64,000 nucleotides of DNA, taken from NCBI RefSeq assembly GCF_021869535.1, contig NW_026262690.1, positions 79,236,001 to 79,300,000 of the forward strand. The letters are read 5' to 3'. Positions 1 through 64,000 of this stretch are shown piece after piece; the stretch's first letter is position 1, and every line of letters starts with the position of its first letter. Source of the DNA: Mytilus californianus (lineage: Eukaryota). The position numbers and the translations under genes are program-made. The notes under the pieces were generated by a model, which saw only the letters and a list, made by a program, of their open reading frames with translations, was not told the origin of the DNA and searched no databases.

Positions 1-296
1 ATCAATATTGTTAAAAACGGGACTAAGAATATTTCGTAAAAGTCATAAGATAAATTCATTTTGTGGTGGACATATTACATTTCGAAGTGTGTACAGTGAT
101 TAGATTCAAGATTCAAGATTCAATATTTTATGAATCTTGATAAGATGAAAGAAATTATGTCCTTTTGTCAAAAAAAAATTTAAATGATCTTAAATATACA
201 CGGCTATCATATTATCCTTGATTATTTTCATTTTTCTTGAAACAAATTAATCGAGATTCTCAGTACAAAAAAATCGAAAATTTCAGGTTTACAAAC

Positions 297-598
297 CTGT
301 CCAGGTCATGTAATCCTCTACAGATCCAAAGAAATTTGTGTTTGGAGTTTGAAAGCTCATATCTGGAATGTATTGTCTTAAAGAAATGTCTTTTAGTGAG
401 CTGAGAGTGCGTACATCAACAGGAAGGTACAAATCTACTTCAATCTCTCCATTTGGTATATCGTATTTAATAACTTTGGATTTGAGTACATTTCAAAAAT
501 CTTCTTTAGTAGCATCTTTTTTTCAATTCATCATACATTTTGTCAACTAAAGCATTTACGTTTTCTTCGAATTCCCAGTTTTTGTATGCAGATGATCC
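297..598 (-). pseudogene. Decayed duplicate of LLTP exon 28
   Basis: Aligns to 16520-16847 including flanking intron; 18-nt and 9-nt deletions plus a +1 A give a frameshift and TAA (GSSAYKNWEFEENVNALVDKMYDELKKRCY*). Confidence 0.9.
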
Positions 599-724
599 CT
601 TTAAAAGAAAACGCAAATGTTGATTTACTTTAATAATATTATATATATATATAATTCAAAATTCAAGAGTCTATCCTAAATTGAGGTAAATTATATGGCC
701 TTCCAAATACCGTTTCGATTCCTA

Positions 725-768
725 ACATCACTGAAGAGACATTAATTGTCGAAATCCGGATATGGTGT
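725..768 (+). ncRNA. Minimal type I hammerhead ribozyme, copy 1 (predicted cleavage after A762)
   Basis: ACATCA-CTGAAGA-GACA(ttaat)TGTC-GAAA-TCCGG-ATA-TGGTGT: intact core, 4-bp helix II, 6-bp helix I, helix III capped by palindrome ATCCGGAT, AUA triplet. Confidence 0.85.
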
Positions 769-1035
769 ACAAAAACCTTTGCACCTTTTGTTTGCGGTAT
801 ATCATCTTTTCCGCCAGTTTATTGTTTTCTGTTTAGTATGCAATTTATAATTAAGATCCATTTATTACATCGGTGATCCGTTTATTTGGCAATCGCCAAT
901 GGCAGTCAGCAGGGTTTAAGAACATTTGTTGTTCGACCTGTTAGTCAAATGTGTTTTGTTAAAATATACTTTTTCACTTTTTTGGTCTTTTGGAAAATGT
1001 TGTTTGTGCTGTATTTAGACCCCTCTAACAAGAAA

Positions 1036-1611
1036 GGAGTAGGTCCGGTAAGGGCCGATTTTTGCTTCAAATTTCGGGTGCATCTGACGAAAGATTTTGG
1101 ACACTTTTTAAACACTTAAGTGTCTATTTTGGTTGATTCTATTAGTTTATGTGAAAGATTTTAACTGATTTACTCATTAAAAACGCTCCGATTCAAGCTT
1201 AAATATGAAAAATCTATCAAATATGCCAAAAATGTCACTTTTCAGATGGTTTTTGCCAAAAATGAAAATGGCCGCATCCGTGTTCATCCTCAACCTTTAT
1301 ATATATTATGTGTTATCATTAAATACAACTTACATTTCAATATCAAGAATGAACACAAATGCAGCCACTTTCATTTAAGACGGAAACCGTCTAAAATTTA
1401 ACTAAAATGCTAAAATTGTGAAGATTTCAGTAACTTAGCATGACTTAATGATGCTAGTTCCCGATATATGTGCACTGTATTGTCAAAAACAGCCCATATT
1501 TATGTAGCAGAAGCATGCTACTTTCCAATAAATAACTAAAAGTTTACATTTTAACAATTTTGTAAAACTGCTTTATTTTGGGGCCAAAAGGGGTCTTACT
1601 GGACTTACTCC
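1036..1611. mobile_element. Spy-like MITE copy 1 (576 bp, no TSD, AAA|TTT target)
   Basis: TIR GGAGTAGGTCCGGTAAG / CTTACTGGACTTACTCC; removing it restores aacaagAAATTTgttttg exactly as at the empty paralogous site 2150-2155. Confidence 0.85.
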
Positions 1612-1840
1612 TTTGTTTTGCATGCACACGTATAAAAATTGCGGTTTTTATCCAACGCAATCATAGGTTTGAACGTTGTTTTCAATTTAGACTTGTTTAT
1701 ATTTTTTCGTTTGGGCTTGTATTATATTTGCCTTCTGGTTTATATGATCCGTTCATCCTATTTCGACTCTTTCAAAATTCAAGAGTCTATCCTAAATTGA
1801 GGTAAATTATATGGCCTTCCAAATACCGTTTCGATTCCTA

Positions 1841-1884
1841 ACATCACTGAAGAGACATTAATTGTCGAAATCCGGATATGGTGT
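1841..1884 (+). ncRNA. Minimal type I hammerhead ribozyme, copy 2 (predicted cleavage after A1878)
   Basis: Identical sequence to 725-768. Confidence 0.85.
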
Positions 1885-2459
1885 ACAAAAACCTTTGCAC
1901 CTTTTGTTTGCGGTATATCATCTTTTCCGCCAGTTTATTGTTTTCTGTTTAGTATGCAATTTATAATTAAGATCCATTTATTACATCGGTGATCCGTTTA
2001 TTTGGCAATCGCCAATGGCAGTCAGCAGGGTTTAAGAACATTTGTTGTTCGACCTGTTAGTCTAATGCGTTTTGTTAAAATATACTTTTTCACTTTTTTT
2101 GGTCTTCTGGAAAATGTTGTTTGTGCTGTATTTAGACCCCTCTAACAAGAAATTTGTTTTGCATGCACACGTATAAAAATTGCGGTTTTTATCCAACGCA
2201 ATCATAGGTTTGAACGTTGTTTTCAATTTAGACTTGTTTATATATATATATATCTATCTATATATATATATATATATAGTTAAACAATACTGATATCTAA
2301 TGGGCATATATATTGTATGGTTGTCACTTGTTTAGAATTGTTTGTATGATATACTTATCTCTAGTGACTGTATAATGAATTGAATCATTATCCCATGGTT
2401 AATAAAAGTTTTTGAGGTAGATTGCTGACAAATGAAATAAAAATACATTGTGTATAACA

Positions 2460-4250
2460 AAACTAGAGGCTCTAAAGAGCCTGTTTCGCTCACCCTGGTC
2501 TATATGCATATTCAACAAAGGACACTCTCCAACATTGTAGACGAGAATAGAATTAATGATAAAAAAATTTTTTTTTTTTATCTTATATTGCTGATCATTA
2601 AAGTCTGTTTAGTTTCTCACTATCTTATTTAGATTTGGTCCAAACACAAAAGAGGGTAAAGAAAAATCCTAATTTAAGGGCAACAATTCCTATAAAGAGT
2701 AACAGTATATACTAATTATATCGGCAAAATTTGACTTGTTAGTAGGTCTTGTCTTGCTTATCATTTTTGATTATTTAAGTTTCTATCTATCTATTATAAT
2801 TTTTATCATATAAGGCAAAACGCAAAAAATATTGTAAAAATCGTCATTAAAGGGCAAGAACTCCAATAAGGAGTCGGACAATTTCCGCCATTTGTCTTAA
2901 TTGTAGATCTTGTCTTGCTGCTCATTTTTGTTCATTTAAGTTTCTTTCTATCTATTATAAGTTTTAAGATATAAGACAAAAACGCAAAAAAAAATTGTAC
3001 GAATCGTCATCAAAGGGCAATAAGGAGTCAACTGACGATTTCAACCATAAGACTTATTTGTAGAACTTGTCCTTCTGATAATTTTTGCATTTTAAAGTTT
3101 CTCCCTATCTATTATAGTTTTCACGATAATAGGCAAAAATGAAAAAAAGTGGTAAAATTTGTCCTTTAAGGGCAATTACTCCTACAGGAAATCGTCTGAC
3201 AGTTTTGACTTATATGGAAAATTGGTAGAGCTCAATATTCTGATCAATTTTACCCTTTTCAGATTTCCTCTATTTTTAACGGTTATCAGAATAATAGACA
3301 TAACTTGTATTTTACCCCATATATTCTATTTATAGCCACGTCGTCCATCTTTGTTGGCAGGCGGGGTCATCGGACACATTTTTTAAAACTAAATACCCTA
3401 ATGATGACTGTGGCCAAGTTTGATTCTATTTGGCCCAGTGGTTTCAGAGGAGATTTTTGTAAAAGATTGCAAAAATTTACGAAAAATTGTTAAAAGTTGA
3501 CTATAAAAGGCAATAACTCCTTAAGGGGTCAATTGACAATTTAGGTCATGTTAATTTATTTGTAGATCTTACTTTGCTGAACATTATTGCTGTTTACAGT
3601 TTATCTATCTCTATAAAAATATTCAAGATAATAACCAAAAACTGCAAAATTTCCTTAAAATTACCAATTCAGGGGCAGCAACCCAACAACGGGTTGTCTG
3701 ATTCTTCTGAAAATTTCAGGGTAAATAGAACCTAACCTAATGAATATTTTAAGATTTGCTCTAAATGCTTTAGTTTCAGAGATATAAGCCAAAAACTGCA
3801 TTTATGTTCTATTTTTAGCCATGTCGGCCATGTTGGCTGGTAAGCGGGGTCATCGGACACATTTTTTAAACTAAATACCCTAATGATGATTGTGGCTAAG
3901 TTTGGTTAAATTTGTCTCAGTAGTTTCAGAGTATCAGATTTTTGTAAAAGATTACAAAAATTTACGAAAAATTGTTAAGAATTGACTATAAAGGGCAATA
4001 ACTCCTTAAGGGGGTCAATTGACCATTTTTGTCATGTTTGACTTACTTGTAGATCTTACTTTGCTGTACATTATTGCTGTTTACAGTTTATCTCTATCTA
4101 TAATAATATTGAAGACAATAACCAAAAACTGCAAAATGTCCTTTAAATTACCAATTTAGGGCAGCAACCCAACAACAGGTCTGATTTGTCTGAAAATTAC
4201 AGGGCAGATAGATCTTGACCCGATGAACAATTTTACCCTGTCAGAAATGG
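2460..4250 (-). mobile_element. Non-autonomous Helitron/Helentron-type element with internal tandem arrays
   Basis: Minus-strand 3' end is hairpin AGGCTCT-TTA-GAGCCT followed by CTAGTT; ~150-160-bp subrepeats at 2670-3260 and two ~480-bp units at about 3310-3740 and 3810-4235. Inner boundary approximate. Confidence 0.55.
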
Positions 4251-4881
4251 AAAGATAATGTGAGTAAAAATTCAAGTCTACATTTGTCTTCTTATGAACA
4301 GACCAAACCAGCTCGACCAGTGAAGTGTGAATTTTCTTCAAATAATTTTCAGATAGAATCATCAATCCCCATCCTTTCATTAGATACAATCACTTGTTTA
4401 AAACATAACTGTTTTCAATGTGTGTTATACCACAAAGAAATACAAATTAATTTGGTTAAGAATATGAAAAATACTTAAATTTGAAGATCTTTTAAATTAA
4501 TGTAATTATATTAATATTTGGAATATAATATAAACAATACTTTACACAAAGAATATTTCATCTAATGTACATTTATATGAAAGATGAAGCAAAAATCCCA
4601 AAGTTCAATTATTGCCTGAAATGATGTTTGACAATAAGTTTAATAATCATCATATTTCAGGACCTTAAAATATCAGTCAATAACTTAATGCCTAGGCGTT
4701 AGCTTATTGGCTAGGATTTAAGCTTAATGCCTAATTTTACTTATTGCCGCTAACATATATATATAATCTATATAGTTAATGTTACTTTCATATATATTAT
4801 TTTTATATTTCATATCTTAATACAGTTTCTCAATTAGCTAGAGCAATTAATTTATAGATAATGCACATTTAAAAGTTTTTC

Positions 4882-4973
4882 TTGTCGTATAACACACCGA
4901 TGGTTGTCAGGATTGATCAAATGAAAGACCGACCATAGGCAATCCTGATCCCATGAGGTGTGTTATACGACAA
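4882..4973. repeat. Short hairpin / mini-MITE
   Basis: 17-bp perfect IR TTGTCGTATAACACACC / GGTGTGTTATACGACAA plus inner TCAGGATTG / CAATCCTGA. Confidence 0.7.
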
Positions 4974-5615
4974 TAACACCCTTAAAATATGAATTATGTG
5001 ACTTATATACCGTCAAAAATATTATTTTATGCAAAGATTCCTATTTTACCATATTGAAGTGCTATATTCTTTTCTTTTGTGTTAAGGCAAAAGCACGCCC
5101 TACGGCTTATTTTAAATGTGAAATTAAACAAACTAATTAATCGAAATATAAACGTTAGAAATCACTGTTAAGTTACGATATAAATGTCACAGTTGTTGCA
5201 TGAAGAAAGAAGGAAATGAATTGTTAAGATGTACGAAAAATACAAGTCACTTTGTAAGTAATTTATCATATAAGCTTTATAATGATTTAAGCTTTATAAA
5301 GCAGGTGCTATATTTTTTTCTTGTGTTTCACGACATTTTTATCAAGGAATAATAGCTTTCTCTCTTATGTCTGGCAATACAATTTTTGTCTTCAAAAATT
5401 GAGAATTGGGGTCATATTTCACAAGCCCTCCTTTAAAGAACGTTTCATCCCAGCAGGCACAGCAACGTTGATTCAACATTGAATAAACGTCAGATTTCAA
5501 CGTTGAATCAATGTTGAAAAGTAGTGTTGGATTGAAAATTGATATGACGTTGAAAACGTAACGTTGATTCAACGTCAGCTTCCAACGTTGAAAATAGGTT
5601 GAATTTTGGTCTAAA

Positions 5616-6193
5616 GGAGTAGGTCCGGTAAGGGCCGATTTTGGCCTCAAATTTCAGGTTCATCTGACGAAAGATTTTGGACACTTTTTAAACACTTAAC
5701 TGTCGATTTCAGTCGATTCAATTAGTTTATGTGAAAAATTTTAACTGATTTGGTCATTAAAAACGCTCCGATTTAAGCTTAGATATGAAAGATCTATCAA
5801 ATATGACGAAAAATGGCACTTTTCAGATGGTTTTTGTCAAAAATGAAAGTGGCCGCATCCGTGTTCATCCTCAACCTTTATATATGTTATGTATTATCAT
5901 CAAATACAACTTACATTTCAATATTAAGAATCAACACAAATGCGGCCACTTTCATTTAAGACGGAAACCGTCTAAAATTTAACTAAAATGCTAAATTTGT
6001 GAAGATTTCAGTAATTTAGCATGACTTGATGATTCTAGTACCCAATATATGTGCATTGAATTGTCAAAAACAGCCCATATTTATGTAGCAGAAGCATTAT
6101 ACTTTCCATTAAATAACTAAAAGTTTACATTTTAACAATTTTGTAAAACTGCTATATTTTGGGGCCAAAAAGGGGTCTTACTGGACCTACTCC
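5616..6193. mobile_element. Spy-like MITE copy 2 (578 bp)
   Basis: Same family as 1036-1611; flanks again AAA (5613-5615) and TTT (6194-6196). Confidence 0.85.
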
Positions 6194-7696
6194 TTTGGTC
6201 GGTGTATGTTGAAAACAAGTCGATTGCTGGTTGAATTTTGGTCAATGAAAGTTGAAAACAAGTCGAATGTTGGTTGTACTGTGGTCAGTGTATGTTGAAA
6301 TCAGGTCGAATGTTGGTTGAACTGTGGTCAGCGTGTGTTGAAAATAGGTGGGATTTGGGCCAAGGTAGACTGTTTTAGGGTTGATGTAAGTTGAAACTCG
6401 AAATGTGGTAAATGTTGAGAAGAGGATGTTGAACATTGGTTATATTGAGGTTTGTTAACAGCTGAAATCATTACCCCTTATTATATCCAACAATGCCATT
6501 TCATGTGTAATAAAACTTTCGCAACACTATATGTACTAAGTGGGCGTAGTCATGTGTGGGTGGTTGATGTACATGTAGTCTGTTGCATAGTTCATTATTT
6601 ATGTAATTGAGATTTCTGCCTGTTCGAATATTTCCCTTTTTATATTTTTCTACAATTTATGATTAAATGGGAAATAAGTCATTCCCTTTGTTTCGGTAAT
6701 ACTGAAAAGGAGACCACTCACTTCTGATTCTGGTATTTATAATACAAGACTTGACAAGAAGAACATGCAGGCACAACTTGTTAACCTTACCAGGCATAGA
6801 TAATTTGAAACTTTATTGTTGTGTCATACACAAAATATGTTTGTGACATAAAACAGTAATTATATAACAAGTTGCTCACATATGCATCTTACAATTTCAA
6901 ACAAACACAAACTGAATACTTAATTTTATTTAAAACAATTAGTCCTTCTGCTAGACACATTCCCAGATATTTCAGGGGCATATTTTAGGCATCTTGCACA
7001 GTAGTTCCATATTGTGGTCTCTGTTGCACATTCTTAACTACAACATCTGCAACAGAAAAAAACATATTGTACTATCTTTATCATAATTTGGTTAATATTA
7101 TTATGCAGCTCAAATAAAGAACACTACTGTCATATGTGAACAAATAATCTCTGCAATGCTATTGTTATTTCTTTAAAAAATTATCGAGAGCGACCATGTG
7201 TTTTTTTTTAAACTTGAGTTCAGATAGTAAAAAATAAATATTTTTAATAAAAAAAAAACTATACTAGATTTTAGTAGATAAAGATGCTAAAGCACATTTA
7301 AAAGAAATTGTGACAAAATCTCACACACTTTTAATGTGGAAAAACAATGGTATCTATTTCAATACTCACCCCTTATTATTTCAAACAAGCTTGAACCACC
7401 AAAGACATGTTTATTCTTTTTACCCAATATGTATTTTTCAGACATGGGTTTATTGGTAAGACGTCATCTTAAAAAAAAAACACTTTTAAGTGCAGCATTT
7501 CCAAATTGTCAACTCCTGCTCTAGTCTTGCTTCAGTGATTCCTTATATAATCAACCATTTTTTTTACCTCAAAAGGGGTACCGGCACCGTACCTAACTCG
7601 GCCTCTGGGAATCAAGGGCTTTATAATTAATTCTAATCCTAAATCATAGTTTGGAGACCTCACAATAAGCTAATGGGTTTTCATTCTTTTTTATTT

Positions 7697-8462
7697 TGAC
7701 AGTCACTCATCTTGAGATACAATAAGGCTCCTCAAGCACCGAGATCTTGACACTCACTCATCTTGAGAAACAATAATGCACTACAAGCACCATGATCTTG
7801 ACAGTCACTCATCTTGAGAAACAATAATGCATCACAAGCACCAAGATCTTGACAGTCACTCATCTTGAGAAACAATAATGCACCACAAACACCGAGATTT
7901 TGACAGTCACTCATCTTGAGATACAAAAATGCCCCACAAGCACCGAGATCTTGACAGTCACTCATCTTGAGATACAATGAAGCCCCTCAAGCACCGAGAT
8001 CTTGACACTCACTCATCTTGAGATACAATGAAGCCCCTCAAGCACCGAGATCTTGACAGTCACTCATCTTGAGATACAATAAGGCCCCTTAAGCACCGAG
8101 ATCTTGACACTCACTCATCTTGAGAAACAATAATGCACCATAAGCACCAAGATCTAGACAGTCACTCATATTGAAAAACAATAATGCACCACAAGCACCG
8201 AGATCTTGACAGTCACTCATCTTGAGATAAAATAATGCCCCCCAAGCACCGATATCTTGACAGTCACTCATCTTGAGAAACAATAATGCACCACAAGCAC
8301 CAAGATCTTGACAGTCACTCATCTTGAGAAACAATTATGCACCACAAGCACCGAAATCTTGACAGTCACTCATCATAAGTTACAATAATGCACCGCAAGC
8401 AGCGAGATCTTGACACTCACACCTCTTAAGATACAATAATGCCCAACAAGCACCGAGATCTT
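7697..8462. repeat. 51-bp minisatellite, ~15 copies
   Basis: Unit approximately TGACAGTCACTCATCTTGAGAAACAATAATGCACCACAAGCACCGAGATCT; explains track ORFs 7732-7977 and 8089-8334. Confidence 0.95.
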
Positions 8463-10675
8463 TACAGCAACTCCAATTGTTATTATAAAACACCAATAAA
8501 ACAACGCATCCTATATTGCGTGATATAATCCCTATACTTTTTGAGTGTTTCGGCAGATAAAGCTTTTGATGGCCATCTTAAGATGCTTTTACTTTAATAT
8601 AATTCAAAATAAATATTATTCACGTATAATTAATTATATTGATACATGTCATTTTATAAGTAAATTCTTCATCAATAGATACATTCGGCATGGTTGCTTA
8701 ACATGAAGTAGTTCAACTTTGAAACTTTGTTAACATTCCTCTTCAAACTGCAATAAATTCCAGTGTTTCGTGATACGTCTTATTTAATTTTACGTATTCA
8801 TTCATATGGGTTATGTTTAGATATTAAAACTAAAGGAATATTTACAATTTCCTTGAATTTTTTGTGCTGTAATAATTCAATGCGGTCAATTGATCAGGCA
8901 TTTATTTCGACGTTCTCATATACCAGAGACATATATACCTACATATACCCACTTTGAAATTGGCCAGATTGTGTATTAATTTGTTACGGTCACACATGTT
9001 TCTTATCTGCCGTATTGCTTCACTTATACCATGATTAATAAATCCTCGGAATACATGCTGTGAGTGAAATCTATTCTGATCTAGAGAAAAGAATGTGTTT
9101 GTTTTAAATGTGTTTCAAGGTCAAGAATGCCATGTGTTGTAAATCTTTGACTTTTGATTACATCAACATATAAAAGAGCGAGTTTGAGATCACATAGGTG
9201 AATTTCAATATTAATTGGTTATAATTATTTGCCAGATAAATAAATTCTGCAATTTCATCCGATTTTCCATGATATTTAAAAAGTCCACCCTCCCTGTATC
9301 TGCAATGTGCAATGATAGAATACTTTGCCAAACGCTTTTGTTTTTTACCAAATAATTGTTCATATATAACCACCCCCCTTTTTTTCAAGTTTATACATTA
9401 TAAGTTGCCTCACCCAATTAATTGTACAAATATATCTTAAGATTAAGGTGTTCCCCGAGGCTTCAAAAAATTGTATCTTATCTGCTGGATTATGACAACT
9501 ACGTGTATAATTATAAACTATATCCGATAGATCTGCTTAAATCACTATACTCATACTTGCGGGGACAGCGAATAATTACAGCTACAATACTGTTTACATT
9601 AAATTATCATATAACTATTAAAAAAGCAAATTATAAATGAAAATTATACTTACTTTGCACTGCTTAGAGCAACTGTTAACTTGTCGTGGTAATCAAATTG
9701 GCGCAAATAAATTCGAAATGTCGGCCTCATACGCATGCGCCAATCGGAAAAAGAAATCCGTTTCGCGTTATTAAAATATTGAATCGCAATTTGAAGATTA
9801 ATTTATATATGCAACAGTAATCATTGAATTGATTCAAAAACATCAGTAAACCAATATAAATAAAAAGTGATTATTTAAGCAAAAAGGACTATATAAAGTT
9901 GGTTCAATCTCATCTTAAATGAAATTTCGGTCGACATTAAAGTCATCAACCTTAAATAAATCTTTTTTCAACGTTATATTTTCAACTAATTAAGCATTTA
10001 AAGCATCAACTTAAACTCAATGTTGATTCAACGTTGACAGTTCAACGTTGATATTTTTTAACCACAAATCAACGTTGATTCGACAACGTGATTTAAACGT
10101 TGATAGGATTGACGTTGATACAACGTTGATTTTACGTTGATCAACGCTACAACCAAATTTCAACATATTTTCAACGTTGGTTCAACGTTGTGTGCCTGCT
10201 GGGATTCCCCCTTATATTATTATTTTGCCATTTGATAAGGTAAACGGTATTTTTTTCAGCCTAATAAACGGAGGAAAAGATTGTTTCTGTCTACAATTTA
10301 AAAAAAATGTTCAAGATAGAAAATTGTGCAATAAAACCCAATTGGCAACAACACACGTACATTATATTCGAATTAAATTCGAATAGAATGCGAATCGAAT
10401 TCGCTAATCACGTTCACACATTCTTCTTTTCTATCTTTTTTAATTCGAATCGAATTCGAATTGCATTATCCAATTCGCATTATTCAATTCCCATTAGAAA
10501 TTCCTTTTCGTTGGTGCGAATAGTTAATTCGATTTAATTCGATTAAACTGTAGTATGGACACTTTACTAATTGTAATTCGAATTAATTTATAATTAATTA
10601 ACTGATAATGCGAATTAAAAGTTGACGACGTTCGGACAGTAAAGCGAGTTAATCGAATTACGTGTGAACGCAGCA

Positions 10676-11446
10676 TGAGTATGTAGGTAAAAGTAAGCTT
10701 GCTTTCTAGCTGAACCATGAAATCGTTATTAGTTTCGGTACCACCTCCCTTTGGGCGGACGATATATTTAAGTAGAGAACCAATCAAGAGTAAGGACAGT
10801 GTATAAACAGTGTGAAACCAGTTTACAAATATGTTTTCAATCTAAATTTAAAATCTATTGTCCATTATAAGCTAATTCACAATCTTGTTGTAGGTGTGTT
10901 TGATTTGTCAATTTCATTTTAATCAAAAACAATACAATACCATTTTTATAAAAGCATGGTGAGAGGAACATCTCAAAGATAAATGACCCAAGTCATTGTT
11001 AACCAAGTTTATTGTTTCACCTGCTGTAGCAATTCCCATGTAAAAAAACACATCATAATCAAAGATATGTTTCACCTTCTGTAGCAATTCCCATGTAAAA
11101 CACACATCATAATCAAAGATAATGATATCCTTACATATAGAATAAGATTTGAAAGGTTTTTTTTAATCGACTAAATCATAATGTTATATAGAATTACACA
11201 TGTAAACAATCTAGGTAATTGATTTAAATGAAATTGACAAATTAAACAAACTTACAACCTGAAAATATGTTTTTGAACTAATTTGTAAAACTGGTTTCAC
11301 AAGATTTATATATTGTTAATACTTTTGATTGGTTCCCTGCTAAACCATTGACTCCAACAAAATGGTCATACCATAGTTAATAATGATTTCATAGTTCAGC
11401 TAGCAAGCAAGCTAACCAAAGATAGTACCGTTTACCTACACACTCA
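10676..11446. mobile_element. Foldback/MITE with long imperfect terminal inverted repeats
   Basis: Left GAGTATGTAGGTAAA..CTAGCTGAACCATGAAATC..GAACCAATCAAGAGTA..TGTGAAACCAGTTTACAAAT is mirrored at 11270-11446; no TSD recognised. Confidence 0.6.
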
Positions 11447-11746
11447 AGTCAATATGCTCTAAATGTTTAACACTGTAGTTTGCATTTTAATCAGGGTAAA
11501 TCATGACCTGACGCAGTTATTATTTTATGCCTTGATATCGTCCAGGTTGTTTCTTCAAAAGAATGACCGGTCGTTCTGAAAGGAAACAAATCCATATAGG
11601 TATATAATAACATTTATACTATTATATATATATATAACATTTTCCCATATAATTTCATATCGGTCGTATCCTAAATATGTTTGTAACTTTCGTAACATAT
11701 TTTAAAAATCAGCCACACAAATTGATGAACACAAACTTCTACCTAC

Positions 11747-11936
11747 CATGTTGTACATTGATGTCGGTAACGAGTTGACCAGTCTTTGGTTGATCCCCTC
11801 TCTGGGGTGTATATATACTTGGCAATGTTAGACCATTGCTCATTTAATTTCATATTTTTAAGCTTATCAATATAAGTGTTATATTTCGATTTTAAATTGC
11901 TAACAGTTTGGTGATTTCCAACAGAGTTTTTATAAT
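11747..11936 (-). pseudogene. Decayed duplicate of LLTP exon 27
   Basis: Aligns to 17099-17301 with splice sites retained and flanking homology out to about 12285 (vs about 17643); net 13-nt deletion causes a frameshift. Confidence 0.9.
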
Positions 11937-12469
11937 CTGAAATTATTAGATTTTACATAAATATTAATTTATAAAAATGTAAGCAATAAGAAATACTAAA
12001 AAAAAAATGTAAGCAATAAGAAATACTAAAAGTATTTTTTTCCGTTTCTTTGTTAAGAAATATATTTTTATGTTAACTTATATTAACAATTTGTTGTTGT
12101 TGATGACCATCTGATTCTTAAAATAGTACATATTTTGTGATCAAAGATACAAGGCTTATACATAGTACGCTGGACGCAGCTTTCGCCTGCTTTAAACTCA
12201 TTTGCTGTCATATTTTTTGTTTAATTAAGGAATATATCTCCCGCATGCTAAACTATCATTCCTTGTCCGGATTTGGCTATACTTTAGATGTGTACTGATT
12301 GATATATTAGTTATAGATACATGAGTTCTTTTATTAGCTATTATTGGCTTTGAACTAGCTGCTAGTAACTGCGAATACTCTGTACTTTGTGTCTTTTTTG
12401 TTGTAAGGGATATATAAGTACCCTGCTATATCCGGTCTGAGTTTTTGTTGGATTTTTTTTTTTATTTAT

Positions 12470-12960
12470 AGAAATAAGAAGATGTGGTATGAGTGCCAAT
12501 GAGACAACTCTCCATCCAAGTCACAATGTGTAAAAAGTATACAAATAAAGGTCAAAGTACGGCCTTCAACTCGGAGCCTTGTAAAGATCCGATGAGTTAA
12601 GCCAGTTTCACCTGATTTGTATAGTTTGTTCTTATGTTGTGCTGTAACACCACTATCCCAGGGGATAGGGTCGAACGCTAACAAACATGTTTAACCCCGC
12701 CACATTTTTTATGTGCCTGTCTAGGTTTAGCTAGCTATAAAACCAGGTTTAATTCACCATTTTCTATATAAGGAAATGCCTGTACCAAGTCAGGAATATA
12801 ACAGTAACTGTTGTTATTCGTTTGATGTGTTTAAGCTTTTGATTTTGCAATTTTACAAAGGACTTTCCGTTTTAAATTTCCCTTGGATTTCGGTATTTTT
12901 GTTATTTTACTTTTTTTTCCAAGTCAGAAATCCTGTAGTTCAGTGGTTGTCGTTGGTTAA
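12470..12960 (+). repeat. High-copy dispersed repeat (AGATGTGGTATGAGTGCCAATGAGACAACTCTCCA family)
   Basis: Related copies at about 15425-15630 (-), 45958-46680 (+), 52690-53075 (-), 53550-53940 (-), 55265-55630 (+), 56340-56630 (-); explains recurrent track ORFs such as ...ANETTLHKRPND. Confidence 0.75.
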
Positions 12961-13992
12961 TGTCTGTCATACTTGTTTTTCGTAGAACTGTTTTGTTATA
13001 AATTAGGTCGTTAGTTTTCTCAACTGAATTGTTTCATATTTTTCATGTCAGGGTCTTCTATAGCCGAGTATACGGCATGGGTATCGTACGGTTGCCTATG
13101 ATTGCTTACATACACTTCATTTGAACTTGTGTGGATTGTTGTCTCGTTTGCAACCATACAACATCTACTTATATTTGTATTTAGGTCCTTTTTAGGTTTG
13201 ATTAGCTCCCCAAAGTGTTTGATGAATTTAAGATATTCAAATAGTTTGACCTCGAGCATCATTGAAGAGACATAAATTGTCGAAATGCGCACCTGGGGCA
13301 GTGAAATTGATACTGTTTATAAAATTGAGAATGTAAATGGGGAATATGTCAAAGTGACAGCAACCGGACCAAAGAGCAGACAAAGACGAAGGCCACCAAT
13401 GGGTCTTTAACGCAGCGAAAAAATCCCGCACCCGGAGATGGTCCTCAGCTGGCCCCTAAATAAAATTGTGTACTAGTTCAGTGAAAATGGACGTCACACT
13501 AAACTCCAAAACATACAAATGAACTAAACTTAAAAAACATACAAGACTAACAAAGGCCAGAGGCTCCTGACTTGGGACAGGCGCAAAAATGCGTCGGGGT
13601 TAAATATGCTTTTTGAGATCTCAACCCTCCCCCTATACCTCTAGCCAATGTAGAATAAAGAAACACATAGCAATACGCACAGTAAAACTCAGTTTAAAAG
13701 AAGTCCGAGTCCGATGTCAGAATAGGTAACAAAAGAAACTAAGCAAAATGACAATGATACATAAATGAACAAAGGACTACTAGCAGTTACTGACATGTCA
13801 GCTCCAGACCCCACTTAAACTGATTGAAAGATTATGGCTTCATCATATGAAAAACAAGTACAATCTCTCCCGTTAGGGGTTTAGTATCACACCATCATAA
13901 AATATATGAGAAGAACATAACCCGTTTCATGCCAACAACTGGTTTTAGAATAAATGTGTTTATTTCCGATGCAAAGACCCTATGCGTGAATC

Positions 13993-14559
13993 GATTTACT
14001 TGATAGAGGTTTTCTCCTTACAAGGAAGTGCTTCATTGTTAAGCATTCGATATTAAGAAGAAAAAGAAAGATCATTCCAGTTTGATTCAGAATAATGTGT
14101 TTGTGTATGAATTGATTTTTTTAGATATAACACCTTGTTTATCGTCTTTCATTTGAGTTTTAGAAAAATATCCACCAAAATTAGTCCCATTTAATGAGTA
14201 GTTCAAAAAGTTTTATTTGCCACTGAAGACAAAAATTCAATGAGCAAATTTAAAAAGAAGGGTCGATTGTTGCAAAAATTTGGTTTTATAATAAATATGA
14301 TATCTTCTTTATTAAAAAATTCAGAAAACACGAAAGGGACAATATCCCGTTGGAATAAGTTTATAAGGTACAGCCAAACTTCCAAACCATCACTTTCATC
14401 AACATTCATTTGAGTTTCAAGGAAAATATCCGCCAAATTTGGTCCCTTTAATGAGTAATTCAAGCAGTTTTATTTGCAACTGAGCGTTAAACAGCCATCC
14501 ATCATTACCATCGTTCATTCGGGGTGCATATACAGGGTAGTTTGATCATGTGGTTACAT
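13993..14559. repeat. Dispersed ~570-bp repeat, copy 1
   Basis: Near-identical to 58830-59417; both give the same MNYSLKGPNLADIFLE... track ORF. Confidence 0.85.
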
Positions 14560-14934
14560 TTAGTCGTGTTTAATTTTCTAAATGCGTCAAATTCAAATTT
14601 TTGGCAAGTATATCCTTTATATGTGTAAATATCTTTTATTTTGTGGGGTTTTCCCTAGTTGATTTGATGAGTGCATGTTTCTTTCATTATTTCTCCTATC
14701 CAAGTATAATATATTGAGAATAAGTGTTTAAACATTTCCTATGGACAATAGAAAAAAATAGATATCGTGTATACCCAAGAAGACAACATCCAAAAACATA
14801 CAATAAACCCAACAAGACAACTAGAAATCAATAACCTATCTTCATATAGTGTCCGTACTAAATTGCTCGATATACCTAGAACCAAGTAAAATTGAAAAGA
14901 CTTAACAAATACTATATGCAATGCTTAAATTTAG

Positions 14935-14940
14935 TTTATT
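14935..14940 (-). terminator. Polyadenylation signal AATAAA of the LLTP gene
   Basis: AATAAA about 95 nt after the stop codon. Confidence 0.55.
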
Positions 14941-15034
14941 TCATTAAAAGTTTCACAACATTTCCAAAATATCAATTAAAAGTTAATAATCACAGTTTTC
15001 TATTTCATGGTATTTCAAAGTATGAAATGTGTAT

Positions 15035-16036
15035 TCAACATCTATCTTGAACTTGCCATGCGTTTCCTAGAGCGAAAGCGTCGGATGTAATTTGATTATT
15101 TGGCATAATCATATCATCGTAACGTTCATGGTTTAGAGTACCAAGAAGTCCACCTGTTTTACCAAAGTACCACTTGCTCAAATCAATGTCGACCATATCT
15201 ACGGTTGGATCGGATTTAACTTGGAATCCACGACCCTCAATGAACACCTTACCATCGACAGAGAAAACTGCAAATTCTGTTGATCTGTAAGGTAGATCCA
15301 TAACTACACCATCGACACTGACCTACAAGAGAGAACGTATAATAAGGTGAATCCTTTTGTTATAATTCAAAAGCAAAAACACAATCATGTACATGCAAAA
15401 TGCAAATGTCTAGTTGAGTCATACAGTTATTATTTTGTACATAAATTAGGCCGTTAGTTTTCTCGTTTGAATTGTTTTACATTTTTTATTTCGGGGCCTT
15501 TTACAGCTGACTATGCGGTATGGGCTTTGCTCATTGTTGTATGGGGACCTATACTTGTTAATGTCTGTGTCATTTGGTCTCTTGTGGAGAGTTGTCTCAT
15601 TGGAAATCATACCACATCTTCTTTTTATATGCAGTGTAAACCTTACTGCCATTTTTCAATCATCACAATTTGATAATCTTTTCACTACTTATACATACAT
15701 CATATTTTAATTTTCTCAATGGAGTCTTGCAAAGAATATTCTCGACATAAATTTGTGGATAAACACAAAATATTTCATGTATATTGTAAATATAAAAATT
15801 GATTAATATTCCTCATATGTAAAGAGCTATAGTTACCTTTCCATTTGGTGATAATTGAACATTTTGTTGGTGAGAAGTCAAGATCAACTTCTTCTTTTGT
15901 CTGCCCAAATAGTTCATGATGATACTGAAGTTGCCGTCTACATAGTCTCGTGCAAGAACGTAGCTACATCGCCCACTGAAGTCAAATTCTTGACCATCGA
16001 AAGTTGTAAAGTGTCGGCCATGTACTTTTGCACTTA
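15035..16036 (-). CDS. LLTP exons 29-30: von Willebrand factor type D domain and stop
   Basis: HGRHFTTFDGQEFDFSGRCSYVLARD; WYFGKTGGLLGTLNHERYDD...NAWQVQDRC then TGA at 15035-15037. Confidence 0.92.
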
Positions 16037-19000
16037 CTGTAGAAATTATATTAAATATACAATTATTCTTTATTTTTATAATAAAGAAAATAGTTTTTAA
16101 AAACATACAATTTAATAGAAAAAACATGTAATTGTATTATCATTCTATAATTTTTTTGCTAATTTTTACATGTTTGTTTAGTATGATATATAAATAACAA
16201 TTCTTTAAAAAACCCTAAGTAGAAGAACGAAAACTTTGCGACTAAATACAAAAAGACAAAGAGTGTTAACAAATATCTGCACATTCAGGAATTTGCATTT
16301 TTTCGTAAAAGTCATAGTGTTACCATTAGATAAAGCCATTTTGTAGTGGAAATACTCCATTTCCAAGGGTGTACAGTGATAAGATAAAAAAATATTATGT
16401 CCTTATTTCAAAAAAAAAATTTATATATGCATTATCACAACATCCTTGTTTGTCTTCATTTTTCTTAAAAAAATTTAAACGAGGTTCTCAGTACAAAAAT
16501 TCGAAAATTTATTACAAACCTGTCCAGGTCATGTGTGGCATGTAATCCTCTAAAGATCCAAAGAAATTCAGTTTTGGAGTTTGAAAGCTCATATCTGGAA
16601 AGTATTGTCTTAAAGAAATGTCTTTTAGTGAGCTGAGAGTGCGTACATCAACAGGCAGGTAAAAATCTACTATAATCTCTCCATTTGGTATATCATATTT
16701 AATAACTTTGGATTTGAGTACATTTCCGAAAACCTCTTTTAAAACAGACATCTCCTTGGTAGCATCTTTTTTCAATTCTTCAAATATTTTGTCAACTAAA
16801 GCATTTACGTTTTCTTCAAATTCCCAGTATTTGTATGCAGATGATCCCTTCAAAAGAATATGTGAATGTTATTTTACTTTAAATATCATATATATATATA
16901 TATAAATGTTGTTACTTTAATATATCTTTGTATATTTAATATCTTTTTTCAGTTTTTCACTTTTGTTCAAGCAAATAATAACATTTATGCTATTAAAATT
17001 TAATTTCTTATCGGTCTTACCCCTTAATCAGTAAATAATTTTCGTAACATTTTTAAAAAATCAGCCACTCAAATCAATGAACACAAACTTATACCTACCA
17101 TGTTGTACATTGGTGTCGGTAACGAGTTGACAAGTCTTTGGTTGATCCCCTCTCTGATGTTGTATATGCTTGATGTGTATTGGTTGGCAATGCTAGACCA
17201 TTGCTCATTTAATTTCATATTTTTAAGCTGATCCATATAAGTGTTATATTTCGATTTTAAATTGACAACAGTTTGGTGATTTCCAACAGAGTTTTTGTAA
17301 TCTGAAATTATAAGATTTTATATAAATATAAATATATATAGATGTATAAGCAAAAAAAAAATACAAAAGTTAATTTATATAGTTCCTTTGTATAAAAGAC
17401 GAAACTATTTTTTCATGTGAACTTACATCAACAATGTTTTGTTGTTGATGATTTTCTGATTTTAAACACTGTGACGAGTTTATGATCAAATCTGCAATGT
17501 AAGGCTTATTACGTAGTACGCTGCACGCAGCTTTCGTCTGCTTAACTCTTATTTGCTGTTATAAAACTTTGAAATCATTTTAAACAAAGGAATATATCTC
17601 CCTCATGAAAGCTCTCATTCCTTGTCCGGATTTGGCTATACTTTACGTCCTTTACGAGTGTAATAAATTGAAGATTTTCAAATATGTTGGTCTCGAGTCT
17701 CACCGAAGAGACATTGTCGAAATGTGCATCTGGTGCAGTAAAATAGATACCGTTAATGTTATAACAAATGATTAAACTTTCTATATACAGAAATACCTAA
17801 TACAATTTCCTTTTTGACTTAAAATTTATTTTGTAAGTTATCCCCTGAATTTAATTTAATAAACTGAGGTATTCAGTAGATAACAATTACCCAGTAATCT
17901 CTGATAAGAATTTGTTGTAATGCTGTTTAACTGGCCACCCATGTTGATATAAGTATCTTTGGAATAGGCATCCAGTCTCTGAAACATAAAAGTAACAGTG
18001 TAAAATAAAGCTTCTGACAATTTGCAGGTAATCCAAATAAATTTCATAAGAAAGTCGTTTTTGTGACATTTTCGAGTATACTGTGTTTAAGTTGTATACA
18101 AGTTAGTGACACATCTCCATTAATCCGGATAGGATGTGTACACGGATTCAACTGTACCCTCAGCTGTCGAGGGTGCTCCGAATAACGGAGGGATCTACGC
18201 TTATACATACGTTGACAATTTCTGATTGTTCTTACATGCAGAAAGGAATCATCTGGAGTACGAACAGATTTTCAAAGAGTTTATTTTTAATTGTGAAAAG
18301 TAAAGAAATTTAACTAATAACACCAGCCAAAAATGTTTTATCGTCTCTTTATCGTTTATACCAGGTTTTGGGGTTTCAAATAGTTTGAACACGAGCATCA
18401 TTGAAGAGACATTGACGAAATGCATAGCTGGTGCAGTAAATTTGATACCGTTAAAATTATTACAAACCTGTTGTAGCTGTTCAAGACTGTTCATGTATTC
18501 ACCAATTTTATGTTTGACTGGCCATCTCCCCCAAGCTTCATTACAATCTTCTGCAAATTCACTAAAACAATAAAAATAAATATGTTGTTACACTTGTGGC
18601 AGTCTTTAAGCAATTTAGTTCATCTGTATTCTTCGATACTCTAACTGCTATTTAGTCTTTAAAGTTTGGCCACAAAATTCATAAACTAAATTAAACAACT
18701 TTTTTCGAGTGAGATAAAAACGTACCCGATTCTTGTCATGGTAGTATCAACAGAATTACAAATGTCTTGAAGATAAAAGGCATTGTCTGCTTTCAATGTT
18801 CTGAGTTCAGACAGTTTGTCATTGATGGCATCAGCATATGATTTGACTTCTTCTGCATAGGAAGCTTGGAATAATCGTCTCTTGTATAATATTTCTTTGT
18901 TAATTTCATCAGAAGACGCTTCAATTGCCATACCAGATCTTATGCCATATTCTTCAATTCGTTTTGTTAGTTCAGCCTGAAAGATGTACGAACTAAATGA

Positions 19001-22000
19001 AGTTTGCTAATTCTTTGAATGTTTCAAAAAACAATTTTTCATAATGTTGATGGTTAATACTGCATAAACAGAAAGCAAACTGAAGCGGATGTGTATGTCC
19101 ATAAGGCTTAGCTTCCACTGGAGTGGAATACCATACAAAAATGAACTGTTTCTATTTTCATTTGCAACTTTAACATTCTGGCATGGTTTGTGTCGCTCAT
19201 ACTTTTTTGTACGACATCATTGACTTTTCACCTGTCTTTTTTTTTTAGGTTGGTAGTGGTTTTTATGGTGTTCAATATCTTTCTTATTCTTACGGTTCCT
19301 GTTTACCCCTGTCATCTTTTTGCTCCTATCTCTATAAGACATTAACTACACTAAGGGAATGATTTATAAGACATTTCTTCATATGCAAAATTAGCCTCTG
19401 TTCCATGTTCGCTATCTATAAATAACTGATATATCTGAAAGTTGTTGAAAAAAATTACAAATATACCTTGAGATCACTGATAATTGATGGACGCCAGTGA
19501 ACACGTGTATGAAGAATCTTGGATGTTTTTAATCGGAGATTAAGCAAGCTGTCTACAGTTTTCTTCTGATTTACATTTCTGTACAGTTCTGCAGATATTC
19601 CTTTCTCGTCAGAGAATTTAGCATTCACATGGAGTGTATTGTCTGGGTTTTCTGAAAATAGACAGATCAAGAATTTAAATTGAGGGAATTTTCTGTAAGA
19701 AAAGAATATAAGGTATCACTTTAAACCATTCAACTTAAAAAAAAATGATTACTCTATTTATTCAATTATTGAACGCTTATTTTTGATTTTTGCATCTAAA
19801 GTGCAACTTAATAAGGAAGGATGACTTACTGATATCATAGTTCATGTTGAAATCCAGGCTACTATCATTAGGGTCAACTGTCAGCTCTGTATTGATTGGC
19901 TTGGTATCATCATAAAGATTTTTGATTGTCAGTTTGAAAGGTGATGTCTCAACACTAGCATCCATTTTCATTGTTTTGATTGGAGAAAGAACCTGTGGTA
20001 CAAAATTCAAAGATTAAAATTCGGGGTTAACTTTTCACTTGATCATTCATTGATAGTATATTCAAGTAGATTTTCAGTAAGAAGTTTCACTTCATATACG
20101 GAAACACAAACTCATAAAATAAATTTTTTTGATTAGTGTTTTTGTTTTTTTCCTTTATTCAACCAGTATGGAAGAAAATGAACAGAAACATATTCACACA
20201 ATATAAGTTTATATTTATATCTTAAGTCTAACTAAGTCAATACCTGTATATTCAGTTGACGTTTGAGTTTATCAATCTCGGTTATTAAAGCGATGTTCTT
20301 TGTTTGACGTCTTGCAGTCAGGTATTGGATATCAAAACCAGCTGAGAGTTTGTCGTCAGATTTTCCGAATATTGCCTTAGTTTGAATGTCCACGGTAGTA
20401 TATGGGTGACTTATACCAAGTAAGAACTTGTAATCCTCCCCACGTCCTGATACATCTTCTAATTTTGAACTCAATGTAAAAGTTTTACGTGAATCTTTTG
20501 AGTATCTGAATGCTGTACGGCCATCATAAATAACGTTTCCATATCCAATTAACATTTTGTAATCAAGTTGGATATCCTATAAAATACCAAGAACACTATT
20601 ATTAAACTGCATGCAGGAGAAAATAAAATAAGAAAATAAATGAAACTGTATTTTTTTTGTAAATAAATTTCAGTGCCTTCGAGTAATTTTGATCTGTACT
20701 TAAATATTTGTGCCATAGAATAGACTGTAAATATTATATGATTAGATAACTAACAATACAGATGGTTTAAATAATTGAATCATTAGATTTGCTGCAATAC
20801 AAAAGATACTAATGTAGTATCGAGTTTAAACATTCTACATTATTCTTTATATACCATATGTTCTTCAAAAGCCATTAGAATTTACCTTTTTTAATATCGT
20901 ATTTTGATAACTTAAATTATTGTTTTCTTTTTTTGAAAAAAAAATAATAAATATTTTTAAATTACCTTCCCGAGACTTGGCATTTCTAAACCCAATGTAA
21001 GTTCATCTCCATTAGTTCTGGTATTTTTTGTAGTCCTCATTGCTACTCTTTTGTTTTGGTCTCTCTCTGCATCCCACGAGAAATCGAATACTTGACTGCT
21101 TATTCCATATCCTGATGATGATACAGTTGATAATACAACTGTCCTAGATGGTAGCTGTAGAGTGTATTTTTCTTGTCCGTTGTTTTCGTGTATTGTTTCA
21201 AATCCATGTGTTCTGACATCATCTTTCTCTATAAATAGAACAATTTTGGACGAATCATCAGGACGGTGATACGATGCCCCAATGGCGTAAGATTTAGACC
21301 CGCACACACCTCTATAGCTAGCAATCTGTTTCCTGTCAGACCAGTCTGAATTGTATGTAATGTCCATTCTGCACCTGCTGTCTCTATCTAGCTTGTTCCA
21401 ATTTACAAGCATGTATGTTTCTGAGGAGAACAGTTTATTTATTTCAAACCTCATTAGTCTCGGTTCATTGACATTAATTATCAGTGTTATTTCCTCTCTT
21501 TTCTCAGCATCCATTTCGAAATCAACATCGTACAATGTTTCTTTGTTGATTTTCATATTTGTTGCTACTATCAAATGATTTGTTTGGCTACGCCAGTCGT
21601 ATTTTACATACCCGTAAGCAGTTCGAAGAGATTCCCAAGGAGTAGACACTGACAGTGAGGAGTCTGTTTTAGTGAGAGACGCATCTATAGTTATTCCGTT
21701 GCGCTCAGTGAAAAATGCTTCAATGTGGGATTTTAATTCTCCAAGATTTTTTTCATTTTTCATGGACATTCGTATATTTCTCAAATTATTTAATCCTGTT
21801 TTAAGTGTAAGAGATCCATCTAACTCATCGAACCGGTTGCCAGTTAGGCGTGCATCAAAGTCAATTTCAGGTAGGTATGATGTCTGTATATTCAGTGCAG
21901 CATGGTATGGTTTTCTTGATGCAGATGCTTTAACCTGTGTTCTCTTATATCCTCGGATTGGTGTTTCAAGATTAATGCTGAATGAGGATAGAGTTTTTTC

Positions 22001-25000
22001 CATGGCAAGAGTAATCTTTTTTCCTCCATTTGCAGCATTTCCGGACAGTGAGTAGGTGTCGCCTTGCGTTTTCATGTCTGCGTTGACGGAGTATCTGCTT
22101 TGCGGTGTATTCAAGGAAATATCGATCATTTCTTGTGTTATTTTGAGGTTTCCGTTAATTAGAGGATTGTTTTCACTGAGCGTCAAATATGCAGATGATA
22201 TGAGACTGGTTGCTTTCAAATCATGACGATATCTACCGTTCAAATGAGGAATTGCGGTGAGTGGAGTTTGGAGATCGACATTTAAGTACAAACTTTCTGG
22301 TCGATACATTGTGAATCTAGCATTTCCTTCCATCTTTTTGTCTGGTGCATATTGAAGACTTCCGATTGTTGTGAAAGACTTCAGAGATCCAGAATGTTCA
22401 ATCTTGATATTAACATCTTTTAGTTTCTCAAATGGTGTTTGGAAGCTTAGTGAGCCCTCGATAGATGGAAGGTGTTTAAAGGATGCATCTGCTTTGATTG
22501 TCTGGTCGTCATATTTCGCCTCAATGTTTGTTTTAAAGCTTGAAATGTAACCATCATGTGAAATTCTAAGCTCAGACAGTTTAACATTTCCAGATAAAGT
22601 GGTTTTCAGTGTTGCGTCGAAGTCTACAAACATTTCTCCAAGTCTGACCCTTGTTACTTCTTCAATTGCATTCATGTTACCAATGGATGCCTTCACTGTT
22701 GTTCCGAAGGACTTCAGATTTCCGTTTACGCCATATTCTATTTTGATGTCTTCTATAATAGGTGTTAATAGCAGCATGTTCCCTTTGATTGCAATTGAGG
22801 ACCACTCGTGATTGACTTCTCCTCTAACTCCTTCTTTTCCATAGCTAACAGACGATTCGTATCGGAATGCATGCAGATCTCCATTTCCGTTGATAATCAC
22901 TTCAAAGTCTTCCGTTAGTGGTGTTTTTAGACACAGCTCGATTTTCAAACCAGTTGATGTATCAACTTTGCCATTAAGTTGAGTTTTATGTTTTCCAATT
23001 TGCGCGACTGCCTTTCCAGAAATGAGAGATTGCACATTTGAAAATGTCAGTGAAACCTTATTTCTTTCATATTCAGTAAAAGGTGTCTCCAACGTAATTT
23101 CAAGTCCACTAGCAATATCAAGATTTGTTTTTGCCTTGATTTCCTTGTCATTCAGGGTCAATTTGATATTTGAATGGAAATTATTCAATGTACCTTGGAG
23201 TTCGTGGGAAACAGATGCTTTCATGTTTCTGAAAGGTAATTGTATGTCGATATTCATGTCTAAACCATTAGTTAAATCAATGGAGATATCAGATGATAAT
23301 GCCTTTCTGTTGTATTTGAAAAGACTGAATGATTTTAACTGTTCGTCAGACTTTGTTTGTTTCATGCTAGCTGTAACTTCATGTTGTTTTAATCCGCTGT
23401 AAGATAGTTCAGCTTGTGAATCCCAGTTGAAGTCAAATATATTTCCACTTTTTTTAATAATAACTATAATGTCATCAAAATATGGCAGTTTTAGTGTAGC
23501 TTTGCCATCAACATCTTTTCTGGTATCTGCAGAAATGTCGATAGATAGTTCCTTACCATTATAAGCTGTTTTACCGTTTGCTGCAAAATTGCGTATTTCT
23601 CCATTAAGATTGAAGTCTGCTAATAGTTCATGTTTTTCGTCACCATACTGAAGCTCAGCTTTGGTATTGAAGTTTTTGAATTCTCCATCTAAGGAAACTT
23701 CTAGTTGAATATCCTTCGATATTGGCGATTGAAGGGCCATATTTGCGGATAATTTTGAGGTAGTGTCAATGTCGACAGTTAGAGCAGTTCTTTTATTATT
23801 GTATTGAACTTCACCAGATACTTGGAATTGTCTAAGTGTGCCGCTACGTTTAAATGTCGAAACAAATTCATGTTGTTTACTTCCACTGTAGGTTGCACTT
23901 GCTTGTGATCTGAAATCAGTTGAAGTACCTTGATGGTCAAGGAAGATTTCAATATCCTCAGTTAAAGGTGTTGACATACGTCCCTTTAATTTTAACCCAC
24001 GAGTAAAATCGGTTTCAACTGAAGTGGTGACTCTCTTGCCATTATACGTAGCGTCTCCCGAAAACTGGAATTTTTGTAGTGCACCAGACCCTTTAAATGT
24101 TATGACGGCTTCATGTTGTTTGGATCCACTATATGAAATGTCAGCGTGTGACTTGAAATTACTAGCAGTACCTTTATGGTCAATTATAATTTCTATGTCG
24201 TTGGTATATGGAGTTATCAAAGTGCCCTTTGTCTTGATACCTTCTGTTGAGTCGAATTGTAGTTCTGATGACACTCTCTTGGAATTATAAGATGCTTCAC
24301 CTGAAGTTCTGAAATTTGTCATGTCTCCATTATGCTCAAATGCAGCATAAAGTTCGTGTTGTTTCTTTCCGCTGACGATTATTTCTCCCTTCGTATTAAA
24401 GTTCAACAGCTCCCCTCTATGGTATACTTTCAATTCGATATCTTTTGTGTATGGACTTTTGATTATAATTTTGCCTTTTATTCCTGTAGATTGCTCTAAT
24501 GTTGCTTCTATTGATGCTACCTTAGTGTTGTATGACATTTCTACAAATACTCTATTGTCACGATTCTGGAGTTCAATATTGGCTTCATGCTGTTTTCTGC
24601 CGTTGTAACCAATCTCTCCATGACTGATGAAATTATGTAGAGTACCTTGATGAGAGAAAGAAACTGTTATATCATCAGTGAAGGGTGTTCTTAAAGTAAC
24701 TGCTCCCTCGGGATCGTTCAAGATATCGAAATCCACATCACTCGAAATCTTTTTACTGTTGTAAGTTATTGACCCCGCAGACTGGAATTTTCTTAATTCG
24801 CCCTCAAATTTGAAAACTGTAATTACCTCATAAATTTTAGACCCTTCATATATCACATGAAATTGATTGCTAAAATCGATCAATTTACCATTGTGTGAAA
24901 ATGATACACGAATGTCTTTGGTCATAGGAGTGTTCAATGAAAATGAGGATTGAACTCCATTTGTACTATCAAATGATACTGATGCAGTTACTCTCTTTGT

Positions 25001-28000
25001 ATTGTAAACAATATTGGAGCTGGTGGAAAATTTCTTAAGTAATCCATCGTGATTAAAGGTAACAGAGATTTCATGTTGTTTGCGACCATTGTATGTAAGA
25101 TCAGCTGTTGTTCGGACGCCAAAGTTGTTTCTCTGTTCATTGTTGGTGTTGAACAAAAGTGAAAATGATACTGGTTCACTTATTGGTGTTTCAATTCGCC
25201 CAGTTGCTTCAATCTTTTCTTGTATTCCATTTGGTGCGCTGAACGAGAATTTTCCAGTAACCTTTTTCTTATTGTATGCACCGTCAAAATTTGTTTTCCA
25301 TGTTTTGATTGACCCTTCAACATTGAATGAAATTTCAAGTTCGTGTTGTTTCTGTCCACTGTAAGTAAGCTGGGATACGGATGTAAAGTCCACCAGTTGT
25401 CCTGTGGTCTCAGTACTAATAACTACATCACGTGAAAATGGAGATTTCAAGAAGCCGTTTATTCTGATATCTCTTACCATATCCACTGATACCTGGGCAG
25501 ATCCTGTCTTGTAACCGTAACTCAATTCACCACTAGATAAGAACCGTCTTAATTCTCCTTCATGATTTAACTTAAGAGTGACATCTTCAGAGTATGGCGT
25601 TTTCAAGAAGGCCCTTGCATTGAGACCTCCAGAAGTTCTCAGTGTTAGCTGTCCTTCTGATCTCTTTCCATTTTGTACATATTCACCTGAGCATTCAAAG
25701 TCTTTCAACTGTCCAGAATGTTTGAATGAAATTTCTGCAGTACGGAACATTGCATATGGAGTCGTCAGTGTGGCTCTTCCTTGAATTCCATTTTTGCTTG
25801 TAAATTTTGCTATTCCATTGATCTTTTTGGAATTGATGTCTATGTCTGCTGTGCTCTCGAAGTCATTTAGTTGTCCTTTATGGTTAATATTCAGTTCTCC
25901 TGACCTCAAAATATCGAATGGTGTTTTCAAGTTCAGTCGAACTGAAAAGTCATCTGTAATACTAAGATTTAGATCTACTTGTGCTGATTTTCTTCCATAT
26001 GCACCTTTGATGTTTGAAACACATTGTTGAAAGTTCCCGCTGTGTTCAAAGGATACTGACATGTCAGGTGTAAAGGAGGATATAAAAGTAGCTTCTCCTT
26101 TCATTCTTGGTTCCTTTTGATACGAAATTATGCTGTTAATAATATCTTTTCTTCCATATGTAATTGAAATTTGGTTTTTGAGGGATGACTCAAAACTATG
26201 CGATAACGACATCTTTACAGGTTCATATTTGGGAGTAAGAAGAGTAAGTTTTCCTTCAATTGGACCAAGACTAGAGAATGAAATGTCCAATTGACTTCTT
26301 TTCCTTTGAAGAAGTGTTTCTAATCGAGAGGCAAAATTATTAGATGTTCCTGAGTGCGAAAGTTTGGCTGTCATTTCTCCATATTCCTTGAATGGTGTCT
26401 TGATATCAACAGAAACAGTCAATCGGTCATTTGTGCTGACAGATGTATCTAGTGATATAGTTTTAGAATCAGAGTAAGTTATTTCAGCTTTAGTCTGGAA
26501 GTTGCTTAGCGGCCCAACATGGCTAAGTAACGCCTTTAGATTGCCATACCTTTTCACCGGTGTTTGAAGAGTTGCAGATAGAACCAATGGTTGAGATGAA
26601 AATTGCAAATCACCAATAATGTCTTTCTTGTTCTTTGTAACTTCCAGATGACATTTAAAGTCAGAAAGTTGGCCGTTGTGCGTATAGGAGGCTCTCATCT
26701 TTTCATATCCGTCATGAGGTGTGTTGACAGTAAGCTCTGTTGATAAAGTTGGATCAACGTTTGATTTTACATTAGCACCCCAAACATTTTTTCCAATTTT
26801 AAATTCGGCCTGACATTTGAAGTTGCGTAAATTTCCTTCATGTGATACAAAAGCTGACATTTTTCTGATGCTCTTGAAAGGTGTGGATATTGAAATGTCT
26901 GTCTTCAGATTTTTGATAAAGTTGAATGTCAGGTCTCCTTCAATTTCCTCCTTCTTTCCCCATCCAATCTTTGCTTTTGTCTTGAAGCTTGTACTTTTGC
27001 CTTTGTGTACCAAGAGAACTGTGATATCATCCATGATGGGAGATACAACTTTTAATGTTCCTTTCATTCTTTTGGAATTTGTCATTTCTATGTCTACATT
27101 GATTGGCTTATTCTTCCCGTATTTTAACAAAATGTTAGAATTAATGCTTTTTCTATTTCCACTATGAGAGAAGGAAGCAAAGGTATCTTCAACCAGAGAC
27201 GACTTCATAGTGAATGAACCTTGGAGGCTTTTTCCATTATGGAAACTGATATCCAGTTGATGTTTGCCATTTCTGTCATACTGCAAGGAAGCCCCAGATA
27301 AAAATTGATTCCATGTTCCTTTGTGGCTCAAAGAAGCGGTTACTGGATGGTAATTAGGAAGACGTATTGTGACTGAAGAGTGGTAGTTTTCTCTGTATTC
27401 AACAACAAGCTCAGCATAGTAGGATTTCCCCTCTGGATACTCCATTTCGACTTCCGTTATGCATCCTTTAACGGTTGGGTCATGTGTTATACTGGCTGTT
27501 AAACGTTGTAATTTTTCAAAAGGAGTTGCAATACTGACATCAGCACTTAGCTTTTGTCCATCTAAAAGAGTTCTGGATGTCAATGATACGATCTTTCCTG
27601 GTAAGTACTCAACCTTGATATCGGTTCTCGATTTGTCATTCTCAGGGCGGTTTGAGAATGTTATTTCACTGGATGGAAGTTGTTGGTATTGGGTTTCGAG
27701 TCTTACATTACCGGACACACCCCCAATTCTGTTGAATGTAGACAAGAGTCGAATTCTTCTTACAATTGGTTGTAGTTCAAAGCTGACAGAGGAGGTCATT
27801 GACTTCATGTTTCCTTCAAATTCCATCTCTGTTCTAAGTCTTCTAAATGATTTAAATGGAGTAGATAATGTGATCAAAACATATTTCTGGGATCCTGTTT
27901 TCAATCGTCCTTCTAGTGCAACCATTTGTTCACCTTTAAGTAGGAGGTTCCCAGTAGCAATGAGTTCCCCATTTTCAGTTTTAAGATGACCTTCACTTGT

Positions 28001-31000
28001 AAATAGGTTTTTGCTATTTTGGCTCATCGAGAGAATGGTGTCCATGGAACTGTCTTTATGTAAATGACTAACCATAAGTTGTCCCTTTCCAAATGGAGTT
28101 GCGGAGGTCAATGTATACTGGATGGATGCTTCTTTCCATGCAAGATTATGTCTGCCCTTAATGTTAAAGGCATATTGCTGTCCATTCATGTTGGTTGTGA
28201 TCACTGTTGTTACATCATTGAGTGTATTACTGTGTTGCCATGTAGAATCGTATCGGCTTGTTGGTGAAGATAGAGTTATTTTACCGCTCTGCTGAACCAT
28301 AAGACCTGCTCTGTCATGTGTGAGTTTACCTTCATATCTGTATTCGTTTCCATTAATATTTAGAACAAGACTGTTTTCGTTAGTTTTATCCCGACTTTGG
28401 TGACTAAGATCTAAAGAAACGGCTTGGATGGATCGAATGTTAGATTTGACCCCAGCATGTCCTGAGTATATGTTGTTTTCCTTCTTTGCAGATGCATCAA
28501 ACTGTAAAGAATTCTTGTTTACCTGAACATTTACAAAGGACTTCAGCGAGTCTTTTGCATCATGAGAAATTTCCAGGAACGATGTTTTGAATCCCTTTAA
28601 TGGTGTCTTGAGGTTGAGAGATCCTTGGAATTGACGAATGCTAAATGGCTTTTTTAGTGAAAATGCAGCCGATATTTGGTTATCTGGTTTCCAGTTGACA
28701 TCAAAGTTTGTTTTATATTGACGGGGTTCTGACAAATGGTTCATTCCAAGTTTAACATAACTTAATCCTTTTACTGCAGTATGTACTGTTAAGCTTCCAT
28801 CGATTTGGACTTGATCTTTACCATATTTTTGTTTTAAAGATGCATCAACAGATAGTTGTTCTTTTCCGTCGGATTTTATGTCACAATGTGCATTTTCGTT
28901 TTTGCGATTGATGTTGATCTTGTTATTTTGCAGTGGACTCTTGAATACAAGGACAGCATCAATTTCGTTCTTGGTTTTGTATGTCAGTTGAGTGTCAAGA
29001 AATATTTGTTTTTCCTTGTCTACATTAGCATCCCATTGAATGTCCAAATGTCCAACGTAGATTGGATCCTTCTTCTTTGCTTCGAATTCACCTTTGACTC
29101 TCCTTGAGGGCACAGATACATCACCAGAAAGTCGTAGAAGTGCTGCTTTTTTGTATTGAGAACCAAATTCTGCCGAATAGTCATTATTAAGTCGAGATTT
29201 GACACGGAAGTTTCTAGGATCCAGGTTGAGCAGTGCTTCTAGATGGATTGGCTTCTGCCCGGACATACTAATGTCAGTGCTGACGTCATACTCTTCATCA
29301 GAAAGTTTAAGATCACTTACAACTTTTGTTTTGTGTCCAGCAATATTTGAGATCAACTCATTTGTGTATCTTCTTTTGTTCTTCTGTTCGAAGTTGTTTG
29401 CAATTGAAAAGTCTTTATCATTCCATTTCAGGCTAACATCACCAGTTAAGGCTGTAAATTTTTTGGACTTATTCTTCACTACCAATGCAGCGGATACTGA
29501 TTGCTTCTTGCCGTATGCTAACCCAAAGTTAGAAACAATACTCTTTGTGTTGTGAGAATGCTTTCCTTTCAGTTTAAGATCTAATCCCTGAAAGTAGCAA
29601 TATGATTATAACATTATTTCCAAATATTCTCAGGTACAAAAATATTTCAAAATGTTGAAGCATTTGATTTTGAACAACTCAAACATTATCAGATTTTTGA
29701 AAAGTAGGAATCAGTCTTCTAGTATGCCAAGTGTTATGTGCCATCTTGATTATTTACTAATTTCAATCGAGTATTAATACATGTAAATAAAGGCAACAGT
29801 AGTATACCGCTGTTCGAAATTCATAAATCGATTGAGAAAAAAACAAATCCGGGTTACAAACTGAGGGAAACACATCAAATATAAGAGGAGAGCTGAGTAA
29901 TTTGCGTTCAGAAATAACTTTTAATTATGGTACAATCTTGGCCTTGGAGGTCCTGCGCTTTCCCAATACATAACTATTTCCTTAATCACTATCACTGAAG
30001 GGTGATTCAGACTTGTTTATTTAAAGAAAATTGTACTTCAAAAGTGACAGGAGTCTGAAATTCAGTTGTTGTCGTTTGTTACTGTCTGTCATAATTGTTT
30101 TTTGTTTATTTGTTTTGTCTAGAATAAGGCAGATGGTTTTTTGTTTGAATTGTTTCACATTTTCTCATGTCAGGGGCTTAAATCCACTTCATTTGGACTC
30201 CGATGGATAGTTGTCTAATTGGCAATCGTACCATATCTCCTTATTTTATATTGATATAATATTTTGTATGTCATTGCCTCTTTGATTCCCAAAACTGACC
30301 AGCATTTAGCTTCGTGAATATATATTAACTTAAGTTAAAATTGTGACAATGCAAAGGAAAACTTAAGCATATAATCGTATTTTAGCTTATGGTTGTCTTA
30401 CCAGAGCCAGATGTCGAATATCGCCAGTTATATCGATATCAGATTTCTTTAATCCCAGCTCGTGACGTACTAATGATGTAACAAAGATGCGCTTGTTTTC
30501 ATCTTTTGGTTTTGCACCATATTTTAGGTCAAAGTTCACTTTTGTCAATCTCTGTTTGTTGTTCATGTCTGTGTTGATTACAACATTATAGTCATTGTTC
30601 TTCTTGAAAGCTAAAGATCTGTTAATATAACAATAGCATTATATATTGTTTTCCCTTCTAGTTCAATAATTGCATTCCTTGTATTTGATTCCGGGTACCA
30701 CTGACGAGAAATTCTTTTCGAAACGCAGTTATGGTGCATAACATAAACTTATGTGTTTAGCAATCTTATATTAGAGACAATATTTATGGTTGAAATTAAC
30801 ATGCGATTTATTGTTTGCAGAATATTTCATGTATTAAATGATGATTTATGTAAATAAAATTGTCAAATGTAATAATTCTTGACGCTGGACATAAACATGA
30901 TTGCAACTTTTGATTGAACTGTCAAGTATATCAATACGTTAAATGAATAACTCACAAAAATAAGGGACAGACTCTATATACCACATTAACCGAATATTCA

Positions 31001-34000
31001 GAAATATTAGAGAATTCACACTGGGATAATATCATTGACATGGAAGCTCAATTAAACGTATCACTATGAAAGGAAGTTACTTTTGTAACAGGCAAAACAT
31101 GTTAAATTAATAGCACGTATATGTGTATACCTACCCTTTGCCAGCCAAAGCCCAGACACTCTTGGTGAAACCATAATTGACTTTACTGTTGACTGTTATT
31201 TTGTCCCTGCTAATTCTTGGGATAACGTAATCAAGATTAACTCTGGTGACTACAGCGGTTTTCTGCAGTACAATGTTTGAAGTTCCTTTTGCTCTAAGAA
31301 GTGGAGTTCTGATGTCAACTTTGGACTGATACCTGGCGTTTGATTTCCTTAAGGTTCTTGTTAGTTTGGCTAAAACAGTCATGAAAAAAATTATATTCAA
31401 ATTACTATAAAGGGTAGCTACACTATCCATAGTAGTTCTTTGTTCGAGTTGTGTGATTCTTTTATTATAATAAACATACTCTTTTATTATATTGATTAAA
31501 TATTTCAAGAAAAAATATGCTTGAGGTGTTTGAGACTGTATCATATTGATAAACAATGACTAAAATGAATTTTTCATACAACTTACTGAAGACTTTGATG
31601 GTTTTATCCAATAACCTGTCAATTGTAACGTCCACCAGAATAAGAGAGCCGCTTTTATATTCCAATGATCCTCCAAGGGCTGTGACTTCCTCCTTTGGTG
31701 TACGGATGGACAAATAAGGCATTAGCTTAGTGGCTTTCTTTGTTTGTGTATTCTGCAATCTGCTTTCAAAACTGTAATCCTTCCCAGGTTCAAAGGAGAT
31801 GGATGTTTTTATGGAAGACATTGATTTCTTGGAAATCAGGTTTACTGAAAATAACATGTAAATGTTTACTAATATAATGTTGAAAAATAACATTGAAAGT
31901 ACTAGTAGTATTCCATGTTATATTGATCCCGTTTTATTTTCCATAAGTGACAGATGGGATATCTACTTTGAACCGAGCTCGGACAATGACAAACAAAAAC
32001 CTCACCCAAACTCTAAACATCATCATGTATCTAACTATTATCAAACCATTTTGAATGGTTTTCTTTTAAAGTTTTGGATATTGCATTTACTTAAATTTTA
32101 CAGCAGTTGATGTATTATTGTACACAGCATGTTTTGTAAGCATATTTGAACCGATGACATTCGGTTTGGTTTGATTATTCATAAATTTGATTTCCTCCCT
32201 GTAACCCATACTATCGTTATTATAATGTTTGAGCACATTAAATATTTAGGGTAAACCCATAACATACCTTTTGACTGAATGGGTTGCTTAGATAGTCCTT
32301 TTACGGTCAATTCGCCATTGAAACTTTTGCCGATGACATACTCTAAAGAACTGCTAAGTCTTATATTTTCCATATTTGGTATGATTATTTCAATGTATGG
32401 ATTGTAAGTATAAAGCTGTCCTTCCCTTTTTCTGATCCATTCCCCAGTCACAGAGTATTCATCTTTGTCGTCGATTACAATTCTTCCCGCCACTTGCTTT
32501 TGTTTGTTTTCACCAACCAAGGCTCCTAAACATTTCAATCTTATTTACTATTTGATTATTCTGTAAATTTTCATATGGTTTGTGAAATAAATTGATTACA
32601 TCTCAAAATAATTCGTCAACATTGATATCAATTCATAGAAAAGCAGACACATATTCCTTTTATCATGGTTCACGATTTATACGTACCGTATAAAAGTATG
32701 AAACTTGTAGTTTGTATTATAGGATTGAATGCTGTATTTTTATACGCCCGTCAATTTTTGACGGGACGTATTATGGTATACAAATGTCCGGTGTCCGTCC
32801 GTCTGTCTGTCCGTCTGTCCGGCGTAAACATGTCGCACCGTAACTTGAGAATTACTTATCCAAATTTCATGAAACTTAACATAGTTGTTTCTTATGATGG
32901 TCAAACGATCTGTATACTTTTTGGTGAAAATAAGATTAAAACTTTGAGTTACGGGATTTAGTAACTAAAACAGGTGTGTGTTTTTTTTCACATATCGCGC
33001 CGTATCTCAAAAACAATTTATGATTATTGCTTAAAACTTTACACACTTCTTAGTTATATTAATCTTAAGATCTGTATACTTTTTGGTGATGATTCAAAAT
33101 TTTATTTTAGAGATATTGAGTATTTTGTTAAAAAAGGGGGAGGGGTTTTTCAAATGTAGCGCCGTATCTCAAAAACAGTTTATGATTATTGCTTAAAACT
33201 TTACACACTTCTTAGTTATATTTACCTTAAGATCTGTATACTTTTTGGTGATGATTCAAAATGTTATTTTTGAGTTATTGAGTATTTTGTAAAAAAAAGG
33301 GGGAGGGGTTTTTCACATTCGCGCCGTATCTCAAAAACGATTTATGATTATTGCTTAAAATTTTACACACTTCCTAGTTATATTAATCTAAAGATCTGTA
33401 TACTTTTTGGTTTTTATTCAAAATTTTATTTTTGAGATATTGATTTTTTTTTAAAAGGGGGGTTTTCACATGTCGCGCCGTATCTCAAAAACGATTTATG
33501 ATTATTGCTTAAAATTTTACACACTTCTTAGTTATATTAATCTAAACATCTGTATACGTTTTGCTTTTGATTCAAAATTTTATTTTAGAGATATTGAGTT
33601 TTTTGTAAAAAAAAGGGGGTTTTCGCATGTCACACCGTATGTCAGAAACTATTTATGCTTATTGCATAAAAATTCACACAAGACGACGGGCGTATCATGC
33701 GCTCATGGCGCAGCTGTTTATTAATTTATACGAAATGAAAGCCAGTTACGACCACATTTAACTAAACGTAACTTGCTATCATTTCCTATATATATCTTTA
33801 AAAAAGACCACAGTAATCAGTCCTTATATTTACAGATCTTCAAAATAAAATTAATATCTTTTTGGCATTTTAAATCTGAAGGTAAACTTTAAACACAAAA
33901 CTTCGACAGAAATTTAAATGATTTATGTCTTTCATTTACCTCTGATTGAAACTCTCTTCCATGGTGAGATCATGCTGATTTCGAGCAGAGGGTCAGATCG

Positions 34001-37000
34001 AAGAAGACAATCAAAACTCAATTCACGGTCTACCGTAGAGCCTGGAGTGCTGAAGGCTACTCTAGCTCTGGCTTCTTGTTTATCCTGAAACAAAAGAAGA
34101 AGGTTTGCAAACTCATTTTAATAGCTTTGCAATTGTTTCTTTGAAGTCACTAATAAAAGCGTCCGAAATACAACCATTCGTTGTTTTAGGCATATTATAT
34201 TATACCAGACACTTATTCATTGATGAAAATTGTATAATTTTTTTTTATCTCTTTGTCTTTTGGTTGATTATTTTTTTTATCACTGTCTTATTATGTATAA
34301 TCATCTCCTTCTATTCATTAACACAAGGAAAGAGCTCAATTTTCAAAAATTTACAGTCTTTCACTGATACATCGGGGTGTTAACTATATCATAAAACAGA
34401 ATATTGATATGGCAGTACCTTTACAAATTTGTATTCCATGTTGTAACTTTCATGTGTGTCACGTTTTAGAAGAGTGATTCCAGCACTAACTGGTCCCGTC
34501 ATTGGAAAGTATGGAGCATCGGCTATTAATGATGCGTTCGGATACTGAAGTTCAGCACAGAGTTCCAGTCCGGTAATCTTTGCAAGTTTGTTTCCAGAAC
34601 ACATTTTCTTTGTCTGTCTGTTAGCAGTAATCATTTTCTGTTCTCTCTCAACTTCACGGTGGACAGTGAAGAAAGCAGTCCTTTGATAATAGATACTTTT
34701 TTGTTAACTAGCTTTAAAATTATTGTATTTTGAGTTGTATTTCCGATTTCTAATCAAGACGAAACGCGCTCTACGTACCAAATTATTAGCTTGGTATCTT
34801 TGAAGAGTTTTTATATGCCCAGAATCACTTATTTGGAATTCCATAATGAACATCTTAAGGATAATTTGTTTAAACTACTTTTCATTGCTCTATATAAAAA
34901 TTAAAAAAATAATAATAGAATTTTTTTCGAAATCATAAATTGTTGTAAAATATTAAAAATATTGCATACTTGACATTGAAAACTTCCATTTTGTCAAATG
35001 GTGTTTTAATCTGTGCACTTAGTACTTTTCCATTTGCCAGTTCTACGTGTCCTTCGAGAGAAGAGGAGGAATGCATAGTAGAAATCATTTTCATTCCACT
35101 TTTTGTTACAAATGCATCCACGCTCATCATACTGTTGATCTGGACAGCGCCACTGTGGACAAAATTGCGATATTAGAATTTAAAAATACAAATACACTAG
35201 CAATGGAAAATATCTTTCACTACGGCGGCAATAGAAATAAGGAGGCCAGAAGATTTGTATTGTAAACATCAGAAAACGTTGTCAAACAATGATTATAAAA
35301 AACACAAATACATAAACATAACAAAAACTATAAATAGAGTGAATTTTATTAGATTTTTGTGGTCATTTTCAATTTTTGTAACCGCTCTTAAATATTTTTT
35401 GGCTACAAGTGTTTACATTTATAACAACTGTTCCCTTAGGCAACAATTCCAACACCTATGCTCAGATGATAGTGTTCGCTACGTCTTTCTTCGTCACTAA
35501 CATATTCCCTAATTAACCAAGTTAATGCTGCTATAGATATTTCCCATTTGACTCATCTTGCCTTTTACCTTGTTATTTACTTTGATTTCGTCTGCAGACA
35601 GTTTTGATATTTTGATATGCTAGTCGAACTTTACTAACCTTGGTTTCATATATCCATTCAAAGAAAGACTTGGGGATCTGTCGGTTATTTTTGTCAGATC
35701 CATTTTCCCAGAGGCACGTAAATCAACGGTAGCTGATCCATCAATGGTCAAATTTAATGGGAAGCCAGCCATTGTTGGAATTATGACGCTGCTATCCAAA
35801 AACACGTAGCTCTGTGTGAAGGAGTATTCTTGTTTCTTGGCAAGAGTCGTTAGAATGTCCAGAATATTGATTGGTTTACCATCAGTGACATCACTTAGTC
35901 CGGTGAACCTAGTAAACAGTAGCTCATTTCCAAAAACTCTCATATACAGATCTCCTTTCAATGAGTCAGATTCTGTGTCAAACTACAATAATAAATTCAT
36001 TTTGTAAAGAAGGATTCTATTTTGTTTCAGTAATTAAGTAAAACAAACTTAAATCGAAACAAGCCATATATTACAAACCAAGCTTAAAAAGATTATAAAT
36101 TTTGCACTATATTTTCTACCAAAAAAGTTCTTAAATTGGAATGTCAAAATGATATTAGAAATAAGATGACATTAAAGCTATAACACATTTTCAGACTGGA
36201 TACTTAAGATATTGATGATTATAAAATTAACCTGTCTGTCAATGTCTTCCATTTTTTTATTACTGATTCCTTTTATTTTCTGTTTTGTGACTTCTTTGAT
36301 CTCATCTTCTTGGAAGTATCCGTTAGGTCCAAAGTAAGATTCCAGAAAATATTCAAGGCCTTCCATTCGTCCACCGATTTCTAACAGGTTAACGGAATGT
36401 CCAAAAAGGTCGAATGTTATGTTAGTCATGGCAGATCTTGGTAAGAAAGATTTTGAAGACCAGACAACATTGCTGTCAATGGAAGCTCCGGTATTTAGTT
36501 TCTCAAGGAAGAAGGAGCCTTCATAGTTTCTGGAATATTTCAGTTTTTCTAGATCGAATTCTTTCTTCAGCGCCTTGTCGTTGATGATATTCTTTATTTC
36601 CTGTTTCAGTGGGCTAGAAGTCTCCATCAAGTTTGTTAAATGAGACCATACATAAGAACCAACTTGGTTGACCTCTTCTGATTCAAGAAGAAATCTAACA
36701 CGAGACAGGACAATGTCTGAAGGACATGTCATAAGAGCCTGGTATGAAGCAATTCTCAATTCGGAATCCTCGTCTCTGTTCCTGTAGATTGCCATGACGT
36801 CCTCTCGCTGGAAAGGAATATATAATTTATATAAATAGTCATTATTATTGATATTGAAGTACACAATGTATGATGTTATACAATAAGATAAAGTTTGCAT
36901 AACTATTTGTAGGGCTGTTATCATAGGCAACTTAATGATTCATTTGCACTAAAAAATAATAATTATTTTTTAAGCAGACTGAATATGTACATTTTTCAAT

Positions 37001-40000
37001 ATTACTGGTTGAAAACTTACGCTTATTGAGCATGGCATACGACGGAAGGCTTGTATAGCAGAAAGGCGGACTTCTGTGGGATTGTCTCTCTTGATCATAC
37101 AGTTTGTGATTGTTCTGATGGCATTATTAACGAATCCAGCATTTCCAAGTGATCTAAGACTAAGGATCACCTAAAATAAAGTTTAAAATTGAATCTTAAA
37201 CGGTACTCTAACTTTCTTTAACCAAAAACAACACTTCATTTTATACTTCTGATTTTATAAACTACAGCATCTTTAATTCTCAAGTCAGATTAAACTTAAA
37301 TATTTTATAAACTTATAATTTTAAATCCTCAACATTAGTAGTTTGGTTTTTTATATCAGTATTTGAAATATTTGCTTTTAACTCCCAGAAATATTTTTCC
37401 CTATAGATAAATTATAAATATTAAATAAGGTCAGATGTCACTATATCTTTGCACATACCTTGCCAAGATTGTTTTTGTCCACATAACACCCAACACCAAT
37501 CTTGTCTTCTATAGAGGAGACAATACTGGCGATGTCTATATCATTTTCACATTCATTTTTCTTGCAGTAGGCATTAACCAGTGAAGATACACCCAGCATA
37601 GCCTCTTCATTGTCCTCTGATGATATGAGTGGCTGTTAATAAAAAACAAAATTAAAGAGAGTAAAACCCTATTATTACCAAAACCATTTTGAGCATAGTG
37701 GGATATGTTCTTGAGACAAAGTTTCTGATTTTAAATTTATGTGCATAAAAATTTGACCTTCAATAATTGTGCTCTTGATCACAAGATTATATTACGGGGC
37801 TCCGTTTGGGCAAAATATTTGTTTTTAAAATTCCTCTATATTCAAAGCTTAATTAAACGCAAGTAAACTATACATTAAATGTATTAAAAACTAATTCCCG
37901 GCTTGTATTGGTGAAAAGTTTCAGCTATTCATATGTCACATCTGAAGTAACTAATATGTTTAAAACATTAGACCTACTTTGACTTCATTCAGCATTCCTT
38001 TTGTTGGATCTTTGATGAACGATAATGTCGTTAGCCACATATTTGCTTCGATTCCACGAACTTCTTTTTTGTTGATCAAGTTAGTAATCAATCTCAGTGA
38101 AGCTTTTGTTCCAAGCATTGGAATGGCATCAAGGAAGAATTTTCTACAAAGAAAGTATTTGTTTTCATCAATACCAATAAAAATTCATCATTTCAAAATT
38201 TATTGAGATTGTAAGTGCTTCAGATACAAGCTAGAACTTAAGAGCAAGCGTTTCAATTGTTTGTATGCCCCACCTAGGGGCATTATGATTTTCGGTCTGT
38301 GCGTCCGTCTGTCCCGCTTCAGGTTAAAGTTTTTGGTCGAGGTAGTATTTGATGAAGTTGAAGTCCAATCAACTTGAAACTTAGTACACATGTTCCCTAT
38401 GATATGATCTGTCTAATTTTAATGCCAAATAAAAAGTTTTGACCCCAATTTCACGGTCCACTGAACATAAAAAATGATAGTGCGAGTGGGGCTTCTGTGT
38501 ACTATGGACACATTCTTGTTAATATTTGAGAAGTACATCTTTATGCCACTTACTCAACTCTCTTTTGATTAGATGCACAGAATCTGGTTCCTTTCACTTT
38601 TCTGTAAATCTGTTCCAGTTCATCACTTTCTAAAGCCTTCATTAGTCTTACAAGTCCAGAGAACAATTGTGGAGTATCCGGTTTCACACTGTCGGAGGTA
38701 GATATGCAGATTTCATTCAGTTTACTGATGACATCCGTAATGGTACCCCTACCATCGTTAGAATGAACAAACGTCAATGGAACGCGGTGCCCAATGGAAA
38801 CTGTAATATGAGTACACCTATTTTATAAGAACCTTAGATATATTTCCATTGAAATACATTGTAAGAACTGTTTACAAATTTTGTATTAAAAGAAAGTTTG
38901 ATTTTAATAGTTTGATGAGATAAATATTTATCAAAATTTCCTATTTTTAAATAGAGTCGATCATCAAAAAAATATTTCATTGATATGTTTTCTTACTTGA
39001 GCTAGAAGATGATGTTCTTTCTGTTACATATGTTAATGTCTGTTTGGTCTTTGTCATAGCACCACTGGATTCCCTTGAGAATGGTCGGAGAACATGTTCT
39101 TCTTCACATACACTGTTCTGTAGTATGCCAGCCTTGCTGATGTCTTGTGAACACTCATGGGTACCTTTTATCAGTGGCAGAGACTGAATTTCCTAGAAAA
39201 GTATATCAACAGAGCTGTCTAATCGTCAGTTATAAAACGTTGCATATTGTTTACAGTTTAAAAATTATTTTATGAGTGAATGGAAGACCTATCTATTCCT
39301 AGTCACATTTTTATTCTTGCTTAAAAGACACACTTTTTCAGTGTTATTAAAATAATCCCGCCGATCATTCACATCAACCCTCCAAGCAGAAACAGATGAA
39401 AAAATATATTCAATTTCATTTTCTTATCAAAATAGACTATAGAAAAAGAAGTATTGGTAGTAAGATAAAAAAAAAACTTATAACTTACAGATTGGACTCT
39501 GTATGGTGTTCCCTGCATCATTGTATTGTATCCATGTCTGTCTGTACATCCAAGCAAGTCTTTGCTCTTCTTGATTGTTCTTGAGTACCAGCCGTTGTTA
39601 GATACAGTATAGGCTGCTTTGCATTCCCCAGTAATGTCAGTCTATTAAACAAAACAAAACTAAGTTAATATAGTAAAAGTGCTGTTTATATACTCTTTTT
39701 TCTTTGTGTCTATTAAGATTAATAAACCTCTGATATAATAATCATTTAGCTCTAAACATAAATTTATCTTTGTTTTGTTATTTGAGTGAACCTATGATAT
39801 AATTCTGTTTACCTCCTGGACTGTTTGATCCTGTGTCAGGTCATCCATTGAGTTTTGAACTGCTGAGAGGATACCACGTTTAATGTTTAGTACCCATGTT
39901 TTCTCAGGTATGGATGTACAAAGTTCTTCAATTCGACCATCTTGGAAGGAGAATGCCAAAGGTGATTTCTCAAGGTTAGTTCTAAACTCTCCGCTTTTGT

Positions 40001-43000
40001 CGGCATCTATCCTTGTTTCAGGCGCTTTTGGGTCTGATTCCAATAGTCTGACGTTGCTGAGCTATAAATTTGAGAAAAGAAATTTTCATTTTCCATCGAA
40101 AACCAGAAATTAACTGCAGCTCAGTGGTTGGTTATTAGGTACTGACATGATTTATGATAATATTTTTTTTAAATTCTCCGTTGATCAATTCAGAAATTAT
40201 TAAGAAACTACGGCCCACAACTCCCTAAGGCAAAGTTAGATTGAACAATGTTTAATTTTTCAAAACAGCACAAAAGACAAATAAACAATAGAAATATAGG
40301 AATTCGGAAACGAGAAAAACTTATAGAAATCCGTCTCCTTAACTCAGGCAAAGTTGACATTAGATGAATTAGGCTATTCGTTTCAAAGGGTCAATAGCTA
40401 CGAGATACGAAAAAAATTAGAATATGATTTTGTTTGGTTCAATCATTAATAAAAGTGAAATAATGAAATAATAATTTGCTTTTAGCAGCCAATTTGGTCC
40501 AATTTTGTCAAAGTAAGCAAAGAAACATAGCTGTTGAATTATTCACTTGCAAGTGAATAATTCAACCTCATTGAATCCGTATTCATGTGACCTTCAATTT
40601 AACCCATTAGCTAGAGATTGGTCACGCATGTTTTAGTCGTATTTAGCCATTAAAAGGAAAAATAATGTCAACATTGAAAGTGAAACAAAGGTGAACCATT
40701 TCGTTGGCTGATTCGATCCACAAAAAATCATTCTTATACAGGTAAAAACGATAATTAACTTATTTTTTAAACCCATTACATGAAATCAAACAGACATAGA
40801 AAAATTCAATTGCACGAGGTCGCTTTCTATTTATATTTATGTTTATGTTTATATCGGGTTATGTGACCGTCGACAGTCTTCGGAGGTCATCTCGATAGTT
40901 AATTAGATGGCGTCTAGACTAAAATACACACGAAATTCTGATAAATATTATCGAGTAAATGCATGGTTAACTATTTATTTCAGACTTATTTCAATTTGGA
41001 TATAAGTTTAAGTATGTTATAAATTAAATATGAGAATTTGAGTCAACCGGTGAACATGATTTTGACACCTAATGCCTCTCTAAGTTTATTTTAGTCATAA
41101 GGCTCCTCGCGCATTTTAGGTGAATAAATACATGGATATCTTTCTATCTTGGCAATTAAATATTGTAATTTTTGGAGCGGAAAAAATCAATTCTCATTAC
41201 ACGAATAACTTCAAGTATTTACCCGAAGATTCATTTCACATTTTGAGACGACATCGATGTGAACTTTAGCAATCAACTGAACTCCGGCTTTTTCCTCGGA
41301 TGCTCCTTGTACTGTTGTGTCGACTTCGGTTGTGTAGTCATATTCGTAGGTTTTCCCGGTTTCGTATCCAAATTTCTTTGTTTCTGCAATGTATGTATGT
41401 ATGATATGCTAAAAATATTTTTTCTAAATCTGCATAATCTAAAATTCAAACATGAAATAGTATAGGATTAGCAAAAATAGAGATAGAGGTTGTCTTATAT
41501 TAAAAAAAAAGAGTTAATTTTTAAATTACTTGAACCTAATGATGGAAAAATTATTTTTATTTATACGAGCTCACTTCATGCTATCCTAAGTTTTGCTTAA
41601 ACTTGATTTGTATGTTCTTAGTGGATTTATGAGAAAAATGTATAACAAAATACGCCTAACTCCAAGGTAAATTCAAAAAGGGGATATCCATAAAAAATGT
41701 CAAAATCAAACGTTATATAAACAAGCATTCTGAGAGTTTTGCATGGCAATAAATAGTCCCCTACCGGGTAAAAATTCATTTTACTGGAACAAAATGCTTA
41801 CTTGTTCTATAACTTGTCATGGTGTAAACAAAAAGAAAATATCAAGTCAATATCTTCAAGCATGACTAAAAACAGTGTGGAAAACTGAATATATGAGTGA
41901 ATTTTTTCAAGTCCAAGGACCATAACTCTGCACAAAATTATCAGACCGAAACAAAAATTTGAACTTGATCTGTAACTTGTTATGATAAAACTATAGACCA
42001 ATTGTCAATCAATATCTTCAAGCATGATGAAAAAAAGTGTGGAAAACCTATAACACTCTAACATTAGATATGATTAATAGTTCTCTAAAATTAGATATGA
42101 TGTAATACAATGTATACCTATTTTAAAATTACAATCAAATATAATTAATAGTTCCAAATATTTTTTCTTTCATTTGTCACAAACTAATATAGATTTGTAA
42201 CTTATCTACAAAATGTCAACAACTTTTATCTACACAATGTAATGTAATGAAATATACACCTTAATAAAAATAGATTATTATCTAATTAAAGGATTTCACT
42301 TAATAAAATATATATATATATATATACATGTAGCATTCAGATAATTAGTTTATACAAAATAACATATAAACCTGCCACAAAAATCCTCAATCAATTTACC
42401 AAACAATGTCTTTTAAAAAATGAGTTATCTCCCTTTGTACAGATATATGGTTTAACATAGTACTCTAACATTAGTTATGGAGTTTTTTTATGGACCATAA
42501 ATCTGGACTAAATCATCAGACCGGAACAAAATTCGAACTTGATCTATAACTTGTCATGATAAAACTATATACCAAATATCAAATCAATATCTTCAAGAAC
42601 GAAGAAAAAAAGTGTGGAAAACTGAGTTGCCGGACTGACGAATGGACAGAAGGACAGACGGACAGAGTGCAAACCTAAAGTCCTCTTCGAATTCGTCGGT
42701 AGGGGACTAAAAAGGAACGAGTGAAAAACAACTATCATATTCCTGGCTTGGTACAAGCATTTTCCGAAGATAAAGAAGATTTGAACCTCGGTACACTACT
42801 TTTGTCTCTAATTTTACGCCTAATTAAATGAAATTATCTTACCTGTACAACGTGTTGAACATGATCCTGTGCTAATAATTGGTCCTGAAAATAGAAAAAA
42901 AATGGTTCAATGGTTTTGAAAATTTAAAATATCTACTCCATTGAACAATTATGAGAAACACCAACCGGATACTAATTGAAATGTTAACAATTGATGAGCA

Positions 43001-44269
43001 TGTGCTAATAATATAAAATTACTTTAGCATACTTTAAAACTTAAAGTTTAGCTGATTTAACGACAAAATTCATTGAAATACACCAAAACATTATATGTGT
43101 TTGGTCAGCTTGCATTTTTCGGGCTGCTGTCTAATCCAGGTGTTAATTCAAAATCTCCATTTCTTCTTCTTGAAAGAAAAGAATTCAAAAAGGGGAAGTC
43201 CGTAAAAACTGACAAAATCAAAAGTTATCAACCAACGGGACAAATGGAAAACAACTATTATATTCCTGAATTGGTACAGGCATTTTCTGAAGAAAATGGT
43301 GGGTTAAAGCTGGTTTTATAGCTATCTTAACCTCCAACTTTTATGGCAGTTGTTTACAGTCCCGTTATAATGAGAGAAAAAATGGGTGAGCATCCCAAAC
43401 AGACATAATAGATTAATGTGACAATGTTGGGATCCAGCAGCCAAAACTGTGTATACAAACACAACTGACTCAAATCTTCAATAAACATAAAAAGACGCCA
43501 AAATAAAGTTGTAGTTGATAGTAATTTTGACAAAGACGACAAGAAAAAAGTTTTTGTAGATGATAATAAATTGACAAAAACGCCGATAAAAAGGTTTTGT
43601 AGTTGATAATACATATCGTGTATAGTATACACGTTCTCGATAAAGTATATATTAAGTAAACTATAAATACAAGAGTAGGCAAAATGGAAAAAAAAACATT
43701 GTAAAAACCTCTTGCGTCCAAATTGCACATAAATGAGATTACACGAATACAGTATCTTAAATAATCTAGCAAATTAATGACGTGCAAAATTGCTTGGAAT
43801 CCTTTATTCAACTCTGCGAAAGTTCGTGCCGTCGAAAATTTGATAGTAAATTCACAAATCAATAACATAATAAATCAATTATAATAAAGGGCCTAAGAAA
43901 AAAATTAACCGATCAAAACTAAAAAGAAACAAATTAATGGATCAAAACTAAAGGCTTCTGGACACAAGACTGGTGGGGAGGAACATTAACGTGACAATAA
44001 AATAATTGCAAGAAATAAATCTATCACAGAAAAATTAAATTCAATACAAAAAAAAAAATGAAAAATGTTTTTCATATTTGAAATATACCACTGTTTAATA
44101 ACAAATTTATAAAAAGTAAGTTATATATTTCTTTTTTATAAAAAAAATAAAATTGTCTGCAAAATTAAAAAAGAAAAATAACTGTCAAATAAAAATCACA
44201 AAAAAATTACAACTTACCCGCCAATGTTGATGCCACGAAGGCAAGCAGTAGGAAAAACGTATGCCCCAT
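15035..44269 (-). CDS. Apolipophorin/apoB-like large lipid transfer protein (LLTP), 30 coding exons, ~4,940 aa
   Basis: Hand-spliced exons with GT-AG and matching phases: 44218-44269, 42843-42884, 41223-41383, 39813-40061, 39489-39641, 38997-39192, 38554-38800, 37978-38143, 37459-37632, 37021-37170, 36232-36807, 35639-35982, 34970-35152, 34419-34680, 33940-34084, 32268-32525, 31587-31844, 31135-31369, 30402-30618, 20966-29587, 20244-20576, 19830-19992, 19467-19651, 18726-18976, 18468-18561, 17891-17978, 17099-17301, 16520-16847, 15837-16036, 15035-15322 (sum 14,823 nt, open to TGA). LLTP motifs: CSTRC..FGYETGKTYEY, WVLNIKRGILS, LRSLGNAG, VRLSAIQAFRR, ELRIASY, EEVNQVGSYVWSHL, N(V)TFDLFGHSVNLLEIG-type strand, VWD HFTTFDG and GLLGT. 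Confidence 0.93.
16520..20576 (-). CDS. LLTP exons 21-28: end of beta-sheet and helical pre-VWD region
   Basis: DIQLDYKML..., VLSPIK..., KNPDNTL...HTRVHWRP, AELTKR..., GEFAEDC..., RLDAYS..., DYKNSVG..., GSSAYKYW...; GT-AG and phases consistent. Confidence 0.85.
20966..29587 (-). CDS. LLTP exon 20, giant 8,622-nt exon (2,874 codons), amphipathic beta-strand repeats
   Basis: Single open frame (track ORF 20957-29485), CAG acceptor 29588-29590, GTAATT donor 20960-20965, phase 0/0. Confidence 0.95.
30402..35982 (-). CDS. LLTP exons 12-19: lipid-binding beta-sheet region (DUF1943/DUF1081-like)
   Basis: GDLYMRVFGNELL, IPTMAGFPLNL, GLELCAELQYPNAS...APYFPMTGP, FSTPGS. Exon 19 (30402-30618) is absent from the ORF track but is required to bridge phase 2 to phase 0. 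Confidence 0.88.
30695..30737 (+). ncRNA. Hammerhead ribozyme motif with impaired helix III, in LLTP intron 18 (antisense)
   Basis: GTACCA-CTGACGA-GAAA(ttct)TTTC-GAAA-CGCAG-TTA-TGGTGC; helices I and II pair fully, C15.2/U16.2 mismatch. Confidence 0.6.
32737..33719 (+). mobile_element. HINE (DINE-1/pearl-like non-autonomous Helentron) with ~160-bp core repeats
   Basis: T-rich start, subterminal IR TACGCCCGTC / GACGGGCGTA, (CTGT/CCGT)n microsatellite, 4+ core repeats (starts near 33001, 33163, 33325, 33479), 3' hairpin GCGCTCATGGCGC. Confidence 0.8.
36232..41383 (-). CDS. LLTP exons 3-11: Vitellogenin_N (LPD_N) beta-barrel and alpha-helical domain
   Basis: Translations ETKKFGYETGKTYEYDY..., LSNVRLLESDP...FSFQDGRIEELC...WVLNIKRGILS, TDITGECKAAY, C..EEHVLRPFS, FFLDAIPMLGT, LRSLGNAG, EEVNQVGSYVWSHL; all phases match. 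Confidence 0.92.
38261..38520 (+). mobile_element. Short HINE-type element
   Basis: ATGCCCCAC / GTGGGGC subterminal IR, CCGT/CTGT microsatellite, 3' hairpin GTGTACTATGGACAC then TTCTTGTT. Confidence 0.65.
41800..42713 (-). mobile_element. Interrupted HINE-type element (reverse orientation)
   Basis: GACGGACAGA microsatellite and ...GTAGGGGACTAAAAA end; two similar core copies at about 41800-42050 and 42490-42620. Confidence 0.45.
42843..42884 (-). CDS. LLTP exon 2 (42 nt, GPIISTGSCSTRCT)
   Basis: Pyrimidine tract plus CAG acceptor, GTAAGA donor, phase 1/1, N-terminal CxxxC typical of apoLp/apoB. Confidence 0.8.
44218..44269 (-). CDS. LLTP exon 1, signal peptide MGHTFFLLLAFVASTLA
   Basis: ATG at 44269, hydrophobic core, GTAAGT donor, phase 1, TATA box just upstream. 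Confidence 0.88.
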
Positions 44270-44329
44270 TATGAAGCTGGCGGTTTGTGCTCGGTCGCAG
44301 TTTTCTAAAGCAATGTGAGGCTTAGTCAC

Positions 44330-44336
44330 TTATATA
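44330..44336 (-). promoter_or_regulatory. TATA box (TATATAA) of the LLTP gene
   Basis: TATATAA on the minus strand about 60 nt upstream of the ATG. Confidence 0.65.
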
Positions 44337-44659
44337 CTACCCCAGAGTTCAAAGTGACATTTAACTAATGAATTTTGATATGTAATTAATGCTGACATAT
44401 TTGGGACTTTGTAACCGTGTCAATCATATTTTATCGAGATATATTTACGCATGTAAATGTTTGTGTTTTTTGTTTGTTTGTAAAAGTGTAGGTCGATGTA
44501 CTATTTGATTTTGATATGTACACAGTTCATTTAGATATGATGAACTATTTTAAAAATGAATTATTATAGGAAATATAAAAATTTGACTTTCATATGAAGC
44601 TTTATTTGGTGATCTTCAACTTTGTACTTTATTTGGCCTTTTTAACTTTTTGAAATTGA

Positions 44660-44702
44660 GCTTCACTGATGAGCCTTTGTAGACGAAACGCGTGTCTGGC
44701 GT
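44660..44702 (+). ncRNA. Degenerate Penelope-type minimal hammerhead motif
   Basis: GCTTCA-CTGATGA-GCCT(ttgt)AGAC-GAAA-CGCGT-GTC-TGGCGT; core intact, one mismatch each in helices I and II. Confidence 0.6.
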
Positions 44703-45691
44703 ACAAAGTTTTTCTCTTTTTGTCTTTGATGAGTTTATATACTTAGCTTAGGAAGTCCATTATGAAAGATAATTTGCTATCTGTGCACTTACTACAACAT
44801 TTGTTTTGTTCTTTTTCTCGTCAAATTATATACATTAAACATGTTGAAAGAGAATACAATTTAGATGAACTCTTTTTTTTCAACTTAGAATTTAGGAACA
44901 TAGGAATATTAAAGCCGAAAACCTATATAGAGGGTGGGGTTTGGTAAAACCATCCCGAATTTCCACAAAAATAAACGCTGAATCCGGCATTCCCGAAAAA
45001 AAACGAGCATTCTTTTCCTGATCCCTAAAAATTTAGCATTAATTCCCCGTATCACGATAACTGTTAATCCCTAAATCCCACAAAAATGAAGGCCCAACCA
45101 AGACGTGCCGAAAAAGATCTCTCCGACTCTCTGTATGAAGTAAGATGACAAGAAAAGTTTGTTCCAGTACATTAACTTATATAATGGATAATATGCTAAA
45201 AAAAAAAAACTCGTAGGTTATGAGAGTAAACTCGACAGAACACAAGTTTTACGACTTTTTTATAATTCAGTAATTTTCCGGTAATGTTTTTTTTTTTTGT
45301 CTTCTTTTGTGTACTTTATGTTAGATCACTAATCAAGGTTAAACAGGGGGAGGGTTGAGATCTAAAAAGAAAAATAGTTTAAACCGGCCACACGGTTATG
45401 TGCCTGTCTTAATTCACGGACCTCGTCAGAGGTTTGTCTGTTGTCAAATCTTGATGTTTTTTGATGTTTTTTAGGATTTAATTAAATTTGTATTTTTTCA
45501 AAACTTTTTTACGACTTGGGCGATGTAGAGCTTGACATAAAGTATAGACTGAACAGTTGTCCCATTGGAACTTATACCACATACTAATAGAACAACGACT
45601 GAATGTGTTGCGTTTTTTTTAAATTTTTATGAAATAAAATGTTGTTAAAAAAAAGAAAATCAAATTTGATTTAATGATGAGGAGGCATTAA

Positions 45692-45797
45692 CTTTAAACG
45701 TGATGTTTTTCAAATGTAATTTTGTTTTCTCTATCGATGTCTATTAGCAACACCGATAGAGAAAACAAAATTAAATTTGAAAACATCACGTTTAAAG
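45692..45797. repeat. 106-bp near-perfect hairpin
   Basis: Arms of about 48 bp (CTTTAAACGTGATGTTTT...CTCTATCG / CGATAGAG...AAAACATCACGTTTAAAG) with a 9-nt loop. Confidence 0.85.
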
Positions 45798-48225
45798 ATA
45801 TAGACATCCTACATTGTTAACACTAAATATATAAAAGGCCTATCATCTAATCTAACAGTATTAGAAACAGTTACATATTTGTTTTCGTAACCTATACGGG
45901 TCTACGACATTCCTTATAGAAAAGAAAGCCCATACAGCTCAGGCACTTTATAGATAGAAATAAGAAGATGTGGTATGAGTGCCAATGAGACAACCCTCAA
46001 TCCAAGTCACAATGTGTGAAAAATAAACAATTATAGGTCAAAGTATTGCCTTCAACACGGACACAGCTCTGGTCCATTCTACTATTTTGATATGAAATAA
46101 AGATTTGTGGTATGAATTTTAATGAGACAGCTATTCACCAGACACCAAATGACGTAGGTGTCAGCTACTTTATGTCATCTTATAGCCTTCGTGATTGGAC
46201 CAAAACCCATACCGTCCAAGTCGGAAACTTTGTAAGTTGTAGTCTTTTGTTTGAATCTTTAAGTTTGTTGTCCTTTAAGGAATTCGGTGTTGATGGTAGG
46301 ACTTTGATATATAAATAAGGAGATGTGGTACGATTGCAAGTGAAACAATTAACTACCAGAGACCAAAGGACGAGGTTGTAAAAAACTGTAGGTCAGCGTA
46401 TCGCCTTAAACAATGAACAAAATCCATACCGTAAAGTAAGATGTAAAGGCCCCGTTATGTAAAAATAACAAACAAGTTAACAATTCAAATGAAAAAACGA
46501 ACGATCTGAATTATAATAAAACAATTAAAAACAAACAAACATGGCTGACATGAACCAATAACAACCACTATATCACAGTTTCCTGCCTTAGGCCAGGCAT
46601 ATAAATAATGTGGCGGGGTTAAACAAGTCTGAGAGAACCCAACCCTTTCCTAATGTGGGACAGTTGTAGAGGGGTGTTTGAGCACAACCTAAGAACAAAC
46701 TTTAAAAAACTTTTGTAAATGGCTTAACTCAATAGACTGGTACGAAGCACAAAAACAACTAACTTAAAAACAAAAGACATAATGTATCGATCAAAGAGTA
46801 TTTGCAGTTACTGAAAGCTATTTTAAAGCCTTTTACAACTAATAAGTATGTCGTGTTCTCTAACGTATCAATCAGTACACCTGCAATGGATTTGGTGCAA
46901 AGACGTCATAAACAGCATTGTCCTTTGAGTGTTTGTGTCGTTGTGTTATTGTCACAATGACAGATACCGTACATCTCCTCTTATTCACAATTATGAATAA
47001 TATGATAAAGTAAATTGCCGATCAAAAAAGGTAGAAAAAAATTGACACCATGTATTCTTAGTTAACTGATACTAAAGGGGAAAACAGCGTAGCAATTTTG
47101 GAATATTGAAAAAAGTAAAATGACATCTTATTGTGGTAAATTGTGTCACTCAATGCTTGCCACTGTGAATATTTGAAAGGAGTAATCAAGTTTGATATAT
47201 GTTCAAGCAATTTCAACTTTTTTGTTTATATCAATCTTTTGGCAATTTTCTTTAAGAAAATAAGTAGTTTATCATTTTCTGAAAAACGAAATTCAGTAGA
47301 ATGGATTCAATAAATCTGATCAAAATACATATTATGTGTTCAAGCTTTGTTTACAAGGATCTGACAACACTCTATTTTACTTTCTGATCTGGTTATTTGT
47401 GTCTTATGTTTGCTGTCTCATTCATTGTTGTCTGCTCTATGGTCGGGTTGTTGTCTCTTTGACACATCCCCATTTCCATTCTCAATTCTATGTATGCCCT
47501 TACCTCATTTTATTCATATGACTGTCAAAGCTTTGATAAATATAGTCGCTTGTGTGGACAGTATATAACTTGCAAATTATTTCTTATACCTTCCAAATAT
47601 ATTTCTTTTTATTCTATGCATAAAATAGTAAGGAAGGGGATGAAATTACATGTAAAAAAAATTGCGGGCATGAATTTTGAAGTAAAGCAGTGATTTGTTA
47701 CAGTTAAAAATGTAAAGAATTAGTATGTCTGAAGCTGTCATACGGAATTATAGACCCCCTTTACATTAAATTATCCATATTTTGATAGAATTTTCTATAG
47801 TTTTGATATAATTTATGCCAAAAATGGTACACTACGCTGTAAATATCTTATTGGGATAGAAAAGTTGCGGGGTTTTTTTTATTTGCATTTATTGTCTAAA
47901 AGAAATGCACTACGAAATGACTGTGTTCTCGGGCCAATAGCGATGGCGGGGCTGACCTTCTTAACTGATGATTTTACAAAAGTACTAGATCATTATAGTT
48001 CATAAGAGACTGAACATTCAGATCCATTTACCAATAGCAGTACACTTCATCAGCATTGGGTTGGTGTGAAGTCAACATTCGAAAGTACATCCGATATCTT
48101 CATATCAGTATGACATTGTACCAAGTACTATAATAACGTAATAATCTATATTTAACTTTATTTCTGCAACTTAAGCAGATCGTAAATGTACAAGTGATAA
48201 ATGAGATATTTTATTAAATATTGAC

Positions 48226-48535
48226 CACATCGGGTTCGACTGGTAGCATGTTGGCCTCGATTACGGGTCCAAGAATTTTGTTCGACCCCCTGATTGGTCT
48301 ATCAAATGACTTTAGAATTGATGTTTACTGCTTCTCCATACAGCATGATTCATTCATGAGTAAGAGCAAGGATTGGTTTACTTGAAGAAAGAAAAGTGTG
48401 TCTTTGTAGCGTGTATGTTATCTTGTTATTGTGTTTCCTAGCACATACACATGCAACTAAACGTGCTGGCCTTGTACAAAAAAGTATATTCATCCTAAAA
48501 TTGCATGTAATATTTGTCGCTGGATATCAGACATA
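48226..48535 (+). mobile_element. Decayed tRNA-derived SINE (molluscan, Meta-domain-like)
   Basis: B-box GTTCGACCC at 48280-48288, central GACTTTAGAATTGATGTTTACTGCTTCTCC...GAGTAAGAGCAAGGATTGG domain recalled from bivalve SINEs, ends in a (CAT)n tail. Confidence 0.55.
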
Positions 48536-48611
<76 letters not shown>

Positions 48612-48619
48612 GTCGTCGT
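48536..48619. repeat. (CAT)25(CGT)3 microsatellite
   Basis: Direct reading; produces the spurious poly-Ile track ORF. Confidence 0.97.
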
Positions 48620-49048
48620 TGTCGTTTTCTCCGTCCTTAGTATTATAGATAAAGACTATAAATTCTTACCGGATATTTTAGCCAATTTATGTTGAGAACT
48701 TAATTTACGCATGAATTACTACGCTAGAGATTTTTATAAATGACCAAATCAAAGTCAATAAAGAGCATAGAAGTATATTTTATCAAATGATCATCTTTAC
48801 TCACAATTAAAACAATACGACTCGTCTGATTGGCACGGAGCACAGCCATTACTAGTACTCCCATAAGAACACCATGTACCGATCTAAGAGTAATCGCAGC
48901 TACTGAACACTATTTTGAAAACAATTACAACTAATGTATACTGAATACTAATCCATTTGAAGATATCAATCAATGCACTTCCCATAAATTAAGTATTAAA
49001 GCTTCATAAACAGTCTAGAAAAGCGAAATATTTTACAACGCCAAAATA

Positions 49049-49375
49049 TAAGTATCGACAGGCTGTCTGTATAACCATAAGTATCGACAGGCTGTCTGTA
49101 TAACTATAAGTATCGACAGGCTGTCCGTATGACCATCAGTATCGACAGGCTGTCCGTATAACCATAAGTATCGACAGGCTGTCCGTATAACCATAAGTAT
49201 CGACAGGCTGTCTGTATAACCATAAGTATCGACAGGCTGTCCGTATAACCATAAGTATAGACAGGCTGTCCGTATAACCATAAGTATCGACAGGCTGTCC
49301 GTATAGCCATAAGTATCGACAGGCTGTCCGTATAACCATAAGTATCGACAGGCTGTCTGTATAACCATAAGTATT
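49049..49375. repeat. 29-bp minisatellite, ~11 copies
   Basis: Unit AGTATCGACAGGCTGTCCGTATAACCATA, head-to-tail without unique spacers. Confidence 0.95.
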
Positions 49376-49387
49376 CATAATATAGTT

Positions 49388-49500
49388 TTGTGAAAGAACG
49401 TTTCGCTCTTTTTCTCAAAAAGTTCATTGGAAAGTACCAAGACCTAATAGATAAATGTTCAGTGTCAACTTCACAAATAATGCAGGATGGTCTTAAGTTA
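49388..49500 (+). mobile_element. Penelope-like RT C-terminal remnant
   Basis: VKERFALFLKKFIGKYQDLIDKCSVSTSQIMQDG, paralogous to 58116-58230. Confidence 0.6.
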
Positions 49501-52500
49501 TAGATTCCAGGTGCTGACTCTGTGTAGAATTTGTACTATCATGTTCCATTTGGTCGTATGGCTCTTGTGGTTCGCTATAAGTGAATCCAGCTTTCAGGCT
49601 TTTGGTATTTGACGTTCCTTATGCGTTTGGTCCAGAGATGTGATTCGGACACATGAGGGTTTTATAGTTTTGTTTTCATTTAGCAAACCCTTATTTTCAT
49701 ATTTGACTTATTTTGTATTTTATCGGGAAATTGTATTATGTCATTATGCTTTACTATACTGACTGTATTATCAACTACAAACTTTTTTTTGTTGGCGTCT
49801 TTGTTTGATTTAATTGTAAGTGTGTTTGAACGTTTAATTCAGTTGTGTTGTATGTCTTTGATGTTGTTTACACAGTTTTGGCTGCTGGATCCCAGTTTTG
49901 GTCCCGTTAACCAATTATGTCTTTGGGTTACTCACCCAATTTGGCAATATTACAGAACATCTTCTCTAATACAAGTGGGCGTTTAATCTATCTAGAAAAC
50001 CATGTTTAATTCCCCATTTTCTTAGGAAAATGCCTGTGCCAAGGCATGAATATTGACAGTTGTTCCTGTGTTTTTTAAACAATAATGTTTTTCCCCCCAA
50101 TTTTTAAAAGAATGTTTTGCAATAACGAATAAGCGGCAACAGATCTTTCACGATCCTTTTCACGATCAACAAAAAGCTGGATCCGATCTTTTACGATCCG
50201 AAATATCAAATTTTTACTAGTATTCCCCTTCTTATAAAACTAAAACAAAATAACTTTAAGAACCATTTTAAAAAGTAATATAGAACGATATATTTAAGAG
50301 AAAATTAGTTTATGCATTCAAAATATGAAAAAAGTCATGTTTCTTTACATATTTTTATTTCGTTGAAATTTCGATGAGCAATCTGTCTTTAGTTTCGTAA
50401 AACGGAGTACTTTTAAACCTTGATTTTTCACTGATCATAATGTTAAACCATTTTGACAGACAGTTTTATTTTCCCAATATTTGTCATTATAATAAATTAA
50501 ATTAAATTATTTAATACCGCTGCATGTGTATTCTCGATAAGATTTCTTTCACGATCCTATACCAGATATTTCACGATTCAATCGCAATACTTGACCACCA
50601 CAATGACATTTCTATTAACATAAACACAGACTTAATCTCCTATAGCCTTATACTTATAGTTTGGCATTGTACAAGCCATGTATTTATACTGATTGAACTA
50701 CATTAATTAATATAAATTTGTTTTTCAATTTGTAGTATCGAATGGATGAGCCAAGTCATTTCCAACTGACTTTTGTAGCTTTTTGTTAATGTTGTGCTGT
50801 TAAACCACTGTCCAAGGTAAGTTCTCAAATATGTTTTTCCCCGTTATTCATCATGTGCATGTCGAAAGTCAGGAGCCTGTACAGTTTTTGCCTTTTGTTG
50901 CTGTTTGCCATAATTGTTTTAGCATTAATCCGGCCGTTAGTTTTCTTTTGTTGAATATTTCACAATTAGCCATTGCAAGAAGTATTACAGATTTTACAGA
51001 TTACTATACGGCCTGGATTTTGCTCATTGATTAGGCCGTATGCTGACCTGCAAGTGTGTTTACATCTTTGTACCTGTAGCTTGTTCTTCAATAAAAAGTT
51101 GTCTCATCGGCAATCCCATCAGATCTCCATATTTGTGTTTTTAATGTTTCTGTTGTATCTTTTATTTCAAGTTTAAAAGGATATATGTAGACTATAAATC
51201 ATATCAGTACCGAAGCACTTGACTACTAAGCTGATGGTACCTCGGGAGACTAACAGTCCACTAGCAGGGGTATCGACCAAGTGCTTCATTTGAAATGAAG
51301 TGCAACTAAAACGCTTTTCTGTATATAGCTTCATTAGGAACGCAGAAACAAAATTAAAACAGAGGAATGTTTTAAGAATTTAGGAGCTTTATAATCATAG
51401 GGGATCGAAAAAGAACATTCAATACCATTTAAGATCAAATTTACCTGTATATATGTAGTATTTAACCAAAGTTAAGTAGCAATTAATAGATCCTTCACAT
51501 TATTTTGTATTTAATTGTCAAAATGCGTTATACATATTCAATAAGCCGACTTTCGTTTTAATTATGAATTATAGCGCCAATTGCGTTGCCATTTTGGTAA
51601 CAATGCATCCATCGTAGGTAACTGCAAAAGTAATAGCTTTTCTGATGACTTTGTAATAGACAAGTAATAGCTTTTCTAAAAAGCTTGTGATTAGGAAAGA
51701 TAGCTTTTGTATAAAGATTGTTTTTGGACAAAAAATAGTTATTTTTAAGTTTGGAATAAAAAAGCTATTACCTAATACTATCTAAAAACTGATTATTAGA
51801 AAAAAGGGCAATTTAGTTTCATCCAGACAGCAATGAATCCAAACATTAGATTAGAATTAGCGGATATCTGTTTCAATGACAGTTTGACGTCCATTGCGTC
51901 TTAAAAGTTGGTAACATTGATGCATGGCTTATTGCACAAGACATTTTCCAAAACCCTGTAGTAGGACAAATAATAGGTTTAACTGAGAAGATGCCGTCTC
52001 AAATCTGATTTTATAGAAAAAGTTTGTTATTTTTGGCATTGTAGTTTCTCATCCTTTCATAATATTCACTGTTGCATATAAGTTGTAGTGGAGTTACAAA
52101 AAAAATCGGTTCGTACATTATTTGATGTTTTCAATATTTCGGTTTAATGTCAAATAAACCTTTAGTCTCTGATGCATGATTTTTTATTATTAATTGTTTT
52201 GGCTTTTAACTAGCTGTCAGTAACTGCGAGTACTCTCAAATCGTACTTTCTTGTTTATTTGACCTGTCGATACTAATTGTAATGCTTTTTTGTTATCTAA
52301 TGTTATCCAGGGTTATATATGGTCTATATACCAGCTTTGATAAGTGTTTGGTATTACTATAAATTTTCACTTCGTACTATGAACATCAAAATTATTTATT
52401 TTGTAAAAATATTTCCTTTCTCTATTGGAACAGTATACGTATACCTAACAACAAAATTATTTTCATTTACCTGTGTTTAAAGTTAGTGCAAATGGCTGAT

Positions 52501-55500
52501 ATTTTTGTTCGAACATATTGTTTTTCTTTAATTGTTTAACATTTCTTACCGATATAACATGTTACTTTTATTATTATTCCCTTAGTTTATTTATTTTGTA
52601 TTTGCATTGTATCACAGGTCAAATTTATTTGTTCATTGTATGTTCATTGGTGTTAATATGTCATTTGATTGAGTTAAGCTATTTCAGTTGATATTTTATA
52701 CTGTGTCTTTCTATGTTGTGATGTTACACTATTGTTTCAGAAAAAGGGTGAAGGTTTGGTACCATTAAAACGTTTAAACCCGCTGCATTTGTTTGCACCT
52801 GTCCTCAGTCAGGAATCTGATGTTCAGTAGTTGTCGTTTGTTGATGTGGTTCATAAGTGTTTCTCGTTTCTCGTTTTTTCATATAGATTAGACCGTTGGT
52901 TTTCCCGTTTGAATGGTGTTATACTAGTAATTTTTGGGGCCCTTTATAGCTTACTGTTCAGTGTGAGCCAAGGCTCCGTGTTGAAGACCGTACTTTGACC
53001 TATAATGGTTTACTTTTTTAAATTTTGACTTGGATGGAGAGTTGTCTCATTGGCACTCATACCACATCTTCTTATATCTCTTTGAAAGGAGGTTATTTCT
53101 TAATCACCGGCGTTACATTTTTCTCATGTTGGTAAACATTTAGTTCCAATACGTTGTATTCTTGTTTTCCTATAGATTCATTTTGATCATCAGACATATA
53201 TGATTTATTTACATTTTGTCGGTGTTTTGTGTTCAAAAAGTTTGAACTCTTTCCCCTGTACCTGTTCCTGTTTTCTTCATTCATAGTGCCTATATGAGAA
53301 TATTGGTGAAAAATACTGGATTTGTTATATTTAAAGTATGCATTAATGTATATCAGTCGGTTGACCTACATTTAGTCTTAGATGCATGATTTTTTTTATT
53401 AGTTGTAAGTGGCTTTGAACTAGCTGTAAGTAAATGCGAGTACTCTCAGATCTGTACTGAGTGTCTTTTTGTTGTTTGGATGTACAAGTACCCGGCCACG
53501 TCCACTTGTATTTGTATTATTTGTATTTTTTATCCATCTGATGAGTTAAGCCTCTTTCAACTGATTTTTATAGTTCGTTCTTATGTTGTACTGTTACACC
53601 ACTGTCCAAGGTAAGGGGGAGGGTTGGGATCCCGCTAACATGTTTAACCCCGCCACATTCTGTATGTATGTGCTTGTCCCAAGTCAGGAGCCTGTAATTC
53701 AGTGGTTGTCGTTTGTTTATGTGTTACATATTTGTTTTTCGTTCATTTTTTGTACATAAATTAGGCCGTTAGTTTTCTCGTTTGAATTGTTTTACATTGT
53801 CATTTCGGGGCCTTTTATAGCTGACTGTGCGGTATGGGCTTTGCTCATTGTTGAAGGCCGTACGGTGACCTATAGTTGTTAATTTCTGTGTCATTTTGGT
53901 CTCTTGTGAAGAGTTGTCTCATTGGCCACATCTTCTTTTTTATATTGTTATTTTTTTAAAACTAGAAGTAAAAATCCCCAAAAAATCTTCATTTAAGCAA
54001 AGATATTGTACATGTTATATTTTTACTGGGATTTCATGTTGTTCTATACTAAATTTTCGAAGCAATAGACAGCCCTCCTTTACTGAAGTCTTAAACCTAT
54101 ACAAGAACTTGCCCTACCTCCTAGTAACACAACATCTAATAGATTCTAAGGTCAGACAAGATTTTTTAAAAGATACTTCTGGTTATTTTACTTATTATTT
54201 TAATTATTATAACAGTGGCGGCCATTTTGGAGCCTCAATTCTTAATACACAATGTTTTAATTGGTCTTGTCTATTTTTTCTCTCTATTGCTGTAACAATT
54301 GTAATCATGTTTTAGACATTTTATTGTCAGAATAATTTGATTGGTTTTTTTTAGTCTGCATTTCTGTTTTCCGAAACGATCTTAGCCATGTTTAAAGCCT
54401 TGACACAAGGTGATAATAATTATTAATTCATGAACGGAGTATTATAGAAATATAATTAGGATCATGTCAGTACCAAAGCAGTAGCTACTGAGCTGATGAT
54501 ACCCTCGGAAAAATTTTGAAGTTATTTACCTTAATGTTTACACGCAAAGTTTTAATGGTTAAGTATCTTACTATTTTTTTTAACGGTGGGAGTCGTGTGT
54601 GAAGACATGTTTTTTTTAGAAGTGTTTAGTAATTGGTTTTTGTTTCACTTTTTTATTATAGTAACGGTGTTAGCCATCAATACGAATATGGTCATTAGCC
54701 ATAATTCATAAAAGAGGATTAACACTATATAATTTAACCAAAGTTTTTTAGCAATTGGTCCTCCAAATAGTTTTGTATTTTATTTTTCTCCTTTTTTTGT
54801 AACAGTGGTAGCCATTTTTATTTCTTAACAGTTAATGTTTTATTGATATATGTATTCTTTCACTCTATTTTTTGTAACGATGGCAGTCATGTATAATGGA
54901 ATTTTGTGGTTATCAATCACAATTCTGTTTGTCATATACCTGTTCATGTATTCAAGTTTTCAAGTATTTATAAATCCTTTGCTTTTAAATTTTGAGTTTG
55001 TGCGTTTCTGGTGGAGGTAGATCCCGATGGTGTTTAGGACATACCAAATTTAGAGTTGTATTTTTACTTTTAAAATGAGCATGCATGTATCAATTGACAA
55101 AACTTTGATAAAATAAAATCTTCACCAATTTTTCTGAATTTTTTTATTGTTTTGTTTTCCCGCTTTTCTTTTCTTTAACAACTAATGGTGTAATTACTAA
55201 GAAACTAAGGGTTCCAAATTCGTCAAGAGAAGTTAACATTAGCAGAATATTACTCTTCTTATGAGATAAGATAAGAAGATGTGGTATATTTGCCAGTGAG
55301 ACAAACATTAAACAAAGTTCAAATGAAGCGGATTTATTCAACTATAGGTCACCGTACGTACTTCAGCAATGAACACAACTAATACCGTATAGTCATTAAT
55401 AAAATGCACCAACAAAACAAAATGTGAAATAATTTAAAAGAAAAATTCAACGGCCCCATTTCGGACAAAAAATAAATGAAAAACAAATGACAACCAGAAA

Positions 55501-56714
55501 CCAACGCAAACCACCGAATTACCGGCTCATGACAGGTACATATAGAATGTGGCGTAAATATATATAGTTTAACATGTTTGTGAGCGCTCAACCCTCTCAC
55601 AAACTGTGACAGTGATGTTACAGCACAGCATAAGATTCAATTTGCTTATATTACGTTTTTACTTATTTATATATCCATGTCTTTCAAATATTAAGGTTTG
55701 AGCGTTCCGGGTGAAGTTATATTCAGAAAAGTGCTTAAAACGTACGAAATTTATAAAGTATTGTATTCATTTAGCAATGGTTGAAACCGAATGGGGTCAT
55801 TTACCATAATTCTTAAAAGATTATACAGTTTTAACCAAAATTCGGCAACAATTATTTCTTCACAGAATCTTCAAAACTTTTAGATTGATTTTTTGTCAAA
55901 TTTTCTATTTATAAAAGGCAGGACCTTAATGCACTTCCGGAATATCTGAGATCACCCCCAGTTTTTTGGTGCTCGTGTTGCACATTTTGTATTTTTCTAT
56001 GCAGACTTTTGTGGACTTCATCGTCGTCTTTCGTTTTTTGCCATGGTGTTGTCAGTTTCTCTTCGCCATTTTTTAAAGATAGATTGAAAGAATTAGTCTC
56101 CCTCCGTTTTATAAATAAAGAACGACCAACGTAGATACAAGTATCTTGAGTAAGGAATAGATAAATCATATTTGACAACCTATTCGTTACGGTTAGAGGT
56201 TGTATTTTTCAACAATCTGCATTCCAATGCGGACATGTATCAACTGTACTCCTCTTCTTGTCGACATTATCCTTTCAATGATTTATTCAACTTTTTGTGA
56301 CTACGTTGAACGCATCTATGTCATATAACTTGATACAACATTATGTATGTGCCTGTCCCGAATCAGGAGCCTGTAATTCAGTGGTTGTCGTTTGTTTCTG
56401 TGTATCATATTTGTTTTTCGTTCATTATTATGTACATAAATTAGGCCGTTAGTTTTCTCGTTTGAATTGGTTTTGTCATTTCGGGGCCTTTTATAGCTGA
56501 TTAAGCGGTATGGGTTTTGCTCATTGTTGAAGGCCGTACGGTGAACTATAGTTTTTAATTTCTGTGTCATTTGGTCTCTTGTGGAGAGTTGTCTCATTGT
56601 CAAGTATACCACATTTTCTTATTTTTATAGAAACAGTTAATTCTGACTTAAATCTTGAATCTAGAAATTGACAGTGAAAACTGATTGATAACTAAAATAT
56701 ACAACAAAAGAGGG

Positions 56715-58230
56715 GATTTCAGCTGTCCTATTGTGCATTTCCCATTTCTATGTAGCAGCATTCCAGCAGTAGCGCCGCATATGTAGTACACATCTCCAGC
56801 TTAAAGAATATTTTAGAGCTAACGTTTCTATATACATTTCCCAACTCATTCGGTATTCAAGAGCTTGCAGCTGGTTTTCAGACTTTATACAACGTCACCA
56901 GTGTCTGAGCAGAAAGTTGTTTTACATCCCGTCAATGTGTTTGTATTATCTTTCATTTTTGCTGGTGTGTTTTGTATGTGTGACTTTATGTGTTTCTTTG
57001 GTACATATGACGTGGTTCTGTACTTTTAAAGATCCCACCATTTTGTTATTGTTCTATTATAATACCATTATGTTATTGTTCTATTATAATTTTGAAAATA
57101 CTTTGAACGACAAAATTATTTTATTCGCGTAGTGGTATTAACCATATGTGGATTCTTAAAAATTCTAAAGAACTTCTGCATAATTTTGAATCTCGGTCTT
57201 TTTCTGAAATTAGTTCTAACAAAAACTTTTGATTTTTCAACCCTGTATACCACTATTCCCCATGTGAAATTATAATTTTTGAAAATACTTTGAGCGACAA
57301 AATTATTTTATATTTCTTCCTGTGTGACGTTTACATATTCTGGCGTCAAACCCGCGACTCTACACTAAGGGAGCTACCATTTGATTTTTATGGGGGGGGG
57401 GGCTAGGATGAAAAATTTTGTTCTGCATTTTTTTTTTAGTTGTAATCTCTGTCCTGCCTTTTTATTTTATTCTCTATTCGGTCCTGCCTTTTTTTTTAAT
57501 AGTTTATCCTTGTTTTTTTTCATAAATTGTCATCCTGCCTTTTTTTTTGCCAAGTTGCTCATCCTGCCTTTTTTTTTACTCAAAACTCCTGTCCTGCCTT
57601 TTTTTAAAAAAAATTTCATCCTAGCCCCCCCCATAAAAATCAAATGGTAGCTCCCTAAGAGCAGATGTGAATGCAGTCACAGGACTTTAAATATTTCAAT
57701 CCTTTATGGGTTGATTTAAAATACATTTATAGGTAAGCAATGAATGTGGTTGTTAAATTTGATAGATGCTTTCTGTGCTTCTTTGTTAAATGTTTGTTTG
57801 TTTTGAGATTGTGACACAGTGATGACTGCTGTACCCATATTTTGACAATGTTACCTATTATGTCTTTTTTGTTCACACATCGTTGTAAATATAACGGAAT
57901 TTGATGCGACTGTCATACAAGTGAGAGGTTTAGCGCTATAAAACCAGGTTCAATCCACCATTTTCTACATTTGAAAATGCCTGTACCAAGTCAGGAATAT
58001 GACAGTTGTTGTTCATTCGTTTGATGTGTTTTATCATTTGATTTTGCCATTTGATTAGGGACTTTCCGTTTTGAATTTTCCTCGGAGATCAGTATTTTTG
58101 TGATTTTACTTTTTGAACCAGGGTTATGTCAATGAACGTTGCGTTCTTTTTCTAAAAAAGTTCATCGGAAGATACCAAGACCTTGTTGATAAAAATTCCG
58201 TATCAACTTCACAAATAATACATGATTGTC
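56715..58230 (+). mobile_element. Penelope-like RT C-terminal remnant split by ~1.2 kb of later insertions
   Basis: 56715-56922: IVHFPFLCSSIP...YISQLIRYSRACSWFSDFIQRHQCLSRKL; 58116-58230: NQGYVNERCVLFLKKFIGRYQDLVDKNSVSTSQIIHDCLEI*. Confidence 0.75.
57369..57655. mobile_element. PIF/Harbinger-type MITE (287 bp)
   Basis: TIR GGGAGCTACCATTTGATTTTTATGGGGGGG..GCTAGGATGAAA, TAA TSD at 57366-57368 and 57656-57658, internal TCCTGCCTTTTT repeats. Confidence 0.85.
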
Positions 58231-58829
58231 TTGAAATATAGATTCTAGGTACTGACGTTGTTTATAATCTTAATTACGTGTTATAGTGTTCCTTTTATTT
58301 GTCTTTGTATATTTTTAACCTTTACTGCCTAGTCCATTTTTGGTAATACACTTTTGACGTGGCTCGGTATACACATCCCGTCATTGTGTTATGATAATTT
58401 TTTGTATTCTTGTCTTTCATTTTTGCTTATATACTTTGTCTATAGAGCGTCTATCTGTCATTTTTTTTCTTTGTTTAATAGTTATTTGTTTTTATAGTGA
58501 TTAAGATTATAACACAATGTTTACTGCTGTACCCCAATTTTTGACATTTTTACCTATTATGTCTATTTGTTTTGCTCACACGTTGTTGTCAATATAATGG
58601 AATTTTATGTGACTGTCATACAAGTGAGAGGTTTAGCTAGCTATAAAACCAGGTTTAATCATCCACCATTTTCTACAAAAGAAATGCCTGTAAGAAGTCA
58701 GGAATATGACAGTTGTTTTCAATTTGCTTGATGTGTTTGAGCTTTTGATTTTGCCATTTGATAAATGACTTTTCGTTTTGAATTTTCCTTGGAGTTCGGT
58801 ATTTTTGTTATTTTACTTTTTTGTGTCAT

Positions 58830-59417
58830 GATTTACTTGATAGAGGTTTTCTCCTTACAAGGAAGTGCTTCATTGTTAAGCATGCGATATTAAGAAGAAA
58901 AAGTAAGATCATTCCACTTTGATTCAGAATAATGTGTTCGTGTATGAATTGATTTTTTTTTGGATCTAACAGCTTGTCATAAAAATAATTAAAGGACTTT
59001 CATTTGAGTTTTAGAAAAATTTCCACCAAAATTAGTCCCATTTAATGAGTAGTTCAAAAAGTTTTATTTGCCACTGAAGACAAAAATTCAATGAGCAAAT
59101 TCTGCAAATTTAAAAAGAAGGGTCGATTGTTGCAAAATTTTGGTTTTATAATACATATAATATCTTCTTTTAAAAAATTCAGAAAACACGAAAGGGACAA
59201 TATCCCGTTGGAATAAGTTTATAAGGTACAGCCAAACTTCCAAACCATCACTTTCATCAACATTCATTTGAGTTTCAAGAAAAATATCCGCCAAATTTGG
59301 TCCCTTTAATGAGTAATTCAAGCAGTTTTATTTGCAACTGAGCGTTAAACAGCCATCCATCATTACCATCGTCCATTCGGGGTGCATATACAGGGTAGAT
59401 TGATCATGTGGTTACAT
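58830..59417. repeat. Dispersed ~570-bp repeat, copy 2
   Basis: Near-identical to 13993-14559. Confidence 0.85.
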
Positions 59418-61265
59418 GCTGAATCCAAAACTGCAAAGAAAAAAGGGGTCACCAGGCTCGTTTTCCCCTCAAATGGAAGCGAAATGTGCGATTTTGACCC
59501 TATTACCAAACTTTTCCACCCTTTCAACAATAACGACTACATCAAATTCAAAGACTTTTAGAACCATATCAGTATGATTATTATGTGAAAAAGCAATTAA
59601 ATTTGAAATGTAAACGTTTCCCTTGGTTGTTTTAGACTTAAAAATCCTTTTATTTTCAGATTTATGTCTAAATTTTGCATTTTCTAATTTAAGTTTAAGG
59701 CTAAAAATATTGGTTAAATCGATTTTTCGTAAAATTTCCCCGGTAGATTTTTTTTAAAAACGGATATGTCAAAGCTATGAACTTTTTGAGCATTTAAAGG
59801 TAAAATAAAATGGGTGTCACCAGGCTTTTAAAAAAGTTATGAGCTTTTGTTTAACCCCTCTACCCCATGAGGTCTGATTTCAATGCACTCCATTAATTAC
59901 TTTCTTGTGAATTTTTTATTATTTGTTCTTTGTATAATCGTTATGGTTGGTATCTTATTTATGTGTTTATCTGACCCTTAACTGGCAAGTTGTGAACATG
60001 TATAGCCTGTTTTGAAAAATATCCGTGTCAAACAGCCAAAGAGGAGGGGATGGTCATTTTCAGCATCCACAATGTCCTTTATGCGCTACCGTTAGCGTCA
60101 AATGAGTCTTGATTTTATATCGTCATTCGTAAAATCTAATTTCGTAGCCACGTTGGGGTCAAATGGAGTAAAATATTTATCGTTAACGTCTAATGACTAG
60201 TAATGTGGGGTACCCCATAACTTCCCTCGGACAGGGGTCCATGATTCCTACACCCTATCCCCAACTCCCATTTCCCTTCCCTTTTACTCCAAAATTTTCT
60301 CCCCTTACTTCTTCTTCCACCCCCTTGCTCCCAGACAAAAAAATGGCAAAATATATTTCCCAGATTATTCATCCCCCCTCTTTTCGAATTCTTGTCCTTT
60401 CACCTAAAATCGTGTTCGCTCCAATTCACGTTCATCCCTTTTACATTCGCACCCCACACTTTCGCACCCTCAGTCTGTTTGTACCCTTCCTTTAATTCTA
60501 AATCAGGCCTTTGTTAGTATAGTTCTATAACATGATAAAATAAAGATATATTAAGTTTGTTTTTATTGTTTTAAAATAAAGTGACTCACACGAGATCAAA
60601 GGGTCTTTTCTATTTATAATCTTCATAAGATTTACTTCTACCAAACTAGTTACTTTTATTTTCACTTCAGACCAGGCTAACTAACGGACCTGCACATGGT
60701 ACCCCCTTTTCCCGCTTCCTGATCCCTCATTCTCATGTTCCCTTACCCCTGTCCAACCCCTCAAGGGGTTCAATTGTTTTGTTTGTTTTCTTTAGAATAT
60801 AAATGGCCTAATTTGTAAATTATAACCCCTACAGTACGAGGCAATACATTTTATTGATGGATTCGTCTTGATCACAATTTGTTTACAATTAAGCCCCCCC
60901 CCCCCCCCCGTCTCTCTTTGGTCTGTTTACCAAATAACACATACATTTGAGTTAAAAAAATCCTTATTGTTTTGTGCTTAGTATTTTTAAATACAAAATT
61001 TGTGTAAAAATTGTGTATCCCATATTCCAAACAGGTTACAAGACACCTCAGCATAATTTGGTTGATGAGGAGTACAAATGTATCTCAGCTGCATTTCAGA
61101 ATTTTTAGGCAGAGAAATAACTGGTCATAACTTGTCCCTGGCAGCGAAACAGCATACCCCGAGAAGTCTGTATTCAACATATGTATAAAAACAAAATCAC
61201 TATTTACACTTGCTGTGCATGTAATTTTATTTTATTTGCTCATTATTGTAGCCACAAATTCTTCA

Positions 61266-61711
61266 TTTTTTTATGCCGTAGCGGAGGGGGCATTAAGTTT
61301 TACCTTTGTCTGTCTGTACGTACGTCCCAAAATTGGTTTCCGTTCTCTAACTTCAGTTTGCCTCAACCAAATGTTATGAAACTTATACACAAGGCTTATT
61401 ACCAACAAACACAGATCAAGTTTGAATTTTCTTTGCCTTTGGTGGTGTCACTTTTACTGTTCTAGAGTTATGCCCCTTTACAAATGGAAAAATTGCTGAA
61501 TTTTTTGTTTCCCTTCTCTAACTTTAGTTTGCCTCATCCAAATGTTATGAAACTTATATACATTACTTAATACTCATTACTTATTACAACAAAACTCAGA
61601 TCAAGTAAAAATTTGGGTAGTGTCACTCTTACCGTTCTTTAGTTATGTTCCTTTATAACTTTATATTCAAGCGGGGGCATCATCTGTGTCCCATGGACAC
61701 ATTCCCCATTT
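61266..61711 (+). mobile_element. HINE-type element with duplicated core
   Basis: TTTTTTATGCC start, (TCTG)n, two ~150-bp cores, GGGGGCAT plus hairpin GTGTCCCATGGACAC. Confidence 0.7.
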
Positions 61712-63165
61712 ATTTAAAATATGAACTACATTATGCTTTTAAATGTCAATCATGGTTGATTTTCTGACAGAATCTCTCTGACATTTAATTTCAGGCTTCA
61801 AGTACATGTAAGAGGAAGGAGTGATTTGTTGTGAAAGATCCTGGATTGTTCAACTTTACTTGAAGTTGAAAACGATTGGCAAAGAACTGACAGAGTTTAC
61901 ACGAGAAGCCAGTATCATCTTGTCTTGCAATTGGGAACTATATGTAAAGTGCTGAAACTTAAGAACAACATTAGAAGCCAAGATCGACAATACTTGGAAC
62001 TACATGTATAATCAAAGTACTGTCAGAATCCATATGAGAGAACCCAAGATCATCTACACTTGGTAAGATAATACCACATCGAGGTCCAAAGGGTCCTAAA
62101 TTAAACTTTTGTTTAATTTCATCAAAATTGAATTCTTTGGTTCTTTGATATGCTGATTCTAACAATGTTTGAATGTTAAATCATATCTAATTTTAGAGAA
62201 CTTAGTCATCACTGGTTGTTGTTATTACATTATTGATTATAATTTGAAAAATTGCATCATATCTTATTTTAGAGAACTATTTATCCAGTTTGAGTTATTT
62301 CCCTTTGCACAGAAAATATTATGGATAAAATTAACCTGTGTTTCATTTCAACATAAATTAAATATATATAGGGTTCTTTCAAATGCTGAATCTTAACCTG
62401 TATTTAAATATTAGATTTTTGGGCCCAGTTTTCAAGTTGGTCCAAATCAGGGTCCAAAATTAAACTTTGTTTTATTCAACAAAAAAATAATTGATGGGGT
62501 TCTTTGAAATGCTGAATCTAACCATGTATTGAGAGATTTTGGATTGTGGGCTCCTTTATCAAATTGGTCCACATTGAGGTCCAAAGGGTCCTAAATTAAA
62601 TTGTTGTCTGATTTCATCAAAAATTTAATTCTTGGGGTTCTTTGATATGCTGATTCTAATATGTATTTAGATTTTGGATATTGGACCATAATAAGTATTT
62701 AAATGTCCAATTTCAAATATTTCAGTTCTTTGACCACATGTATATTGTGTCACAAACCTATGCTGTGTCAAATATTCAATCACAATCCAAATTCAGAGCT
62801 GTTTTAAGCTTAAATGTAGTGTCTATACTTGCTCAACTGTTCAGGGTTCGACCTCTGCAGGAAAATCCGGTTTGCTGTCACTCTGACAGCCTCTTGTCAT
62901 GGTTTTGTCTGTTACTGGCATACTATATATATGTTTCTAAATATTTGGTTGATGGGATGATTGAAACAGAGGCGGATTTAGGGGGAGGGCCCATTTGTTG
63001 ATTATATAGGGAATCACTGAAGCATGACTGGAGCAGGCCTTTCTTAGGCAGTCAGCCCCTCCCCCTCCCCTTTTATGAAAAATTCTGATTCCGCTACTGT
63101 GTAAGGCTGGCTTAGATTGGTTTATCTGACCTTGGCCTCATTTTCATGATCATTGATAATATTAA

Positions 63166-63515
63166 TTTTTTATGGCCCCGCAACAATGTTGTCGGGGCCA
63201 TATAGTTTTACCCTTGTCCGTCATTTCGTCATTCCGCAACAAACCATTATACGGACTTTTTTTTCTAAACGCCTTCAGATATTGGGCTGATTTTTGGTAT
63301 GTGAGTTAACCATGGTGATTTACAGATCAAGTTTAAGTTTCGTTTCGCTCTGCTAATTTTTGACGAAGTTACGGGTTTTGGACTTTGATAAATTGTTGAA
63401 AATCACAGTTATACGGATTTTTTTCTAAACGCCTTCAGATATTGGGTTGATTTTTAGTATGTGAGTTAACCATGATGTGTTACAGATCAAGTATATGTTT
63501 CGTTCCGATATGCTG
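63166..63515 (+). mobile_element. Truncated HINE-type element
   Basis: TTTTTATGGCCCCG..CGGGGCCATA start and a ~160-bp core repeated twice (near 63272 and 63432). Confidence 0.55.
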
Positions 63516-64000
63516 ATTTTCATGTCGTTTCAACACATCTTCAGTACATCCACTTCCTGTTTGCTGATAGTTTGAAATTTAACTACTCATTGATCAAGGA
63601 TATTTTCATCAAACTAGTATTGGTCTTGAGAGCTTGATACTATTCAAACATGTTTGTGTCCACATGTGTTGTTGAAATTGCAGTTTTTAAAACTTTTTGA
63701 GACAGGGCCGACACATCTAGTTCTGATACTTGTAGTAAAACTTTATCTTTTGGAATATCTACATAAAACCAATCAATGAATGATGATTAGTAAAGCAGGT
63801 AAGCACTTCCTATATTCATCTGTCATCTTTCTTGGTGTTCCCGGGTGTGATTTTATCAACCAATTTTTCTCTTTTGACACTTTGGTATTCTAGTCTTACA
63901 TTACACTACATGAAACCCAAGCATTATGGGGAAAAGGATACATTTTTACCTTCGCAATATATGAAAAGGGTGGGGTAACAGAACCCCAGCGGCACCCTCT

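What the first reader, a model, noticed from the sequence alone, without database searches (positions are those of the whole stretch)
655..2243. Retrozyme-like tandem element with two intact, dimerisation-ready hammerhead ribozymes
Seen: two identical motifs (725-768, 1841-1884) with full core CUGAAGA/GAAA, a 4-bp helix II, a 6-bp helix I, an AUA triplet and a helix III reduced to 2 bp around the palindrome AUCCGGAU. They sit at the same position in a near-identical, non-coding ~1.9-mer repeat whose cleavage-to-cleavage unit is 540 nt without the MITE. Known: minimal type I HHRs with palindromic helix III occur in Penelope-like elements and act as dimers, and metazoan retrozymes (reported in Mytilus) are HHR-bearing tandem repeats that yield small circular RNAs. 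Inferred: a young, possibly undescribed retrozyme family; a transcript across both copies could self-cleave in cis and release a 540-nt monomer (1,116 nt in this MITE-carrying copy) able to circularise.
Basis: partly seen in the sequence, partly recalled or inferred. Interest (0 to 1): 0.88.

Follow-up and report, generated by a model that had tools for sequence, protein, structure and literature searches.

The report
Mussel hammerhead retrozyme, 540-nt family
This is one young insertion of a small non-coding mobile element that carries a self-cleaving hammerhead RNA motif; elements of this kind (retrozymes) are already known in mussels, so it is a new family of a known type, not a new kind of thing.

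Summary
Two identical 44-nt type I hammerheads (725-768, 1841-1884) have a complete catalytic core, a 6-bp helix I, a 4-bp helix II and the palindrome AUCCGGAU. They sit in a non-coding 1.87-unit repeat of 540 nt (655-2243), split by a 576-bp MITE and flanked by (TA)n. The motif is not chance: 0 hits in 300 shuffled windows, and a full-length Rfam Hammerhead_1 alignment (22.4 bits, below the gathering score).

I recovered 11 related insertions from mussel-derived ENA contigs and one JGI contig. They share one sharp 3' end. Their 5' ends are either variably truncated or run on for more than one unit. Eight of the 11, and the window's own copy, lie in or next to (TA)n. These are footprints of target-primed reverse transcription as in Penelope-like elements.

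The hammerhead is intact in the young arrays and far better conserved than the rest of the unit. A sister family in the window shows compensatory changes in helix I and in the palindrome.

It is therefore a non-LTR retrozyme (non-autonomous Penelope-like element). It differs from the published 350-390-bp Mytilus families, a relic of which lies at 44.6 kb. First readers of this scan noted 537-544-bp arrays elsewhere in this genome. Circular RNA is untested, and the monomer is not unusually structured.

The parts
640..654 (.). (TA)n microsatellite, 5' flank of the insertion (target site)
   Evidence: Read. The paralogous segment 16301-16900 has (TA)n at the same position and no element.
655..1035 (+). 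Upstream, 5'-truncated copy of the unit, first part (lacks the first 68 nt of the unit)
   Evidence: 100%/99% repeat with 1771-2152. Unit boundaries come from the family's shared 3' end.
725..768 (+). Hammerhead ribozyme motif 1 (type I); predicted cleavage after A762
   Evidence: identical to the copy scored by Rfam.
1036..1611 (.). Later insertion of a 576-bp MITE with imperfect terminal inverted repeats, at AAA|TTT without target duplication
   Evidence: The empty site is preserved at 2150-2155 in the second copy. A second MITE copy at 5616-6193 (93%) also sits at AAA|TTT.
1612..1702 (+). Upstream copy, last 91 nt, ending at the point that is the 3' terminus in all family members
1703..2243 (+). 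Full-length unit (541 nt) ending in ...TTTAGACTTGTTTATAT
   Evidence: The same 3' end is found in L001-L005 and L008-L010.
1841..1884 (+). Hammerhead ribozyme motif 2; predicted cleavage after A1878
   Evidence: Rfam Hammerhead_1 over model 1-45/45, 22.4 bits.
1908..1932 (+). Small hairpin downstream of the hammerhead (UUGCGG...CCGCCA), with one pair that is C-G, U-G or U-A in different copies
   Evidence: RNAalifold and the alignment. Weak: one pair, five sequences.
2100..2243 (+). Best-conserved 3'-terminal block of the family, including the stem AUUGCG/CGCAAU at 2179-2202. Candidate recognition region for the reverse transcriptase (inferred).
   Evidence: Family alignment.
2244..2277 (.). 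(TA)n-rich 3' flank of the insertion

Best explanation
655-2243 is a single, young insertion of a roughly 540-nt non-coding retroelement that carries a type I hammerhead ribozyme. It belongs to the non-LTR retrozymes, that is, non-autonomous relatives of Penelope-like elements (PLEs). Shown: the family has one fixed 3' end (...GACTTGTTTATAT); its 5' ends are variably truncated or run on for more than one unit across the 3'-end/5'-start junction; it strongly prefers (TA)n targets; and its hammerhead is kept intact in the young copies. Inferred mechanism: tandem copies are transcribed, and two hammerheads pair through the palindrome AUCCGGAU to form a double hammerhead. Cleavage after the AUA (or AUC) triplet then releases 540-nt monomers with 5'-OH and 2',3'-cyclic phosphate ends, which a host RNA ligase can circularise. 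A PLE reverse transcriptase/GIY-YIG endonuclease supplied in trans nicks a (TA)n tract. The nicked DNA end anneals to the UAUAU at the unit's 3' boundary and primes cDNA synthesis. Synthesis stops early (5'-truncated copies) or continues around the circular or multimeric template (copies longer than one unit, such as this 1.87-mer). This copy was later hit by a MITE, so its own cleavage-to-cleavage product would be 1116 nt. Whether this copy is transcribed is unknown.
For: Hammerhead: the motif is complete and not chance and aligns full-length to Rfam Hammerhead_1. RNAcofold of two 44-mers gives the double hammerhead with an 8-bp intermolecular helix III at -24.7 kcal/mol. The lone monomer instead misfolds at -8.1, and the monomeric hammerhead fold scores only -2.1.
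Family: a spurious ORF within the unit retrieved 18 ENA 'proteins'. Their contigs L001-L010 and the JGI contig L011 hold copies at 73-94% identity. Eight insertions that are followed by flanking DNA end at unit position 469-473, and the decayed L006 copy ends near 477. Their 5' ends lie at 65, 237, 251, 352, 358 and 360, or the copies run beyond one unit: the window 1.87, L008 1.12, L006, L007, and L011 at least 2.13 units of 573 nt. Eight of the 11 fetched insertions, and the window's own copy, abut (TA)n or TA-rich tracts. L004 has an approximately 8-bp target duplication, AAGGACAT. A paralogous segment of the window has the (TA)n but no element.
Hammerhead conservation: it is intact in both window copies, both L011 copies and L007. 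Its only changes there are in loop 2 and at H17 (A or C). Hammerhead identity is 43/44 and 42/44, against 79-82% for the rest of the unit. A sister hammerhead module in the window (13222, 17663, 18375) shows compensatory changes at the outer helix I pair (A-U to G-C) and in the palindrome (C-G to G-C).
Age: units within young insertions are 99.2-100% identical, while separate insertions are 81-93% identical.
Literature: PMC7229834 describes type I hammerheads in AT-rich tandem repeats as non-LTR retrozymes expressed as circRNA, including in Mytilus. PMC4209133 describes palindromic helix III and dimeric action. PMC8557442 describes partial tandems, 5' truncation and (TA)n bias in PLEs. bioRxiv 10.64898/2026.07.22.740005 reports retrozymes related to PLE pseudo-LTRs, with consensus lengths of 51-972 bp.
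Against: There is no expression, cleavage or circular-RNA evidence for this family or this copy. The 540-nt monomer is not more stable than dinucleotide shuffles (z -0.2 linear, -0.3 circular), whereas published retrozyme circRNAs are described as highly self-paired. The Rfam score is below the gathering threshold. No autonomous PLE with a matching 3' end was found, and the few large ORFs I scanned in the window showed no reverse transcriptase. In longer context the MFE prefers an alternative hairpin that sequesters the GAAA core. Copies were fished with an ORF lying in the 3' half of the unit, so 3'-truncated copies could not be seen. L002 and L005 share flanking sequence and may not be independent. 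Hammerheads of this dimer-dependent architecture cleave slowly in vitro (PMC4209133).
Confidence: 0.8

Rival explanations
1. The unit is not a dedicated non-autonomous family. It is the terminal repeat (pseudo-LTR), or an internally deleted remnant, of an autonomous Penelope-like element. On this reading the hammerhead is the ordinary PLE hammerhead, and short 3' fragments are simply 5'-truncated PLE copies.
For: PLE pseudo-LTRs carry hammerheads, and PLE insertions are partial tandems with 5' truncation and a microsatellite bias (PMC8557442, PMC4209133). The short copies L001-L005, L009 and L010 would look the same under either reading. The 2026 preprint finds retrozymes to be sisters of PLE pseudo-LTRs.
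Against: In the window, L008 and L011 the sequence closes on itself after 540-573 nt with no ORF. No gene called on the 10 ENA contigs has a reverse transcriptase or GIY-YIG Pfam hit. L011 is a pure array of at least 2.1 units.
Confidence: 0.12
2. It is a SINE-like element mobilised by a LINE rather than a PLE, and the hammerhead is a passenger with no role in mobility.
For: A fixed 3' end, 5' truncation and target duplications also fit LINE-mediated target-primed reverse transcription.
Against: There is no poly(A) or LINE-type 3' repeat. Copies longer than one unit that read through the terminus are typical of PLEs and retrozymes, not SINEs. The (TA)n bias is reported for PLEs (PMC8557442). 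The hammerhead is better conserved than the rest of the unit.
Confidence: 0.05
3. It is a local tandem duplication or satellite with a hammerhead-like motif that arose by chance or is a dead relic. Nothing was retrotransposed and nothing is cleaved.
For: Only two copies are present at this locus. The monomer RNA shows no excess structure. The Rfam score is sub-threshold.
Against: There were 0 motif hits in 300 shuffles. Dispersed copies with a shared 3' end occur in other contigs and samples. Compensatory changes are seen against the sister family.
Confidence: 0.03

Closest known systems
Non-LTR retrozymes of metazoans (Cervera and de la Pena 2020, PMC7229834), including the Mytilus galloprovincialis 350-390-bp families with hammerheads HHR A and B
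   Same: Non-coding, AT-rich (34% GC) tandem repeats with a type I hammerhead in every unit. Helix III is short and palindromic, implying dimeric action. They co-occur in the same genome: a relic of the published Mg353 type lies at 44613-44703, and an intact one is in L008.
   Different: The unit is 540-573 nt, not 350-390. The hammerhead sequence differs (CUGAAGA-GACAUUAAUUGUC-GAAAUCCGGAUA against CUGAUGA-GUCUUUUGUAGAC-GAAACGCGCGUC). There is no similarity outside the motif. The monomer shows no excess folding energy. No circRNA data exist.
Penelope-like elements (Neptune, Poseidon, Hydra, Naiad; PMC8557442, PMC4209133)
   Same: A partial tandem made of a 5'-truncated copy followed by a full copy, variable 5' truncation, insertion into (TA)n, and a hammerhead in the repeated part. 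Possible short terminal 'tails' are seen in L001 and L009.
   Different: There is no reverse transcriptase/GIY-YIG ORF, and the whole unit is 540 nt. The hammerhead has the canonical 6-bp/4-bp helices, not the min-HHR form described for many PLEs (helix II of 7-8 bp, helix I of 4-5 bp).
Newt satellite 2, Schistosoma Sm-alpha and axolotl retrozyme hammerheads (Rfam Hammerhead_1, RF00163)
   Same: The same architecture, with a loop-less palindromic helix III. The motif aligns full-length to the model. Published axolotl and newt motifs cleave much better as dimers (PMC7229834).
   Different: The palindrome is AUCCGGAU and not ACGCGCGU, and the cleavage triplet is AUA or AUC and not GUC. The score is below the family's gathering threshold.

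Membership tests
Hammerhead ribozyme, type I (Rfam RF00163) | Conserved core C3 U4 G5 A6 N7 G8 A9 ... G12 A13 A14 A15.1 ... U16.1 H17, with the G10.1-C11.1 pair | tested here: met
   All positions are present at 731-737, 738/750, 751-754 and 761-762, and again in the second copy.
Hammerhead ribozyme, type I (Rfam RF00163) | Covariance-model score at or above the curated gathering score (34 bits) | tested here: not met
   22.4 bits, E 0.0011, full-length alignment over model 1-45/45 on a 96-nt search. No hit at gathering score on the whole window.
Hammerhead ribozyme, type I (Rfam RF00163) | Helices supported by compensatory change | tested here: met
   Against the sister module in the window, the helix I outer pair changes A-U to G-C and a palindrome pair changes C-G to G-C. 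92.7% of cells are paired, against 15-42% when the partners are slid. This amounts to only two events.
Hammerhead ribozyme, type I (Rfam RF00163) | Self-cleavage at H17 | not testable with these tools
   Needs in vitro transcription of monomer and dimer constructs.
Non-LTR retrozyme (PMC7229834) | Type I hammerhead in each unit of a head-to-tail repeat, from dimers to multimers | tested here: met
   The window holds 1.87 units with two hammerheads. L011 holds at least 2.13 units with two intact hammerheads 573 nt apart.
Non-LTR retrozyme (PMC7229834) | Non-coding, low GC (<45-50%), no LTR, primer-binding site or polypurine tract | tested here: met
   33.7% GC. The longest open frame is 66 codons. 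The unit closes on itself without terminal repeats.
Non-LTR retrozyme (PMC7229834) | Dispersed multi-copy family with signs of retrotransposition (target duplications longer than 4 bp when present) | tested here: met
   Eleven related insertions with a shared 3' end; an approximately 8-bp duplication in L004.
Non-LTR retrozyme (PMC7229834) | Monomer RNA highly self-paired | tested here: not met
   MFE -106.3 (linear) and -102.4 (circular) kcal/mol, z -0.19 and -0.27 against 100 dinucleotide shuffles.
Non-LTR retrozyme (PMC7229834) | Expressed as monomeric linear and circular RNA | not testable with these tools
   No transcriptome access.
Penelope-like element (autonomous) | Single ORF with a telomerase-like reverse transcriptase and a GIY-YIG endonuclease | tested here: not met
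   No ORF in the unit. It is therefore not an autonomous PLE.
Penelope-like element (insertion style) | Partial tandem with a 5'-truncated upstream copy, variable 5' truncation, microsatellite target bias | tested here: met
   compared with the description in PMC8557442.
Penelope-like element (non-autonomous derivative) | Sequence similarity of the unit's termini to a coding PLE of the same genome | not tested

The most novel reading that the evidence does not exclude
The family records in genomic DNA how retrozymes move. cDNA synthesis always starts at one UAUAU site, by microhomology with a nicked (TA)n tract, and then runs a variable distance round a circular 540-nt RNA, giving anything from 0.2 to more than 2 units per insertion. 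Because (TA)n is the reported target of the hammerhead-less Naiad PLEs that dominate bivalve genomes, this hammerhead element may parasitise a PLE clade that has no hammerhead of its own.
Probability: 0.25. Interest if true: 0.6.

Novelty: new member of a known kind. Interest (0 to 1): 0.35.

Why it matters
Retrozymes are a recently recognised route to abundant circular RNA in animals, and how they are mobilised is still only inferred. This family adds a third, longer, sequence-distinct hammerhead retroelement to the mussel genome. Its copies show unusually clean footprints: a fixed 3' junction at a TATAT motif, (TA)n targets, and graded 5' truncation that continues past one unit. These could be used genome-wide to test the rolling-circle reverse-transcription model and to identify the autonomous partner. 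For this locus the practical result is an annotation: a young retrozyme insertion, later split by a MITE, next to a decayed paralogous exon of a vitellogenin-like gene.

Tried and rejected
1. Rfam at gathering score and the 1.7-kb E-value scan gave no hammerhead. The only hits were spurious miRNA-like matches to the long hairpin inside the MITE. The multiple-family E-value hides a 22-bit hit, which a 96-nt search recovered.
2. An exact-pattern scan with the window's loop-2 variant found nothing in JGI metagenomes or IMG/VR. Relaxing one loop position found L011.
3. Looking up earlier findings by sequence or with many words returned nothing.
4. A literature search for strings of this hammerhead gave only unrelated primer matches. 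A bivalve-plus-retrozyme search added no new paper.
5. I tested the idea that the monomer is a rod-like, highly paired RNA. It was not supported.
6. Using the paralogous segment at 16301-16900 as an empty site only partly worked. Homology stops inside the (TA)n, so only the pre-existing microsatellite is shown.
7. A Pfam scan of the larger ORFs looking for a PLE reverse transcriptase in the window found only vitellogenin domains.
8. Gapless searches with longer stretches of the published Mg353 sequence failed because of indels. Shorter stretches matched.

Full report
**What is there**

The sequence shows a 540-nt non-coding unit present 1.87 times between 655 and 2243.
- 655-1035 plus 1612-1770 is one period. 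It matches 1771-2243 at 99.2% (3 substitutions, 1 indel).
- The first period is split by a 576-bp insert (1036-1611). A 93% copy of that insert lies at 5616-6193.
- Both flanks of the whole block are (TA)n.
- The unit is 33.7% G+C. Its longest open frame is 66 codons.

**The hammerhead**

725-768 and 1841-1884 are identical. They read: ACAUCA / CUGAAGA / GACA-UUAAU-UGUC / GAAA / UCCGGAU / A / UGGUGU.
- Every conserved core nucleotide is present, including the G10.1-C11.1 pair.
- Helix I is 6 bp and helix II is 4 bp.
- A15.1 to U16.1 form the 8-nt palindrome AUCCGGAU, followed by A17.

A descriptor requiring these features finds only these two sites in the 64-kb window, and none in 300 dinucleotide-preserving shuffles scanned on both strands.

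Rfam gives nothing at gathering score or in a 1.7-kb E-value scan. On a 96-nt search, Hammerhead_1 aligns over its whole length (model 1-45/45) at 1841-1884 with 22.4 bits and E 0.0011, against a gathering score of 34. The Rfam consensus itself has a loop-less palindromic helix III. PMC4209133 states that most metazoan type I hammerheads have a 6-bp helix I, a 4-bp helix II and a 1-2-bp helix III capped by a palindromic loop. The architecture is therefore the ordinary animal one and implies action as a dimer.

RNAcofold of two 44-mers returns the double hammerhead with an 8-bp intermolecular helix III at -24.7 kcal/mol. A lone 44-mer misfolds at -8.1, and its monomeric hammerhead fold is worth only -2.1.

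**Is it a family?**

The tools offer no search of the assembly, so I used the translation of a spurious 54-codon ORF inside the unit (2062-2226, minus strand) as bait.
- It retrieved 18 'proteins', all from one ENA assembly, ERZ6864376. I fetched ten of their contigs (L001-L010).
- These contigs are mussel DNA. L008 also carries the exact hammerhead of the published Mytilus galloprovincialis retrozyme Mg353 (compared with the supplement of PMC7229834).
- A relaxed hammerhead pattern found one JGI metagenome contig, L011.

BLAST and alignment of the unit against these loci show:
- **One shared 3' end.** Eight insertions followed by flanking DNA stop at unit position 469-473 (...TTTAGACTTGT[T/A]TATAT), which is window position 2243. 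The decayed L006 copy stops near 477.
- **Variable 5' ends.** Starts lie at 65, 237, 251, 352, 358 and 360.
- **Copies longer than one unit.** Some read straight through the 3'-end/5'-start junction: the window (1.87 units), L008 (1.12), L006, L007, and L011 (at least 2.13 units of a 573-nt variant filling the contig).
- **Target preference.** Eight of the 11 fetched insertions, and the window's own copy, abut (TA)n or TA-rich tracts. L004 has an approximately 8-bp target duplication.
- **A pre-existing microsatellite.** The window's left flank (32-653) is an 82% paralogue of 16301-16900. That segment has a (TA)n at the same spot and no element.

Caveats: the bait lies in the 3' half of the unit, so 3'-truncated copies could not be seen. 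L002 and L005 share flanking sequence and may not be independent.

**What this means**

A fixed 3' end, graded 5' truncation, partial tandems with a truncated upstream copy, and a (TA)n bias are the insertion style described for Penelope-like elements (PMC8557442). Type I hammerheads in AT-rich non-coding tandem repeats define the non-LTR retrozymes. These are known in Mytilus and expressed there as abundant circular RNA (PMC7229834). A 2026 preprint links retrozymes to PLE pseudo-LTRs and reports consensus lengths of 51-972 bp.

The block at 655-2243 is thus best read as one insertion event: a copy lacking its first 68 nt (655-1702) followed by a full copy (1703-2243). The two halves differ at 4 of 473 positions, so the insertion is young, and the MITE arrived later. 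Units within the young insertions (the window and L011) are 99.2-100% identical, whereas different insertions are 81-93% identical. This fits copying from a single monomeric (circular) or homogeneous multimeric template.

**Is the hammerhead maintained?**

- L011 (both copies) and L007 keep it intact. The only changes are in the middle of loop 2 (A, U or C) and at H17 (A or C), the two positions where change is tolerated.
- L004 has G5U. L008 and L006 are decayed.
- Hammerhead identity to the window copy is 43/44 (L011) and 42/44 (L007), against 79-82% for the rest of the unit.
- A sister module of about 100 nt occurs three times in the window (13222-13326, 17663-17757, 18375-18458), all decayed. 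Compared with family A it shows compensatory changes at the outer pair of helix I (A-U to G-C) and inside the palindrome (C-G to G-C). Overall 92.7% of cells are paired, against 15-42% when the partners are slid. These are two events only, but they fall exactly where the model predicts.

**What is not supported**

- The 540-nt monomer, linear or circular, is no more stable than shuffled sequence (z -0.19 and -0.27). It does not share the 'highly self-paired' property reported for retrozyme circRNAs.
- In longer context the minimum-energy fold pairs an upstream CCGUUUCGA with the GAAA core. This may be an off-state or may mean nothing.
- Cleavage, circularisation, transcription of this copy and the identity of the autonomous partner are all untested.

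**Comparison with what is known, and novelty**

The published Mytilus retrozymes are 350-390 bp, with hammerheads of the form CUGAUGA-GUCUUUUGUAGAC-GAAACGCGCGUC. A decayed relative lies in this window at 44613-44703. The family studied here shares nothing with it outside the hammerhead core. Strings of its hammerhead were not found in the searchable literature.

It is therefore a new family of a known kind. First readers of this scan have flagged arrays of 537-544-bp units with hammerheads on other pieces of this genome. I could not check those notes, but they agree with a multi-copy family.

**Verdict**

Interest is moderate-low (0.35). The most useful by-product is the clean set of insertion footprints, which could test the rolling-circle model genome-wide.

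Noticed in passing
window 1036-1611 and 5616-6193: Two copies (93%) of a 576-bp MITE with imperfect terminal inverted repeats (GGAGTAGGTCCGGTAAG...). Both are inserted exactly between AAA and TTT without target duplication, and the empty site is preserved at 2150-2155. An internal long hairpin (about 1240-1396) produces spurious plant-miRNA hits in Rfam. From my own knowledge, TSD-less insertion at AAA|TTT recalls Spy-type transposons.
   Followed up: partly
window 13222-13326, 17663-17757, 18375-18458: Three decayed copies of a roughly 100-nt sister hammerhead module. The inferred ancestor is GCAUCA-CUGAAGA-GAC..GUC-GAAAUGCGCAUC-UGGUGC. C3 is mutated to U in two of them, and helix II is shortened in two. 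All lie within the span of the vitellogenin-like gene.
   Followed up: partly
window 44613-44703: Relic of the published Mytilus galloprovincialis retrozyme (Mg353 type; supplement of PMC7229834). Its hammerhead has lost helix II pairing (GCCUUUGUAGAC).
   Followed up: partly
window 30694-30740: Another hammerhead-like motif (CUGACGA-GAAAUUCUUUUC-GAAACGCAGUUA-UGGUGCA) with a 6-bp helix I but an imperfect helix III. Probably a decayed PLE or retrozyme hammerhead.
   Followed up: no
window 15035-36930, minus strand: A large lipid-transfer (vitellogenin/apolipophorin-like) gene. Vitellogenin_N and open beta-sheet domains lie at 36178-36930, a single 2842-codon ORF at 20957-29485, and a vWD-like exon (my reading of the translation) near 15035-15301.
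   Followed up: partly
window 32-653 vs 16301-16900: An 82% paralogous duplicate that includes a frameshifted copy (289-616, minus strand) of the exon at 16512-16853. The retrozyme array starts about 40-60 nt from what reads, by eye, as that exon's 3' splice site, in antisense orientation. Homology ends inside the (TA)n.
   Followed up: partly
window 709-717 with 749-759 (and 1825-1833 with 1865-1875): An upstream CCGUUUCGA can pair with UCGAAAUCCGG of the hammerhead core and palindrome. This fold wins in the MFE of longer transcripts and is conserved in L007 and L011. It may be an inactive conformer, but there is no covariation to support that.
   Followed up: no
L009 5' flank and L001 3' flank: Tiny extra fragments resembling the element's own 3' end (cagacttgtatatat, aacttgtttacatat) lie next to the insertions. 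They recall the short 'tails' described at PLE insertion ends.
   Followed up: no
window 2660-4233: Further unrelated tandem repeats just downstream of the array: roughly 160-nt units at 2733-3696, and a roughly 483-nt duplication at 3320-4000 and beyond.
   Followed up: no
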